Shown here: in pieces, positions 1 through 64,000 of the stretch
How positions within the stretch are numbered: position 1 is the stretch's first letter
Layout of the letters: each line of letters starts with the position of its first letter
NCBI GenBank assembly: GCA_950097015.1
Contig: CATNEN010000011.1
Span: 2,790,001-2,854,000 of the forward strand
Length of the DNA: 64,000 nt
Reading direction: 5' to 3'
DNA from: Macrostomum hystrix
Taxonomy: Eukaryota; Animalia; Platyhelminthes
Translations under genes and position numbers: made by a program
Notes under the pieces: model-generated
The model's database searches: none
What the model was told of the DNA's origin: nothing
Seen by the model: only the letters and a program-made list of their open reading frames with translations

Positions 1-904
1 CATCCCAACACTTCCTGTTGCAGCAGAGTCATCCGTCTCCTGTGAAGGGTAACACCTTGCTGTGCTGCCGCGGCGCGGTCTCCCATCTGCTGCTGAATGT
101 CAGGCTGCGCGAGGTGCTGCTTCACTGCTGCTTTCAGACAACTGCCAGCGGCCTCAGCTGCATTCAGGAAAGGCGATTACGGTGGAAGATGTCGTACTTG
201 ATGGTCATCTCGCAATCCTGGGACATTCGCATGCGCTCGGGCATTATCGCAAAGGAGAACAAATGCGCTGTCCACCAGTTGGTCTATTTCCATCAGCATT
301 CCCTGAAACTGTGCATTTGTGAATCCACCTTCGGCAAGCTGGTAATGGACCAGCCCAAGGTCTGGCGAAATGGCGAGGCACAAGGTCAAATTCTGCCCCC
401 TCTGGCCAGCAACAATGTGCACGGCGGGCTCGCCCATCCTTGCCCAGCCTTGCGTTCTGGCGGTCCATACATTGAAGCCAAACTCATCCAGAAAGATGCA
501 GTGCTGTCCGTTGCCTTCGTTTAGCATCCAACTGGCATGCTGGAAGCGAGCTTCTTTGGTGATGTTCGAATTCCAATCGTCCGTGACAGTACGATGCTTT
601 TTTAACGTAATTAGCTGCTTGTCCAGTGCACGACTGATAAGTTCAGGCCAATGGTCTCCAATGCAAGCCACCGCACTGAAAGACCACCGCGCATAATTTG
701 CAGAGTGCAGGTGGGATTTTGTTCAACTATTGTTATCAGGTGCTCCGTCATTTCCTCATTCAGATGTTTCTTTCGATTGCCACCCTTGGCCAGACTATGA
801 TCTCTTCCGTCTCTTTCAAATACCTCAATGATGGACCTGGTGATTCTTGGTTTAATCTGCAATTGTCTCGCCAGGAGCCTCCAGTCTTCACCTCGGACAT
901 ACGA
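1..904 (-). pseudogene. Tc1/IS630-mariner-type DDE transposase pseudogene, main part (continues off the left edge of the window)
   Basis: Minus strand reads YVRGEDWRLLARQLQIK...KGGNRKK...NPTCTLQ (HTH region), then after a frameshift ISRALDKQLITLKK...IFLDEFGF...LCDNARAH...LPP*SPFLNAAE. The DDE triad is recognisable; the Tyr of LPPYSPxLNPIE is mutated to TAA at 177-179. Confidence 0.9.
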
Positions 905-1932
905 TGAAGAGTTTTGCGTGTTGATCAGACACACGAAACTCCCACTTCTAGACAATGGGGAACAATTGCCTAGGAATTTATAACAGTCACGTGACACTTA
1001 CTGCAATTGCTTCTTCTTCCTTAAGTAGTTCGTAGTCTTCTGGGTCCTTGAAATCCGGTAGTTCTTCTTCTTCTGGTCGACCGTGAGGTTTCGAGTCTGT
1101 GTTTCTTGAGTCTTGGTAGTCTTGTCTTCTTTTGTCTTCCTGGCAGCTGCTTGAGTTTGTCTGTTGGCCAATAAATGACGAGAGCGAATCAGATTACTTT
1201 TCGGTTTCCTCGAGCTCGGAATTCACAATAGAAACGTGCGCCCTAGTGAACAATTGAAATCTTTCTTGTATATCTCTAGTAGGTCCTCCTGAAGGGCGTC
1301 TTCTTCGTTACCTCCGAAAGATAACGGATAACTCAAATCAAATCAATCAATAATCCTCTAGGAATGTATCCTAGGAAACAAGGAGGCCTTTCTCAAATGT
1401 ATCGACGATATGTGGCTCTCGTAAACTTAGTTCAATTCAACAACTATTGCTAGCAATAAATTACTCTGTCTAGTAAAGCGCTTACCACTTGTCTTTCCCT
1501 CAGAGATGAGTCCTCTTCTTCGTAAGGTGTTTTGAAGTCCGGTGGACCGCTCCGAGTCTGAATTTTTAGCTCGGATTTTCGCTTGTATTTATAGCAAAAC
1601 CTTGGGGAAAAACCGGTTCTACTACCGGGTGTTTACTTAGGTCACACATATTTGTTTAGTGAGTCATGATTGTGAGTTTTTACCATATTTGGAATACAGT
1701 GCAAACACAGACGCAGAACCCGATGAGTCATAATTGTTTGCTTTACCATATTTGGAATTCAAGCAAACACAGCTGTCAAGAACCGGTTCTCCGGTTTCAT
1801 GTCACATGACTGTTTCTAAAAATAGCGTATGACTCATTCCTAAAAATAGATTAAATGTTGTAGCTAAGAGTTCCTTATGGCATTACTTTAAGTAGCGCGT
1901 TAAGCAAAAAGCACATTTTACAACTCTCTACA
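905..1932 (-). repeat. 3' LTR (1028 bp)
   Basis: On the element strand it starts TGTAGAGAG and ends CTCTTCA. No differences from 11995-13022 were seen on visual comparison. Confidence 0.96.
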
Positions 1933-1947
1933 ATATCTCCCTTTTTT
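1933..1947 (-). other. Polypurine tract (PPT)
   Basis: AAAAAAGGGAGATAT on the minus strand directly precedes the TG of the 3' LTR. Confidence 0.85.
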
Positions 1948-2354
1948 ACGAAAAATTCGTCCCGAATTTATTGTTGAGAGGAAAAGAAAATAGCATAACA
2001 ATAATAAGATAACATCACGTATTGACAGTATCAGGACTAGGTGAAATGGATTTAGGTGCGTATGGGTAGACATTAAAACACAAATGGATTATATCAGTGG
2101 TGTAAGTAGTTGGTTAAATGTTCGTGAAAAGAAATTGACAATTTGAGAAGCGATGTGTAACCATTTTGGCATTGAAAATCCGTCACCATTGTATAACAAA
2201 GAGTATCTTGACATTTAGCGTATAGTGGGTTGTCAATAACATAAAATTTTGGATTGTATTGGTTAACATGAGGGAGTGATAAACATGGGAAGGTATATGC
2301 AATAATCAATGGTCTGTTTGTTTTACTAGTTGATGCAATCAAAAATTTTTTTAC

Positions 2355-2978
2355 TTATTCAAGGCTGAATTGATGCCGGATATATTCATGTATTTGTGCT
2401 TGAGTTTTGACCGTTAGTATGGCTATTGGCCAAAATAGTTTATATAGTTGCAGGTAGGCCGGATCTTCCGTATGCTCGAGGATATAGAGGTAGGCCTCTG
2501 TATCCGTGACAATTTCGGCTCGGCGTGTCAGATGCTCGCCTAGTTGAAGTAAATATTGCCGATGTTGTTGGCATCGTAGTGGTGTCGGCCACGTCTTTAT
2601 TGTCTCTCGTAATTCCTGAGGCTCCATGTCATGCACATTCATGAGCAGTAGGTCCACTGCTACCGGTGTTAATTGTACCGTAGCTAAGGGTTCCGCTCGC
2701 ATCCGTAGGAAACAATCGGGGCATTTGTCGATATTTCGACTGCCGAGTGCCTCTAGGCAGGTAAAGCAGCTCCAGTGACGGTTGTCACAAATTTGTATTT
2801 GCGGTTGATTACCGCAAATGAGACAGTGGACCCTGTCTCGACAGCAGATTGGGCAGGTGCGTATTGGGTTGCCAGTTTGCTTTGCGGCTGTCTCGCATTG
2901 TTGGCATGTCCCATGTCCGACTTCGCATATGGGCATTAGAGTGGTCTGCTCGTCTAAGCAAATAGGGCAGTCTGGCAT
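2355..2978 (-). CDS. Retroelement accessory protein 2: two tandem RING-HC (C3HC4, C-x3-H type) fingers + helical C-terminus, 207 aa
   Basis: CPIC-x10-CEVGH-GT-CQQC-x13-CPIC followed by CLIC-x8-CDNRH-WS-CFTC-x11-CPDC. ATG start; lies inside the element between pol and the PPT. Confidence 0.85.
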   Translation of the reverse strand: MPDCPICLDEQTTLMPICEVGHGTCQQCETAAKQTGNPIRTCPICCRDRVHCLICGNQPQIQICDNRHWSCFTCLEALGSRNIDKCPDCFLRMRAEPLATVQLTPVAVDLLLMNVHDMEPQELRETIKTWPTPLRCQQHRQYLLQLGEHLTRRAEIVTDTEAYLYILEHTEDPAYLQLYKLFWPIAILTVKTQAQIHEYIRHQFSLE

Positions 2979-2999
2979 TGTTGTCTGTGGGTGGTTTGT

Positions 3000-3650
3000 T
3001 TAATGGACTTCTTGATCGGAGTTGACATATTCATATGATTCGTGTGGTGGCAGTAGATACGATAAGTCTTCATTTCTTAAAATTAGTGTGGGTAAAATTG
3101 TACAGAAAATGGGACAGGGATGAAGATTCATGTCATCGACAAGATTAAACAGTTTTTGTGCAATATCATGTATGGACAATTGTCGAAGCTCAGGGCCGTA
3201 TTGCAATGAGTATCGTACAATGTTTTTACGTGTTTTGTGAGCAATTCGTGGTATAGGCCATGCTTTTAGAAGTTGAATTATCTTATTAGAGGAAAAAAGA
3301 GTATAGGTTAATGGATGAAGTTGGCAACCATAATTTGGTTTAATACGCGCAAATTTGTTATAGATTACTAATAGTGGGGTATTATTGCAAACAGGACATT
3401 GGAAAATGGCTCGATAGGCAAACTTCTTTATACATTGCGGACACATAAAATGTTGGTTTTGACAGTATTGTACAGTTCGCCATGAGTTACATATCATACA
3501 TTGGCGGAGATTTCCACGGCACAAGGGACAGTTTTTTAATGGTTTTTTGTAGTGTGCGAGGCTTAAGCAAGAACCGCAAACATGGTGTTTATTGACACAT
3601 ATACATGGTAGTTTACATGAGAATTCTTCAAGACAGACAGGACAGTCCAT
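3000..3650 (-). CDS. Retroelement accessory protein 1: two tandem RING-HC fingers + C-terminal domain, 216 aa from ATG at 3650
   Basis: CPVC...CVNKH-HV-CGSC...CPLC and CMIC-x8-CQNQH-FM-CPQC-x11-CPVC. The ATG is in a strong Kozak context (ACCATGG); the ORF-track start at 3755 is a GTG. Confidence 0.85.
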   Translation of the reverse strand: MDCPVCLEEFSCKLPCICVNKHHVCGSCLSLAHYKKPLKNCPLCRGNLRQCMICNSWRTVQYCQNQHFMCPQCIKKFAYRAIFQCPVCNNTPLLVIYNKFARIKPNYGCQLHPLTYTLFSSNKIIQLLKAWPIPRIAHKTRKNIVRYSLQYGPELRQLSIHDIAQKLFNLVDDMNLHPCPIFCTILPTLILRNEDLSYLLPPHESYEYVNSDQEVH

Positions 3651-3781
3651 GGTAGTGTTCGCGAAAATTGTGTGGGCGTTTGCAGAGAACAGAGGTTTTA
3701 GTCGCCTTTTACGACAAGCTTGAGAAGCTGTAGTGCTATTCTTAATCCCGGTCACTACACGGGTAACAATAAACGAGTAAT

Positions 3782-6700
3782 TTAACGCGGGCGTAAGTTA
3801 TACGTATGAGTATTTGGTGGTGTGTTTGTGGTTTGTGTCTCGGCATGTGCTGTTGCAATGTGCTTGTTTGTTGTTTTTGTGTGGTCTGGATTCTGTAACG
3901 TTGGAAGGAATGTAGTGTCGTTAGTGATGCGTTTTAAACGTTGAATGTGAACGTAGAACTGAGGTTGATGTGGATCCTGGATATTTGCAAGGCGTGCTGT
4001 TGTCGCGGATATCAGTCCTGTTACACGGAAAGGTCCTTTGTATTTGAAAGCATGCTTGTGCGTATGCTGTGCCGGGTAGTGTAGGTAGACGATATCTCCT
4101 ACTTGTAAGGTAGAAGCATGATTACTTGTTGTAGGTACGGTAGATTGGTTGTCGAGATTATGTTTTGCAATTTGCCATGCTAGGTGTAATTGAGAAGTGA
4201 ACTTTTGTAGCGTCGTCGGCGTGTCAACATATTGAGATGGCAGTAATTTCTGAACTAATAGATTCGGTGGTTGAAAGTCTCGAGAGAACATCAGAAAGAA
4301 TGGTGTGTTCTCTGTTGAGCGATGAACTGCGCTATTGTAGGCCATTGTCACGGATTGTATGTAAATAATCCAATCTTCAGGTTGTTTGTAAACAAAGTGT
4401 GTCAGCATTTCATGTAGATTTCTGTGAAATCTTTCGACGAGGTTTGCTTTTGGATTATATGTCGAAGTGAATATTTGTTGAATATTCAGTAGTTTGGCGG
4501 CCTGTTGAAATAATTGCGATGTGAACTGTGTACCATTGTCAGATGTTAGCGTCTTAGGAGTTCCGAATTTGCAGATAATTTCATTATAGAAGGCCATTGC
4601 AACTGTTGTCGCTGTGATGTCAGGTATCGGAATGGCAACGGCGAATTTCGAAAAAACATCCAAGGCTGTAAGAATGTAGTTGTAGTCGATAGAGTGTTGT
4701 CGAGCCGGTGGTAGTGGTCCGGTAATGTCAATTGACACTGTGTCCCATGTAGTTGTCTTCGGCACTGATTGGAATTCAGGTTTTTGTCGTCTTCCGATTT
4801 TTGTTGAAGCACATGAGTGACATTGTGTGCAGTACTTGCGAATGTCTAAATTTATTGTTGGCCAAAAATAGAACTGGGCGACTCTCTGGATTGTTTTCTT
4901 GGCGGATAAGTGTCCTGCTAATGGACTATCATGGAGTTCGTGTAGGATCGCTGAACGGAATGTGTATGGTAGGTACAGTCGCGGAATATTGTTGTACACC
5001 CAGTAGAGTGCGAGTTCTCTGAAAACTAGACTATTTTTGTGTTTTCGTAAGAATTGTTTTTCGATTTTTGTAAGTTCATTTTCCGTTTCTTCTGTATCTT
5101 CTTGTATGGCTTTGTAAAAGGAATCGTCTTGTTGTGCTTTCAACAAGTCTTTTATGGTTGGAATTGGATGAACTGCATTGATCTCGTATGTTCTGGACAG
5201 TGCATCAGCGGCTTTATTCATTGGCCCTGGTTTGTAAACCAGGTGAAAGTTGTAGTCCTGTATTTTGAGGACCATTCGGATGAGTCTATTGTTCGTCTGT
5301 CCTTTTGTTTTAACAACGTGAGTCAGCGGTGCATGATCTGTGCGAATGATAGTTGGCAGTGGTGATCCATAGATGTAGTAATGGAATTGTCGAAGAGCAA
5401 ACAGAACAGCTAGTAGTTCTCGTTCAGTGGCTGACCATTTTGTTTCGTTTGGTCTTAGCGCTCTGCTGATGTAAGCAATCGGTTTTTCTTTCTTTGGTTC
5501 CATTTCCTGAAGTAGTACGGCTCCTAATCCGCTTCCTGATGCGTCTGTTTCTATGATAAAAGGTTTGTGGAAGTTCGGGTGTTTGAGAAGAGCATCACTA
5601 GTTAGTTGTTGTTTGATTCTATCGAAACTTTCCTGTTGTTCCGCTTTCCAGTTGTCTTCTTTCCACTTTGGAATTTTTAGTAGTTCGTACAATGGTTTAG
5701 CCGTTTGTGCAAAGTTAGGTAGGAATTTTCGGAAATATTGTGCTAGTCCAAGGAATGACTGCAGTTTGGTAATTGACGTAGGTTTCGGGAACTTCTTGAC
5801 CTTGTCGACGTTATTTGGGTCAGGTGATATGCCTCGTGACGAGACGTGATGTCCAAGATATCGGACCGAATCTCTGCAGAATTTACATTTTGTTGGTTGC
5901 AGTTTTAGACCTTGTTGTCGGAGTAAGAAGAGAGCTTGTTCCATGACTTTTACTAGTTGTTCAAAGTTATTTCCAAAGGCAAGAATATCATCAACATAGT
6001 GAAGCAGATTTGTACATCCGGCTAGCATATAGGCTGTAAGACGGCTCATTGTTGCTGGTGAGTTGGAGATTCCCATTGGACTTCTTTGATACGCGAAAAC
6101 TTCTCCTTTGTAAGTTTTGAAGGCAGTGTATTGTTTTGATTCTTCTTCAAGTTCGATTTGCCAGAATCCATGTCGTAGGTCAAATACGGTGAAGAGTGTC
6201 GCCGTATTGAGTCGTGCTAGCAGTTCTGAGATTTTTGGTAGACTTTGTTGATCGGTGGGAATGTACTTATTTAGGACTCGGAAATCACAGACGAGTCGTC
6301 TTTCGTTTGTTTCTTTCTTTTCGACAAGAAGGCAAGGTGAAGAATAAGCTGAGACGGTACGTTTTATGATTCCTGCTTTAAGCATTTTTTCTATGATTTC
6401 ATCGAAGTGTTGCTGTAGGTGTTTAGCGACTGGATATGGTTTACATTGGATTGGTTCTTGATGAGGTAGCAGTTCAATTTTTTGCTTGATATCTCGAGCA
6501 CATCCGATGTCGTAATCGTGATGACAGAAGACGTCGTTATACTTCCACAATAGATCTTTAACTTGTGTTTTTTGTCCTTCAGTGATTGGACTTTGAGAAA
6601 GATCAATTTGTTGTAGGAATTTTTGTTTAGACATTTTTGTTGTTGTGTCTGGTTGGATGAGCATTACCGAAGCTTGTGTGTTGAGATGTCCCATGCATGT

Positions 6701-9700
6701 TCCTGCATAAATTTTTACTGGATGTTGATTTGGATTTATAATTTGTACTGGGATGTTTCTTTCCTTTGTGATAAGGACTAGAGCCGTTGGTATTAAAACT
6801 TCTTTTGTTGTGAGGATCTTCTTTCTTGGTTCAAATATCATAGCTTCTTCGACATCGTCATGATTGGCGAGATATGCTTTAACCCAACATGTACTTTCCG
6901 GCTGTATGAAGACATCTTGTTTAATATGTACTTTTGGTTGAAGGTGAACTTGGCTGACTAAAGGATGTTCCACATTGTCCAGTTTGAATGTTTGTTTGTT
7001 AAAATCAAATGTTAATGGTAGATTCATTTGCCGAAATGTGTCGATTCCAATAATAACATCTTGGCTTGGAAGATGGTCAATAACAAATGCTTGTACCAGA
7101 AGTTGCTTGTTTGCAAGTTTAAGTGATATATTCACTTGTCCTAGGATATTAAGTGCATGTCCTCCGGCTCCAGCGACAGCGATTGAAGAAGGTCGCATAT
7201 GAAGTTGCAATTTGTCGTAGAGTCTTTTTGTGATGACTGTGATTGAACTTCCTGAGTCGAGAAGTGCTTTACTGGGCATGTTGTTTATAAATACTTGAGC
7301 CATCGCTCTACCCATATTGGCTTGCAAGGTGCAAATGTAATTTGCTGGCCATTTTGGATCCGTTGGTAGAGGAGGAGATTTCGGCGGTGGTCTCGCTGTT
7401 CTGATTTCAATTTTTGGGTAAATATTTGATGCTTCTGGTTCTGGTGCTGTTGGCAATAATTGTTTTCTTTGATCTTGTAGTAGAGTTTCTTCAATTTTTT
7501 CGTTGAGTGTAGTAGTTTCTTGTTGTTTGTCAATTTGGAAAATCCGTTGTTTTGCTGGATAGGCTCGTGCTACACATCGTACTACTGTGATAAAGATCAT
7601 TAGTGCAAGGTGAATCCATACAATGCATGCACTGGAGAAGATGAATCCCTGATAGTAACTTCCTTTTCCTTGGAGTAAATCGAGAAAGCTATTCGACCAA
7701 AAGGATCCTATTGCGTTATGTATGATGAATCCTGTCGAAAAGGATTGTTCTTTGTCCTGTTGGTTGTGTTGGGTAAAGAGCTTTTTCATCATCTGTCGTT
7801 GGGCGATAAAAACTTGAAGAAAATCATTAATTGTCCATCCTGGTGTGATTTCGTCAAGTTTGATGTCACCAAATGGTTTATAGGTGGTCTTATTTATCTT
7901 GAGCTGTAGGTCCGATAGTTCGTATGTTTCGTCGATAATAGCTTGCATACCAGTGATGTTTGTAATGTGCCCAGTTGTTGAGACCTTGTGTAGTTTATTA
8001 TTAATGTTGAAATAGTTGACTGCGTCAGTGCAGGGTCTCGGGATTGCAGTTCCAACAATTATATTGTGCACAGTATCTAGAAATCCTTGAATTCGTTTCC
8101 CATTGTAGTAAGCTTCGATTCTGGGTTTATCGTAGCACGTAGTTGATGTGTTTGATGGCAAGATATTAAAATGATGCAGTGGCACACATTTGTAAATCAA
8201 CAGATGGCCAGAGATGGGGATAGCTAAAGCATCTTGAATCCCTGTGATTTTTCTGAATGTAGACGTTGGATTGACATAATAGTTTTGTCGTGCATAGTTA
8301 AGTGCAGTTTCGTGCATTCTACAAGTCAGTTGGATCAGTGATTTGTGCAAGTAGTTTAGTTCTTTATGTAGGTTATGTTCCATTGCTGCGAGTTTTGCCG
8401 CTAGTAGTCGTGCAGAAACCATTGATGGTCTTTGTAGTTCTCTCTTTTTCCGAGCTGTGTTGGTTCTTGTTGAATAAGTACCATTGACCAGTCTCATAAA
8501 GGTATCCTCATCCATATCACGTAATTCGAGCGGTATCTCTTGTTCAGACACTAGAAGTTTTTTAGAGTTCTCCTTGCAGTTAATTTGGAGATACTTGGCT
8601 TTTTTTGGAAAAGTTAGGGCAAAATCCGACGTACTCGCAAGGAAGGTATTTGACAGTAGACTTCCTTTTATTGTATGGTACTTCTGGAATTTACAATCAA
8701 TATTCGGTTCAACTTTCCATGCAACGAAGTACTGTCGTTGGTATTCTGTAATCTCATAGTATGGGCTGTGTCGATGTTCAATTTGCCATTTGTAATTTTG
8801 ATGATATGTTGGAGCCAGCGGTACTTGCCATACTGCTTCGTTCCAGAGTTTTGCTGTTTCGCAGAACCCTGTGTTGTACTTGCAATCTTCCATTGATAAT
8901 TGTAGAGATTCCATGTTTTCAAATGGATTGTGGTAAAACAAGACTTTCCGGATCAAGTAACTGTTTGTCGTGGTGTAACGTGGCCATATGTATTCGTTCC
9001 AATGGACATATCTACCGCTCGCACTGTTCTTGGTCCTGAAGAGTTGAGAGTTTCCAATTTTTTCATCGGCATGAAGTTCTCCATCTTTAGAAAATAATGT
9101 TTGGTTCCACTGGAGGCATTCTTCTTGTGTGACAGGCAGTGCTGTTTGCCAGAATCGGATGCGATTCCATTGGATGTACCAAACCTTTTCGAGTTCATGT
9201 TTATCTCGGAAACAGATAATACCATATTGTCTATGTTTCTTTGTGTTTGCTTTGTAGACATCGATCGTTAATGGAATAGGTTTTGTTTGATTAGTTTTAA
9301 AGTAACTGCACTTGATTTCCGTTGGTATTTTGTAGATGACTGGTTGGATGTTGGCATCAGTAGGACATATCATGGGCACTGAAGATGGTACAACTGTCGG
9401 GAGAAGTAACATCACGATGGCTGAAAACAACCATCTTATCAGTATGTGCCGTTTCTTTTTCTTCACTTTGGTTGGTGTTGTCGGTTTATTGGTGTTTATT
9501 GAGTATCGTTGGTCTTCTGTCTCTCCAATTGGTGGAGTAAGGCGCATAGAAAAGTGCCATGGGTTGTTGCATCCTGATGGTCTGGTTTGTTGGTTATACC
9601 AGGTTGGTTGTTTCATATTGAATGTTAATGGTGTATTGAGAGTTTGCAGTACGGTACTTGTAGTATCCGTTCTCATGTCGATCCACGTTGTTGGTTCATC

Positions 9701-11461
9701 ATAGATATGATCATCATCATTTTCCATCGACGTATTGTAGTCACTTTTAGTCTGAGAAGATCTATCGTGCTTCGAGTAGTATGATTCGGTATTCACTGCT
9801 TTATCGTGTCCATTCTGTCCTTCAGATGAATTGACATGGGTTATGTTTTCGTATTCGGGATCAGGTTTGTACTTGGGTGTCGAAGGCGGTGTCTCTGTCA
9901 AGTCGATGTCATCGACTAAAATTTGTAACATGCTGATGTTTTCTTCAGACGTGTTGTGTGAATTTTTCGCACTGTGTTCCTCATTATTCCTTTCTGTGGA
10001 TGTGGACAATTCATCTATGCCTTCTTTGTTTTGCAGAATTTTTGAAAGATCACTCATCGTTGGAATTTTGAATAATCCTTTAATTTGTTGTTGTAATTGT
10101 TTTCGTTCAATGTGTTGACAGGTGTTGAAGGCAACACTTTCTCTTGGCGAGGGAGTCGATAATTCTTCAAACAATGAACCCATTATGCAGCTACTGTCGT
10201 TGCTTATGTTGTCGTTCTGTATTTTCTGTGTTGACTCATTGTTGTAGTAAAAATTGTTTTCTTCTGTATCCTCAGTTTCCTTTTGTGGCATGGGCGGCTC
10301 TTTCGAATGGTCGCTTTCGATTATAGTAATATAGGCTGCACCATCGTTGTCCAGATGAAGGTCATTGATTTCTTGCTCCTTCTTTTGTTTCTCAAGTTCA
10401 TCAAGAACATTGACGGAAAAGTCTGGCATAAGATCTTCAATCTTGAACTTTGGTTCAATAGTTTGAGTGTATTCAGGCTCAATAGCTTGAGTGTATTGTC
10501 GACGGACTTGCGTTGGTTGTCTTGGAGGTGGAGGATTTCTTTGTTGACGATAAGGTACGATGGCATTAGATGGTCTACTATCTTGTTGTCGACTATTTGT
10601 CCAATTACGGTTTGAAAGCTGTCTTGGAGGACGAGTCCAATTGGTCTGTCTATTGTCATTGTATGAACGTGGGTTGCCACGTGATCTGCAGTCTCTAGCA
10701 TAATGACCGATCCTTCCACAGGTGTAACAAGTTGATGTGTGCAAGTATCTCTGTTGTGGTTGTGGATAGGAATATCTCTGCTGTTGTGGTACAATAGCAG
10801 AAGTTTGGTGTTGCTGCATGAGTTTGCTTAATTGTTCTGCTAGTTGTGTCGTGTCACTATTATGAGTAGTCATAAGAGGTGCGCTAGCTTCCCATTGCAT
10901 TCCACAACGGAGCAATTGTTCCTCTGTGTTAATAGTTTCTCTCAGCAGTCTATCTCGCAAAGTAGGCTGTGCGTTGTTAATCACATGAAGTATTAAACTT
11001 TGTTCCCGGTCTTCAAGACGTTGTCTTTCTCGTGCAGCTGATTCGGCAGGTCCTATAGGTTGAGCTCCTTGATCCAATGGTGGAGGCTGATGTAATGCTT
11101 TGATGATCTTACGGATGTCATCAACAAAGGTGAGAAAACTCTCAGTGGGACTCATTTTTCGATTATGAAGTTTATGAAGGAGTACCGATCTGTTTGTTCC
11201 ACACCGTGCGAATTGTGCTCTCAGTTGGGTAACTAGAGCTTGATAATCTTGTTGTACTGCAGCTGTCAATTTTCCATAGATTTCTCGAGCTGTTCCTTGT
11301 AACAGTGGAGGTAGGAGGAGTGCTTTCTCTGCATTCTGTAATCCATATTCGCGTGAGACCAAATCAAAGTGATCAATGAATGTGTTGAAATCTTTATCCA
11401 TTGTATACATTCCGACCGTTTCCTTAATGTCACGATGGACCTGATAGTTTCTTCGTGCCAT
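3782..11461 (-). CDS. Single Gag-Env-Pol polyprotein (~2559 aa from ATG 11461)
   Basis: Gag CCHC knuckle CYTCGRIGHYARDC (~10688-10729). Hydrophobic signal-like stretch (~9385-9450), RKKR (8441-8452), TM (~7585-7650). PR LLDSGS (~7250), RT YVDD (~5987-5998), RNase H TDAS (~5540). IN with HHCC (~4830-4940), D..D..E core and GPF motif (~4030). No stop or frameshift in between. Confidence 0.95.
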   Translation of the reverse strand: MARRNYQVHRDIKETVGMYTMDKDFNTFIDHFDLVSREYGLQNAEKALLLPPLLQGTAREIYGKLTAAVQQDYQALVTQLRAQFARCGTNRSVLLHKLHNRKMSPTESFLTFVDDIRKIIKALHQPPPLDQGAQPIGPAESAARERQRLEDREQSLILHVINNAQPTLRDRLLRETINTEEQLLRCGMQWEASAPLMTTHNSDTTQLAEQLSKLMQQHQTSAIVPQQQRYSYPQPQQRYLHTSTCYTCGRIGHYARDCRSRGNPRSYNDNRQTNWTRPPRQLSNRNWTNSRQQDSRPSNAIVPYRQQRNPPPPRQPTQVRRQYTQAIEPEYTQTIEPKFKIEDLMPDFSVNVLDELEKQKKEQEINDLHLDNDGAAYITIIESDHSKEPPMPQKETEDTEENNFYYNNESTQKIQNDNISNDSSCIMGSLFEELSTPSPRESVAFNTCQHIERKQLQQQIKGLFKIPTMSDLSKILQNKEGIDELSTSTERNNEEHSAKNSHNTSEENISMLQILVDDIDLTETPPSTPKYKPDPEYENITHVNSSEGQNGHDKAVNTESYYSKHDRSSQTKSDYNTSMENDDDHIYDEPTTWIDMRTDTTSTVLQTLNTPLTFNMKQPTWYNQQTRPSGCNNPWHFSMRLTPPIGETEDQRYSINTNKPTTPTKVKKKKRHILIRWLFSAIVMLLLPTVVPSSVPMICPTDANIQPVIYKIPTEIKCSYFKTNQTKPIPLTIDVYKANTKKHRQYGIICFRDKHELEKVWYIQWNRIRFWQTALPVTQEECLQWNQTLFSKDGELHADEKIGNSQLFRTKNSASGRYVHWNEYIWPRYTTTNSYLIRKVLFYHNPFENMESLQLSMEDCKYNTGFCETAKLWNEAVWQVPLAPTYHQNYKWQIEHRHSPYYEITEYQRQYFVAWKVEPNIDCKFQKYHTIKGSLLSNTFLASTSDFALTFPKKAKYLQINCKENSKKLLVSEQEIPLELRDMDEDTFMRLVNGTYSTRTNTARKKRELQRPSMVSARLLAAKLAAMEHNLHKELNYLHKSLIQLTCRMHETALNYARQNYYVNPTSTFRKITGIQDALAIPISGHLLIYKCVPLHHFNILPSNTSTTCYDKPRIEAYYNGKRIQGFLDTVHNIIVGTAIPRPCTDAVNYFNINNKLHKVSTTGHITNITGMQAIIDETYELSDLQLKINKTTYKPFGDIKLDEITPGWTINDFLQVFIAQRQMMKKLFTQHNQQDKEQSFSTGFIIHNAIGSFWSNSFLDLLQGKGSYYQGFIFSSACIVWIHLALMIFITVVRCVARAYPAKQRIFQIDKQQETTTLNEKIEETLLQDQRKQLLPTAPEPEASNIYPKIEIRTARPPPKSPPLPTDPKWPANYICTLQANMGRAMAQVFINNMPSKALLDSGSSITVITKRLYDKLQLHMRPSSIAVAGAGGHALNILGQVNISLKLANKQLLVQAFVIDHLPSQDVIIGIDTFRQMNLPLTFDFNKQTFKLDNVEHPLVSQVHLQPKVHIKQDVFIQPESTCWVKAYLANHDDVEEAMIFEPRKKILTTKEVLIPTALVLITKERNIPVQIINPNQHPVKIYAGTCMGHLNTQASVMLIQPDTTTKMSKQKFLQQIDLSQSPITEGQKTQVKDLLWKYNDVFCHHDYDIGCARDIKQKIELLPHQEPIQCKPYPVAKHLQQHFDEIIEKMLKAGIIKRTVSAYSSPCLLVEKKETNERRLVCDFRVLNKYIPTDQQSLPKISELLARLNTATLFTVFDLRHGFWQIELEEESKQYTAFKTYKGEVFAYQRSPMGISNSPATMSRLTAYMLAGCTNLLHYVDDILAFGNNFEQLVKVMEQALFLLRQQGLKLQPTKCKFCRDSVRYLGHHVSSRGISPDPNNVDKVKKFPKPTSITKLQSFLGLAQYFRKFLPNFAQTAKPLYELLKIPKWKEDNWKAEQQESFDRIKQQLTSDALLKHPNFHKPFIIETDASGSGLGAVLLQEMEPKKEKPIAYISRALRPNETKWSATERELLAVLFALRQFHYYIYGSPLPTIIRTDHAPLTHVVKTKGQTNNRLIRMVLKIQDYNFHLVYKPGPMNKAADALSRTYEINAVHPIPTIKDLLKAQQDDSFYKAIQEDTEETENELTKIEKQFLRKHKNSLVFRELALYWVYNNIPRLYLPYTFRSAILHELHDSPLAGHLSAKKTIQRVAQFYFWPTINLDIRKYCTQCHSCASTKIGRRQKPEFQSVPKTTTWDTVSIDITGPLPPARQHSIDYNYILTALDVFSKFAVAIPIPDITATTVAMAFYNEIICKFGTPKTLTSDNGTQFTSQLFQQAAKLLNIQQIFTSTYNPKANLVERFHRNLHEMLTHFVYKQPEDWIIYIQSVTMAYNSAVHRSTENTPFFLMFSRDFQPPNLLVQKLLPSQYVDTPTTLQKFTSQLHLAWQIAKHNLDNQSTVPTTSNHASTLQVGDIVYLHYPAQHTHKHAFKYKGPFRVTGLISATTARLANIQDPHQPQFYVHIQRLKRITNDTTFLPTLQNPDHTKTTNKHIATAHAETQTTNTPPNTHTYNLRPR
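7560..9465 (-). other. Envelope glycoprotein domain (class III fusion protein, herpesvirus gB/chuvirus G-like) embedded in the polyprotein
   Basis: Signal peptide, 12 ectodomain Cys, six N-X-S/T sequons, furin-type RKKR and a C-terminal TM. NPTSTFRKITGIQDALAIPISGHLLIYKC resembles the gB motif NPTxxxxxxxGxxxxAxxxGDxxxxxxC. Confidence 0.8.
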
Positions 11462-11975
11462 ATTCGCAACTGGGAACGGAAATAATTCAAGTTCTGGATC
11501 GATGTTCAAGGGTTCGTCCAGATTGACTTCTCTGACAAGATTTAGTGTGAATAAAAAGTGTGTGTGTGTGCGTGTGCGTGTGTATCAGCAAATTGAAAAT
11601 GGTTTACACAGAGGAATTATTTACTCAGGACAAGGGAGAAAAATTTATACAAAGCAGGGAACGTATGCCGCTTTTAACGCTGAAAAGGGGTTATTGAAAT
11701 GTGAGCCGGTGAGTTCAGTCGCGCGATTCCCAGGTGTGCAAACAATAGAGCGAAGTGACGCGTGTGGCTTATGTGCAAACAATATCCGGTAGGGACAGCA
11801 AAATTTTTCAGAGGGATGACGCAACAAAATTTTTATGAAACGGTGGATTATTTTAAATCAAAAGCAAAATTAATAAGTTGCAAAAATTTTTTTTCCTTTT
11901 TTTTTTATGTTAAAACAATTCGAAAGGGGTACCGCAAAAAATGTTTTGTATCTCGGCCTGGGCTTGATTGCAGGG

Positions 11976-11992
11976 CCTGGGCGAGATCACCA
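11976..11992 (-). other. Primer-binding site, probably tRNA-Val
   Basis: TGGTGATCTCGCCCAGG begins 2 nt after the 5' LTR. It is complementary to ...CCUGGGCGAGAUCACCA, which matches the tRNA-Val 3' end as I recall it from yeast (CCUGGGCGAAAUCACCA) with one mismatch. Confidence 0.75.
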
Positions 11993-11994
11993 GT

Positions 11995-13022
11995 TGAAGA
12001 GTTTTGCGTGTTGATCAGACACACGAAACTCCCACTTCTAGACAATGGGGAACAATTGCCTAGGAATTTATAACAGTCACGTGACACTTACTGCAATTGC
12101 TTCTTCTTCCTTAAGTAGTTCGTAGTCTTCTGGGTCCTTGAAATCCGGTAGTTCTTCTTCTTCTGGTCGACCGTGAGGTTTCGAGTCTGTGTTTCTTGAG
12201 TCTTGGTAGTCTTGTCTTCTTTTGTCTTCCTGGCAGCTGCTTGAGTTTGTCTGTTGGCCAATAAATGACGAGAGCGAATCAGATTACTTTTCGGTTTCCT
12301 CGAGCTCGGAATTCACAATAGAAACGTGCGCCCTAGTGAACAATTGAAATCTTTCTTGTATATCTCTAGTAGGTCCTCCTGAAGGGCGTCTTCTTCGTTA
12401 CCTCCGAAAGATAACGGATAACTCAAATCAAATCAATCAATAATCCTCTAGGAATGTATCCTAGGAAACAAGGAGGCCTTTCTCAAATGTATCGACGATA
12501 TGTGGCTCTCGTAAACTTAGTTCAATTCAACAACTATTGCTAGCAATAAATTACTCTGTCTAGTAAAGCGCTTACCACTTGTCTTTCCCTCAGAGATGAG
12601 TCCTCTTCTTCGTAAGGTGTTTTGAAGTCCGGTGGACCGCTCCGAGTCTGAATTTTTAGCTCGGATTTTCGCTTGTATTTATAGCAAAACCTTGGGGAAA
12701 AACCGGTTCTACTACCGGGTGTTTACTTAGGTCACACATATTTGTTTAGTGAGTCATGATTGTGAGTTTTTACCATATTTGGAATACAGTGCAAACACAG
12801 ACGCAGAACCCGATGAGTCATAATTGTTTGCTTTACCATATTTGGAATTCAAGCAAACACAGCTGTCAAGAACCGGTTCTCCGGTTTCATGTCACATGAC
12901 TGTTTCTAAAAATAGCGTATGACTCATTCCTAAAAATAGATTAAATGTTGTAGCTAAGAGTTCCTTATGGCATTACTTTAAGTAGCGCGTTAAGCAAAAA
13001 GCACATTTTACAACTCTCTACA
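11995..13022 (-). repeat. 5' LTR (1028 bp)
   Basis: Direct repeat of 905-1932, followed by the PBS on the element strand. Confidence 0.96.
12645..12940 (-). promoter_or_regulatory. LTR U3 promoter/enhancer: TATA box and clustered MEF2, CArG and AP-1 motifs
   Basis: TATAAATA (minus, 12676-12683) with TCAG about 30 nt downstream. CTAAAAATAG x2 (12906, 12930), CCATATTTGG x2 (12773, 12836), TGA(G/C)TCA x3 (12750, 12814, 12920). Confidence 0.55.
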
Positions 13023-13370
13023 ACGATTGCAGATACGATTCTCTGTCGGTCCTTCTCCGATACTGTAGTGTAGTGCCAGCGCAGCATAGTGGTTGATGAC
13101 CTCTGTTCTCTTGTACATGCCAGATTTGCGCTGTAGGCAAAGGCTAACTATGAATCCTCGATTTCGACCACAGACAACAGAATGAAACAACTCCAATCGA
13201 TTTCCCCGGAGAGTATGCTTAAAACACATTGAATTGAGGGAAATCAATTGGACTTAAGGGAATTCATTTGGACTTATCTATGTTCGAGAAGGCTGGTTGG
13301 GCCCTCGCTTTCGACTTCAGCTAATGGGGAAATCAATTGGCTTTTTTGCGAAATCAATTGACAAAAGGTA
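13023..13370 (-). mobile_element. 5' end of the Tc1-like element interrupted by the LTR element (N-terminal codons + terminal region)
   Basis: ATG at 13087 gives MLRWHYTTVSEKDRQRIVSA, which joins YVRGEDW at 904. Three GAAATCAATTG direct repeats (~13240, 13330, 13350) and a TA at ~13370 suggest an IR/DR terminus. Confidence 0.7.
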
Positions 13371-13425
13371 TATTATTTACGTTCAATGTTCGTTAATACT
13401 TGTTTTATATTGAAAAAAACCCCAG

Positions 13426-13913
13426 GCAGCACAACTGGTCACTGGCTAGTATCGTTTCTGGATCCAAAAGATGCTCAACTAGATTCAAAGTCTCGCATTC
13501 TAAACGGCATAGCCCAATCTTTGCGCCCGATGCATGTTAGCGTTGCTCGAGTTCTGCTTAACGACGCCTCGCTAGCTACGACTGGTAGATTCTCGGCTTC
13601 GTCAAATAGTTTGCTGTTACTCCGGTCCGGCGCTTATTATAATGTGCCGCATCATCTGCACAGCTGGCGCCTAGTCCTAGCCTTCGCCAGGCATGGCTAT
13701 TCCGATGCTAAACGCATCCAGGTACCATCGGCACCTACACCATTCGACCATGCTGTAGATGCCGCTGTAGCTTTTCTATTGTCATTCAATGGAGTTGCCG
13801 TGTCGCCTGTACACATCGCCATTTGCGCTGGACTGTTTGTCCTACTAGCTGGCATTATTGGCTTGTGCCTCTGCGCTAAGAAAGGATTGGCTAAAGTAAC
13901 AAAGACCGATTAG
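13426..13913 (+). CDS. Terminal exon of an unidentified single-pass membrane protein (upstream exons outside the window)
   Basis: Acceptor cccag at 13425; open frame ending in hydrophobic IAICAGLFVLLAGIIGLCLCA + basic KK tail. Confidence 0.5.
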
Positions 13914-14585
13914 CTTTTTCGTATTTGGCCAAAGTATATAAATATCTATCATAATGCTATTGCTACAGCTGTTCAGTCCATAGACTTGTTTCCCAAAATA
14001 TGACATATTTAAACAAAAGTTGCTCACAAAATACAAAAAAATCAATAGTTTAACACTTAAAAAGGGCCTTTCGCCTAAATAGTCGGAAATCAGAAATTAC
14101 TTTAAGTAAAAACTAAATTTTAGAGGCTTCTAATCTAATTAAACATTTTAATAGCATAGACACGTTGGTAAAAATAGCGTCAATTTTAGGCTTTAATAAA
14201 GTTACGTTTTTTAGTTATAAAATGTATCGTTTATATTCCAGTATTCTCATTTTTACTTGTTCAATATTGTCTATTGTTAACATGCTTTATGGACTAACTA
14301 AATATATATGATGTTGTGCTTTTTGTGAGATATGAGCATACATTTCTTTTGAATTTTTGGGACAATTGTTTCGTCTTGTTGCTTTCCAAAGTGAGTGATA
14401 ATAAAAATCTAGATCGATTGTATTTATTTAAAGCTTTGTCACTATTTTAAGCTTCTTTATTTTAGAAAAGTGTATCTGAAGCAGACTATACTGTTTGTTA
14501 GTCTGTAACAAATTAATTATTAAGTAAAATAATTTGGAATAAAAAATATGAGCAAATGTCGATGACGTAATAAAAAAATTTACAG

Positions 14586-16528
14586 CGTCAGCAACAGCAG
14601 CAGACGCGGCAGCGCGAGGCTGTCGACGAACTGCGTCGGCTACGTCAGCAGCAGCTCGAATCTAAGCTGGCCGCCGAAGCGGACCGCCTGCAGCGTCAGC
14701 GCGAGGAGGCCAACAGGCTGCGCGCGGAGAAGGCTGCACAGGCCGAGGCTCGCAGGCGGCGAGTGCTGGAGACCGCGCAGCGCCTTCACGAGGAGCGACT
14801 GAAACGGCTGCTACTGCCAAAGACTCTGGCGCCATCTGCTCCTGCTGCTGCTGCCGCTGCCGCATCTTCTGCTGTTAAACGACCTCCGCCGATGTCCGTT
14901 AAGAAAGCGATTACGTCAACTATTGTCAAGATTGCTGTAGAACGTCAGCTCTCGCCATCGTCTCCAATTTACGAGCCGGAGCCGGTTGCGGTTGAACAGT
15001 CGACTGAGGCTCGCATGATGCACTTTAAAGTTTGCGATAGCGGCGGTAGTCTGGTAAGCTTAGTCTGTTAGGGCTCTCAAACATTTTAACATATATATAT
15101 ATATACTGCCCCTCCCTCGGGCCCCATTTCATTATTTCCTTATCCTCATATATTATTCCACTTCTCCTTATGCCACATTCCGCCCCTCAGGTTCCATTCC
15201 GCCCCTCCCTCAGGTCCCATTCCTCCACTCCACCAGGTCCCGTTCCTCCCCTTCCTCAGGTCCCGTTCCTCCCATCAGGTCCCATTCCGCGCATCCCTCA
15301 GGTCCCATTCCGCCCCTCCACTAGGTCCCGTTCCTCCCCTTCCTCAGGTCCCGTTCCTCCCATCAGGTCCCATTCCGCGCATCCCTCAGGTCCCATTCCA
15401 CCCCTCCATCAGGTCCCATTCCGTCCCTCCATCAGGTCCCATTCCGCCCCTCCATCAGGTCCCATTCCGCCCCTCCATCAGGTCCCATTCCTCCCCTCCC
15501 TCAGGTCCCATTCCGCGCATCCCTCAGGTCCCATTCCGCCCCTCCATCAGGTCCCATTCCGCCCCTCCATCAGGTCCGATTCCTCCCCTCCATCAGGTCC
15601 CATTCCGCGCATCCCTCAGGTCCCATTCCGCGCATCCCTCAGGTCCCATTCCGCCCCTCCATCAGGTCCCATTCCGTCCCTCCATCAGGTCCCATTCCGT
15701 CCCTCCATCAGGTCCCATTCCGCCCATCCCTCAGGTCCCATTCCGCCCCTCCATCAGGTCCCATTCCTCCCCTCCATCAGGTCCCATTCCGCCTCTAATT
15801 ATTTAACTGCGAGTATTTAATTAAAACATTCACTTTGTAATCCCCAAACAAATCAGGTACTGCTTCGTTGCGACTTAAAAGAGCTAGACCAAAAGCAGCA
15901 GCAGCAACAGCGGCATCAATCCGGGCACAATGATCTACAAGCTCCAATAGATGAATGGTTGCCTGATTCAGCCAACCCACTGCCGCCTTTATTTAATCTA
16001 ACAGCTACTGAGTCAACTAACGCTATGGAATTGGAGGAAACCAATGCTGAGACTGAATCAACTGAAGCACATGCAGTCCCGGTTGAAGAAGCTGACGAGC
16101 AACAACAAGACGATTACGGAGATGCCACAGACGACACCGACGAACAGTTTAGTCGAGCAGAATTCGCCGACGATGCCCTAGCTGACTGGGTGACCGAGGA
16201 TAATTTGTACAGGCTTTTTTCTAAACAAAAATTCGACGGCCCGGCCTGGTGGCGAGTGTTTCGGCCTGTGGATGTCGGCATTCGCTTAGCCGAATGTCTT
16301 TACTGCGCATTTGAAGATGTCGACTATGCGAAATTAGATCATGCAGCCCATGACGACTGCGATAATAATAATCTGAGCTGCTCCGGCGAAGGTGACTGTC
16401 GGCCAGACGGCGACTCGGACGCCTCCGCTAGACGACGCCGTCGATGGCTAGAGCGGCGAGGCAGTTCCGCTCTCTGGCGAACTCCGCCGAGCGATGTTGT
16501 TAAACGATTGCTCAATGATGCTCGATAA
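14586..16528 (+). CDS. Uncharacterised coiled-coil/acidic protein (exons 14586-15053, 15857-16528; start not identified)
   Basis: ttacag acceptor; E/R/Q/A-rich heptads; ctg|gtaag donor joined in phase 0 to atcag|gtactg; acidic second exon ending at a stop. Confidence 0.6.
15170..15795 (+). repeat. 23-bp minisatellite (caggtcccattccgcccctccat)n, intronic
   Basis: Direct reading of the tandem units. Confidence 0.95.
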
Positions 16529-16599
16529 GTGTTTTGTTCCTTGAAATTGCTCTTTTTTACACTAGAACTTAATGACACTGAGGAAAATGGGGAATTTTT

Positions 16600-17455
16600 G
16601 GGATTGGAGAGTTTAGGAAATGAGGAGTTTAGGGATTTGGGAGTTCAGGAAATGAGGAGTTTAGGGATTGGGGAGTTCAGGAAATGAGGAGTTTAGGGAT
16701 TTGGGAGTTAGGAAATAAGGAGTTTAGGGATTCTGGAGTTCAGGAAATGAGGAGTTTAGGGATTGGGGAGTTCAGGAAATGAGGAGTTTAGGGATTTGGG
16801 AGTTTAGGAAATGAGGAGTTTATGGATTGGGGAGTTTAGGAAATGAGGAGTTTAGGGATTGGGGATTTGGGAGTTCAGGAAATGAGGAGTTTAGGGATTT
16901 AGGAGTTTAGGAAATGAGGAGTTTAGGGATTTGGGAGTTTAGGTAATAAGGAGTTTAGGGATTCTGGAGTTCAGGAAATGAGGAGTTTAGGGATTGGGGA
17001 GTTCAGGAAATGAGGAGTTTAGGGATTTAGGAGTTTAGGAAATGAGGAGTTTATGGATTGGGGAGTTTAGGAAATGAGGAGTTTAGGGATTGGGGATTTG
17101 GGAGTTCAGGAAATGAGGAGTTTAGGGATTTAGGAGTTTAGGAAATGAGGAGTTTAGGGATTTGGGAGTTTAGGAAATGAGGAGTTTAGGGATTGGGGAG
17201 TTTAGGAAATAAGGAGTTTAGGGATTTGGGAGTTTAGGAAATGAGGAGTTTAGGGATTGGGGAGTTTAGGAAATGAGGAGTTTAGGGATTGGGGAGTTTA
17301 GGAAATGAGGAGTTTAGGGATTTGGGAGTTTAGGAAATGAGGAGTTTAGGGATTTGGGAGTTTAGGAAATGAGGAGTTTAGGGATTTGGGAGTTTAGGAA
17401 ATAAGGAGTTTAGGGATTCTGGAGTTCAGGAAATGAGGAGTTTAGGGATTGGGTA
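16600..17455 (+). repeat. ~32-bp G-rich minisatellite (ggagtttaggaaatgaggagtttagggatttg)n
   Basis: Tandem units built from two 16-bp subunits. Confidence 0.95.
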
Positions 17456-18129
17456 CGAGTAGTTAAGGTATCATCGAGTTTATTATTTAGGATGTTAGAG
17501 TTATGGGATTTTAAACTTTCGTGAATCGTGCAGTGACTATCTGTGCCCAGATGTTAGTACCTAAGAGTCAAATGGTTTTTAGTTTTTAGTTTAATAATCT
17601 CACTAAAGTTTTTATAGTCTAAAACAAGCATTTACTAAGCCGAAATAATCACTATATTTCAGGCATTTAGGTAAGACTCTAAGGTTTTTATCATTGCTAC
17701 TGAACTATTTCGCCTTTGCTGTAAATAACTTTTACATATAAGCAATCGAATGGTGCTTGCAAATGCTTACATAGCAACTGATTTACACTAATGCTTCTTA
17801 TTGTTTATTGAAATATTTTTACTTAGCCCAGTCTGTCTGTTTTGCCAAATGAAAGTCATTTAGTTTTTATTCTTACCATTATATGCACAAATAAATTGTA
17901 CATACTGTTGTCTTTTTGTACTTTCTCGGTCTAGTTGACAAAAATAAACAAAAATTATACAAATAGGTGTACAACAAAATTGTAGATATTTCATTAAAAA
18001 AGGCCACACTGAGTAATGCTTATATTTGACCGTTTTTGTACTTTCAGTTTGCGCTTTAAGCTAGGCATTTAAACTTCCCATTGCTTCAGTTCACACATTG
18101 TTAGCGTGGCTGTATGTACATCTAGTCTA

Positions 18130-18250
18130 GCTAATGCTGGGTGAAGTTGAATTTATTGCCTTGGTAAATAGTACAGATTCTTCTATTGGATTCTTGAATC
18201 GAACCGACGACCATCATAGCCATGAGTCCAACGCTCTAACCATAAGGCGA
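18130..18250 (-). mobile_element. Degenerate tRNA-derived SINE (CORE-like) fragment
   Basis: Minus strand has a tRNA-like head (ATGGTTAGAGC...GGTTCGATTC) followed by TTCACCCAGC, as in the copy at 45417. Confidence 0.45.
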
Positions 18251-18368
18251 CAATCAACCCATTCTACTAATCTACTTATAGTATTTTAATAATTAAGACG
18301 TTAGCGTCTTTTGCACAGCTAAATTGGTCATCTAAGCATGCAGTCCGTCCAGAGTTGGCTCGCTTCTT

Positions 18369-20767
18369 CTAACGGAAGCCCTTCTTGGTGCCTCTCTGTT
18401 CGTCCCACTTCATGGCCAGCCGGTAGACAGGGGCGCTCAGGAACAGGTTCAGGTTGGCCATCACCCAGAACCAGAAGCTGAAGGCCGGGTAGCCGCCCTG
18501 ATAATTGGACCAGATGATGTAGAGAATCCAGCTGATCAAAAATAGAAACCCGGCCACTATTAGTAGGATCACCACCGACCACATGACGCGAATGTTCAGT
18601 TTAACGCGAGGCGCGCACAGTTCTACTAGGACCAGAATCATAATAACTAGAACAATCAGCAGCGATAGGATTGCGAAGATCAGCACGACCAGTGGAAACG
18701 CTGCGAATGCAATTGTGAAATATTTTTAAAAGAAATTTTGAAAAAATGAAATCTCACCTACTACAGGTGTCTCCTGTTTTATAGACCTGTGTGTACCATA
18801 GACAGTGTCTTCCGTACTATAGACATGTACCATAGATATTGTCTTCTTTTCTATAGACTGATGTGTGGATCCTGTTCTATAGACTGATGTGTGTCCTGTT
18901 CTATAGACTGATGTGTGTCCTATTCTATAGACTGATGTGTGTCCTGTTCTATATACTGATGTGTGTCCTGTTCTATAGACTGATGTGTGTCCTATTCTAT
19001 AGACTGATGTGTGTCCTGTTCTATATACTGATGTGTGTCCTGTTCTATAGACTGATGTGTGTCCTGTTCTATAGACTGATGTGTGTCCTATTCTATAGAC
19101 TGATGTGTGTCCTATTCTATAGACTGATGTGTGTCCTGTTCTATATACTGATGTGTGTCCTGTTCTATAGACTGATGTGTGTCCTATTCTATAGACTGAT
19201 GTGTGTCCTGTTCTATAGACTGATGTGTGTCCTGTTCTATAGACTGATGTGTGTCCTATTCTATAGACTGATGTGTGTCCTATTCTATAGACTGATGTGT
19301 GTCCTGTTCTATAGACTGATGTGTGTCCTGTTCTATAGACTGATGTGTGTCCTGTTCTATAGACTGATGTGTGTCCTATTCTATAGACTGATGTGTGTCC
19401 TGTTCTATAGACTGATGTGTGTCCTGTTCTATAGACTAATGTGTGTCCTGTTCTATAGACTGATGTGTGGATCCTGTTCTATAGACTGATGTGTGGATCC
19501 TGTTCTATAGACTGATGTGTGTCCTGTTCTATAGACTGATGTGTGGATCCTGTTCTATAGACTGATGTGTGTCCTATTCTATATACTGATGTGTGTCCTG
19601 TTCTATAGACTGATGTGTGTCCTGTTCTATAGACTGATGTGTGTCCTATTCTATAGACTGATGTGTGTCCTGTTCTATAGACTGATGTGTGTCCTGTTCT
19701 ATAGACTGATGTGTGTCCTATTCTATAGACTGATGTGTGTCCTGTTCTATAGACTGATGTGTGGATCCTGTTCTATAGACTGATGTGTGTCCTATTCTAT
19801 AGACTGATGTGTGTCCTGTTCTATAGACTGATGTGTGTACTGTTCTATAGACTGATGTGTGTCCTATTCTATAGACTGATGTGTGTCCTGTTCTATAGAC
19901 TGATGTGTGGATCCTGTTCTATAGACTGATGTGTGTCCTGTTCTATAGACTGATGTGTGTCCTATTCTATAGACTGATGTGTGTCCTGTTCTATAGACTG
20001 ATGTGTGTCCTATTCTATAGACTGATGTGTGTCCTGTTCTATAGACTGATGTGTGGATCCTGTTCTATAGACTGATGTGTGTCCTGTTCTATAGACTGAT
20101 GTGTGTCCTATTCTATAGACTGATGTGTCCTGTTCTATAGACTGATGTGTGTCCTGTTCTATAGACTGATGTGTGTCCTGTTCTATAGACTGATAGACAG
20201 TTAGACACAGGCGTCTCCTGTTAGACACAGGTGTCTCCTGTTAGACACAGGTGTCTCCTGTTAGACCCACGTGTCTCCTGTTAGACACACGTGTCTTCTG
20301 TTAGACAAAGGTGTCTCCTGTTGGACACACGTGTCTCCTGTTAGACATGGGTGTCTCCTGTTAGACACGGGTGTCTCCTGTTAGACATGGGTGTCTCCTG
20401 TTAGACACGGGTGTCTCCTGTTAGACACAGGTGTCTCCTGTTAAACACAGGTGTCTCCTGTTAGACACAGGTGTCTCCTTTTAGACACAGGTGTCTCTTG
20501 TTAGACACAGGTATCTCCTGTTAGACACAGCTGTCTCCTGTTAGACAGCTGTCTCCTGTTAGACAGCTGTCTCCTGTTAGACTCACCGACATAGTTATGA
20601 TAAGTCCAAGGCATGCCCAGGTGCCATTTGCAGGTGGAATTGTTGCTGCAGTCTCCCATTCGCCAGAAGTTCAGAATCAGCGAGCCGATGCCGGAGATCA
20701 GGGCGCTGACGGCACCCATGAATACCAGCCAGCGAAGGATTTTAGCTTTTGTCGATCTGGCTCCCAT
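18369..20767 (-). CDS. Small four-TM protein, PMP22/claudin-superfamily-like topology, 170 aa (exons 20587-20767, 18369-18700)
   Basis: G|GTGAGT donor and TTCGCAG acceptor join in frame (181+332=513 nt). Four hydrophobic helices; Trp/Cys-containing first loop. Confidence 0.65.
18850..20192 (+). repeat. 24-bp minisatellite (tatagactgatgtgtgtcctgttc)n, intronic
   Basis: Tandem units. Confidence 0.95.
20200..20580 (+). repeat. 20-bp minisatellite (gtgtctcctgttagacacag)n abutting the splice donor
   Basis: Tandem units run up to ctcctgttagactcac. Confidence 0.95.
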
Positions 20768-21049
20768 GCTTTTTCCTCTTGGAAATGTTTTGTTCTGAGC
20801 AATCAACTGTCAACTGAAGAATAATATAACAAAAATACAGAAGGCGAGGGTTTCAGTTTAAAAAGTCTCAATGCAGGCGTGAGAAAAATGTCTAAAATAC
20901 TCACATATTGAAGGGCAACGCCCTGTAGTGCATTACTTCTAGAACTAAAAAATAAAATGACGTTTTTTATCAAGACTGAGAACTAAAACTTGATTGAAAA
21001 AGTTTGCGGATCTGAAAAATCAAAGGATCTTGGCGGTTGGAGTGTCTGG

Positions 21050-22795
21050 AAGGTTGGGGATCTGGAATGCTGGGAGGATCTTGAGGCTGGAAGATCTGGG
21101 AGGTTGGGTATCTATGAGGTTTGAGGATCTGGGAGGTTAAGGAATCTTTGAGTTTTGAGGATCTGGGAGGTTGGGAATCTATGAGGTTTGAGGATCTGGG
21201 AGTTTGGGAATCTTTGAGTTTTGAGGATCTGGAAGGTTGGGAATCTTTGAGGTTTGAGGATCTGGGAGGTTGGGAATCTTTGAGTTTTGAGAATCTGGGA
21301 GGTTGGAAATCTTTGAGGTTTGAGGATCTGGGAGGTTGGGAATCTTTGAGTTTTGAGAATCTGGGAGGTTGGGAATCTTTGAGGTTTGAGGATCTGGGAG
21401 GTTGGGAATCTTTGAGTTTTGAGAATCTGGGAGGTTGGAAATCTTTGAGGTTTGAGGATCTGGGAGGTTGGGAATCTTTGAGTTTTGAGAATCTGGGAGG
21501 TTGGGAATCTATGAGGTTTGAGGATCTGGGAGGTTAAGGAATCTTTGAGGTTTGAGGATCTGGGAGGTTAAGGAATCTTTGAGTTTTGAGGATCTGGGAG
21601 GTTGGGAATCTATGAGGTTTGAGGATCTGGGAGTTTGGGAATCTTTGAGTTTTGAGGATCTGGAAGGTTGGGGATCTATGAGGTTTGAGGATCTGGGAGG
21701 TTGGGAATCTATGAGGTTTGAGGATCTGGGAGTTTGGGAATCTTTGAGTTTTGAGGATCTGGAAGGTTGGGAATCTTTGAGTTTTGAGGATCTGGGAGGT
21801 TGGGAATCTTTGAGTTTTGAGAATCTGGGAGGTTGGGAATCTATGAGGTTTGAGGATCTGGGAGGTTAAGGAATCTTTGAGTTTTGAGAATCTGGGAGGT
21901 TGGGAATCTTTGAGGTTTGAGAATCTGGGAGGTTGGGAATCTTTGAGGTTTGAGGATCTGGAAGGTTGGGAATCTTTGAGTTTTGAAGATCTGGGAGGTT
22001 GGGAATCTTTGAGTTTTGAGGATCTGGGAGGTTGGGAATCTTTGAGTTTTGAGAATCTGGGAGGTTGGGAATCTATGAGGTTTGAGGATCTGGGAGGTTA
22101 AGGAATCTTTGAGTTTTGAGGATCTGGGAGGTTGGGAATCTATGAGGTTTGAGGATCTGGGAGTTTGGGAATCTTTGAGTTTTGAGGATCTGGAAGGTTG
22201 GGAATCTTTGAGGTTTGAGGATCTGGGAGGTTAAGGAATCTTTGAGTTTTGAGGATCTGGGAGGTTGGGGATCTATGAGGTTTGTGGATCTGGGAGGTTG
22301 GGAATCTTTTAGGTTTGAGGATTTGGGAGGTTGGGAATCTATGAGGTTTGAGGATCTGGGAGGTTGGGAATCTATGAGGTTTGAGGATCTGAGAGATTGG
22401 GAATCTATGAGTTTTGAGGATCTGGGAGGTTAAGGAATCTTTGAGTTTTGAGGATCTGGAAGGTTGGGGATCTATGAGGTTTGAGGATCTGAGAGATTGG
22501 GAATCTATGAGTTTTGAGGATCTGGGAGGTTAAGGAATCTTTGAGTTTTGAGGATCTGGGAGGTTGGGAATCTATGAGGTTTGAGGATCTGGAAGGTTGG
22601 GGATCTATGAGGTTTGAGGATCTGGGAGGTTGGGAATTTATGAGGTTTGAGGATCTGGAAGGTTAAGGAATCTATGAGTTTTGAGGATCTGGGAGGTTGG
22701 GAATCTATGAGGTTTGAGGATCTGGAAGGTTGGGGATCTATGAGGTTTGAGGATCTGGGAGGTTGGGAATTTATGAGGTTTGAGGATCTGGGAAT
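21050..22795 (+). repeat. 33-bp minisatellite (tttgaggatctgggaggttgggaatctttgagt)n
   Basis: Tandem units. Confidence 0.95.
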
Positions 22796-23186
22796 TTAGT
22801 TTTTAGGATTTAGGATGCTGGGGATCCGAAAAGTTTAAATCTTTTAATTAGGGTAGACCATAGACGAAACAGCCCAAAATATTTAGGTGAGACAGTTTTT
22901 ATCGACAGTTCTTGCATTCCGTCAAAAATTAATCTAAAATTAGCGGCTACTTGAAGCTAAAGGCTTCGATTTCCTTAACAACCGCCTTAGTAACAACCAT
23001 GAAAATTAGTGCAACGCATTTTTGTCTGAGTCTCTGCTGGGAATATTGAGGACGACTTTTATTGTTAGGCGAATATAATATATAAAAAACGAATGCTTCT
23101 CACAAATGCCACAAATAGACAGGCAAGAAAATGGCAAGTCTCACGTTCTCAGTTTCTGCCATTGTCCTGCCTTTCTTGAACTCTAG

Positions 23187-26100
23187 ACTCCAGAATTTAT
23201 TCAAAAAGAATTGGACTCTATATACGTCCATTCTCTCCTTTCACGCCCGCTCCATAATTCTCTGTGCGTACACTGGCAGCAGAAAGTGTATAGGATTGGT
23301 CCTACGTACCTTTCTTTCCTTCTTTCAGCTTGGCAACAGCAAGCATTTGGAGAGAAACTTTGCCTAATGGTAAAAGGCCCCTAGCAACTAATGTACGCAT
23401 TTTTAAGTCCATATAGAATATTGATATATTTATTGAGTGTATGAAGACACATGTTGTGTGATAAAGATCATTTCAGTGAAAAATACTGTCAATATCTACT
23501 TAGATATGAGAGAGACAACGCATATTGTCTGCTTTCCTGTCAATAATCAACAGGTAAATTATAACTTATACTGTGATGCAGAATATACAATATGTAACTT
23601 CTTAATCCCTACGGAAACAACCACTCCCTATTCCACTCCCTACCCAATCATTCTGCTCCATGCCTAAACATTGCGCTTCCTTCTCAATCATTCTGCTCCC
23701 TACTCAATCATTCCGCTCCCTTCCCAATCATTCCGCCCCCTACCCAAACAATCTGCTCCCTACCCAAACAATCCGCTCCCTACTCAATCATTCCGCTCCT
23801 TACTCAATCATTCCGTTCCCTACTCAATCATTCCGCCCCCTACCAATCATTCCACCCCCTACCCAAACAATCTGCTCCCTACCCAAACAACCCGCTCCCT
23901 ACCCAAACAATCCGCTCCATACTCAATCATTCCGCCCCCTACCAATCATTCCGCCCCCTACCCAAACAATCTGCTCCCTACCCAAACAATCCGCTCCCAA
24001 CTCAATCATTGCGCTCCCTACCCAATCATTCCGCTTCCTACCCATACAATCCGCGCCCTACTCAATCATTCCGCTCATTATCTATTCACGCAAGTCCGTG
24101 GACATATTGCAGATTATTGACGCAATGCGCAAACTACAGGAGACCATATACACCAACGCCTTCTATCAGAAGCACGACCTGCGCAAGGCTATGGTAGACC
24201 TGTACTCAACTCACCTGCTAGTTGCTAACCTGTGTATTCGAACCGAGGAAGACATGGAAAAGTGTGTTAAATAAATATTTTTCTGCCAAACAATCCCAAT
24301 TTTTTATATTAGACTCTCAAAGACAGGATCTAACATGTTTGCCTCTCTGACATTCCCTGAGCTCGATTCCGCGGCGAGGTCACATTCAATTTAGGGCGCA
24401 GCCGCGGAGAGAAGGCTTGGTGGCTTGTCGTGCAATTTACACCCTCTATGGCCAACCTCCAAGGCACAGTGAGGGTGTACACTGCCTATTGATGAGAAAA
24501 TCAAGTCTGGTCTAACCTAGATCATTTAATCTACGAGTAATATTCTTTGACAAGAACTTCTCCACTTTATTACAGGGTGAAGCACGTCCTTGATTTGTAT
24601 CACGATCGAGTCTGTCGTTTAGTTAGCGACGGCCTGGTGCTGACCTTCCAAGGCTTGGGACTGCTCAATGAGACCGAACTGTACATGCAGGTGTTCAACG
24701 ATGACGCTCTGAGAACACTGAAGGACGTCTCCAGTAAGTTGAAAAACTCGCGTCGAAATGTGATTGGATATTGAATATTTAAGTTGTTGCTATTATTAGA
24801 ATTTATTGTCGGGGAATCCTTAAGCCAAAGCACGTGACCATCGCCTGAGCCAATCAAATTTAACTCCCATGCAGCCACGATTCGAAGCGCTTTAATGACC
24901 GCTGGAGTGCACGTTCTGCCACAGAAAAGTTTCGTCGGCCAAATCACCGTGTTCAAGTACAACCGCGACCAGGTGGCGAGTAAGGACCAGAATGCACTGC
25001 TGATTTTGTTTCTTTCTTTCTTTTCTACTTACAGTAGGACTTGGCGCTTATTGATTCCAGATATAGCTTGTACACTTTCAATAGACGAATGCAAAGAAAT
25101 AATTATCTGCATCTCAAATTTAAATACCCAGCTCTAACAGTTAAATACCTGTGTCTAACAGTTAAATACCTGTGTCTAACAGTTAAATACCTGTGTCTAA
25201 CAGTTAAATACCTGTGTCTAACAGTTAAATACCTGTGTCTAACAGTTAAATACCTGTGTCTAATAGTTAAATACCTGTGTCTAACAGTAACCTGTAGCCC
25301 TATCTAAGAAATGCCCCATTACGTTTTATTTCTGTTCAGGGGGCCTGAAGATTCAGGACGACCTGTGGGTGCCGCTGATGTACAATCAGTTCGGTCAGCA
25401 GCCCGTGCGCTGCCTGCAGCTCTGCGATGTCAACGACAAGCCGCGATGGAGCTACTACAAAGTAGAATGGCAGAAGTCCTTAGCGGTGAGAAATTGGCTC
25501 TTTATTTCTGTTGCAAATAAACTTGTAGTAGGAAAAAATACTAATCTCACTGAGATTCCAGTGTCTGAAATGATGTTTGTCTCACTGAGATTCCAGTGTC
25601 TGAAATGATGATTATCTCACTGAGATTTCCGTGTCTGAAATGATGTTTGTCTCACTGAGATTCCAGTGTCTGAAATGATGTTTATCTCACTGAGGTTTCA
25701 GTGTCTAAAATGATGATTATCTCACTGAGATTTCAGTGTCTAAAATGATGATTATCTCACTGGGATTTCAGTGTCTGAAATGATGATTATCTCACTGGGA
25801 TTCCAGTGTCTGAAATGATGATTATCTCACTGGGATTCCAGTGTCTGAAATGATGATTATCTCACTGGGATTTCAGTGTCTGAAATGATGATTATCTCAC
25901 TGGGATTCCAGTGTCTGAAATGATGATTATCTCACTGGGATTTCAGTGTCTGAAATGATGTTTATCTCACTGGGATTTCAGTGTCTAAAATGATGTTTAT
26001 CTCACTGAGATTCCAGTGTCTAAAATGATGTTTATCTCACTGAGATTCCAGTGTCTAAAATGATGTTTATCTCACTGAGATTTCCGTGTCTGAAATGATG

Positions 26101-26760
26101 TTTGTTTCACTGAGATTCCAGTGTCTGAAATGATGATTATCTCACTGGGATTCCAGTGTCTGAAATTATGATTATCTCACTGGGATTGCAGTGTCTGAAA
26201 TTATGTTTATCTCACTGGGATTTCAGTGTCTGAAATGATGATTATCTCACTGGGATTGCAGTGTCTGAAATGATGATTATCTCACTGGGATTCCAGTGTC
26301 TGAAATGATGATTATCTCACTGGGATTGCAGTGTCTGAAATTATGTTTATCTCGCTAAGATTTCAAGGCCTCTCACTGAAATTTAATTTTACAAACTGGT
26401 AACGCTTAAAGACACAACATATTTTGGGCCCCCCTAACCCACAAATCATTGCAGGCTTAATCAATAATTCTTGGCTACGATCGACGCTTTCAGATAATTT
26501 GAATAATGACAAGCACTGAGCTGTCTAATTGTTTAAAAACCTGTTTCTTGTTTGCAAAATATATTAAGTTGTAAAAAATCAATTAAGATGGTTGTTTGAA
26601 CAACAAGCATGATTAGAAACCCAAATAAACTATTTAATAAGCAATTAGAAACACAGAAACTATTTGATTTTTTTATTTGACTTTTTTAAGTTAATCATTT
26701 AATTCGATTTCTTTATTTTAGGCGTTTTACACTACAAAGGACAGTAAAATCTGTATCTAA
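23187..26760 (+). CDS. Uncharacterised multi-exon gene (candidate exons ~23187-23369, ~23480-23552, ~24095-24270, ~24578-24733, ~24867-24972, ~25340-25485, 26722-26760)
   Basis: Series of GC-richer open segments, most bounded by AG/GT (e.g. VKHVLDLYHDRVCRLVSDG, GLKIQDDLWVPLMYNQFG). No family recognised; exon chaining not fully verified. Confidence 0.4.
23625..24075 (+). repeat. ~20-bp C-rich minisatellite (ccctactcaatcattccgct / ccctacccaaacaatccgct)n
   Basis: Tandem units with two variants. Confidence 0.9.
24328..24515 (+). mobile_element. tRNA-derived SINE family A, 5' partial copy
   Basis: Shares tttgcctctc...ctcgattcc..ggcgagg head and ggccaacctccaaggcaca body with the copies at 40729 and 56872. 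Confidence 0.6.
25135..25290 (+). repeat. 21-bp minisatellite (taacagttaaatacctgtgtc)n
   Basis: About 7 tandem units. Confidence 0.95.
25545..26350 (+). repeat. 35-bp minisatellite (tctcactgggattccagtgtctgaaatgatgatta)n with an internal hairpin
   Basis: Tandem units; each contains the inverted repeat cactgg-gatt-ccagtg. Confidence 0.95.
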
Positions 26761-26916
26761 GCGTAGTAATTGAAAAAAGCAACATAGATAAACATATAGT
26801 ACAGGGTAGGTTAAAAAAGGAGTATAATTGGCCAACCTTATTGCGAAACACTTTCACGTTTTTTTAAATAGGTGTGAGACGGTTTGGTAGAAATGACGGA
26901 GGTATATGCAATAGAA

Positions 26917-27463
26917 CAGGGGTCGGCAAACTCCGGCCCGCGGGCCAGATGCGGCCCTCGAAGCTCCCAAATCCGGCCCGATGCGGCCCTCGAAGCTCCC
27001 AAATCCGGCCCGTTGCCCCTTCTGACATCTACAGTGTCCTGTTTCATCTCTCCCGTTTCTAATCTCTCCCGTGTCTCATCTCTCCTGTGTCTCATCTCTC
27101 CTGTGTCTCATCTCTCCCGTGTCTCATCTCTCCTGTGTCTAATCTCTCCCGTGTCTCATCTCTCCTGTGTCTCATCTCTCCTGTGTCTCATCTCTCCTGT
27201 GTCTCATCTCTCCCGTGTCTAATCTCTCCTGTGTCTAATCTCTCCCGTGTCTCATCTCTCCTGTGTCTCATCTCTCCCGTGTCTCATCGCTCTCGTGTCT
27301 TATCTCTCCCGTGTCTAATCTCTCCCGTGTCTAATCTCTCCCGTGTCGAATCTCTCCCGTGTCTCATCTCTCCCCTATCTCATATTTATACAGTCAATGC
27401 GGCCCGCTGTCATCTTTTAGGTTCTCTCTTTGGCCCGCCAGCAAAAAAGTTTGCCTACCCCTG
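26917..27463. mobile_element. Non-autonomous hAT (Charlie-like) MITE carrying an internal 16-bp minisatellite
   Basis: TIRs caggggtcggcaaact / agtttgcctacccctg (1 mismatch); 8-bp TSD caatagaa / caataaaa with central TA; (gtgtctcatctctccc)n at ~27040-27375. Confidence 0.85.
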
Positions 27464-28483
27464 CAATAAAATAATTCAATTCGCTTTATTATATATCCTT
27501 CATATATACAAATACAAACTTTCTGTACAATTGCAAACTGACTGACAAATGAAAAAAACTACAAAAATCTTGTTATTATACCATCTAATAGACTTTTAAA
27601 TCATTAATAATAAATATAAAGCACATTGTGATGACATAAGTGACAAGCCATAAAGTAAACAGAAATGAATAAAATTTGCGTTTTCAAAAAAAATTCAATC
27701 AAAGGACAAAGTCTGGCGCCAGTGAAAAAAATGAAACTGATTGCAAAAAACACAGAAATTTGATTAGCAAAATAAAACAGTTTCTTCATTATTATCAAGT
27801 CAAATCTTTAAAAGCACAGAAAATTAAAGTAAGGCATTGCACAAACATAGAAAACAGCGCAATTTAATAAAGACTTAGTTAATCTTACCTACTGAGTTAG
27901 TAGTATAACTGTCTATAAACAACAAAAATTTAAACTGGGTTCAGATTTTGGCAGATCAATTATAACAAAGTTATTTTACGACAATATATATATAATTATA
28001 ATAAGTACATTTTAACAGCTGTTTTACTTAAATAACTGACACAAATTGTAATGAAAACATTTAAAAATCTGCAATAAGCGAGAAAGAAACAAAGAAATTA
28101 CAACAGATTAATCCAGCAAAACAAGCAAGTTTATATCTTGAAATTATCAGGAACAACCTATCAAAGCTCCTGAATCCTGAAAGTTTGACAGCATTTAAAT
28201 TTAAAATTTTGATACGATTAACGCTACAAAATTAACGAATGACAGAATAACGAGTCTTTGTTGGTTTCTCGTTATTAGCTAGACATTTACTTATGCACCA
28301 AGAAACATAATAAAATAGGTCATTTAGATAGAGATCGTATAAGTAACATTGACAATCAGCCGATATGTATAGAAAAATTCAAAATCTAGATTTAGAATTC
28401 CACAAATCTGCGGTCAATGGTCTCATAAAGCTCAGAGCAGAACTTGAAAACTGACGAAAAAAATGAATAAAAAAATCAAGCAA

Positions 28484-31400
28484 TCAAAAGTCTCTAAAGT
28501 ACTCCTGGCCCATTGCGCTAGAGGATGGTACCTTCTTCCAGTCCTGCTCTTCGTAATTATCGTAGCAAGCAGTGTCACCGGCGTGCTGCACCTGCGGCAC
28601 AATGGGCGGCGTCAGCTTCCTATTGTAGACGTCATCCCAGTCGAGGCCGCGAAACCAGCGATGCGACCGGACGTCCTCGGCACCGCTCTTCATGTTGCCC
28701 AATCGTTTCGTGCGATCCAGGACTAGCAGCTTGCGGATTAAATCGCGTGCCTAGAACAGTGCGGGTTTGTGGAGCCAGCGATACTACTTACAGTAGATTT
28801 GTATCTCAACGTACCTCAGTCTAAAATCTCAATGGATCTCACACTCTATTCTCAATGGATCTTCTCACTCTCTAATCTCAATAGATCTCACTCTCTAACC
28901 TCAATAGATCTCACTCTCTAATCTCAATGGATCTCACTCTCTAATCTCAATAGATCTCACTCTCTAACCTCAATAGATCTCACTCTCTAATCTCAATGGA
29001 TCTCACTCTCTAATCTCAATAGATCTCACTCTCTAATCTCAATAGATCTCACTCTCTAATCTCAATAGATCTCACTCTCTAATCTCAATAGATCTCACTC
29101 TCTAACCTCAATAGATCTCACTCTCTAATCTCAATGGATCTCACTCTCTAATCTCAATGTATCTCACTCTCTAATCTCAATAGATCTCAATATCTAATCT
29201 CAATGGATCTCACTCTCTAATCTCAATAGATCTCACTCTCTAATCTCAATAGATCTCACTCTCTTATCTCAATGTATCTCACTCTCCTATCTCAATGTAT
29301 CTCACTCTCAAATCTCAATAGATCTCCCTCTCTTATCTCAATGTATCTCACTCTCCTATCTCAATGTATCTCACTCTCTAATCTCAATGTATCTCACTCT
29401 CTTATCTCAATGTATCTCACTCTCTAATATCAATGGATCTCAGTATCTAATCTCAATGGATCTCACTCTCCTATCTCAATGTATCTCACTCTCTAATCTC
29501 AATAGATCTCATTCTCTTATCTCAATGGATCTCACTCTCTAATCTCAATAGATCTCATTCTCTTATCTCAATGTATCTCACTCTCTAATCTCAATAGATC
29601 TCACTCTCTAACCTCAATAGATCTCACTCTCTAATCTCAATGGATCTCACTCTCTAATCTCAATAGATCTCACTCTCTAACCTCAATAGATCTCACTCTC
29701 TAATCTCAATAGATCTCACTCTCTAATCTCAATAGATCTCACTCTCTAACCTCAATAGATCTCACTCTCTAATCTCAATGGATCTCACTCTCTAATCTCA
29801 ATGTATCTCACTCTCTAATCTCAATAGATCTCAATATCTAATCTCAATGGATCTCACTCTCTAATCTCAATAGATCTCACTCTCTAATCTCAATGGATCT
29901 CAGTATCTAATATCAATGGATCTCAGTATCTAATCTCAATGGATCTCAGTATCTAATCTCAATGCATCTCACTCTCTAATCTCAATAGATCTCACTCTCT
30001 AATCTCAATAGATCTCACTCTCTAATCTCAATGGATCTCACACTCTTATCTCAATGTATCTCACTCTCTAATCTCAATGTATCTCACTCTCTTATCTCAA
30101 TGTATCTCACTCTCTAATCTCAATGGATCTCACTCTCTAATCTCAATGGATCTCACTCTCCTATCTCAATGTATCTCACTCTCTAATCTCAATAGATCTC
30201 ACTCTCTTATCTCAATGTATCTCACTCTCCTATCTCAATGTATCTCACTCTCAAATCTCAATAGATCTCCCTCTCTTATCTCAATGTATCTCACTCTCCT
30301 ATCTCAATGTATCTCACTCTCTAATCTCAATGTATCTCACTCTCTTATCTCAATGTATCTCACTCTCTAATCTCAATGGATCTCAGTATCTAATCTCAAT
30401 GGATCTCACTCTCTAATCTCAATGTATCTCACTCTCTAATCTCAATGTATCTCACTCTCTAATCTCTATGTATCTCACTCTCCTATCTCAATGTATCTCA
30501 CTCTCTAATCTCAATAGATCTCACTCTCTAATCTCAATAGATCTCACTCTCTAATCTCAATGGATCTCACTCTCTAATCTCAATAGATCTCATTCTCTTA
30601 TCTCAATGTATCTCACTCTCTAATCTCAATATATCTCACTCTCTAATCTCAATAGATCTCAATATCTAATCTCAATGGATCTCACTCTCTAATCTCAATG
30701 GATCTCACTCTCTAATCTCAATAGATCTCATTCTCTTATCCCAATGTATCTCACTCTCTAATCTCAATAGATCTCACTCTCTAATCTCAATAGATCTCAA
30801 TATCTAATCTCAATGGATCTCATTCTCTAATCTCAATGGATCTCACTCTCTTATCTCAATGTATCTCACTCTTTAATCTCAATAGATCTCACTCTCTAAT
30901 CTCAATAGATCTCAATATCTAATCTCAATGGATCTCATTCTCTAATCTCAATGGATCTCACTCTCTTATCTCAATGTATCTCACTCTCTAATCTCAATAG
31001 ATCTCACTCTCTAATCTCAATAGATCTCAATATCTAATCTCAATGGATCTCACTCTCTAATCTCAATAGATCTCAATATCTAATCTCAATGTATCTCACT
31101 CTCTAATCTCAATGTATCTCACTCTCTAATCTCAATGTATCTCACTCTCTAATCTCAATAGATCTCACTCTCTTATCTCAATGGATCTCACTCTCTTATC
31201 TCAATGGATCTCACTCTCTAATCTCAATGTATCTCACTCTCTAATCTCAATAGATCTCACTCTCTTATCTCAATGGATCTCACTCTCTTATCTCAATGGA
31301 TCTCACTCTCTTATCTCAATGGATCTCACTCTCTTATCTCAATGGATCTCACTCTCTAATCTCAATGTATCTCACTCTCTAATCTCAATGGATCTCACTC

Positions 31401-34400
31401 TCTTATCTCAATGGATCTCACTCTCTAATCTCAATGTATCTCACTCTCAAATCTCAATGTATCTCACTCTCTAATCTCAATGTATCTCACTCTCTAATCT
31501 CAATGTATCTCACTCTCTAATCTCAATGTATCTCACTCTCAAATCTCAATAGATCTCACTCTCTTATCTCAATGGATCTCACTCTAATATTATTATTATT
31601 ATCAGTTCGCAGTCAAATCTCAGCAGTTCAATCTTATCCTATCAGTTTTTGTTTTTATAGTATTGCTTTAATAGAATTAGCCGCATATGCCAATCGGTAG
31701 CATGGAAACAAACCACCCTTAATAATTACCTGCGAGTCAACCTGAGCAGCCGACGGAAAGTCGAATTTGCCAGACAGTATTTTCTGATAGATCTGCATCG
31801 GGCTGTCATCATAAAATGGCGGAGTGCCAATCAGCATCTCGTAGATGAGCACGCCAAGAGCCCAATAGTCAACAGCTCGATTGTAGCCCTTGCCCATGAT
31901 GATCTCGGGAGCTGCGGCCGTTTGGGAGAATTTGTGGCAACGATAAAGTCTTTTCAATTTCCTTCCATTACACTTTCACTCTCCGTCCATCACTTTTCAC
32001 TCGTGCTTCCATCACATATTCACTCACCATTCCATCACACTTTCACTCTCTTTACATCACATTTTCACTCTCCAATCTCAATGGATCTCACTCTCACATT
32101 CTATCACATCTTCACTCTGGTGTCCATCACATTTTCACTCTGGTGTCCATCACATCTTCACTCTGGTGTCCATCATATTTTCACTCTGGTGTCCATCACA
32201 TCTTCACTCTGGTGTCCATCACATTTTCACTCTGGTGTCCATCACATCTTCACTCTGGTGTCCATCACATTTTCACTCTGGTGTCCATCACATTTTCACT
32301 CTGGTGTCCATCACATCTTCACTCTGGTGTCCATCATATTTTCACTCTGGTGTCCATCACATTTTCACTCTGGTGTCCATCACATTTTCACTCTGGTGTC
32401 CATCACATCTTCACTCTGGTGTCCATCACATTTTCACTCTGGTGTCCATCACATCTTCACTCTGGTGTCCATCATATTTTCACTCTGGTGTCCATCACAT
32501 TTTCACTCTGGTGTCCATCACATTTTCACTCTGGTGTCCATCACATTTTCACTCTGGTGTCCATCACATTTTCACTCTGGTGTCCATCACATTTTCACTC
32601 TCTAATCTCAATGGATCTCACTCTCACATTCTATCACATTTTCACTCTGGTGTCCATCACATTTTCACTCCGGTGTCCATCACATTTTCACTCTGGTGTC
32701 CATCACATTTTCACTCTGGTGTCCATCACATCTTCACTCTGGTGTCCATCATATTTTCACTCTGGTGTCCATCACATTTTCACTCTGGTGTCCATCACAT
32801 TTTCACTCTGGTGTCCATCACATCTTCACTCTGGTGTCCATCATATTTTCACTCTGGTGTCCATCACATTTTCACTCTGGTGTCCATCACATTTTCACTC
32901 TGGTGTCCATCACATCTTCACTCTGGTGTCCATCACATTTTCACTCTGGTGTCCATCACATTTTCACTCTGGTGTCCATCACATTTTCACTCTGGTGTCC
33001 ATCACATCTTCACTCTGGTGTCCATCACATCTTCACTCTGGTGTCCATCACATCTTCACTCTGGTGTCCATCACATCTTCACTCTGGTGTCCATCATATT
33101 TTCACTCTGGTGTCCATCACATCTTCACTCTGGTGTCCATCACATTTTCACTCTGGTGTCCATCACATCTTCACTCTGGTGTCCATCATATTTTCACTCT
33201 GGTGTCCATCACATCTTCACTCTGGTGTCCATCACATTTTCACTCTGGTGTCCATCACATCTTCACTCTGGTGTCCATCACATTTTCACTCTGGTGTCCA
33301 TCACATTTTCACTCTGGTGTCCATCACATCTTCACTCTGGTGTCCATCACATCTTCACTCTGGTGTCCATCACATTTTCACTCTGGTGTCCATCACATTT
33401 TCACTCTGGTGTCCATCACATTTTCACTCTGGTGTCCATCACATTTTCACTCTGGCGTCCATCACATTTTCACTCTGGTGTCCATCACATTTTCACTCTA
33501 CTTCCATCACATTTTCACTATACTTCCATCACATTTTAACTCTGGCTTCTATTACAGATTCACTCTCCATTCCATCACATTTTCACTCTCCATTCCATCA
33601 CATTTTCACTCTACTTCCATCACATTTTCACTCTACTTCCATCAAATTTTCACTATACTTCCATCACATTTTAACTCTGGCTTCTATTACAGATTCACTC
33701 TCCATTCCATCACATTTTCACTCTCCATTCCATCACATTTTCACTCTACTTCCATCACATTTTCACTATAGCTTTAATCACATTTTCACGATAGCTTTAA
33801 TGACATTTTCACTCTGGCTTCTATTACAGATTCACTCTCCATTCCATCACATTTTCACTCTCCATTCCATCACATTTTCACTCTCCATTCCATCACATTT
33901 TCACTCTACTTCCATCACATTTTCACTCTACTTCCATCAAATTTTCACTATACTTCCATCACATTTTAACTCTGGCTTCTATTACAGATTCACTCTCCAT
34001 TCCATCACATTTTCACTCTCCATTCCATCACCTTTTCACTCTAGCTTCCATCACATTTTCACTCTACTTCCATCACATTTTCACTCACCATTCCATCACA
34101 CTTTCACTATAGCTTCCATCACATTTTCACTCTAGCTTCCATCACATTTTCACTCTCCATTCCATCACATTTTCACTCTCCATTCCATCAGGCTTTTACT
34201 CTCAAAATGTTTAATTTATTTAATACCCAATTGACTAAGTCCGCCAGTCCATGGACTGAAAAAAGTACACAATGCTACTGGCTGCCAGTAACATTGTCAA
34301 ACTAACATGTTGTCAATCTGGGCTAGTTGTTGTGAATGTATAATAAAACCTAAAAAACAATGATTGCAAAGAAGTGAGAATGTAAGAATTTGTTAAATAA

Positions 34401-37400
34401 GTAAGTACTATAATTAAGATAAGAGAAGCGAAAAATCAGTCAATTTTGAATTAACCGAAGAAATTGAAAACAGAAACTTAGTTAAAACGAATTGCAACTA
34501 ACTTTCACCACTTTTTAGCCAAAGATTCAAATTCATTCTTCTTATCTCTAAATATGAAAGTCTTCTGCTAAAAAACTGTTATAAGTTACATTTTTTCAAA
34601 ATTTATTTTCATGCACAAATATTTTCGGGCTAGTGACTATTGACCATTTACCACAAATTGACCAAGTTGTGGCTGTTTGATAGGCCTAGTAACAAAAAAA
34701 TGTCAACTTTACAAACTATCTGACCCTAAATGACCCCAGATAAAAACAAGTATATATTTTTATTAACTATCGCCCAGCTGCTCATTTCTCACAAAAGCTT
34801 GAACAACAGGCAAGCGACATGGCATAGCAGACATGAACTATTAGGTCAATATTTTAGTTCATGACCTTAATAATTGTTCTACGAGTGCATCAGTGTTCCC
34901 ACTCCAATCTACCCATTTTTCCTCCGCAGCCTAAAGAAAATTCCGCAGATAGCTTAACCTATTAAATATGATAAGATTTTCAACAAAACTATGGAAAAAA
35001 ACTTTTGAACAAGCATTTTTTTAAACTCAAAATAAGTAAGCAAGTCTAAGTCAATGTATTCTAGACTTCCAGTTTACAATCAAGTTGTCAACCCATCACA
35101 TTGGCTGTGGATGGCAAAAAGTTCTTTTTATTCTACTTTAACGAAAAAACAATGGCTGGCTCAATGTTTGCACTTTACGGAAAAGATTTGACGTGTCACG
35201 TGACACACAGGCACAACTGCTATTTAGTTACAACTACAAGCATTAAACATTCTTTAGGTTCTATTCAACTGTTAATAAAAGTAAAACTAATTAAGTAAAG
35301 TTAACTACTAGAGATACAATACTTTGCTTATTAATTAGACTGCTGCCAAGACTAGAGATTGGACAGGATGAAGATTTTTGGGATTGGGATTCCTAATTTC
35401 GGGAATCGGGATTGCAATTCATGATTGAATTTCAGGTTTCAGCATTTAAAGATATGAATATATAAGATGGTTGGATGGGATCTCAAAATAATTTCAGAAT
35501 CATGATCATGAGTTTGGCCAGGATCCCAGGCTTTTGTGATCGGGATCCAATCCTACCTCTAGTCAAGACGCGTGACATTGTCTTATTAGTTACTAGTACG
35601 CCCCATTGTTCTGTTTTCTAGTGATTTGCATATCATCTTGGCGGCCTTTTTCAGTGCTTCTGCAGCCAGCTCGTCTTGAGTCTTCAACTTTCGCTTCAGC
35701 AGCTTGGCGTCATCATGTAGAGCTTTGGCCTCTCGCTCTTCTAAAGTCCTCATTTTTTTCTGATACTCGAGCAGCATAGCCGAAGCAGCTCGCTTCTCAG
35801 CTTCAATTATTTCACGCTCTGCAGCCAACTTTTTTTCAGCCGCCTCCAATTCCATCTTCTTCTTGTTTACTTCAATCTCAGCAGCAAGCTGCTCTTCCAA
35901 CTGTTTAGCGGCAATCCGTGCATCTTTCTTGGCCTTATCAGCATCTCTTTGCTGTTGAAGGAATTCCATGTACACTGAACGAGCCTTCCCAGCAGACTGA
36001 ACGTAGACGTCTGTCAATGGAAAGTTTTCGCAGGTTGTAGGCTCCTCACCAACTAGCCCAGATTGGCGGATGTAGTGTCGAACAAAAAGGCAGGCATCAA
36101 TAGACAATTCACCAAGCTTGTTGCGTTTTTTCGTTAACAAGTCCGATAACTCGCTAAAGACTCGCTCTACTGCAGCGTTGCCTGGCTGAATGGTCAGAGC
36201 ACCCAAAGCTAGTCGGGTTAGTGTGCCGTACTTTTTTTGACCACCAAGCTCTAGGGCTGACACGCGAAGCCAAAATGTAACCACATCATTGTCCTTAGCC
36301 AAAGCCACTACCTGTTGGTCAACGAGGAAGCATCGCCATTCGGAATCAATTTTTGATACGGAATCAGGTGTATATTCCATTTGTTTGGCTAGGTTACATG
36401 CAGCAAGCGATGTAGTAGCTGCTGCGAGACCGACTTTCATAGGATATTGCGGATCCAGAAATTGTAGCGAGCGTAAGACAGGATTCGACAGAGGCAAATG
36501 TTCTTGCAAGTACAATGCAAGTTCACGATAGAAGGTGCGAACACGTAGGAAAAAGAGCTTCTGTTGAGTGTCCGACAAGCCTTTTTTTAATGTCTCTTTA
36601 GCTGCTTCGCCGATAAAGATGGCTTCATTAGAGAGGAAGTATTTGCCTTCCAACGACAAATTTCTCAAATGTCGATTGTTCTCCTGAATGTGCGCTGGAT
36701 TTAAAAAGAATGACAAAGTCTGCCTAAACAAATTGCGGACTTCTCCATGCAAAAGATGGACACACGGCTCCTCTGTCTGAAATGCCTTCTCGAATTGGTC
36801 TAGATGCGGCAAGACAGCAGCCAGAAATTGCAGATTAAGCAGTGTATGCGTCGACTTTAGGTGCTCAGCAATTTCTTTGGTCTTTTTGGTCTTTTGCTCA
36901 ATCAGAGATGGATTCTTCACAAAGAATTCTTCCAGAGAATCATATTGCTCAATAAGCCTATTAACAACAGGCAAAAGCTGCACCCATCTTGTTTCAACGC
37001 GCCGCAACATGCGATGCTGGGCCACTTGAAGCAGTGACTGAACTTTGTTATAACGCGTCCACCTTTTCGAGGTCTGAAAGTAGGAGAACACTTCATCAGC
37101 GAAGTCCTCTACATTTCCATCAAAGGCTTCACATGCACGTCGAACCGCATTGGAGACAATATGCAAACTGCATGGTCCAATGGAAACAAGATGAGATGCA
37201 AAGTCATGCATTATTTTTTGGAAGCCGTTAAACTTTCCAACCATAACTGCTGGTCCATCTGTTGATATGCTAACACAGTTCCTAATCGGAATGTTGAATT
37301 CATCGAGAATCTTCAAAACTTCCTCTTTCAGAGCAGCGGCTGAGCAGTCAGAAACTTCAACTGTTTTCAAGGCAGTTGTACACAGCCTTCCCTTCTTCGA

Positions 37401-40400
37401 CGACACAAATGATATTACAACTGCCATGTGCTTTCGTGCCCCATCAGATGACTCGTCAATAGAAAGGGAAAACAGTCCGCAGCCAGAGTTCAAGTCTTGA
37501 ATCATCTCATCACGCATCACTGGTGCAAGAGCGTGATTAACAAGATAGCACAGTTTTGTGCGATGGCACTTCATGTCTTGAGCAATTTTGCTATCATGAA
37601 ACATAGCTGGGTACACACCCGAGTGGTCGGCTGTATTGTACGCAATATTGTGCTCAATAAAATGGATTCCAAGTCGCAGCTCTGCCATTAGCACTTCTGC
37701 GTCAGCCTTCTTCATGGCAGTGAAAGATGGCTTGCTGCCTTGAGTAGGAAAAAAGTGTGCTATCCCAGTCTCATTCATGACTGGCAATCGACTCTTGTGC
37801 TTCTTGCCTTGGGCGTGGGCTGTAACTGCGCCGAACCCACTAGTGCCGAGGTGAAATGATTTTTTGCACACGGTGCAGAAGCCAAGCAGTTCGTCACTTC
37901 GATCAGGCTGAAGCCACTCGCTAAGGACTCGTCCATCAATGGATCGCTGTAACCACTCATGTCGAAATGCTGTTGCACGAGGCTTGCTTAGAGACATCTC
38001 ACTACGAGGGTACGAGCGTATTCTCAGAATATTTTTTCAGTTATTGTCTTATTGAGTTAAACGCAAGTCGCAAAGGCAGCAAAGCTGAAAAATAAGTTGA
38101 GCTACTTTGTAAAGTCTTTCTAGCCAACCTGATCTATTTAATTAACTATTGGTATTGACTCATTAAACTCGCTTCCAGACTCATTAGGTTCCAATTTCCA
38201 TTCTAGCTCTATGCGAAAAACTAAGTTTCCTAGTAAGAGGGTGGCGGTGGAACATAGACTAAACTAAGAACTACAATCAATAAAGAAATGAACTTTTAAA
38301 CAGTAGTATAATGTGTACAAATAATTAAGGAGAATTCCAACAAATAGAAAATACTAGATATTGACAAATATATATATATATAAGATATTTAGTATATAGA
38401 TTGTATAAAACTAAAGTGTGTCCTCAATTCCTCATATATTCAAATATCAGAGCAAAATCGGAGCAACCAAATTTCCGCAGATTGCAAAATTCCTCTTGAT
38501 TTTCCACAGGCGAGCCAGAAATTCCGCATTGCGGAATTTCCGCAGGTAGTGGGAACACTGGAGTGCATGTTTAATATCTATAAAAGGCACAATACAATGC
38601 CACATTTTTCAGATGCTAAAAACTCTACAAAATTCCATCTAAACTTGTTGATTTTGGTTCCATAAAAACCGCTGCCTACAGAAAAGTGCCTACATGAATG
38701 GTCCTCCAAAAAATAAGTGTTTGTTTCAAGCAAACAATCAGTTGCGCTAAATATTTGAAGAGACGCAGAAAAGTTTTTTTCTTTTACGAGGAGGAAAACT
38801 CACTTTACATTATCATAACCGAAATCTAACCCTAAATAAACCCTAAGACATAATCTGACACAGAATAAGAAATTCTAAACATGCAATAATTCGATCTAAT
38901 ATTTAGTTAGTTATCTAATGCTTAGGAGACATTGGTTCTCTGCTGCTGGGGGGACATTGGTTCTCTGCTGCTGGGGGGACATTGGTTCTCTGCTGCTGGG
39001 GGGACATTGGTTCTTTGCTGCTGGGGGGACATTGGTTCTCTTCTGCTGGGGGGACATTGGTTCTCTGCTGCTGGGGGGACATTGGTTCTCTGCTGCTGGG
39101 GGGACATTGGTTCTCTGCTGCTGGGGGGACATTGGTTCTCTGCTGCTGGGGGGAAATTGGTTCTCTGCTGCTGGGGGGACATTGGTTCTCTGCTGCTGGG
39201 GGACATTGGTTCTCTGCTGCTGGGGGGACATTGGTTCTCTGCTGCTGGGGGACATTGGTTCTCTGCTGCTGGGGGACATTGGTTCTCTGCTGCTGGGGGG
39301 ACATTGGTTCTCTGCTGCTGGGGGGACATTGGTTCTCTGCTGCTGGGGGGACATTGATTCTCTGCTGCTGGGGGGACATTGGTTCTCTGCTGCTGGGGGG
39401 ACATTGGTTCTCTGCTGCTGCTAAACCGCTGACTAAGCCAGTGATTTCCTTGAGCTGAGATTCGAACTCCAGACCTCTCGGACACTGAGAGAAGTCTAAA
39501 CCGCTGACTAAGCCAGTGATTTCCTTGAGCTGAGATTCGAACTCCAGACCTCTCGGACACTGAGAGAAGTCTAAACCGCTGACTAAGCCAGTGATTTCCT
39601 TGAGCTGAGATTCGAACTCCAGACCTCTCGGACAGTGATAGAAGTTTAAAGCTCTAACTAAAGGCATAAAACCCACAGATTTCCTGGAACTGAGATTCGA
39701 ACTCCAGATCTCCCAGGCACTCATTGAAGACTCAAGCTATAACCACTGGCCAATATTCCGTTTTCTTTAAGTTCAGAATCGAACTCCAGACCCTGCGGGC
39801 ACTAAATATGTACAAACTCACCAAGATACTCAGGCGTGCCGCACATGGTGTAAGTTCGATCTTTGAGCACTTTAGCGAAGCCAAAATCTGTAATCTTCAA
39901 ATGACCGCGCGCGTCTAACAACAGATTCTCAGGCTTGAGATCTCGATAGACAACGGACATGTCGTGCAGGTACATGATGGCAGACAGAATCTCGGCCGAG
40001 TAGAACAGAGTGGCAGCATTTGTGAACGTGCCAAAGTTGCGCAGATAACTGAATATTTCACCGCCGCAGACAAATTCAAGCACCATGTACAGAAATTTCA
40101 CATCGTGATTAGTCCAATAAAGCCTTACTAGAAACGGATGACTAACACTGTTCAATATGGCCTTCTCATTCTTGACATGTTCGACCTGTTTGAGCCGCAT
40201 AATATCGTCAATTACTAAGATTTTCAGAGCAAAATATTCGCCAGTAAGCTTCTCTCGGATGACCATCACGCGGCCAAATGTTCCAGTGCCGACTGTTCTT
40301 AATAATTCTGCATTGCGCAGGGAGAATTTTCCCCAATCGACTGAGGATGGCGGATCCTGCTGCTGCTGCTGTTGCTGTTCGGAAACTAATTGCAAACTCT

Positions 40401-40443
40401 GCACAGAGGAAGCCAGTGTCTCTGTAACAACACCCTCAGCCAT
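28484..40443 (-). CDS. PRKX: cAMP-dependent protein kinase catalytic subunit, PRKX type, 356 aa (exons 39822-40443, 31730-31911, 28484-28750)
   Basis: [54 protein letters not shown]. Splice phases 1 and 0 are consistent (622+182+267=1071 nt). Confidence 0.9.
28825..31585 (+). repeat. 23-bp minisatellite (tctcaatagatctcactctctaa)n filling PRKX intron 2
   Basis: Tandem units. Confidence 0.97.
31960..34195 (+). repeat. 23-bp minisatellite (cacattttcactctggtgtccat)n in PRKX intron 1
   Basis: Tandem units, diverging to an ...ctacttccat/ctccattccat variant after ~33500. Confidence 0.97.
35353..35561. mobile_element. ~209-bp hAT-type MITE nested in the 3' UTR of the hAT element
   Basis: Ends TAGAG...CTCTA; flanking gccaagac / gtcaagac (7/8) look like an 8-bp TSD; internal gggatc/gggatt repeats. 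Confidence 0.55.
35586..37997 (-). CDS. hAT transposase, 803 aa, intact
   Basis: N-terminal BED-like finger (CTVC...H...H), SIDES, STDG, CSLH, TRW and AVERVFS dimerisation motif; K/E/A-rich coiled-coil tail. Confidence 0.92.
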   Translation of the reverse strand: MSLSKPRATAFRHEWLQRSIDGRVLSEWLQPDRSDELLGFCTVCKKSFHLGTSGFGAVTAHAQGKKHKSRLPVMNETGIAHFFPTQGSKPSFTAMKKADAEVLMAELRLGIHFIEHNIAYNTADHSGVYPAMFHDSKIAQDMKCHRTKLCYLVNHALAPVMRDEMIQDLNSGCGLFSLSIDESSDGARKHMAVVISFVSSKKGRLCTTALKTVEVSDCSAAALKEEVLKILDEFNIPIRNCVSISTDGPAVMVGKFNGFQKIMHDFASHLVSIGPCSLHIVSNAVRRACEAFDGNVEDFADEVFSYFQTSKRWTRYNKVQSLLQVAQHRMLRRVETRWVQLLPVVNRLIEQYDSLEEFFVKNPSLIEQKTKKTKEIAEHLKSTHTLLNLQFLAAVLPHLDQFEKAFQTEEPCVHLLHGEVRNLFRQTLSFFLNPAHIQENNRHLRNLSLEGKYFLSNEAIFIGEAAKETLKKGLSDTQQKLFFLRVRTFYRELALYLQEHLPLSNPVLRSLQFLDPQYPMKVGLAAATTSLAACNLAKQMEYTPDSVSKIDSEWRCFLVDQQVVALAKDNDVVTFWLRVSALELGGQKKYGTLTRLALGALTIQPGNAAVERVFSELSDLLTKKRNKLGELSIDACLFVRHYIRQSGLVGEEPTTCENFPLTDVYVQSAGKARSVYMEFLQQQRDADKAKKDARIAAKQLEEQLAAEIEVNKKKMELEAAEKKLAAEREIIEAEKRAASAMLLEYQKKMRTLEEREAKALHDDAKLLKRKLKTQDELAAEALKKAAKMICKSLENRTMGRTSN
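38925..39420 (+). repeat. ~26-bp minisatellite (ggacattggttctctgctgctggggg)n
   Basis: Tandem units with variable G-run. Confidence 0.95.
39421..39800 (-). repeat. 75-bp tandem array of tRNA-like units (3 near-identical + ~2 diverged)
   Basis: Units start at 39421, 39496 and 39571. The minus strand has A-box-like TGGCTTAGTCAGCGG and B-box GGAGTTCGAATCTC. Confidence 0.75.
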
Positions 40444-40728
40444 GGGGTCTGTGCTGCTTGATCAAGTCTCCAAAATTGTTGAATGAAAGATTTGCTTTAA
40501 CAAATGATCTCAAACTGAGGCCTGAAAAGGACGTTAACAAAGTTTTTAAGTGAATGATTAAATTAAGGGAATAAAAAACTTACAGCCTTTAATATAAAAT
40601 AAATTAACCTAATTCATTGCTTGGGGAGTAAAAACAGATAGGCTTTTTGTGAAATAAAAGTTTTTTAGAAACAAACTGTCTTTTCAATACTATCTGAGCT
40701 TTCCTACATCAAAAGCTAAGCAATGAAA

Positions 40729-41072
40729 GGTGAGTGGCAGATTGGTTTGCCTTTCACAACAAGCTTGATTCTGCCGCAAGGCCCCATTCAATTGTGGCAC
40801 AGCCACGGAGAGAAGGCATGAGGAGCTTGTTGTGCCAATAATGCCAATGAGGGCCAACCTCCAAGGCACAATGAAGTGCACACTGCCTGTCAATGAGAAA
40901 GTCAGTGCAGATGTTTACACCTGTGTGAGTGTATGTCTGTGTCTGTGCATCTGTGTCTGTACATGCTCAGGAGTCAGCAAAAGGGACAGAATTGACTCCT
41001 TGCTAGCTGTGGGTCTAGTTTTGCCAAACAACATGCCATTGCCTGCAGCTTGCCTGCAAATTATTATTATTA
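40729..41072 (+). mobile_element. tRNA-derived SINE family A, longest copy, (att)n tail
   Basis: Homologous to 24328-24515 and 56872-57130 (gagaaagtcag.gcagatg, gctcaggagtca, gggtctagt, ctgcaaattattatt). Confidence 0.65.
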
Positions 41073-44000
41073 AGCTAACCAAGCTAACCATAAAACACTG
41101 TAAATAGTTCACTGTATAGCTAGAACTAGCTTCTATTACATAAATGCTTAAAGATAGTGAGTATATATACAAATTAACATATTTTTAAGACAGAACACTT
41201 TAGTCTACCAAAGCTTTAAGTACATTGTTAAAGTATGTGAAACTGATTGAAATTATTCATTCAGCTGTGAGCCAATGCAATTGATGAATATAGAAGTTTT
41301 ACACTCATTATACCCAAAATTGTATAGATATTTGAATTATCAGGAAAATATTTGCAAAAAACTAAGACATGTGCATAGAATTCAAACAAATATAGAATAA
41401 ATTATTAAATAATATATTATTAAAGGTAAGAGATAGGTAAAATATATATAATTAAAAAAAATGAAAATGTACAAAATTGTGTGTCTACACAACTGATGTA
41501 AGTTATAAATATATTATTTTTATGTGACATTTAAATTATGCTTTTAGATAGGTAGGCCCTACTCTTAATTTTTAACAATACTTTTACTTTACCCTATAAA
41601 TATAAGGCACTTAAGAGTCAATAGAATGGGTGAAATTAGGTCATTGTTGGTTAGCTATGAATCCTACTATTGCCACTCTCATGATAAAAAATAAACAGAA
41701 CAAGCCTATTTTAGTACTAGGGCCTAGCCATCTTTTTACCTCTCTTGACTTTTAATAAATATTATTCTAAACACATTAAAACATAATTGCAATGCTTACA
41801 CTCTTGGACACTAGGCCTACTTTTAATTATTTTTTTCTTTTTATTGAAAAAGGATTTTTCTTAAAATCTAGCCAATTTAAAGTAGCTTTTAGCTACTCCA
41901 AGCTACACTAAGCAAGTGCTATGTCCATAACAGCAGAAACAAGACTAGTAGCTAAGTAGCATAGATCAATAGAATGAAAAATTATCTGCAGCTAATTGAG
42001 CTTAATTCTTATATAAGCCTTAAGTACTCAATTAATTGATAGCGCCTCTTTAAAAAATATGGCACTTAAGTATTTATGTTCAATTAATATGTTATACACA
42101 CTATAATACTGTTTAGTTTTATTGATTCCTTCCAAATCGAATATTGCTAAAAATGTTTAGAAGCTTAGGGCTATAGCTAGCTATACAATAAAAAACGACA
42201 GCGTAATTTCATTTTCAACTCTACTTGTGTAAGTTGTCATCGGAATAAACTTAACCATGGCATAAAAAGCTAATAGGAGACTAACTAATTGTTTGTGAAT
42301 AACAAACATATAACCTCGCGATAACTCAAGACACTTGTTTTGCAATTTAAATCGAGTTGTAATTCTGATTGTTGCGTTAAACTTAGTTCACTTAGAAAAT
42401 TTAGTCATACAAAAAGAACAAACAATATATTTGTTATATATATTTGCAATTAAATGCAACTAGGCCCTAGCAACCAATTGTTACCATTTTTGTGAAAGTT
42501 TATTTGAATTATTGTAAAGAATAAACTCGGAACTCGAGTTTTTGGCTGCTTTAAGTTTTACAGAGACAATACAGTTTTATAGTAAGCGTTATTAAATTAT
42601 TTTTATGCTTTCTGTTTCTGCTGCCTGTGAGTGTGGCAGTCTTGGTCTTATGCCTTCTCTTAAAAGTTATTGCTCAATGCCAGGCCCAGTACCAGGTAGA
42701 GCGAGAGGCAGTTAGCCTATTGTTACTAGGGCCTATGGGTTTAGTAAATTAGTGTAAACTGAATAGCTTTATAATTATATGACCAGATGTTTATAGATAA
42801 TAGTTTCCAGGACACTTATCCTAAAACAATTTCATCTAGGCCTACTTATGTTCTTTTAACTTTCTTTCATATCATCTGCATATTTTATTTTTTATATACT
42901 ACTATAGTCATATGCCCCTAGGACACTTTGTCATTTAGTCTATTTAGTTTCTAGTTTAGTTTTAGTTCTAGTGAAACAGTTTTATATACAAGCAGCAATA
43001 CAACCAATACTATATTATATTAAAAAGTTTAATTGTGCTGACAAATTTGTCTTTATTCCATTCCTGCACTCTGTATATCAGTAATCAAAATCAGTTAATG
43101 TCCCTTTACAAAGGCTCTAGCTAGGCCTTATTGTCATTAGTTATAACAGTAGCTAGCCTATCAGTATTAATTAGCTAGGTGGCAAGGCTAGAGTTCCATG
43201 TATTTTGGTACCATGCATTTTTAATACTAGTGCATAGGCCTAGGGCCTATACCTTTTTCCATTCAATTTCAACAAAACTCGCATTCAATTTTGGCAAGCC
43301 GACAATCAAATTCGTCAGTTTATATTTAGCTTGACAAATCAACATTCAATTTTGTATTTTTTATCAACATTTTCTCTCCCCTTTTTCCTCTTCTTCATGC
43401 CTTCCTTTTTTGTCCATTGGTCCCCCCCTTTGATTTTTTTGCGCTTGGTCAATTGGTTTTTGCGACTTACCTTGCTTGGCCCTTGTTTCACCCGGCCGGT
43501 TCGGCCAGGTCAGCCGGGTGTTGCGCATGTATGACTATATGTCTAGTGTCAAGGACTGTTCAAAAGGTCATGAAAAAACTAGGAAAGCTTGTTATATTAA
43601 ATAATCTTTAGCTAAGTTTTCAATAGACCTTATCTTGATAAGATGTTTGTTTTGTTTGGCTAGACTTGGACAAAACATATATATTAATTTTACATTAACA
43701 CTATTGTCACTAGGGTAATGTATCATCAACCAAACAAGAATGTGTATTTTTTTACTTCAAACATAAGCTACAGATTTTCTATTTAAGATATGATGATAAA
43801 TCAAAAGCCAAGTTATAGAAAACAGTTACATCTTTTTAAAAAGTATCTGCTTTTGCTATTTTATCAAATAGAAAAAAGTTATTCCTGCTTTATATCTAAA
43901 ACCGAGCAATGATTTTCATGTATCTTCAAACCAAACAGAGAATTTGATATTTTTCGTTTTACAATTTGAGTAAGTGGTTTAATCTTATTTTAAGGAGTGA

Positions 44001-44644
44001 ACTATCATGAATTATGTAATTTGAAAGCATTTTTCATGCTCTATAAATAACTACATTTATGGTCATTTAATTGGCAAGCAACCACATACAATCTTCGTCT
44101 AAAGTACATACTGAAAAAAATGTTGTTAAAAAGTATGCTTTTGCAATAAAAATTTCTACTGAAACATCAATATCTTTCTTTCCTCTTAATGTTTCATTGC
44201 ACATCATGCCTCAGCTTGTAGATAATTTCTTTAACTTTCAAATTAGTTGTTCTGTGAAACACAATAGCTTGTTTCTGTCTTGAATGAGACCAAGGAAGAA
44301 GTCAAAATTCTTGTTTGGTTTTGAAGATACACTGTTCAGTTGATGATACATTACCCTATATAGTGCCAAGGCATCAGAATACTTGATCTGTTTTTCAAAC
44401 CAATATGTATATTTAATGTCCATTGAATCTGCTTACAAATTAAGGCCAGCAAGCAAGTCTACCAACAAATAGCAAACTTCTTTGTCATTTCAGATTAAAC
44501 ATAAAAGTTAACAAGCTTCATAAAAAGAAATATTTAATTCAAAAATACTTCTCATTCACAGATTTAAAGAAAGTCCATTTCAAATACAAATGCTGAATAA
44601 GCTGGTTTAGATTCAGCAGCTAACAAATTGAGAGTGATAAAATC

Positions 44645-47600
44645 ATGGATCTGACCAACGACTTTAGCCTGCAACCGCATTTGCTTTCTATGGCAACTGC
44701 TCCAGGGCTGCAGCAGCAGCAGCAGGTCCCTAAGCTACCAGCTGTACCACCTCTAGTGCCGGATGCTTATGTTGGCATGCGTCTAGCAAATTCTTCCTCT
44801 TCTAGTGAGTCTCTGGCTGCTGAAGACAATTTCTCGTTGCCATCGCAACCAAAATTTCCACTGCCGGGTGCTTACACATTCGCTCCTGCGTTGCACCCGC
44901 ATCTGGCTGCTTCTTCGGCTGAAGCTGCGGCCATTGCAGAAGAATTAACCGACATTGCATTGGACGCTACAACAGACCAGTCAGCAATAGCTGCTAGGAC
45001 ATCAACTGTGGATGCAGACTATGCCGCAGCTTATCTAGATGATGGCGATGATTATGGCGCCTATAACAATGACGGCATTGCTGACTACACTGGAGCTGTG
45101 GCCAATGATGAAGGCGGCGTCAGCATTGGTGGCGGCCTACTCAATCCTAGCGTTGTAGCAGACATTGCCAACGATATTCGCGATATTAAGCGGGCCATTG
45201 CCCAGCAGAGAAAACCTCTGCCATCGGTTATGCCCACTGGGGCAAGTCACGGCAATGGGAATGGCAGGACAAGCATGGATTCCACAGAAGCTGGGGGAGT
45301 CTGGGTTCGTATGCCGTAAGTCATTTATGACTAACTCCGGTTTTAATATATTTTATTTATCCATGGAAGGGAACTGACTGCATTTATCCTTACCTACTCA
45401 GACCTACTACCTAAACGGTTCGTATCCTAGTGGTTATAGTGTCTGACGATCACGACTTGAAGGTCGGGGGTTCGATTCCCGACTCCACTAGAACAATTGG
45501 TGCTCTTTTGCTAGAAACCTACCACTGCATTGCTTCAATTCACCCAGCTGCTAAATTAGTACCAACATTAGCTGGGGGTACTTGAAGGTAGTTGTGGCGT
45601 CCCAACAGTCCACGGACTGAATAGCCGTGCGCAATAACTTGTTATTTTTTTCCTTTGTCTGAGATTCTCAGCTTCGGGTCTATTGCTCTCTGATTGCCTA
45701 CTTGAAATTTAATAATCCAATTCTATGTGCCTAGTGGATTAATAGCTGAATTAAGTATAACTATCAATAAGATAATAGAATGCTTCGTCATATAATTCTA
45801 GGTTTCTGCTAATTTCAGAAGTCCTCAATTAACGCAGCAGTCGCAGCAACCAAGTCTACCCCAGCCTTCACTGGCATCTAGTTTATGCGAGCATTCGCAC
45901 CCTTTCTATGGCAATGCCGCTGTTTCAACAGCCCCTTCCAATTTGGGGCCAAGTCAGGGCCAAGTCAACTCTCAGAATGGACACTCTAGGCTGGCTTATC
46001 TGCCTCAGTCTCCACCCGAGTTTACTGCTCAGCAGCAGCAGCAGCAGGCGCAGCATAGTCAGTCGAAATATTCATCTACTAGCAGTTCTCCCGTTCCTAA
46101 AAACGCGGGTAAGTTGATTAAATTGGCACATTGCCAAAAGGTTGTCGAAATAAATGACGCGCTTAAAAAGATATTTTATTTAACCATGTTTTGCTTCAGT
46201 ATAATAATAAAAATTGTTTTGCGAAGTCCCATTTTCAAATTTGATCTCGCATATTCGACCAGTGAGAGATTGAGTGGAACATTCTAGAATCAAGAACGAA
46301 CTTCCGGTTTAGCTATGCAAAGTTTCGTCTTAATTCTTCTTTTTTCTCTTGTGCCACTCAAACACATCCCTTCTATGCGTGCCTTGCGTGCCGAAAGCTA
46401 AAATGTGTAGACATCTACCTACTTTTCTTTACGTTTTAAGTATGCTTTGGAATCTGGTTAAAGGGGATACGTTGTTAAATTAGTCCAATAGTTTAACAAG
46501 ATCCATTAATCCATCATTGTGTTACATCGAAATGCATCTTTATTATATTTTCCAATAATCCACTAAGATTATTACATTTTAAATAATCACCCCAGTGTGC
46601 ACCGTTTGGTTAGTCCAATAATCCAACTCAATCCATCATTTGGTTGTTCCAATAATCCAACTACATCCATCATTTGGATGATCCATTAATCCAACTACAT
46701 CCATCATTTGGATGATCCATTAATCCAACTACATCCATCATTTAGTTGCTCCAATAATCCAACTTCATCCATCATTTAGTTGTTCAACTAATCCAACTCC
46801 ATCCATCATTTGGATGATCCAATAATCCAACTTCATCCATCATTTGGTTGCTCCAATAATCCAACTACATCCATCATTTGGTTGTTCCAATAATCCAACT
46901 TCATCCATCATTTAGTTGCTCCAATAATCCAACTTCATCCATCATTTAGTTGTTTAACTAATCCAACTCCATCCATCATTTGGATGATCCAATAATCCAA
47001 CTTCATCCATCATTTGGTTGTTCCAATAATCCAACTACATCCATCATTTGGTTGTTCCAATAATCCAACTTCATCCATCATTTGGTTGCTCCAATAATCC
47101 AACTACATCCATCATTTGGTTGCTCCAATAATCCAACTACATCCATCATTTGGTTGTTCCAATAATCCAACTACATCCATCATTTGGTTGTTCCAATAAT
47201 CCAACTACATCCATCATTTTGTTGTTCCAATAATCCAACTACATCCATCATTTGGTTGTTCCAATAATCCAACTAAATCCATCATTTGGTTGTTCCAATA
47301 ATCCAACTCAATCCATCATTTGGATGATCCAATAATCCAACTCCATCCATTTACTGATGACCAGTAAAAAAAGCAACAACAATAATAATAAGCATTCTCC
47401 ACGCCTGCTAACAACCCACACCTGACAACAGCACACGGTGTACAATCTGGCAGCAAGTCTAGAGTCGGTGGCGGTGACGTAAAATTGGAAGCGCAAATCT
47501 GGCGTTTCCCTCCAGCGTCTGCCACGGGCAGTTCTAGTCACGGCAAAACTAATAGTAGTGTTGCAGTTAACAAACAGAAGCTGAGACAGCAGCAGCAGCA

Positions 47601-50600
47601 GCAGCATTCAGATTGTAGCGATGATGAAGATTGCGATGATAATGATGATAGCGAAGAAGATGACTCGTCGGCTGGCAGCGATGCTCCCGGAGGCGGAGTC
47701 GTTGGCCGTCTAGAAGGCGGTCGGCGATATCTGACGGCTCTGCTAGCAGGCAGCAGTGGCGGTGGTGCCAGTAGTGGCTCGGGTTTATCCAACAGCAGGC
47801 GTCGGGGTCGTTACCTGCTCCTGCCGCAGCAGAGTTTAGTAGGCCAATGTTCGCCTCCCTTAAACTCGAGTCCTCGCACTAATAGCACTCAGGAAGTTAA
47901 GCAGATCGGCAGCTTGTCTAGATCGCAGAGTTCCCCGTCCGGTTGGCAACAGAGGCGACAGTTGACTCAGCCGACGCCAATAAATGAGTCTTCTGCTAGA
48001 GCAGGTGTCTGATGCTTCTCTGTTTGCTATATTTTTTAATTAGTGTTGTAACTTTGTTTTTCCTAGCCTGTTTAGTATTGATAGAAGAATTTCGCTTGCT
48101 GTTGTTTGACAATTCACATTTACCTGCAAGCACCTCTTTACAATTCACTTGTGTGCATCTGAATTAATTTGATTTTAGTCTCATTATATACGCATGATAA
48201 TCCTGCTTACTAAAAGTGACTATTCATTTTAACGGGAGGTCAGAAGTTTGAATCTTAGCCCAATATTAACCATTTGCGCCCTTGATCAAAACACTTTGCT
48301 GTAAAATAAGTAACGGCATTAGCTGGAGTAAAAACTGAAGTTTTTGTGGCGGAATCTGAGTCCGTATACAACTGCGGACTGAGCAGTTGTACACAGCTGC
48401 ATATAGCTGCGGCTGTACAACTGGGTATCTATAGCGGAATTTCTGTTTATCCATCTTCTAGAATTATTACTTTATTACTAAATTTAATTTGCTAGATATT
48501 CTAGTATATATCTTCCTAGTGACTTAGGAGCCTCAGACTTTGATTATTGTGTAAAAGAAGACGAAACTAACTTGGAAATAATCTTCTATGCCAACGAATA
48601 CGATAATCTAGGGATTATCTACATCCTCACAGGATTAAGCCTGTTTCACATAATTACATAGCTGTGTAGTATGTGTACCCAATATTTTGAGAAGGCAGTG
48701 CTTGCAATAGATTGCATGTTGGATGCAAATATGAATTTTATACAACATCACCGAATTATTGATTAGTACAAACTCACTTAATAATAGGTTTTGTCTGTTA
48801 ATGAAATTCTTACATAAAAAAATAATTTTTAGATTCCAAAAATATTCCCATCTTTGATTTTCATTGAATCGGTAACCTAGTTCATTTTGAACCGTTAAAA
48901 TAACGAGAAAAATCGCATCTGTTAGACTTAAGAATCGTTTGTTAGACTAGGGAGTCATTAGATGGGCTGGGAAATCATCTGTTATGCTAGTTAATCGCCT
49001 GTTAGACTAGTTAATCACACGTTAGACTAGTAATTCACACGTTAAGACTAATTAATGACACGCTAGACTAGTTAATAACCTGTTAGACTAGGCAATTACC
49101 TGTCAGACTAGGGAATTATCTGTTAGAGTAAGGCAATTACATCTGTTATATTAGTAGAATCACAACTGTTAAATTAAAGGGCTAGACTAGTGCAGTTACT
49201 TTATAGGTTAGGTAAGTTTAATCAGGTTAAATAATGTTTTGTCAGAAGCTGCATTCGCCAAAAGGAAGAAACAAATAAAAGCGGTACTCTAGTCTGTATT
49301 TTTTTGTCTAAAATGCAAATAAAAAGGTTTTTTAAAAATCATAACTGTATCAAGATTTTGAACTGCCTCCAGATCAAACAAAGCGTTGAATAAGGCAGCT
49401 CAGAACAGATCTAGGGAAATATTATAGCAGCAAAGATGATGCTAAGAGGGAGGGGACTGTCATACTGCGAAGATTGATTGCGAGACTTACCATGGCCCAA
49501 TGCCTGATTCCGTCATGCAGGTAAATTGAGTCTTGTCGTCTAGGATTTCTCCTGGGTCAGCCAGGCTCCGTGGCATAGGTTATTTGCTCACCTGTCTGCT
49601 GAACAAAATCCTCTGTTCGGATCCCTTTCCTAACTATCCCCTTCCATCCCTCACTCCCATGCGCCGAGTAGAAAATCCTAGATTTTTTGTCTCCGCCTGT
49701 GTTTTTACCGTCATTACCCAGACCTACAACTGTGTCCAGAGTTCAATATCTATCCGCAGATATGTTCTGTCCTTCTAACTCGCATCTGTTACCGTCTCCC
49801 CAATCCCTTAATCAACTGAGTGGTCTTTCTCTATCATTTATTCCCCTTTCCTCTTTATCCCGTGTCGCTTATCCTCGCTCGTGACTCTCAAAGGTTCCTT
49901 TTCACAAGCAACTCGTCTGTCTATACATCGATCTTTTCATCATTTACTAAGCTGTGTATGCGTGCGTAATATTTCTTTCGAGCCTTCAAGAGCTAATTAT
50001 TAGAGTCTTACAGCTCGTAGTCTTGAGTTTCCCTTTGTGCAACAAATCGAACAGGCTTATGTAGAACTTTTAACGTGTCATTATCATACTGTGTAATATA
50101 TACATGCGCAAGTATGCCTTATAGTAAAAGTTATAAACAGTTCGACTAGCTGAATAGAAAGTGTCTGATTTAATTCGCCAGTATCGTCTGGTGTGGCTAA
50201 GAAAAAAATTATTATGGTTAATCTCAACGCCTAATCTTCGGCCTCTAGTCCGTTCTCACACTGCGCTCACAGTTCCACTATTGACAGGCCTTTCTTCTAG
50301 TTTGAGTTGGAATACTGGGTGGCAGGGTATAGTTTAGTTAGCTTCTAGACTCTTAAATCTCGATCTGTGTGAGGACCTAATCTCCATTCTCGTGATTCGA
50401 CTATGTATAATAAATACAAATATATATGTGGGGTACACTTGGAATAAAATAGTAAATCCCACTTCGTTATATAGCTACTAATATTCGGCACATCAGCATT
50501 GTTGAAGCTAGACCTCGAAATGCCAACGTACATTGTGTGTGTTGCGATTACAAATTCCTTTCTTTATGTCTACTAGAGCCGTTCCCTACTGGAGACAAGC

Positions 50601-53600
50601 ACCTCTTTATCCCACAGTTTGTGCATGTGACAGTTTTTCTGTGCTAGCAGTAGAATTTTTATGCAAGTGTCATATTTTATAGTCAATTTGTATTGCACGC
50701 GTGGCGCTTACCCTGCCCCTATTTCACTGCACTCTCCTTTTATAGTTTCTTTGTATGTATATGCATACTCACTGATTGATTTGTCACCTTTATTGTTAAA
50801 TGTGATTTTTGTAACATTAGGCGGAGGGGTGGCGTTTGTTGGCGTGGTTAAAATCACGAAACCTATAGTCGCATTTCTATCCTATATGTATCGAAAAGTT
50901 CAGTTTTAGTATTGTAGACTAGCAATAATTCGCCCCACACGTATGCCTTTAGTTTTGCTTTTTATTAAAATGTCTCCAGTTCAACCTGAAAATCTAGGAA
51001 TATAGGGCTCTTTTTAGCATAGTGGACTAGTTAAGAGGGCCTACAGCACGTTCTTATTCTAATCTCATTCGTCCTACATGAACTCCACAGAGTATGACAG
51101 CGACGGTGACACAGACGGCCTGATGCAGAAGCAGTACGCAGCCACTGATCGGCGCGTTGAAATTCCCGAACTGCAAGCAGATCGGCAGAGCTTCGAAGAG
51201 AGACGAAAAGATCGCGGTCGCGAGGGTAAGAAAACATTTTTACTTCTTAAGAAAATTAGGAGCCGCTAGCTTTATCACCTACTAACAGTAGAAAAAATAC
51301 ATTTTTTTATTTTAGTTTAACAGTTTGACTAATTAGCACTTAACTCACTTGAAGCAATCTTAAAGTAAACAAAAAATATAAATTTAAATTATTTGCTACT
51401 AACTGCATGAGAAGACTTGCACATAAAAATAGCTCAGTGCACTAAGTTTGTTTCTAACGAATTGTGTTTTATATTTTAATAAACTAGCATGAAAAGCCCT
51501 AATGCCTTCTGTTTTAATTATTAGTTTTCTTGTTTCAAAGCAAATAAGCTTACAATAAGTGCTTTTTCATCCCTTTCTCGTCTTCGGAAGAAAGTAAGTG
51601 CAATTCTGATTGCTTTTGATATGGGCTGGAGTTGTTCTATAGCTCACATCAAACCATTGCACCCTCTATGAGTTTGCTTCACCCCTAATAATATATGTTG
51701 CCTTGAACTGTGATAATTTTGTATTAATATTCCAATTATCGTTTATAACGGTATTAGAGTATGCTATCATATTTTATATAATGGTAATGTAAGCACTTAA
51801 GATAATGTCTTACCCTCATAGAATGTGGTTGTGGAAATAAGATAAATTAAAAATAAATTAATTTAGTAACAATAGCGAATTTTTTGTTGTGAAAGATTCG
51901 TTTATTACAAAAAATATTTGTTGTAAGCTTCACCTGTATGGTAAAACAAACAAAGAAATACTAAACGTTAAAAGTCATGGGAAGAGTATAATCAGAAGGG
52001 AGAAAGTAGAATCAGAGGGGAAGAGAGTAGAATCAGAGGGGAAGAGAGTAGAATCAGAGGGGGAGAGAGTAGAATCAGAGGGGAAGAGAGTAAAATCAGA
52101 GGGAGAGAGTAGAATCAGAGGGGAAGATAGTAGAATCAGAGGGGAAGAGAGTAAAATCAGAGGAAGAGAGTAGAATCAGAGGGGAAGAGAGTAAAATCAG
52201 AGGGGAAGAGAGTAGAATCAGAGGGGAAGAGAGTAGAATCAGAGGGGACGAGAGTAAAATCAGAGGGTAAGAGAGTAGAATCAGAGGGGAAGAGAGTAAA
52301 ATCAGAGGGGAAGAGAGTAAAATCAGAGGGGAAGAGAGTAGAATCAGAGGGGAAGAGAGTAGAATCAGAGGGGAGAGTAGAATCAGAGGGGAGAGTAGAA
52401 TCAGAGGGGAAGAGAGTAAAATCAGAGGGGAAGAGAGTAGAATCAGAGGGGAGAGTAGAATCAGAGGGGAAGAGAGTAAAATCAGAGGGGAAGAGAGTAG
52501 AATCAGAGGGGACGAGAGTAGAATCAGAGGGGAGAGAGTAGAATCAGAGGGGAGAGTAGAATCAGAGGGGAAGAGAGTAAAATCAGAGGGGAAGAGAGTA
52601 GAATCAGAGGGGAGAGTAGAATCAGAGGGGAAGAGAGTAGAATCAGAGGGGAAGAGAGTAAAATCAGAGGGGAAGAGAGTAGAATCAGAGGGGAGAGTAG
52701 AATCAGAGGGGAGAGTAGAATCAGAGGGGAAGAGAGTAGAATCAGAGGGGAAGAGAGTAAAATCAGAGGGGAAGAGAGTAGAATCAGAGGGGAAGAGAGT
52801 AGAATCAGAGGGGACGAGAGTAAAATCAGAGGGTAAGAGAGTAAAATCAGAGGGTAAGAGAGTAGAATCAGAGGGGAAGAGAGTAAAATCAGAGGGGAAG
52901 AGAGTAGAATCAGAGGGGACGAGAGTAGAATCAGAGGGGAGAGTAGAATCAGAGGGGAGAGTAGAATCAGAGGGGAAGAGAGTAAAATCAGAGGGGAGAG
53001 TAGAATCAGAGGGGAAGAGAGTAGAATCAGAGGGGAGAGTAGAATCAGAGGGGAAGAGAGTAGAATCAGAGGGGAGAGTAGAATCAGAGGGGAAGAGAGT
53101 AGAATCAGAGGGGACGAGAGTAGAATCAGAGGGGAGAGTAGAATCAGAGGGGAAGAGAGTAAAATCAGAGGGGAAGAGAGTAGAATCAGAGGGGAGAGTA
53201 GAATCAGAGGGGAAGAGAGTAGAATCAGAGGGGAGAGTAGAATCAGAGGGGAAGAGAGTAGAATCAGAGGGGAGAGTAGAATCAGAGGGGAAGAGAGTAG
53301 AATCAGAGGGGAGAGTAGAATCAGAGGGGAAGAGAGTAGAATCAGAGGGGAAGAGAGTAGAATCAGAGGGGGAGAAAGTAGAATCAGAGGGGAAGAGAGT
53401 AAAATCAGAGGGGGGAGTAGAATCAGAGGGGAAGAGAGTAGAATCAGAGGGGAAGAGAGTAGAATCAGACGGGGGAGTAGAATCAGAGGGGAAGAGAGTA
53501 AAATCAGACGGGGGAGTAGAATCAGAGGGGAAGAGAGTAAAATCAGAGGGGGGAGTAGAATCAGAGGGGAAGAGAGTAAAATCAGACGGGGGAGTAGAAT

Positions 53601-56600
53601 CAGAGGGGAAGAGAGTAAAATCAGAGGGGGGAGTAGAATCAGAGGGGAAGAGAGTAAAATCAGACGGGGGAGTAGAATCAGAGGGGAAGAGAGTAAAATC
53701 AGAGGGGGGAGTAGAATCAGAGGGGAAGAGAGTAAAATCAGACGGGGGAGTAGAATCAGAGGGGAAGAGAGTAAAATCAGAGGGGGGAGTAGAATCAGAG
53801 GGGAAGAGAGTAAAATCAGACGGGGGAGTAGAATCAGAGGGGAAGAGAGTAAAATCAGAGGGGGGAGTAGAATCAGAGGGAAAGAGAGTAAAATCAGAGG
53901 GGGGAGTAGAATCAGAGGGGAAGAGAGTAGAATCAGAGGGGGAGAGAGTAGAATCAGAGGGGAAGAGAGTAGAATCAGAGGGGAAGAGAGTAGAATCAGA
54001 AGGGAGAAAGTAGAATCAGAGGGAGAGAGTAGAATCAGAGGGAGAGAGTAGAATCAGAGGGGAAGAGAGTAGAATCAGAGGGGAAGAGAGTAGAATCAGA
54101 GGGGAAGAGAGTAGAATCAGAAGGGAGAAAGTAGAATCAGAGGGAGAGAGTAGAATCAGAGGGAGAGAGTAGAATCAGAGGGGAAGGGAGTAGAATCAGA
54201 GGGGAAGAGAGTAAAATCAGACGGGGGAGTAGAATCAGAGGGGAAGAGAGTAAAATCAGAGGGGGGAGTAGAATCAGAGGGGAAGAGAGTAGAATCAGAG
54301 GGGGAGAGAGTAGAATCAGAGGGGAAGAGAGTAGAATCAGAGGGGAAGAGAGTAGAATCAGAAGGGAGAAAGTAGAATCAGAGGGAGAGAGTAGAATCAG
54401 AGGGAGAGAGTAGAATCAGAGGGGAAGAGAGTAGAATCAGAGGGGAAGAGAGTAAAATCAGAGGGAGAAAGTAGAATCAGAGGGGAAGAGAGTAGAATCA
54501 GAGGGGCAGAGAGTAAAATCAGAGGGAGAGAGTAGAATCAGAGGGGAAGAGAGTAGAATCAGATGGGAGAGTAGAATCAGAGGGGAAGAGAGTAGAATCA
54601 GAGGGGAAGAGAGTAGAATCAGAGGGGAAAAGAGTAGAATCAGAGGGGAGAGTAGAATCAGAGGGGAAAAGAGTAGAATCAGAGGGGAGAGTAGAATCAG
54701 AGGGGAAGAGAGTAGAATCAGAGGGGAAGAGAGTAGAATCAGAGGGAGAGAGTAGAATCAGAGGGGAAGAGAGTAGAATCAGAGGAGAGAGTAGAATCAG
54801 AGGGGAAGAGAGTAGAATCAGAGGGAGAGAGTAGAATCAGAGGGGAAGAGAGTAGAATCAGAGGGAGAGAGTAGAATCAGAGGGGAAGAGAGTAGAATCA
54901 GAGGGGAGAGTAGAATCAGAGGGGAAGAGAGTAGAATCAGAGGAGAGAGTAGAATCAGAGGGGAAGAGAGTAGAATCAGAGGGGAGAGTAGAATCAGAGG
55001 GGAAGAGAGTAGAATCAGAGGGGAAGAGAGTAGAATCAGAGGGGAAGAGAGTAGAATCAGAGGAGAGAGTAGAATCAGAGGGGAAGAGAGTAGAATCAGA
55101 GGGGAAGAGAGTAGAATCAGAGGGGAGAGTAGAATCAGAGGGGAGAGTAGAATCAGAGGGGAGAGTAGAATCAGAGGGGGAAGTATAGAGAATTCTGTCG
55201 GAAAAGAGGGTAAATGCTGCCAACCTACAGAATGTAATTAATTATTATGTAGCAGCACATAGAATTAGCAAAGCTTCTCATTCGCAAATGTTTTTAGTGG
55301 CCGTGCGTCACCCGGATCAGCCAACCGTACTAATTGAAGGCCTGCTATTCAGAGCATTGTATCTTGGCTCAACCCAGCTCATCTCTGAGGGGCAGCCCAG
55401 CAAATCGACTCGCATGGCCCAAGCTCAGGAGGCTGTGGGACGGATTAAGGTAATAATTTCTGTCTGTATAAACCTGTTTCATATTCTGTTCAGTCTCAAG
55501 GAACATATCTATTGTTCTTTAAGTCTGTAAGAACCAGTCCAATATTCTGTAATTCCTTATGAACCTGTCTAAAAACCTGTGCTGTAAGTCTTTAGCAGCC
55601 TTTCTAATGCTCTGTAGGTCTGTAAGAACCTGTCTAGTGTTCTGTAAGTCTGTAACAACCTGTCTAATGTTCTGTAAGTCTGTAGGAATCTGTCTAGTGT
55701 TCTGTAAGTCCTAAGGAACCTGTCCAGTGTGAGAGAGATACAATTCAGACTACTGACAACAGTAGAAAAGCAAAGACTTGGCTGCAAAACTCTCACATAA
55801 CACTAAAAAATATCGCCATAAAAAAGCAAGTTTAAAAGAGACTTCTGTGCACACTAAGAGTGGTGGGAGAGGACTGCGTGTGGCTATGGCTGACTGACAA
55901 AGGCAAACAAGCCAGAAACCGGTCTCGGTCTGCCAGCGCGAGGTTCGTTCCCCACTTTTAGTGTGTTACACAGTGTTCTGTAAGTCTGTAACAACCTGTC
56001 TAATGTTCTGTAAGTCTGTAACAATCTGTCTAGTGTTCTGTAAGTCTGTAGGAACCTGTCTAGTGTTCTGTAAGTCTGTAACAACCTGTCTAGTGTTCTG
56101 TAAGTCTGTAGGAACCTGTCTAGTGTTCTGTAAGTCTGTAGCAACCTGTCTAATGTTCTGTAAGTCTGTAACAATCTGTCTAGTGTTCTGTAAGTCTGTA
56201 GGAACCTGTCTAGTGTTCTGTAAGTCTGTAACAACCTGTCTAGTGTTCTGTAAGTCTGTAGGAACCTGTCTAGTGTTCTGTAAGTCTGTAGCAACCTGTC
56301 TAATGTTCTGTAAGTCTGTTACTCACTTTCTAGTGTTCTGTAAGTCTGTAGCAACCTGTCTAATGTTCTGTAAGTCTGTTACACCCTTTCTAGTGGTCTG
56401 TAAGTCTGTTACACCCTTTCTAGTGTTCTGTAAGTCTGTTACACCCTTTCTAGTGTTCTGTAAGTTTGTAGCAACCTGTCTAATGTTCTGTAAGTCTGTT
56501 ACAGCCTTTCTAGTGTTCTGTAAGTCTGTAACAACCTGTGGAATGTCTGTCTGCCATTCAGGCCCCAGACGGTGAGCATCAGCCGTGTGTACCGGTTGAC

Positions 56601-57889
56601 CTGTTCATCTCCACCGAGAAGATCATGGTGCTGAACACCAACCTTCAGGAGATCATGATGGACCATGCTTTGAAGACCATATCCTACATTGCTGACATCG
56701 GCAACGTGTTGGTGTTTATGGCTAGAAGAAGATTTCTGCAGCAGAACGAGCGAAGGCAAACTAAAATTGTGTGCCATGTGTTTGAAACAGACGAGGTGAG
56801 TAGGTGAAGACTTATTAAATGTTAATAATTGATTTCCCATTGAGGATGACACGGCTTTATCCCCACCCACCGAGGGTGTGAGTGGCAGAGCCGTCTAACG
56901 CGTTTGCCTCTCGCACCAAGGTCCCTGAACTCGATTCCGGGGCGAGGCAGATGAGAAAGTCAGGGCAGATGTACACACCTGTGTGAGCGTATGCCTGCGT
57001 ACGGTATCTGTGTGCTCAGGAGTCAACAGGATGGGCAGAATTGCCTCCTCGCTGGCTGCGGGTCTAGTGTCACCAAATGATGTGCCATTGTCTGCAGCCC
57101 TCCTGCAATTATTATTATTATTATTATTACTGTTTAATTCACCACCCACCGCTCCAGGCGCAGCTTGTTGCCCAGTCCATTGGCCAGGCCTTCCAAGTTG
57201 CCTACATGGATTTTCTGCGTGCCAACGGCATCGAAGATCCGGGCTATCAGCTGCGCGACATGGACTATCAGGACGTGCTGAATCAGCAGGACATCATAGG
57301 CGAAGAGTTGTCACTGTTTAGCAGGCGCGAAACTCAAAAAGAAGTTCTTGTTCCCAAGGCCAAAGGTGAACCGCTCGGCATAGTGATAGTGGAGAGCGGC
57401 TGGGGCTCGATGCTGCCCACTGTAGTCCTTGCCAACATGCAGCCATCCGGCCCAGCTGCCCGCTGCGGCCAACTCAACATTGGAGACCAGCTCCTAGCCA
57501 TCAACGGTGTGAGTCTGGTGGGCCTACCCCTGGCTAGCTGTCAGCAGCATGTTCGCGCTTGCAAATCTGGCACGGCGGCCAAGGTGCGCCTGGTGTCCTG
57601 TCCGCCTGTTGTTGAAGTCCTCATCCGAAGGCCGGATGTGAAATTTCAGCTCGGCTTCAGTGTCCAGAACGGTGTCATCTGTTCTCTATTGCGCGGCGGC
57701 ATCGCTGAACGCGGCGGTGTTCGAGTCGGTCATCGAATCATTGAGATCAACGGCCAGTCGGTGGTGGCAACTCCGCACGATCGCATTGTGTCTATGCTGG
57801 CATCTGGTGTCGGAGAGATCCACATGAAAACTATGCCGACATCGATTTTCAGACTCCTAACTGGTCAGGAGGCACCGCATTACATTTGA
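44645..57889 (+). CDS. APBA (lin-10): Mint/X11/LIN-10 adaptor: PTB + 2 PDZ (exons 44645-45315, 45819-46108, ~47432-48004, 51091-51225, 55298-55449, 56562-56795, 57158-57889)
   Basis: PTB: [17 protein letters not shown]...[17 protein letters not shown]...[11 protein letters not shown]1: [24 protein letters not shown]2: [37 protein letters not shown]-terminus GQEAPHYI. N-terminal exons are inferred from splice phase only. Confidence 0.9.
45417..45640 (+). mobile_element. tRNA-derived CORE-like SINE
   Basis: Head cctagtggttatag...ggttcgattccc; CORE-like ttgcttcaattcacccagctgctaaat. Confidence 0.55.
46610..47350 (+). repeat. 34-bp minisatellite (ccaataatccaactacatccatcatttggttgtt)n
   Basis: Tandem units. 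Confidence 0.95.
51990..55185 (+). repeat. 21/18-bp purine-rich minisatellite (agaatcagaggggaagagagt)n, ~3.2 kb
   Basis: Tandem units with an 18-bp deletion variant. Confidence 0.97.
55520..56540 (+). repeat. 30-bp minisatellite (ctgtctagtgttctgtaagtctgtaacaac)n, interrupted at 55731-55970
   Basis: Tandem units on both sides of a unique insert. Confidence 0.92.
56872..57130 (+). mobile_element. tRNA-derived SINE family A, internally deleted copy
   Basis: A-box tggcagagccgtctaacgc, B-box-like aactcgattcc, (att)n tail; lacks the middle segment present at 40780-40890. Confidence 0.65.
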
Positions 57890-58794
57890 ATTCGCTTCGA
57901 AATGCAACATTTGTATATATAGAGCATTCTTGTAGTTCTACTTTGCTGTTATACAATAATACATGTATTTTATGTGCGTTTTTGACAACTTTGGTTTCCA
58001 GGAATCCATTTTAATGTAGACAGTAGATAGATAGAGAACATTTTTATATTGACTGACAAATGGAAGTGAAAACTGGTCAATGCTTCATCACTTAACAGTA
58101 GAAAAACCAAATGAAAAATGTTCGCAGATGAAAGTATATGAAATACCACGTAGTATACTAATAAACTAAAATTTTGGTCCATTAATGCGTTTGAATAAGA
58201 GACATTTTAATTATAACTAGTTTCCTTTTATAGAAAGGTCAATATTTTCAAAAATTCATGTTTTGTTATTGTGAAATTGTTATTATTTACCTGTTTCTAA
58301 AATAACTTCTGCTTTTTAATGTTTTTTTGCTTTTTGTGTTTTCGTTGTTAAAAAACAGAATTGCGCATGCTACAGATTTTGCTGCAAGGTTTTGACTTCC
58401 ATATACAAATGTCTTTTTTGCTGATCACTTATCCATGATGGACACCTGTGTTGTCAATTGGTCTCATTCATTTTCGCATTCATTCAAACAAACACTTTCA
58501 ATCAGCAATACCTATGAACAATGCGACTTTAGATTTTCATTTTTAATCAATCGCATCAATTGCAATGTACTATGCTACGTTTCTGTCAATTTAATTGATT
58601 TTGAATATAAAATTTAATTTACATATTCATTGTCCATTGAAATGTGACGTGAGTGAAAATACATAAAACACGGTGCGCTATGCAATTAATGCTTCACTGA
58701 TTGTGGTATTAAAAACATGTTTCCAGTTTTACTTGTCAGCTTGGTGTAGCATCTAAAATATTAGTTTTTTTCTGTCGTATTTTTGTCATTTCTT

Positions 58795-59370
58795 AGAATC
58801 TCAGCAAGAACCATTGCCAGAATCGCAGCAAGAACCATTGCTAGAATCGCCGCAAGAATCATTGCTAGAATCGCAGCAAGAACCATTGCCAGAATCGCAG
58901 CAAGAACCACTGCCAGAATCGCAGCAAGAACCACTGCCAGAATCGCAGCAAGAACCATTGCCAGAATCGCAGCAAGAACCATTGCCAGAATCGCAGCAAG
59001 AACCATTGCCAGAATCGCAGCAAGAACCATTGCCAGAATCTCAGCAAGAACCATTGCCAGAATCTCAGCAAGAACCATTGCCAGAATCTCAGCAAGAACC
59101 ATTGCCAGAATCGCCGCAAGAACCGTTGCCAGAATCGCAGCAAGAACCATTGCCAGAATCGCAGCAAGAACCATTGCCAGAATCGCAGCAAGAACCATTG
59201 CCAGAATCGCCGCAAGAACCATTGCCAGAATCGCAGCAAGAACCATTGCCAGAATCGCAGCAAGAACCACTGCCAGAATCGCAGCAAGAACCACTGCCAG
59301 AATCTCAGCAAGAACCATTGCTAGAATCTCAGCAAGAACCATTGCCAGAATCTCAGCAAGAACCACTGCC
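58795..59370 (+). repeat. 24-bp minisatellite (ccagaatcgcagcaagaaccattg)n
   Basis: Tandem units. Confidence 0.95.
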
Positions 59371-60207
59371 AGTACCAAAAATGGCATTCGTAGTCTACAT
59401 ATCACTGCTCAATAGTCTCGTACATTTTACACGCACCTTTGGTATACGCATTGCAATAAAATTAAGTATTATTGTTCTAACTGCACTACTCACAAATTGT
59501 TAAGTATAGGACGCAATTATCATATTTCTAGCAATATTTTTTTAATTTTCGTTTGAGTGAAATCGCTCGTATTAGAAAAACATTATATACCTATCCCTAG
59601 CTAGTACACAGGTTACGAGCCTAAGAGGACGAGTGTTTCGTGAATGTTCCCTTTTTAATTGCTGACTCGCCATATCTCACACTGGTAAAAACGGTCGACA
59701 AAGGCTTTCAATAACGGAAACGAGGAATTGTCTTCATCATTCCTTCAAACTGACAAGCATGGAAAATGAATCGAATTTCTCTAATTTTTCGACTCCGTGG
59801 ACACAGTTTATGCATTTACGAATCTACATGCTTATGTTTATAAATGTAAATTCATATAATTTACAAGGCTAAAGGCTAATTCCAATTGCCTGAATTAAAT
59901 TAATGAATTAAATCATGGATGCATTAAATCTGATGGATCATTTAAACTAGAGAAACTTTTATTTCAAAATTTTCCTGAATATTTTACATTTCATCGAGCA
60001 TGAATCATATGTAAGCTTTGTGAAATTTTGAGTCAGCAATTGCCTTGACTTGTTTAAACAAGAAAATGATTGGTGTTTACACATTCTAGGATTATTTGTT
60101 CAGTTAAAAGTTAGCATTATTGAAACTGAAGGTGGAAACAAGGCACGAGCCTTTTAAATGAAGCCTTTCTACTGCTCTACTAGCTTTGTCTAAGCCTTAC
60201 AAACACA

Positions 60208-60684
60208 ATGCTGCCCACACTCAGTGCCACCTTCCTGCTGTGCTGCCTCGCTGCAGCGGTGGTGGCACAGCCCTACTTTGAAGCACCCATCCCGCTGCTG
60301 AAGTTCTTGAGGGTGATCAGAGTTCGTGGCTGTCCCCTCACAGTCTACTTTCACACCGCCACCAATAGCTTTCATTTGGCCCCTGCGTTCTGTGTCACAG
60401 TCGATGCTGAAGCATTGCTGTCTAGACTCAAATGCAATGCGTTCGATCCCTCAATAGTGAGCTCTCATTTAAATGTGCCATTGGTTGTCACGGACTCTGC
60501 GTTTCTGTCGGAAGCTAGAACAATCTTGGCTCCACTTCTGCACAACGGCACGCTGGAATTCCTGCAGACGGAGAATATTGTTGCGACGAACCCACTGACG
60601 ACATTGAAGATGATTCAGCGAGAAGATCAGTTGATCTGTGAGCTTCGGCTACACCTTGTCTGCACGAGTGCTGCGTCGATATGA
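60208..60684 (+). CDS. Predicted secreted orphan protein, 158 aa (possibly first exon of a larger gene)
   Basis: Clear signal peptide MLPTLSATFLLCCLAAAVVA|Q; coding-like composition; no family recognised. Confidence 0.5.
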   Translation: MLPTLSATFLLCCLAAAVVAQPYFEAPIPLLKFLRVIRVRGCPLTVYFHTATNSFHLAPAFCVTVDAEALLSRLKCNAFDPSIVSSHLNVPLVVTDSAFLSEARTILAPLLHNGTLEFLQTENIVATNPLTTLKMIQREDQLICELRLHLVCTSAASI

Positions 60685-61767
60685 TGTGAGCAGGGCGGAA
60701 CAGAATTGTTATCTTTTGTGAAGTGTCAGCAAGTAAAAATATACATTTTAGTTCATAGTTAAAGAATATACTCCCTTTTTAGAACAAGAGTAAAACAAAC
60801 TAATATATACTTTAAGCTTGGATTTTTGTTTCAACGTTTTGCGAAAATCCGGAATGCTACAAAATTTTAGAATGCAGATTGACAGCGAACAACAGTACAT
60901 GCTAGAAGAAGTCTGTCTGGCATACACCGTGCTAGTGAAAGGCCCTGAGCATGATGGAATCACACTGGAACAACACGTGTCACTCGCACACAGTAGTCAA
61001 ATTCCGCTGATCCACTGGATCGCTTTGAGCGAGATCTAATTTTGTAGAAATTTGAATGAATACGAAGACCTTGCCAAAAAATTCAACATCGGCGGGTTGA
61101 TACTGCACGACGCTAAAACTTGGAATCGATTACTGACTTTGCCTAGGTTCTATATGTATAGTGGTCGGTACAAAACTCATTTAGGCTACAATGGACTAAA
61201 GGACAAAGCTAATTAGACTGGGAGGGGCAGAGGTCGGAGAGTGAAAAAGGTGGCGTTTGTGGGGCCAAGGGCCGACCCTAAATCCCTCGAGCAAGACTGT
61301 TCGTCGAATCCTATTGGTCCCAACGAAGGTAAAGTCATGCAGCTCTGAGTCTAGAAACTGGACAGACAACTCCCCAAACCCCATTTTCATGAACAGTGTA
61401 GGCTGACTGCCTGTCCTGAAAATACACTGGGCAGATAGGAAATTCTGATCCACGACTTGGAACAAAACACTGACAACTTCCGCATCATATCTGGAAGATG
61501 GAAATGGGGTTGGGCGGGGAGTTTTCACTCCAGTTTCTAGATTCAGAGCTCCATGGGGAGCCTACTCCTGCGGTTGTGTCCAGGACTCAGCTAGATTTAT
61601 ATGGAGAGACAATGAAGATATTGCTAACCACAGAGCCTGACCAGGTCCACACAGGCCAATGCATCTGCTTTGAGTACTGAAAGCAACCTTGCTCATTATA
61701 TATAGTAGCATTTTTGAATTGTATGGTCCACTTTTCTTCCGCTCTTCGTTTGTATGTGATCTCAGGA

Positions 61768-62663
61768 GGAACATTCAATGGTTTGCCCGACTCGAGTTAT
61801 GGCACGAGATGAAAATGCACGATGGCTCTCACTGCCTGTATAGAAACCGTGTCGTAGTCTTAGGGAAAAGGGAAGCGGATCGGAGGATCGCACCTCATCT
61901 CGAATCGGTAACTGCAGATACGGAAGTACAAGACGATATGTCTCGACTGGCAAGATATTTTAAAGGCCCTTTATTGCCTGTCTTTGATCCAATCGATGGG
62001 CTGCTGTGCATCAAGCCGAACTTCAAGCGCATCCTCGACCCGATGCCAGACTCGCTGTGCGCCATCGAGTGCAGCCGCCAGCCCAACTGCCAGGCCTTCA
62101 GCACAGCCGGTGGATACTGCGAGCTCTTCCTGTTCGACAAGTGCAGCCTGGGTGTCCGCGACTGCAACTGCACCCAACGCGGCCGAGTGTTTGTGCGCCG
62201 ACGAGAGGGGCTCTCACCGGGACAGCTGTGCCCCGATGGATTCGGACACGACCTCTGCGGGGTGAAGTACAAGCTGACGGAGGAGAGAGTCGACTGGCCG
62301 ACTGCCAGGAACCGCATTGAGTCCCAGCCGGGCCTCGTGATCATGGCTGACGTGATGGACTCGGCTGAGCTGCAGCACATCGTGCGAAAATTCATCGCAA
62401 GGGCCTACTACCGTGTTTTATGTCTTGGGGGAGCTCAGCAACCAGGTGCCGAGGAGCCTGCTGGTGGCTGGTTCTGGGTCAGCTGTAAGCGACCGATTTC
62501 CAATTCAACTGAGCTTTGGCACAGCGGCGAGCCAAACAACGAGTACGGGGACGAGAGCATCCTAATGATTGCGACAGATAATCAGAAACTAAATGACTTT
62601 AATCCGCAAGGCGCTTTCTCGAATTATTTCCTCAGCGAGTGCGTGTCGATCCCTTTTGACTGA
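61768..62663 (+). CDS. PAN/apple-like + C-type lectin domain protein (terminal exon)
   Basis: CAIECSRQPNCQAFS...CELF (PAN-like), then CPDGF...VDWPTAR...WFW...WHSGEPNN...LNDF (CTL with EPN, but some canonical Cys missing). Probable acceptor at gtgatctcag ~61767. Confidence 0.7.
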
Positions 62664-64000
62664 ATGTCAGACATACTGTGACAGCGAGAAAGTGGCATCC
62701 GGTGCGAAATATTTCATGTGAGTTTGCTAACATTGATGGGTGCTTTAGAAATAGTTTTGTCAAGTAAGTCGGTATGCATCTAAAGTTCATCTACTCCACA
62801 AAAATAATCAAGTTTCTTAATTAATAACAACTGTTTTATGTCTTGGCGAATTTGCATGGGGTTTTGCATCAAGCTATTTTTTGTTTTGTAATCACGGCAA
62901 CTATACATTCTACTTTCTACTTTCTACTTACTGTTGTCATATCTTGGATTATAACTAATAAAAGTAATTTAGAAAAAAAGCATTATAGTTTTTGCTACTA
63001 TATAATTGTAGTCTGCGTCTAAACAACACGAAAAATGGCTACATAATATTAATAAATCCAGCTATATGGCTCCTCTAGGAACCACATCCAGAGATGATGA
63101 CATTGTATCAATACACAATGAGTTTTGGTCAGGGGTCCCTTAACCAGCCCAAGTTATTTTCTTATTTATTCAGGTTGACATGTTTTTGAGCCCTATATAT
63201 TTTCTCGCATTCTACGAAGTACTATAGTTCCAGTAAATTATATAATATTAGTCAAACAATCAATGTTGTCACGCAGTTTTTTTACCTAAATTAAACAGAA
63301 AACGATATTTTTGAAACTTATTCCCGAGAGTCAGCTGTCAATAAGGCTGTTTATTATTTCGTCGATTTAAAGCCCATTCTACACCTACTATATATACCTG
63401 TCTTTTTAATCTGGCTTGTTTTTGTAGTGCTTTTAACTGCCCGACAGGAAGTATGAAAGTTTTTGTAAAGCCATTAATAAAGTTTCTGATAGTTTCTGAA
63501 ATTAATAAACACATGCCGATTCAAAATCTGCATGATGTCTGATGTCTCCGCAAATCATGAATTTTTTCTTCGACATGTTTTTTTCGGAGCAGCATTTCAC
63601 ATAGCAAAAATGTTTTTATCTCTTGATTCAGTTTTTTTTTCTGGTACTCTCGAATCTCCTTTTCACAGATTATTATTTTTTGCGTTTCATGTTTTGATTT
63701 CTTCATTAGATTTAAGTTTTCATTAAACTTATATTTTTTAGTTTGAATACTTACGACTATGCAGATAATAAAATATTGCATGCTTTTATTGCGAAAACAA
63801 ATTTATAAACCTTAAAACACATAGTCCGCGATTATTACAAAAACAATCTGATAAAAAGCATCCGATATTTATTGAATAAAAATCTCTTTGACGACGTGTG
63901 TACTTATTTATTGACTATCATTTTTTTCGTACTTTTAAAAAATTTCTTACGTGACTTGTGAAAATTTGTCAATAACGTTTTTGTCTCAATGCGCAATCAC

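What the first reader, a model, noticed from the sequence alone, without database searches (positions are those of the whole stretch)
2355..3650. Two paralogous double-RING-finger accessory genes carried inside the LTR element
Seen: two intact ATG-initiated ORFs, 21 nt apart, between pol and the PPT. Each has two tandem C3HC4 fingers with C-x3-H spacing and a shared downstream motif (LLKAWPIP / TIKTWPTP), pointing to an internal duplication. Known: RING proteins are E3 ubiquitin ligases used by large DNA viruses to disable host defences (HSV ICP0, baculovirus IE2/PE38, poxvirus p28); accessory E3s are atypical for Ty3/gypsy elements. Inference: an anti-silencing or anti-immunity module (e.g. 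degrading piRNA/RNAi or restriction factors), possibly captured from the same DNA-virus source as the gB-like env. This would make the element a complex invertebrate retrovirus-like entity with Vif/Vpx-like functions.
Basis: partly seen in the sequence, partly recalled or inferred. Interest (0 to 1): 0.88.

Follow-up and report, generated by a model that had tools for sequence, protein, structure and literature searches.

The report
Double-RING accessory genes in flatworm retroelement
A young, intact retrovirus-like element of a flatworm-type genome carries two related small genes after its polymerase gene; each protein has two RING zinc fingers, the hallmark of ubiquitin-ligase enzymes, and I found no earlier report of such genes in this kind of element.

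Summary
On the minus strand, between the pol stop (3782) and the polypurine tract (1936-1947), lie two intact ATG ORFs: ORF-A (3650-3000, 216 aa) and ORF-B (2978-2355, 207 aa), 21 nt apart. Each has two C3HC4 fingers and a C-terminal helical domain with a WP motif. They are paralogues (30% identity, E 1e-19).

They sit in a complete 12.1-kb Ty3/gypsy-type element (905-13022) with identical 1028-bp LTRs, a 4-bp target duplication, PBS, PPT and one unbroken 2575-codon gag/ENV-like/pol frame.

An exhaustive profile search of 1.84 billion proteins found only about six true relatives. One is from the flatworm Macrostomum lignano. All are about 205-215 aa, and all 16 zinc ligands are invariant. ORF-A and ORF-B each have their own closer relative, so the duplication is old and both copies have been kept.

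Family profiles and confident AlphaFold models match RING E3 domains only. The helical domain matches nothing, and no DNA-virus RING protein matches specifically.

Best reading: element-encoded RING E3-like accessory proteins of a new family. E3 activity and an anti-defence role are inferred, not shown. I left out fetching relatives' DNA context, so linkage to pol in other elements is unproven.

The parts
901..904 (.). target-site duplication, copy next to the 3' LTR (4 bp)
   Evidence: The same 4 bases flank both LTR outer ends.
905..1932 (-). 3' LTR (1028 bp, TG...CA)
   Evidence: 100% identical to 11995-13022; blastn gave a 1029-nt block with 0 mismatches, whose first base is a chance match outside the LTR.
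1936..1947 (-). polypurine tract (12 purines), 3 nt before the 3' LTR
   Evidence: Read directly from the sequence.
2355..2978 (-). ORF-B, double-RING accessory gene (207 aa + stop): finger 1 at 2844-2969, finger 2 at 2712-2825, helical C-terminal domain at 2361-2696
   Evidence: AlphaFold2 pLDDT 92.6, pTM 0.81. Foldseek matches RING domains only.
3000..3650 (-). ORF-A, double-RING accessory gene (216 aa + stop): finger 1 at 3519-3644, finger 2 at 3387-3500, helical C-terminal domain at 3024-3371
   Evidence: AlphaFold2 pLDDT 83.8, pTM 0.73. Foldseek matches RING domains only.
3782..11461 (-). single unbroken gag / ENV-like / pol reading frame (first ATG at 11461; frame open from 11509; 0 stops, 0 frameshifts): gag zinc knuckle 10685-10732, ENV-like segment 7550-9448, protease 7013-7309, RT 5843-6322, RNase H 5252-5650, integrase 4451-4969
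   Evidence: Pfam hits. Two strongly hydrophobic segments bracket about 570 aa. 67% identical over 1497 columns to an M. lignano 'Retrovirus-related polyprotein', up to the last codon.
11975..11992 (-). putative primer-binding site, starting TGG, 2 nt after the 5' LTR
   Evidence: Read directly from the sequence; the tRNA was not identified.
11995..13022 (-). 5' LTR (1028 bp)
13023..13026 (.). target-site duplication, copy next to the 5' LTR

Best explanation
ORF-A and ORF-B are genuine accessory genes of a recently inserted, structurally complete Ty3/gypsy-type element with the GAG-ENV-POL layout, in a macrostomid-like flatworm genome. They belong to a small, previously undescribed family of about 210-aa proteins built as RING-RING-helical domain. 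The most likely mechanism is a self-contained RING-type E3 ubiquitin ligase. Finger 1 carries the residues that RING E3s use to hold and activate a host E2~ubiquitin: an aliphatic residue two positions after the first Cys, Pro after the seventh ligand, and Arg after the eighth. Finger 2 lacks that Arg and probably supports finger 1, as the silent partner does in RING dimers. The fast-diverging C-terminal helical domain with the WP motif would choose the substrate. The two old paralogues would then have different substrates, or act as a pair. Shown here: the genes, their paralogy, their place in the element, the RING assignment, the family and its conservation. Inferred: E2 recruitment, ligase activity, the division of labour between the fingers, and that the target is a host factor that limits the element.
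For: - Element: identical LTRs, TSD, PBS, PPT and an unbroken polyprotein frame.
- Paralogy: E 1e-19.
- Rarity: the exhaustive profile search of 1.84e9 proteins gave 9 hits. Six are true relatives (P0001-P0005 and the single-finger P0007); P0010 came from a cluster look-up. P0001 is from Macrostomum lignano.
- Old duplication: ORF-A is 40% identical to P0002 (E 3e-50) and ORF-B 37% identical to P0001 (E 7e-46), both over the full length. That is closer than A is to B, so the duplication predates these lineages and both types persist.
- Ligand conservation: all 16 predicted ligands are invariant in 7 sequences. They make up 16 of the 18 invariant columns at 24-40% overall identity.
- Finger 1 has the Arg after the last ligand in every unit except ORF-B; finger 2 never has it.
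- RING assignment: PDB profile hits to TRIM5/TRIM21 at 3e-5 for finger 1 and BRE1 at 1.5e-4 for finger 2. Five of 7 members hit Pfam Sina_RING at E<0.01. Foldseek superposes single fingers on Not4, TRIM21, RNF4 and BIRC7 RINGs at 2-3 A with probability up to 0.97.
- Models: confident single-body predictions, pLDDT 92.6 / pTM 0.81 and 83.8 / 0.73.
- Where variation lies: mean pairwise identity is 0.41 and 0.39 in the two fingers and 0.17 in the C-terminal domain.
- Composition: third-position composition of both ORFs is element-like (A3 0.35, G3 0.08-0.19) and unlike the host exons (A3 0.14-0.19, G3 0.27).
Against: - No biochemical, transcript or peptide evidence.
- No single Pfam RING model reaches its curated cut-off for either window protein; ORF-A has no Pfam hit at all.
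- ORF-B lacks the Arg after the last ligand of finger 1.
- The genomic context of the relatives is unknown, so co-occurrence with pol in other elements is not shown.
- With identical LTRs this copy is too young for its own intactness to prove selection.
- dN/dS could not be computed: the paralogues are saturated at 30% identity, and no relative's DNA was read.
- The relative orientation of the two fingers does not match solved RING dimers or fusions (rmsd about 12 A).
Confidence: 0.55

Rival explanations
1. The proteins are RING-fold scaffolds or ligases that serve the element's own particle cycle rather than attacking host defence. For example, they could mark or organise Gag or ENV for membrane budding or trafficking, or regulate the polymerase, as the small RING matrix protein Z does in arenaviruses.
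For: The element carries an ENV-like membrane protein segment, so it may need budding functions. The Lassa virus Z RING is among the structural matches of ORF-A (rmsd 2.0 A over 47 columns, probability 0.97). The proteins are small and compact.
Against: The Z match is no better than matches to many cellular RING E3s, and its E-value is 0.23. The proteins show no strongly hydrophobic segment (maximum hydropathy 1.16-1.38). No late-domain or myristoylation evidence was sought. Two diverged paralogues with a fast-changing C-terminal domain fit changing external targets better than a constant internal partner.
Confidence: 0.22
2. The ORFs are passenger sequence: a host gene pair or other foreign DNA picked up by this element lineage, carried without function for the element and drifting neutrally.
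For: No functional data exist. This copy is too young to have decayed (identical LTRs). Relatives are extremely few, and their context is unknown.
Against: No host-like homologue exists among 1.84e9 representatives apart from the small family itself. A-type and B-type each have a full-length relative in other data with all ligands kept. All complete members have the same length, start with Met 1-8 residues before the first Cys, and share the WP motif. Codon composition matches the element, not the host exons.
Confidence: 0.08
3. The double cross-brace zinc module binds nucleic acid or chromatin, not an E2. The proteins would act as transcription or RNA-export regulators of the element, a Tat/Rev/CERV-like role.
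For: Retroelements with downstream genes often need regulators for subgenomic RNA. In the related nematode element Cer1, an extra protein is needed for export of the genomic RNA (paper PMC10309623, listed). Low-probability structural matches include GATA and ADD/PHD zinc modules.
Against: Those matches have probability 0.18-0.35 and rmsd above 11 A, against 0.9-0.97 and 2-3 A for RING E3 domains. The ligand order is C3HC4, not C4HC3. Finger 1 keeps the E2-contact residues.
Confidence: 0.1

Closest known systems
Cellular RING-HC (C3HC4) E3 ubiquitin ligase domains (TRIM5/TRIM21, BRE1, RING1B/RING2, RNF4, Not4)
   Same: Eight-ligand C3HC4 pattern. Profile similarity at E 3e-5 to 1e-3. Predicted cross-brace fold superposing at 2-3 A. 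Finger 1 keeps the aliphatic, Pro and Arg positions used for E2~ubiquitin binding (the role of these positions is from my own knowledge of RING E3s).
   Different: Two fingers sit 6 residues apart in one about 210-aa chain, followed by a helical domain with no detectable relative. No coiled coil, B-box or other known partner domain. Pfam cut-offs are not reached. The predicted finger-finger geometry differs from solved RING dimers and fusions (rmsd about 12 A).
RING proteins of large DNA viruses
   Same: A mobile or viral genome that carries its own RING protein; the generic RING fold.
   Different: No specific likeness. The best BFVD match has E 3.9e-3 and TM 0.21 over one finger; ICP0 ranks 40th at E 0.26; IE2, PE38 and p28 were not among the 50 matches shown. 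The carrier here is a retroelement. A common origin with the ENV-like gene is unsupported.
Extra ORFs of LTR retroelements (bdelloid rotifer ORF3 types GDSL esterase, DEDDy exonuclease, dUTPase, PMC5408684; plant aORFs, PMC7264820; orchid m6A demethylase domain, PMC9289625)
   Same: Additional conserved coding capacity downstream of pol, kept within an element lineage.
   Different: None of those is a RING protein; the word RING does not occur in the rotifer paper. Here there are two tandem paralogues, and the ENV-like part sits elsewhere, between gag and protease.
GAG-ENV-POL Ty3/gypsy 'errantiviruses' of Platyhelminthes, Nematoda and Bryozoa (eLife 2026, PMC13524379)
   Same: Same order of parts: gag zinc knuckle, a membrane-protein-like segment, then PR-RT-RH-IN. 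Closest protein relatives are from the flatworm M. lignano.
   Different: That paper's text has no occurrence of RING, ubiquitin, zinc or accessory. The two post-pol genes are therefore an addition to the described architecture, or were not looked for.
Lentiviral Vif/Vpx/Vpr/Vpu
   Same: Small post-pol accessory proteins that use the ubiquitin system against host restriction. This is a functional analogy only (my own knowledge and review PMC11360348, listed).
   Different: Those proteins are adaptors that borrow cellular ligases and have no RING of their own. There is no sequence or fold relation, and the analogy is untested here.

Membership tests
RING-HC zinc finger (C3HC4) | Eight metal ligands in the order C-C-C-H-C-C-C-C with RING spacing | tested here: met
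   All four fingers of the window and all fingers of the relatives fit. The 16 ligand columns are invariant in 7 sequences.
RING-HC zinc finger (C3HC4) | Significant profile similarity to known RING domains | tested here: met
   Family profile against PDB: TRIM5 2.6e-5, TRIM21 3.3e-5, BRE1 1.5e-4, RING2 7e-4.
RING-HC zinc finger (C3HC4) | Score above Pfam's curated gathering cut-off | tested here: not met
   ORF-A has no hit. ORF-B scores 18.6 bits on zf-C3HC4 (cut-off 21) and 20.5 bits on Sina_RING (cut-off 29.3). Five of 7 members hit Sina_RING at E<0.01; whether any relative reaches a cut-off was not reported by that call.
RING-HC zinc finger (C3HC4) | Cross-brace fold | tested here: met
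   In prediction only: AlphaFold2 pLDDT 92.6 and 83.8; Foldseek to solved RINGs at rmsd 2-3 A, probability up to 0.97.
Active RING E3 ubiquitin ligase | E2-contact residues (aliphatic after the first Cys pair position, Pro after ligand 7) and the activating Arg/Lys after ligand 8 | tested here: inconclusive
   Finger 1: aliphatic in ORF-A, ORF-B, P0002-P0005, P0007 and P0010 (Cys in both P0001 units); Pro in all; Arg in all but ORF-B. Finger 2: Pro in most; no Arg; Lys in one.
Active RING E3 ubiquitin ligase | Ubiquitin transfer with an E2 | not testable with these tools
   No biochemical data.
Ty3/gypsy (Metaviridae-type) LTR retroelement | LTR pair, TSD, PBS, PPT; gag zinc knuckle; domain order PR-RT-RNase H-IN | tested here: met
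GAG-ENV-POL gB-type 'errantivirus' | Membrane glycoprotein segment between gag and protease | tested here: met
   Hydrophobic segments at aa 688-717 and 1287-1320 bracket about 570 aa with cysteines. The segment is 60-62% identical to the same segment in M. lignano relatives.
GAG-ENV-POL gB-type 'errantivirus' | That segment has the herpesvirus gB (class III fusogen) fold | tested here: inconclusive
   No Pfam hit at E<1 and no PDB sequence hit.
RING E3s of large DNA viruses (ICP0, IE2/PE38, p28) | Specific sequence or fold similarity beyond a generic RING | tested here: not met
   BFVD best E 3.9e-3, TM at most 0.24; ICP0 E 0.26. No viral protein appears among the sequence hits.

The most novel reading that the evidence does not exclude
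A retrovirus-like element of flatworms encodes its own pair of catalytic E3 ubiquitin ligases. These would destroy host factors that silence or restrict it (for example piRNA-pathway or other restriction proteins in stem cells or germline). That would be the first retroelement known to bring the ligase itself rather than an adaptor, with a rapidly evolving helical domain recording the arms race.
Probability: 0.25. Interest if true: 0.85.

Novelty: new variant of a known kind. Interest (0 to 1): 0.62.

Why it matters
Accessory genes that manipulate host ubiquitination are a hallmark of complex vertebrate retroviruses and large DNA viruses. LTR retroelements of invertebrates are generally seen as gag-pol(-env) machines. 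An element-borne, conserved, duplicated RING-RING family would show that invertebrate retrovirus-like elements can also be complex. It would add a new protein family, with a new helical domain, to the catalogue of mobile-element genes. In a regenerative flatworm model with good transcriptomic resources, it would also give a concrete handle on how such elements cope with host control. If it proves only a lineage-restricted passenger, it is still a clean case of gene gain by a retroelement.

Tried and rejected
- Word-indexed protein searches with ORF-A and ORF-B found nothing. Because that tool is blind to longer or shorter kin, I relied on the exhaustive, length-free profile search. It covers fusions and fragments, so I ran no separate per-domain search.
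- Three of its nine hits (P0006, P0008, P0009) are repeat proteins matched over short stretches and were discarded. P0007 shares only finger 1.
- The Pfam hit TPR_Vps41 on the ORF-B C-terminal domain (19.1 bits, cut-off 27, one of 7 members) was rejected as noise.
- Foldseek found no partner for the helical domain.
- Origin from a DNA virus was rejected.
- No second copy of the RING genes or of the element exists in the window, so copies could not be compared in-window.
- dN/dS between A and B was not attempted: at 30% identity the synonymous sites are saturated.
- A link between P0001 and an LTR was sought through its N-terminal read-through. It is 48% identical over 29 aa to the LTR-derived repeat of P0011, at E 0.15-0.26, which is not significant.
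- P0011 shows pol followed directly by LTR-derived sequence. It is a defective, chimeric gene model with one large internal gap, so it says nothing about presence of the RING genes.
- The Rfam scan of the window found nothing.
- The contig is not human.

Full report
**Observation.** The finding's interval holds two ORFs on the minus strand.
- ORF-A runs 3650..3000 (216 aa). Its ATG is the first in a stretch open from 3755.
- ORF-B runs 2978..2355 (207 aa).
- They are 21 nt apart and in the same reading frame: one stop and six sense codons lie between them.

Each protein starts with Met one to three residues before the first Cys and contains two eight-ligand C3HC4 fingers, six residues apart, each with C-x3-H. 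Finger 1 has loops of 10-11 and 12-13 residues; finger 2 has loops of 8 and 11. A helical C-terminal half follows, with a WP motif at aa 130-131. A general RING pattern matches only these two ORFs in the six-frame translation of the window and never in 30 shuffles. The proteins are homologous over both fingers and into the C-terminal half (30% identity, 164 columns, E 1e-19).

**Surroundings.**
- The ORFs lie inside a complete LTR retroelement on the minus strand, 905-13022.
- Its two LTRs (905-1932 and 11995-13022) are 1028 bp, TG...CA, and 100% identical.
- The same four bases flank both ends, at 901-904 and 13023-13026.
- A TGG-initiated primer-binding site follows the 5' LTR. A 12-purine tract lies 3 nt before the 3' LTR.
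- One frame of 2575 codons (11509..3782, first ATG at 11461) is unbroken, with no stops or frameshifts.
- By Pfam it holds a gag zinc knuckle (aa 260-275), protease (1401-1499), RT (1730-1889), RNase H (1954-2086) and integrase (2181-2353).
- The 1125 aa between knuckle and protease have no Pfam or PDB sequence match. They contain an acid-rich stretch and two strongly hydrophobic segments (aa 688-717 and 1287-1320) that bracket about 570 aa with cysteines. That is the look of a type I membrane protein.
- This layout is the GAG-ENV-POL order reported for gB-type env-carrying Ty3/gypsy elements of Platyhelminthes, Nematoda and Bryozoa (PMC13524379).
- The ENV-like segment is 60-62% identical to two database polyproteins. 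One is named 'Retrovirus-related polyprotein' of Macrostomum lignano. That protein aligns at 67% identity over 1497 columns, right up to the last codon of the window's frame. So pol ends at 3785, with its stop at 3782-3784, and the RING ORFs are separate downstream genes.
- The rest of the window is animal DNA: a hAT transposase, a protein kinase exon, a PTB-PDZ-PDZ exon and many minisatellites. It is not human.

**The family.**
- Word-indexed searches found nothing.
- The exhaustive profile search of 1.84 billion representatives, which has no length limit, gave nine hits.
- P0001-P0005 are true relatives. P0010 is a cluster mate of P0005. P0007 shares one finger.
- P0001 is UniRef A0A1I8G201, 'RING-type domain-containing protein' of M. 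lignano. The others come from single short Logan contigs of unknown organisms.
- All complete members are 206-214 aa with the same RING-RING-helical plan and the WP motif.
- ORF-A is closest to P0002 (40% over 200 columns, E 3e-50). ORF-B is closest to P0001 (37% over 200 columns, E 7e-46). Every other pairing, including A with B, is about 26-34% over its full-length alignments. The A/B duplication is therefore older than the split between these lineages, and both types have been kept.
- P0001 itself carries two B-type units, about 51% identical, fused in one frame, plus a partial third. Tandem duplication recurs in this family.
- All 16 predicted ligands are invariant in seven sequences and account for 16 of the 18 invariant columns.
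- Mean pairwise identity is 0.41 and 0.39 in the fingers (0.26 and 0.23 without the ligand columns) and 0.17 in the C-terminal domain.
- This pattern cannot arise under neutral drift.
- Third-position composition of both ORFs is A-rich and G-poor like gag-pol, and unlike the host exons. That argues against a recent host transduction.

**What the proteins are.**
- Single-sequence Pfam scores are below the cut-offs: none for ORF-A, and 18.6-20.5 bits for ORF-B. Five of seven members hit Sina_RING at E<0.01.
- A six-sequence profile hits solved RING domains significantly. Finger 1 matches TRIM5 and TRIM21 (about 3e-5), RING2 and RNF4. Finger 2 matches BRE1 (1.5e-4), Mdm2 and MAT1.
- AlphaFold2 models are confident despite shallow alignments: ORF-B pLDDT 92.6 / pTM 0.81, ORF-A 83.8 / 0.73. 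This indicates one compact body.
- Foldseek against the PDB returns only RING domains. Single fingers superpose at 2-3 A with probability up to 0.97. Engineered two-RING chains (RING1B-BMI1 fusion, RNF4 fused dimer) are the top whole-chain matches, but at about 12 A rmsd.
- The helical domain matches nothing.
- Against predicted viral structures the best match is a generic RING (E 3.9e-3, TM 0.21), and ICP0 ranks 40th. No specific tie to any DNA-virus RING protein exists.

**Mechanism.**
- Finger 1 keeps an aliphatic residue two positions after the first Cys in all members except the two P0001 units, which have Cys there. It keeps Pro after the seventh ligand in all, and Arg after the eighth in all but ORF-B.
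- Finger 2 never has that Arg.
- From established knowledge of RING E3s, these positions hold the E2 and lock the E2~ubiquitin conjugate. In RING dimers one RING is often the active one and the other supports it.
- I therefore propose a single-chain ligase: finger 1 as the E2-binding finger, finger 2 as its support, and the variable helical domain as the substrate-binding part.
- How the genes are expressed is also unknown. A spliced subgenomic RNA, spliced-leader trans-splicing, reinitiation or stop read-through are all possible.

**Comparison and novelty.**
- Extra ORFs in LTR retroelements are known (PMC5408684, PMC7264820, PMC9289625), and so are RING E3s in large DNA viruses.
- I found no report of RING genes in a retroelement. 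The paper on env-carrying Ty3/gypsy elements and the paper on M. lignano LTR elements have no occurrence of RING or ubiquitin. Targeted literature searches gave nothing relevant.
- The family itself has no Pfam model and only a handful of members.
- I rate it a new variant of a known kind.

As a result, linkage of the RING genes to pol in other elements, copy-to-copy intactness and dN/dS remain open. Database proteins P0001 and P0011 were compared only as separate pieces, as they stand. I noticed no slip.

Noticed in passing
window 2979-2999 and P0001: ORF-A and ORF-B share one reading frame, separated by a single stop and six sense codons. In the M. lignano protein P0001, two B-type units (about 51% identical) are fused in one frame. 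A read-through or fusion product is conceivable.
   Followed up: partly
window 7550-9448 (-): ENV-like segment inside the gag-pol frame: two hydrophobic segments bracket about 570 aa. It is 60-62% identical to M. lignano relatives, has no Pfam or PDB sequence match, and its gB fold was not tested.
   Followed up: partly
window 9700-10300 (-), roughly aa 400-600 of the polyprotein: Acid-rich stretch (17-21 Asp+Glu per 100 aa) between gag and the ENV-like segment; the M. lignano relative P0011 has a similar Glu-rich stretch.
   Followed up: no
window 1918-2073 (-): A 51-aa ATG ORF with a hydrophobic stretch runs across the polypurine tract into the 3' LTR. The 420 nt between ORF-B and the PPT are otherwise non-coding.
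   Followed up: no
window 15.1-24.0 kb, 27.0-34.2 kb, 38.9-39.7 kb, 46.6-47.4 kb, 52.0-56.5 kb: At least a dozen minisatellite arrays (periods 16-60 nt, up to 160 copies). They explain the extreme GC/AT skews and the overlapping long ORFs at 31.9-34.1 kb.
   Followed up: partly
window 35586-37997 (-): Intact 803-aa ORF with a hAT dimerisation domain and DUF4371: a hAT-type DNA transposase.
   Followed up: no
window 39802-40443 (-) and 57077-57889 (+): Host-like exons: a protein kinase domain, and a PTB plus two PDZ domains (X11/Mint-like architecture).
   Followed up: no
P0011 (database protein): Chimeric 3074-aa gene model: an unrelated N-terminal half, then gag-ENV-protease, with one large internal gap in RT-integrase. 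A 51-aa segment is repeated (90% identical) before gag and after pol, i.e. translated LTR-derived sequence.
   Followed up: partly
ORF-B finger 1, window 2844-2969 (-): ORF-B alone in the family has Cys instead of Arg after the last ligand of finger 1, so it may be the less active or regulatory partner of the pair.
   Followed up: no

Follow-up and report, generated by a model that had tools for sequence, protein, structure and literature searches.

An env gene placed in frame between gag and pol was described in 2019 for the Burro elements of planarians (PMC6431247). Errantiviruses with a gB-type ENV and the order GAG-ENV-POL, which are not monophyletic, are reported from Nematoda, Bryozoa and Platyhelminthes, and one of them, Mlig_errantivirus_2 of Macrostomum lignano, is listed with 16 copies in supplement 1 of the same work (PMC13524379; Chary and Hayashi, eLife 2026). 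In this study, we characterized a retroelement within a 64-kb window, the whole stretch of Macrostomum hystrix DNA that was analyzed. A sequence-only reading had considered its gag-env-pol layout to be possibly new. This claim fails, as families of the same layout are found in both publications (PMC6431247, PMC13524379).

The element shares with the GAG-ENV-POL errantiviruses of the HSV/gB type the gene order, a Ty3/gypsy Pol, LTRs and a gB-type env that has signal or TM segments at its borders (PMC13524379). Here, env lies uninterrupted between gag and pol, and its ectodomain, of predicted gB type, is flanked by a signal/TM segment on one side and a TM segment on the other. Moreover, the reverse complement of its 12-nt primer-binding site is the one given for Mlig_errantivirus_2 (PMC13524379). 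The two differ in size: Mlig_errantivirus_2 has LTRs of 863 bp and a length of about 10.6 kb (PMC13524379), while the present element has LTRs of 1028 bp and measures 12.1 kb in total. Hence, the element probably represents a sister family of Mlig_errantivirus_2, set apart by LTR and total lengths.

The complete element measures 12,118 bp from LTR to LTR and has the structural features of Ty3/gypsy elements, namely TG...CA LTRs, a target-site duplication (4 bp, TCGT in sense orientation), a primer-binding site and a polypurine tract (Table 1). It is young and intact, the identical LTRs marking a very recent insertion. No further copy was found within the window, and ARAGORN detected no tRNA there. 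Read evidence came from eight public runs (X1-X8) of two studies (P1 and P2, four runs each), in the form of contigs. The insertion site is a DDE_3 (IS630/Tc1-like) transposase region, recognized at 177-904 and beyond 13023 (PF13358, E 2e-9). A joint at 905/13036, present in seven of the eight runs, was considered as an empty allele and dropped, the flank itself being DDE transposase; the joined form differs slightly at the insertion site and may be another copy of the DDE transposon. Elsewhere, the window holds a hAT transposase-like frame of 816 codons (35586-38036, minus strand; Dimer_Tnp_hAT), host exons at 39802-40461 (minus) and 57068-57889 (plus) from a protein kinase and a PTB/PDZ protein, and tandem minisatellite arrays with units of 23, 16 and 24 bp (15100-19800).

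Table 1. Coordinates of the element's features in the window.
Feature	Position	Strand	Detail or basis
5' LTR	11995..13022	-	1028 bp, TG...CA; identical to 3' LTR
TATAAA in 5' LTR	12683		
GT-AG intron inside LTR (likely spliced)	12251..12575	-	joint 12250/12576; ends GTAAGC...CAACAG
GT-AG intron from LTR U5 (likely spliced)	2985..12091	-	joint 2984/12092; donor GTAAGT, acceptor CACAG
Primer-binding site TGGTGATCTCGC	11981..11992	-	
Single Gag-Env-Pol reading frame	3782..11461	-	2559 aa; ORF and Pfam scan
Gag, aa 1-260	10682..11461	-	zf-CCHC match
Polar spacer, ~410 aa	9446..10681	-	composition
Predicted internal signal behind KKKKR, aa 673-697	9371..9445	-	hydropathy 2.27
Envelope ectodomain, predicted class III gB-like fusogen, aa 698-1270	7652..9370	-	PF24664 and predicted fold
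Predicted transmembrane anchor, aa 1273-1295	7577..7645	-	hydropathy 2.37
Env tail / linker to protease, ~90 aa	7310..7576	-	motif scan
Pol: PR-RT-RNase H-integrase	3785..7309	-	Pfam and motifs
ORF2, 216 aa	3000..3650	-	two tandem RING-like Cys/His clusters
ORF3, 207 aa	2355..2978	-	two tandem RING-like clusters; target of spliced joint
Polypurine tract	1936..1947	-	
3' LTR	905..1932	-	1028 bp; identical to 5' LTR

The stop-free frame of about 2560 codons noticed in the sequence-only reading is real: it runs from an ATG at 11461 to a stop at 3782, with no internal stop. Pfam and hydropathy also bear out the proposed order of Gag with its CCHC motif, spacer, KKKKR with a hydrophobic signal, envelope, TM and PR-RT-RH-IN. 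On the gag side, zf-CCHC matches aa 244-259, where a single CCHC knuckle (aa 245-258) is found; the N-terminus reads MARR and has no Gly-2, and matches to Retrotran_gag_2 and DUF1759 are weak and below cut-off. On the pol side, aspartyl protease (1385-1483, with DSG at aa 1402), RT (1714-1873, with YVDD), RNase H (1938-2070) and integrase (2165-2337) follow each other in the order of Ty3/gypsy LTR retrotransposons (Metaviridae-like). Between the CCHC region and the protease lie 1114 codons, which at this base composition would stay open by chance with a probability of about 1e-30. The spacer is acidic at aa 331-600 and basic ahead of the signal; it is weakly conserved yet open, sharing 72 of 196 aligned residues with the relative P0122, against 156 of 261 identical residues in Gag. 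Frameshift control of Pol was rejected, as we counted five slippery heptamers where 9.9 are expected, none of them with a stable downstream fold.

The same fusion was found in related proteins. The closest two, P0195 and P0002 (66-67%), are both from M. lignano and carry env fused in frame to pol; the alignment covers aa 696-2559 for P0195 (66%) and aa 1068-2559 for P0002 (67%). In P0122, gag, spacer, signal and the beginning of env are joined in frame. The representative search with the envelope yielded 67 matches, all of which were considered: a CCHC motif lies upstream in 22, a protease downstream in 23 and both in one protein in 11, many of the others being fragments. Among the best 120 of 949 Pol matches, 15 chosen by Pfam label, length or hydropathy comprise ten full Gag-env-PR-RT proteins, four env-pol proteins without the gag end and one fronted by a helicase, and a further protein (P0091) has env behind pol. 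P0074 carries an Upf1-like helicase (AAA_11/AAA_12) ahead of env-PR-RT in one protein of 3263 aa. In P0015, P0019 and P0020, which are fused Gag-Env-Pol relatives, further hydrophobic segments follow the integrase, and the first two of these proteins also have an Ig domain; judging from the additional segments, a second membrane protein is likely present in the same chain. A FastTree RT-RH tree was built from 120 of 121 proteins, P0031 being too short; it holds database matches only, some of them named 17.6/297-like, without curated references or an outgroup. The fused proteins fall into three groups in this tree. The element is placed with P0002 and P0007 (1.0) and then P0016 (0.94), and the next group, with P0086 of Meloidogyne, is a weakly supported sister (0.80).

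The envelope is predicted to be a class III fusogen of the herpes gB or mononegavirus type, on the basis of Pfam and the predicted fold. PF24664 (Monjiviricetes_fusion) is matched at 28 bits against a cut-off of 27 (E 7e-7) when the envelope region is scanned alone, and is absent from the scan of the whole polyprotein. A profile built from ten fused PF24664-positive relatives, nine with a full or partial stretch and P0098 also positive, matches the envelope at E 1e-10. In an envelope alignment of 48 members, PF24664 is recognized in 26 and herpes Glycoprotein_B in three, and the atlas ranks PF24664 clusters first for the envelope (0.93, recognition low). AlphaFold2 run on this alignment gave a model with pLDDT 81 and pTM 0.55, while the single-sequence fold was useless (pLDDT 33.5). 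With this model, all matches listed by Foldseek against the PDB are herpes gB (best E 5.6e-19, TM-score about 0.44), and viral matches are nyami-, chu- and rhabdo-like G proteins together with gB, headed by Nyavirus G (E 2.6e-22). When the envelope sequence was searched against solved structures, one chance match was returned (E 0.35). The modest model scores, that is, a pTM of 0.55 and TM-scores to gB near 0.44, weigh against our interpretation.

The ectodomain contains a furin-type RKKR (aa 1004-1007, nt 8452-8441); P0195 has RRRR in the corresponding position. The region was described as Cys-rich, which is true to a modest degree: aa 670-1330 contain 14 Cys (2.1%), where pol has 1.2%. The N-glycosylation sequons lack specificity, six lying in the envelope and ten in the presumably cytosolic spacer. 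Compared with P0195, 356 of 572 residues are identical in the ectodomain, 836 of 1169 in pol and 28 of 85 in the tail. Since the identity of the ectodomain is close to that of pol and that of the tail far lower, the envelope is under selection.

The polyprotein has only two strong hydrophobic peaks on the Kyte-Doolittle scale. The strongest 19-mers, at aa 673-691 (nt 9445-9389) and aa 1273-1291 (nt 7645-7589), coincide exactly with the signal and TM segment that had been claimed at about 9385-9450 and 7585-7650. The charge falls from +7 ahead of the signal to -1 behind it, and rises from 0 to +3 across the TM; this bias is positive-inside and fits a path from cytosol to lumen and back to cytosol. 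In all 12 fused proteins shown, a hydrophobic stretch precedes the first envelope Cys, and the TM anchor is identical to that of P0195 in 14 of 25 positions. Altogether, hydropathy, charge bias, conservation in relatives and the predicted fold indicate that the two-pass topology is likely. It had been likened to that of alphaviruses and flaviviruses, a comparison that stands for the logic of threading and not for the fusogen, because the listed fold matches are of class III, gB-like, and not of class II.

We observed the reading frame, the order of its domains, the LTRs, a predicted fold of gB type and the same fusion in relatives. Our preferred explanation, which we regard as probable, is a recent and intact Ty3/gypsy LTR element that likely encodes one membrane-threaded Gag-Env-Pol polyprotein. 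Gag and the spacer would be synthesized in the cytosol, after which the internal signal would start translocation and signal peptidase would cut behind it. Gag, which has no Gly-2, would stay membrane-anchored by its C-terminal end, the cleaved signal, which would replace an N-terminal myristate. The ectodomain would fold and trimerize in the ER lumen, with furin cutting at RKKR, and the TM would stop transfer, so that Pol would be made as the cytosolic tail of Env and packaged by membrane tethering. Env trimers and budding would gather protease copies, allowing the protease to dimerize and to release Gag, RT and IN. This scheme meets a difficulty, as RT and IN must reach the interior of the core though tethered outside it. 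Since there is a single frame and no frameshift signal was found, Gag, Env and Pol would be synthesized equally. A deletion form present in four of the eight runs could, however, skew the proposed 1:1:1 ratio.

That deletion form bears on a variant of the scheme in which the topology holds and the ratio does not, extra Gag being supplied by shortened RNAs or deleted copies. The joint 4060/8969 (4061-8968 deleted), found in all four runs of P2, leaves gag, the signal and the RING ORFs in place, but little of env and pol survives. However, its ends share a 3-nt microhomology and are not GT-AG, the frame stops 92 codons after the joint, and none of the four P1 runs contains it, so that it looks like a passive deletion copy. 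As no frameshift site was found either, and contig depth is no measure of expression, a Gag surplus of this kind is quite improbable. An assembly chimera, or an accidental fusion of env into a gag-pol element, would be another explanation. None of the contigs listed from the eight runs covers the element from end to end. A single long contig, of 5 kb in X3, crosses both junctions, from gag to PR, but has five extra letters at 9329-9335 that break the frame and mark a broken copy. Nevertheless, the spacer-signal-env junction is bridged without gaps in X4 and X6 (8969-9938) and the TM-PR junction in X1 (7029-7783) and X5 (7354-7691). The LTRs, target-site duplication, primer-binding site and polypurine tract are intact, and the relatives with gag-env (P0122) or env-pol (P0195, P0002) in frame already refute this explanation. 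We are therefore confident that the frame is continuous, and give an artifact hardly any credence.

The polyprotein might instead have two fates. The signal would often be missed and much of the protein would remain in the cytosol, where the protease would excise Gag and Pol, which would form ordinary particles inside the cell; surface Env would come from no more than a fraction of the protein. Gypsy elements without env transpose via cytosolic particles, the signal lies far from the N-terminus (670 residues in), and tethered RT and IN would not have to be brought into a core. On the other hand, the signal is strong, basic and then hydrophobic, its hydrophobic stretch is present in every fused protein shown, and an ectodomain of 570 aa left untranslocated would likely misfold. 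We consider a double fate unlikely, and favor the membrane-threaded polyprotein.

The Env tail of this polyprotein carries PTAP (aa 1337-1340) and YPKI, which we take to follow retroviral late-domain consensus patterns, with a putative function. A P[TS]AP motif is present in the TM-PR linker of six of 16 hand-picked fused proteins, where shuffling predicts 0.14; the six include all four members of the element's clade, the four being kin. It occurs nowhere else in the element's polyprotein and in only two of 22 further Env-PR proteins. Among the sequences compared, the motif is thus clade-limited, and it is a possible budding signal in the Env tail. PTAP would recruit ESCRT for budding.

Behind pol, ORF2 and ORF3 are paralogous (30% identical, E 1e-19). 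ORF3 matches Sina_RING (E 5e-4) and zf-C3HC4 (E 2e-3) below the Pfam cut-offs, while the sole match of ORF2 is at E 3.8. Viral RING proteins are the atlas look-alikes of ORF3 (0.90), a weak lead only, and none of 38 candidates between 113 and 363 aa in length proved to be a homolog of ORF3 at E 0.01. ORF2 (3033-3680) is far more variable between copies, with 23 differences in 651 letters (X6) against none in 580 for ORF3. A deletion of 2022-3458 in X3 and X7 takes out ORF3 and most of ORF2, indicating that some copies are without accessory genes.

The joint 2984/12092, whose acceptor lies 6 nt ahead of the ORF3 ATG, was found in all four runs of P2 and in none of P1. It was also considered as a DNA deletion, an option dropped in view of its GT-AG ends. 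ORF3 is likely made from spliced RNA starting in the LTR, as suggested by these ends and by the absence of the joint from the other study, in runs that are not recorded as RNA. RNA spliced in this way would lack the primer site, because the donor lies upstream of it. Contig depth is 56-125 on the ORF3 joint and mostly below 10 in pol, which is no measure of expression. The joint 12250/12576 inside the LTR occurs in five of the eight runs (X3, X4, X5, X6 and X8). In the eight runs, no such joint was seen for ORF2 and none removing env alone, although rare forms may drop out of contigs. As for the RING proteins, they would be ubiquitin ligases with host factors as targets.

Taken jointly, these features could describe an assembly turned inside out relative to that of retroviruses. 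Gag would hang from the membrane by a C-terminal signal anchor, Pol would enter attached to the fusogen as its tail, the late motif that recruits ESCRT would have shifted out of Gag into the Env tail, and splicing of an LTR-driven RNA would allow the synthesis of a double-RING ubiquitin ligase that disarms host defense or aids budding. We put this combination forward tentatively, with more doubt than conviction; if true, it would amount to a complex-retrovirus-like program in a flatworm. In any case, a compact and intact copy of 12 kb is a far simpler object than a 30-kb Burro for studying how a polyprotein is threaded, cut and packaged. It may help to address the entry of enzymes into particles of an envelope-carrying retroelement that has no Gag-Pol fusion, and the role of accessory RING genes. 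Its identical LTRs, its relatives in a laboratory flatworm and the signs of spliced transcripts speak for it as well.

Searches of the open literature, without Repbase, retrieved no dedicated paper on envelope elements of Macrostomum and none on RING accessory ORFs or a late motif in a retrotransposon Env tail. Neither accessory RING genes nor late motifs were found in the text of PMC13524379, and its main text does not use "polyprotein", "fused" or "single ORF"; its figures or sequence repository may show the accessory genes or the single ORF. In rotifer elements, extra ORFs behind pol are common, RING not being mentioned in the part of the source concerned (PMC5408684). Thus, the two RING ORFs, their likely splicing and the possible budding signal in the Env tail look undescribed.

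Burro and GYPSM1 exceed 30 kb and have an ORF of 4873-5140 aa with MATH, SUMO-like, BCL2, BIR and ankyrin domains, and the section on Burro does not discuss membrane threading (PMC6431247; Arkhipova and Yushenova 2019). The element described here has 12 kb, a frame of 2559 aa and two small RING ORFs behind pol. With its 12.1 kb and no MATH, SUMO, BCL2 or BIR domain found by Pfam, it is not a member of Burro, although its layout works like that of Burro. Non-canonical endogenous retroviruses with ENV before POL are also cited in PMC13524379. Their hosts, in contrast to ours, are nematodes. Nematode retroviruses were reportedly found by Sacco et al. in 2022 to have a continuous gag-env-pro-pol ORF and a nyamivirus-like glycoprotein. 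If so, the likeness extends to the envelope, whose top viral fold match here is the G protein of a nyavirus. Atlas virus and the nematode belpaoviruses likewise encode Gag, Pol and Env in one stop-free polyprotein; unlike the present element, they have the order Gag-Pol-Env, a Bel/Pao RT and a class II fusogen (PMC9094657). Because of this order, the Atlas virus chain needs no return to the cytosol for Pol. Altogether, the layout was already known, and the M. hystrix element is a further GAG-ENV-POL element of the kind published from flatworms and nematodes.

Follow-up and report, generated by a model that had tools for sequence, protein, structure and literature searches.

The window (the whole 64,000-nt stretch of Macrostomum hystrix DNA analysed here) contained a complete Ty3/gypsy LTR element on the minus strand (13022-905), in which env lay within one long reading frame shared with Gag and Pol. 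Based on profile matches and structural models, the Env ectodomain almost certainly folds as a class III fusogen of the herpesvirus gB type. We consider it probable that this Env is a working gB-type fusogen made from the polyprotein.

Organisation and expression of the element

The two LTRs (1,028 nt each) were compared over their full length and showed no mismatches. Together with the target-site duplication, the identical LTRs were counted as support for activity of the element, which by its sequence is intact and recently inserted. LTRs, primer-binding site (PBS), polypurine tract, target-site duplication, a CCHC Gag and the Pol order protease, reverse transcriptase (RT), RNase H, integrase were all present, as in Metaviridae (Table 1). 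The domain order was that of Ty3/gypsy elements, with env placed mid-frame between Gag and the protease. With GAG, gB-type ENV and Ty3/gypsy POL in this order and all intact, the element belongs to the operational class of GAG-ENV-POL gB-type errantiviruses. A BEL/Pao identity was rejected on the domain set and the single CCHC knuckle. The 2,559-aa frame opened with the ATG at 11461, the sole ATG after the splice donor at 12091. No tRNA gene that could name the primer was found within the 64-kb window.

Table 1. Features of the element, with positions in the window and the evidence for each
Feature	Position	Strand	Evidence
5' LTR, 1,028 nt, TG...CA	11995..13022	-	LTR-vs-LTR comparison
3' LTR, 1,028 nt	905..1932	-	LTR-vs-LTR comparison
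4-bp target-site duplication, ACGA	901..904; second copy 13023-13026	.	sequence
Primer-binding site, 2 nt from LTR	11981..11992	-	12-mer and spacer as in Mlig_errantivirus_2 (PMC13524379 Supplementary file 1, row 1445)
Polypurine tract	1933..1947	-	sequence
Gag-Env-PR-RT-RH-IN reading frame, 2,559 aa, 0 internal stops	3782..11461	-	ORF and Pfam
Gag CCHC zinc knuckle	10685..10732	-	PF00098, E 1.7e-6
Hydrophobic internal signal, preceded by KKKKRH; cleavage by signal peptidase likely around 9380 (inferred)	9380..9445	-	net charge +7 before, 0 after
Env ectodomain, 577 aa, predicted gB-like class III fold, 12 Cys, 6 sequons	7649..9379	-	Pfam, profile, models
Fusion loop 1 candidate, tip of long beta hairpin	9149..9184	-	DSSP of both models; within about 2 residues of EBV gB 112-113
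Fusion loop 2 candidate	8975..9010	-	loop between strands, pLDDT about 89-92; without Cys common to most homologs
38-aa aromatic-rich insertion	8735..8848	-	occupied in 3 of the 68 homologs that span both flanks; pLDDT 55-71
RKKR furin-type site, low-confidence loop ahead of central helix	8441..8452	-	aligns with EBV gB RRRRR
Central helix (domain III), 47 residues, then NPT..R motif	8273..8413	-	H323-369 in model
Transmembrane stop-transfer segment	7580..7648	-	net charge 0 before, +4 after
PTAP (7453-7442) and YPKI (7420-7409), predicted cytosolic tail, interval between transmembrane segment and protease	7409..7453	-	sequence
Aspartic protease	7013..7309	-	PF13975, PF00077
Reverse transcriptase, YVDD	5843..6322	-	PF00078, E 3.6e-28
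RNase H	5252..5650	-	PF17919, PF17917
Integrase zinc-binding and core domains	4451..4969	-	PF17921, PF00665
Accessory Cys-rich ORF 1, 216 aa, paralog of ORF 2	3000..3650	-	30% identity to ORF 2 over 164 aa, E 1e-19
Accessory RING-type ORF 2, 207 aa	2355..2978	-	RING Pfam matches below cut-off, best E 5e-4
9,107-nt GT-AG intron, LTR leader to ORF 2	2985..12091	-	4 of 8 runs show the joint, all from one study; GTAAGT donor, CAG acceptor
325-nt GT-AG intron inside LTR	12251..12575	-	6 of 8 runs show the joint, with both studies represented

Two accessory ORFs accompanied the long frame. ORF 1 had no Pfam match, and ORF 2 began at the first ATG downstream of splice acceptor 2985. Contigs from eight runs of two studies covered env; they record presence only, and neither strand, level nor a single transcript. 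The coverage of env and the two GT-AG joints from the LTR point to transcription. From these joints and a loose end in run X2, which we take to be a template-switch adapter, we infer that runs X2, X3 and X5-X8 were cDNA. A joint to the start of env was found in none of the eight runs, whose contigs show presence and not absence.

The RT tree (34 rows, built without BEL/Pao, copia or retrovirus references) grouped the element with M. lignano-labelled elements (support 100/98 and 100/99). Three related families, M. lignano-labelled apart from the window element, shared a common layout at 32-66% identity.

Predicted fold and conservation of Env

Env occupied the minus-strand frame 9463-7556 (636 aa), in frame inside the polyprotein. 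The sequence-only reading had placed it at 7560..9465, ends that are out of frame. All peptides it had quoted were recovered in this frame: the aromatic loop peptides VWYIQWNRIRFW (9184-9149, minus strand) and YVHWNEYIWPRY (9010-8975, minus strand), the amphipathic-helix peptide SARLLAAKL...YLH (8416-8345), NPTSTFRKITG (8272-8240) and SGHLLIYKC (8212-8186). RKKR (8452-8441) was the only RX[KR]R in Env. The counts of six sequons and 12 ectodomain Cys were confirmed, as was the C-terminal transmembrane segment (hydrophobic, starting at 7648); Env contained 14 Cys in its 636 aa, the other two lying in or just after that segment. The motif NPT...G...GD...C, put forward as typical of gB, was found in part: NPT and the Cys are present, but the stretch reads NPT...SGH...C and has no GD.

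Pfam family PF24664, which comprises Monjiviricetes fusion proteins (nyami-, xinmo-, chu- and rhabdo-like viruses), matched Env with E 8e-7 (27.8 bits vs a cut-off of 27). A profile from alignment A1, which combined the window ectodomain with 47 of 84 homologs, mostly the shorter ones, returned herpes gB in 46 of 46 PDB matches (best E 2e-17) and aligned Env to EBV gB 406-629. A PDB search with the single Env sequence gave one match (E 0.34) and nothing useful. The AlphaFold2 model of the ectodomain reached a pLDDT of 76.5 and a pTM of 0.50; 124 of its 577 residues, mostly in domain V and the stem, were below pLDDT 50. Foldseek matched this model best to KSHV gB (E 3.5e-22, TM 0.54), in the post-fusion form of gB, and 112 of 433 matches were at E 0.001 or better. 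In VIA comparisons the same model aligned with gB over 410 residues (Z 12.3, rmsd 5.7) and with domain IV of PRV gB over 163 residues (Z 11.5, rmsd 3.2).

A separate model, built from 33 rows and limited to the N-terminal half (pLDDT 86.6, pTM 0.76), was compared, without Foldseek, against 48,161 chains. The top rank was gB (Z 10.2, 214 residues, rmsd 5.9), followed by Chandipura G (Z 7.0), Bourbon GP (6.1), Thogoto GP (5.5), rabies G (5.1) and gp64 (4.7). This half also matched PH domains; Z 8 was passed by gB rows only, the others being middling. The models carry the traits of class III fusogens, namely a long beta hairpin fusion domain inserted in a PH-like domain, a long central helix and a domain IV crown with conserved Cys. 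The class III gB-type fold proposed in the sequence-only reading was thus borne out by PF24664, the A1 profile, Foldseek, VIA and the N-terminal-half model. No class I or class II fusogen appeared among the best 50 matches listed in the fold searches.

The same reading had also suggested a chuvirus-G type, which the searches did not single out. In a search against predicted viral protein folds, the best 50 matches shared 9-15% identity with Env and were a mixture of nyami-, rhabdo-like, entomopox, herpes and chu-like glycoproteins; chu-labelled proteins first appeared at ranks 19 and 23, with nyami-, rhabdo-like, entomopox and herpes proteins ahead of them and many similar scores. "Class III" is therefore firm, and "chuvirus type" does not stand out. 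The ESM Atlas gave a score of 0.96, which is weak because recognition was low (1487), and no usable match for the N-terminal half. A trimer prediction from three copies of model residues 318-545 scored 0.03 vs a mark of 0.32, with the alignment unused and the fold uncertain.

The fusion loops of EBV gB are residues 112-113 and 193-196, and its furin site is 428-432 (PMC12859058). Loop 1 of Env was hydrophobic, with its tip at env 97-98 in both models, and the I97 column faced EBV gB residue 112 in the profile alignment; the register came from a weak stretch (independent E 0.15-0.9) and moved 1-2 residues when alignment A2 was used in place of A1. Loop 2 followed in the expected order, and columns 152, 155 and 160 were aromatic in 73, 60 and 61% of homologs, respectively. 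Four Cys (env 125, 157, 158 and 168) present in about two thirds of homologs were missing from the window Env, which makes loop 2 atypical. Of the two intact fusion loops claimed, loop 1 sits at the gB fusion-loop-1 position, but loop 2 was covered by no gB alignment, its placing in the model being in agreement. The claimed furin-type site RKKR mapped onto the furin position of EBV gB.

In 5,000 shuffles of the ectodomain, at least two aromatic windows (12 residues, five aromatics) arose in 44%, RX[KR]R in 11% and six or more sequons in 41%; a third window of Env, outside both candidate loops, was equally aromatic. As bare motifs, the aromatic windows, the furin motif and the sequon count are within chance. 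As conserved and positioned traits, the features of Env are, by the homolog comparison, beyond chance, and a reading of Env as artefact or chance was rejected.

The homolog search, over 1.84 billion representatives, returned 84 Env homologs; word-index searches had found only 1 and 2 proteins. For each of the 12 ectodomain Cys, 96-100% of the 56-75 homologs that span the position retained it. The NPT..R..C core was conserved at 90-100% (P399 98%, T400 90%, R404 100%, C426 100% of 72-73 homologs), apart from its Asn (47%). Of 68 homologs, 50 had an RX[KR]R in the corresponding region. Among the homolog rows listed, a hydrophobic stretch preceded the first Cys; homolog P0004 carries a 2A-like DVESNPGP at that place. 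Where there was room, Gag stood in frame upstream in 30 of 37 homologs and Pol in frame downstream in 22 of 30, and 12 of the 84 carried Gag, Env and Pol in one frame; judged from these sequences, the in-frame Gag-Env-Pol fusion characterises the family.

In the sister family P0109, identity was 107/141 in Env domains III-IV, 179/221 in the RT and 24/76 in the tail linker, so that Env was conserved like an enzyme, which argues for selection. The furin-type site read RRRR in P0109 and RQSR in P0002. Both loops were aromatic in sisters P0109 and P0001, with 11 of 15 loop 1 residues identical in each; the loop regions of P0002 were far less aromatic. Among the variant places listed, 46 fell in the long frame, and the 7 synonymous vs 6 replacement changes in env were uninformative (the count excluded variants beyond the frame and two adjacent to an indel).

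Inferred membrane topology, tail motifs and proposed function

The net charges of +7 before the internal signal and +4 after the transmembrane segment fit a polyprotein that would cross the ER membrane twice. The predicted cytosolic tail held PTAP and YPKI. PTAP, PPxY and YPxL recruit ESCRT in retroviruses. After removal of five near-copies, any of the three late-domain-like motifs occurred in 10 of 22 Env tails vs 2.9 expected, in related rows and with motifs chosen post hoc. The count was 7 of 19 vs 2.4 expected without the three Macrostomum-clade rows, and 8 of 23 vs 2.7 expected in a separate tail set. P[TS]AP alone occurred in 4 of 22 and 4 of 23 tails vs 0.26 and 0.22 expected. Generic YxxPhi, which YPKI also fits, was not enriched in the tails. 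In the Gag-Env linker, late-domain-like motifs were found in 1, 2 and 1 of 31, and none of nine pre-protease stretches from env-less controls (9 usable of 16) contained any motif. The tails were proline-rich (8.7% vs 5.7%). The enrichment hints that Env may recruit the budding machinery; since the test was post hoc and ignored kinship, we treat it as a lead.

The proposed mechanism starts from the single reading frame with its intact domains and identical LTRs. Env is predicted to consist of gB-like domains I-V and to include a central helix as well as two hydrophobic loops. Judging from charge and hydrophobicity, Gag would stay in the cytosol, the internal signal would direct the ectodomain to the ER lumen, and the transmembrane segment would stop transfer, returning the tail and Pol to the cytosol. 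With the ectodomain luminal and the tail and Pol cytosolic, Pol would start out tethered to the membrane by Env. Signal peptidase, furin and the element's own protease likely release Env. By analogy with gB, it would trimerise, become glycosylated, be cut at RKKR and fuse membranes through loop insertion and fold-back. The PTAP and YPxL-like motifs of the tail, as their enrichment suggests, may recruit ESCRT for budding. Enveloped particles would then likely fuse with neighbouring cells, probably of the same animal, and soma-to-germline or cell-to-cell spread, as in Drosophila errantiviruses, could keep env under selection.

We weighed this against other roles and origins of a gB-fold Env. As with Drosophila gypsy, a separate spliced mRNA could be the main source of Env, with the in-frame fusion serving only for reaching Pol. 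The element does splice its LTR leader to a downstream gene, and a possible acceptor (pyrimidine-AG) lies at 9421, 9 nt ahead of Met 9412. A start at this Met, however, would leave only about 11 signal residues, the signal of the close homolog P0001 has no Met, and the in-frame fusion on both sides was kept across families; a separate env mRNA as the main source is thus quite improbable. It is also unlikely that Env no longer fuses alone and instead anchors Gag/Pol on membranes or vesicles, or requires an unknown host or element partner. Herpes gB does require gH/gL and receptor-binding partners (PMC13524379 discussion), and no gH/gL partner was identified in the window element; the loss of conserved Cys from loop 2, the gain of the 38-aa insertion and the less aromatic loop regions of P0002 point the same way. 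Against it stand the aromatic loops of P0109 and P0001, the furin-type site kept with different letters, and the conservation of the whole ectodomain with its 12 Cys.

A recent, functionless capture from a chuvirus or another negative-strand RNA virus into a single element is hardly credible. The Pfam family is named for Monjiviricetes fusion proteins, and G proteins of negative-strand viruses top the viral fold search, but the identity to those proteins is so low (9-15%), and so many of the 84 homologs lie inside retroelement polyproteins, that this origin was rejected as largely refuted; the three related families with their common layout (32-66% identity, RT grouping support 100/99) also speak against it. 

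The reading of Env as a working fusogen made from the polyprotein could be extended. Speculatively, the Env of GAG-ENV-POL elements might organise particle assembly, with the polyprotein stitched through the membrane twice, Pol packaged as cargo of the Env tail and the ESCRT late domains on the Env tail rather than on Gag, and a stand-alone gB-type fusogen without gH/gL might drive an active endogenous virus of a laboratory flatworm through budding as well as entry; we regard this as possible but doubtful.

Relation to known elements and glycoproteins

GAG-ENV-POL Ty3/gypsy errantiviruses with HSV/gB-type ENV have been described from Platyhelminthes, Bryozoa and Nematoda in a survey across animals (Chary and Hayashi 2026, PMC13524379), which models the trimers, describes fusion loops and finds that the furin site varies. 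The window element resembled them in gene order, Ty3/gypsy Pol, gB-type Env domains I-V, hydrophobic loops and flanking signal and transmembrane segments, the furin site being optional there. The kind is thus already published, the window element adds a member, and the surprise implied by the sequence-only reading was overstated. Its precedent of gB-like envs in invertebrate LTR elements, Tas included, was confirmed (PMC9094657). The main text of PMC13524379 makes no mention of a polyprotein, splicing, accessory genes, RING, late domains, ESCRT, budding or signal peptidase; late-domain-like tail motifs and splicing to a RING accessory gene are, to that extent, not in it. The entry mechanism of gB-carrying errantiviruses is given there as unknown (PMC13524379). 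With identical LTRs and signs of transcription, the present intact copy, probably from a tractable and regenerating flatworm, is a good handle on whether a gB-type protein can fuse without partners. It also bears on where class III fusogens came from and on the way a membrane sorts the parts of a Gag-Env-Pol polyprotein, and the tail motifs offer a concrete, testable budding route.

Compared with herpes gB (EBV, KSHV, HSV-1), Env shared the fold, domain order, fusion-loop-1 and furin positions, NPT motif and Cys pattern of domains III-IV. It differed in its low identity (10-17%), its production inside a polyprotein and its shorter domains I-II (214 residues aligned over gB 138-456); the model suggests one PH domain fewer than in gB. 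Monjiviricetes glycoproteins and the chuvirus-like envs of mosquito BEL/Pao elements matched the same Pfam family and fold, but identity was 9-15%, the carrier here is Ty3/gypsy and not BEL/Pao, and among the best 50 fold matches chuviruses did not stand out. Atlas virus of Ancylostoma ceylanicum likewise has one polyprotein with Gag, Pol and Env and identical LTRs, but it is a belpaovirus whose class II, C-terminal Env has been solved and assayed (PMC9094657); the window Env is known from sequence and models.

The nearest named relatives, M. lignano polyproteins (ALD16272/ALD16273 and PAA64473; PAA86625 family), carried Env and Pol in one frame and were 66-67% and 32% identical; they are annotated just as polyprotein or hypothetical protein and form families separate from the window element. 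Work on nematode elements by Sacco et al. 2022, cited in the survey of gB-type errantiviruses, may already describe a single Gag-Env-Pol frame; Dezordi et al. 2020 is cited there as well. The deposited M. lignano polyproteins are unmentioned in the available part of PMC4604429. In the structure table of PMC13524379 the first two Rhabditophora rows listed are Prostheceraeus, and the available part of the file has no Mlig name. A notable comparison from the survey was Platyhelminthes_Rhabditophora_Mlig_errantivirus_2, a 16-copy M. lignano element. Compared by PBS and spacing only, the two differed in LTR-to-LTR spacing (11,090 in the window element vs 9,727) and were identical in the PBS 12-mer and its 2-nt spacer.

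Copies of the element and its probable insertion site

The flanks of the Ty3/gypsy element (window 1–904 on the reverse strand and the sequence beyond 13026) matched PF13358 with an E-value of 2e-9, and the insertion target appears to be a broken DDE (IS630/Tc1-like) transposase gene. In run X6, one of the eight sequencing runs of two studies (X1–X8), assembled LTR contigs extended into this same transposase flank. The LTR (window 11995–13022) was also recovered in many contigs with other flanks, and in runs X1 and X4 the summed depth of LTR contigs was far above that of the interior, although depth is not equivalent to copy number. The contigs with other flanks and the excess depth likely represent many solo LTRs or related families.

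Four of the eight runs contained a non-canonical skip of 4,908 nt (window 4061–8968) with 3-nt microhomology, its length being divisible by three, which is likely an internally deleted copy. A net insertion of 5 nt early in env, near window 9330, broke the frame of the copy represented by one X3 contig, and the protease was 36 nt shorter in one X2 contig (window 7111–7146 missing). Run X3 also contained a 1,437-nt skip (window 2022–3458) that took out most of the accessory ORFs, which shows that copies lacking this cassette exist. ORF 2 had a separate transcript, spliced from the LTR leader (four of eight runs).

Env tails and homologous polyproteins

The predicted cytosolic Env tails of all three Macrostomum-clade families (the window element, its sister P0109, and P0002) carried late-domain-like motifs in a linker that was only ~30% identical. 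Among the 24 4-mers composed of the same letters, PSAP and PTAP ranked top in the homolog tails. One of the 84 Env homologs (P0004) contained DVESNPGP at residue 200, immediately N-terminal to the Env signal. This 2A-like motif may provide an alternative way of separating Gag and Env. Some homologs (P0009, P0074, P0025) encoded two or more protease-like domains, including one N-terminal to env.

Features of the element, its homologs and the rest of the window

One of the window's long tandem arrays had a 23-nt period.

Locations of features in the window and in homologous Env tails
Feature	Location	Strand	Remark
Late-domain-like motifs, window element Env tail	7409–7453	−	
Late-domain-like motifs, P0109 Env tail	residues 704–721		
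Late-domain-like motifs, P0002 Env tail	residues 1564–1593		
Two paralogous accessory ORFs	2355–3650	−	Cys-rich, RING-type; Pol to 3' LTR interval
hAT transposase-like frame, 816 aa	35586–38036	−	PF05699
Host exon	39802–40461	−	protein kinase domain
Host exon	57068–57889	+	tandem PDZ, weak PTB match
Long tandem arrays	28725–31700, 15050–15820, 52000–55000		among the blocks
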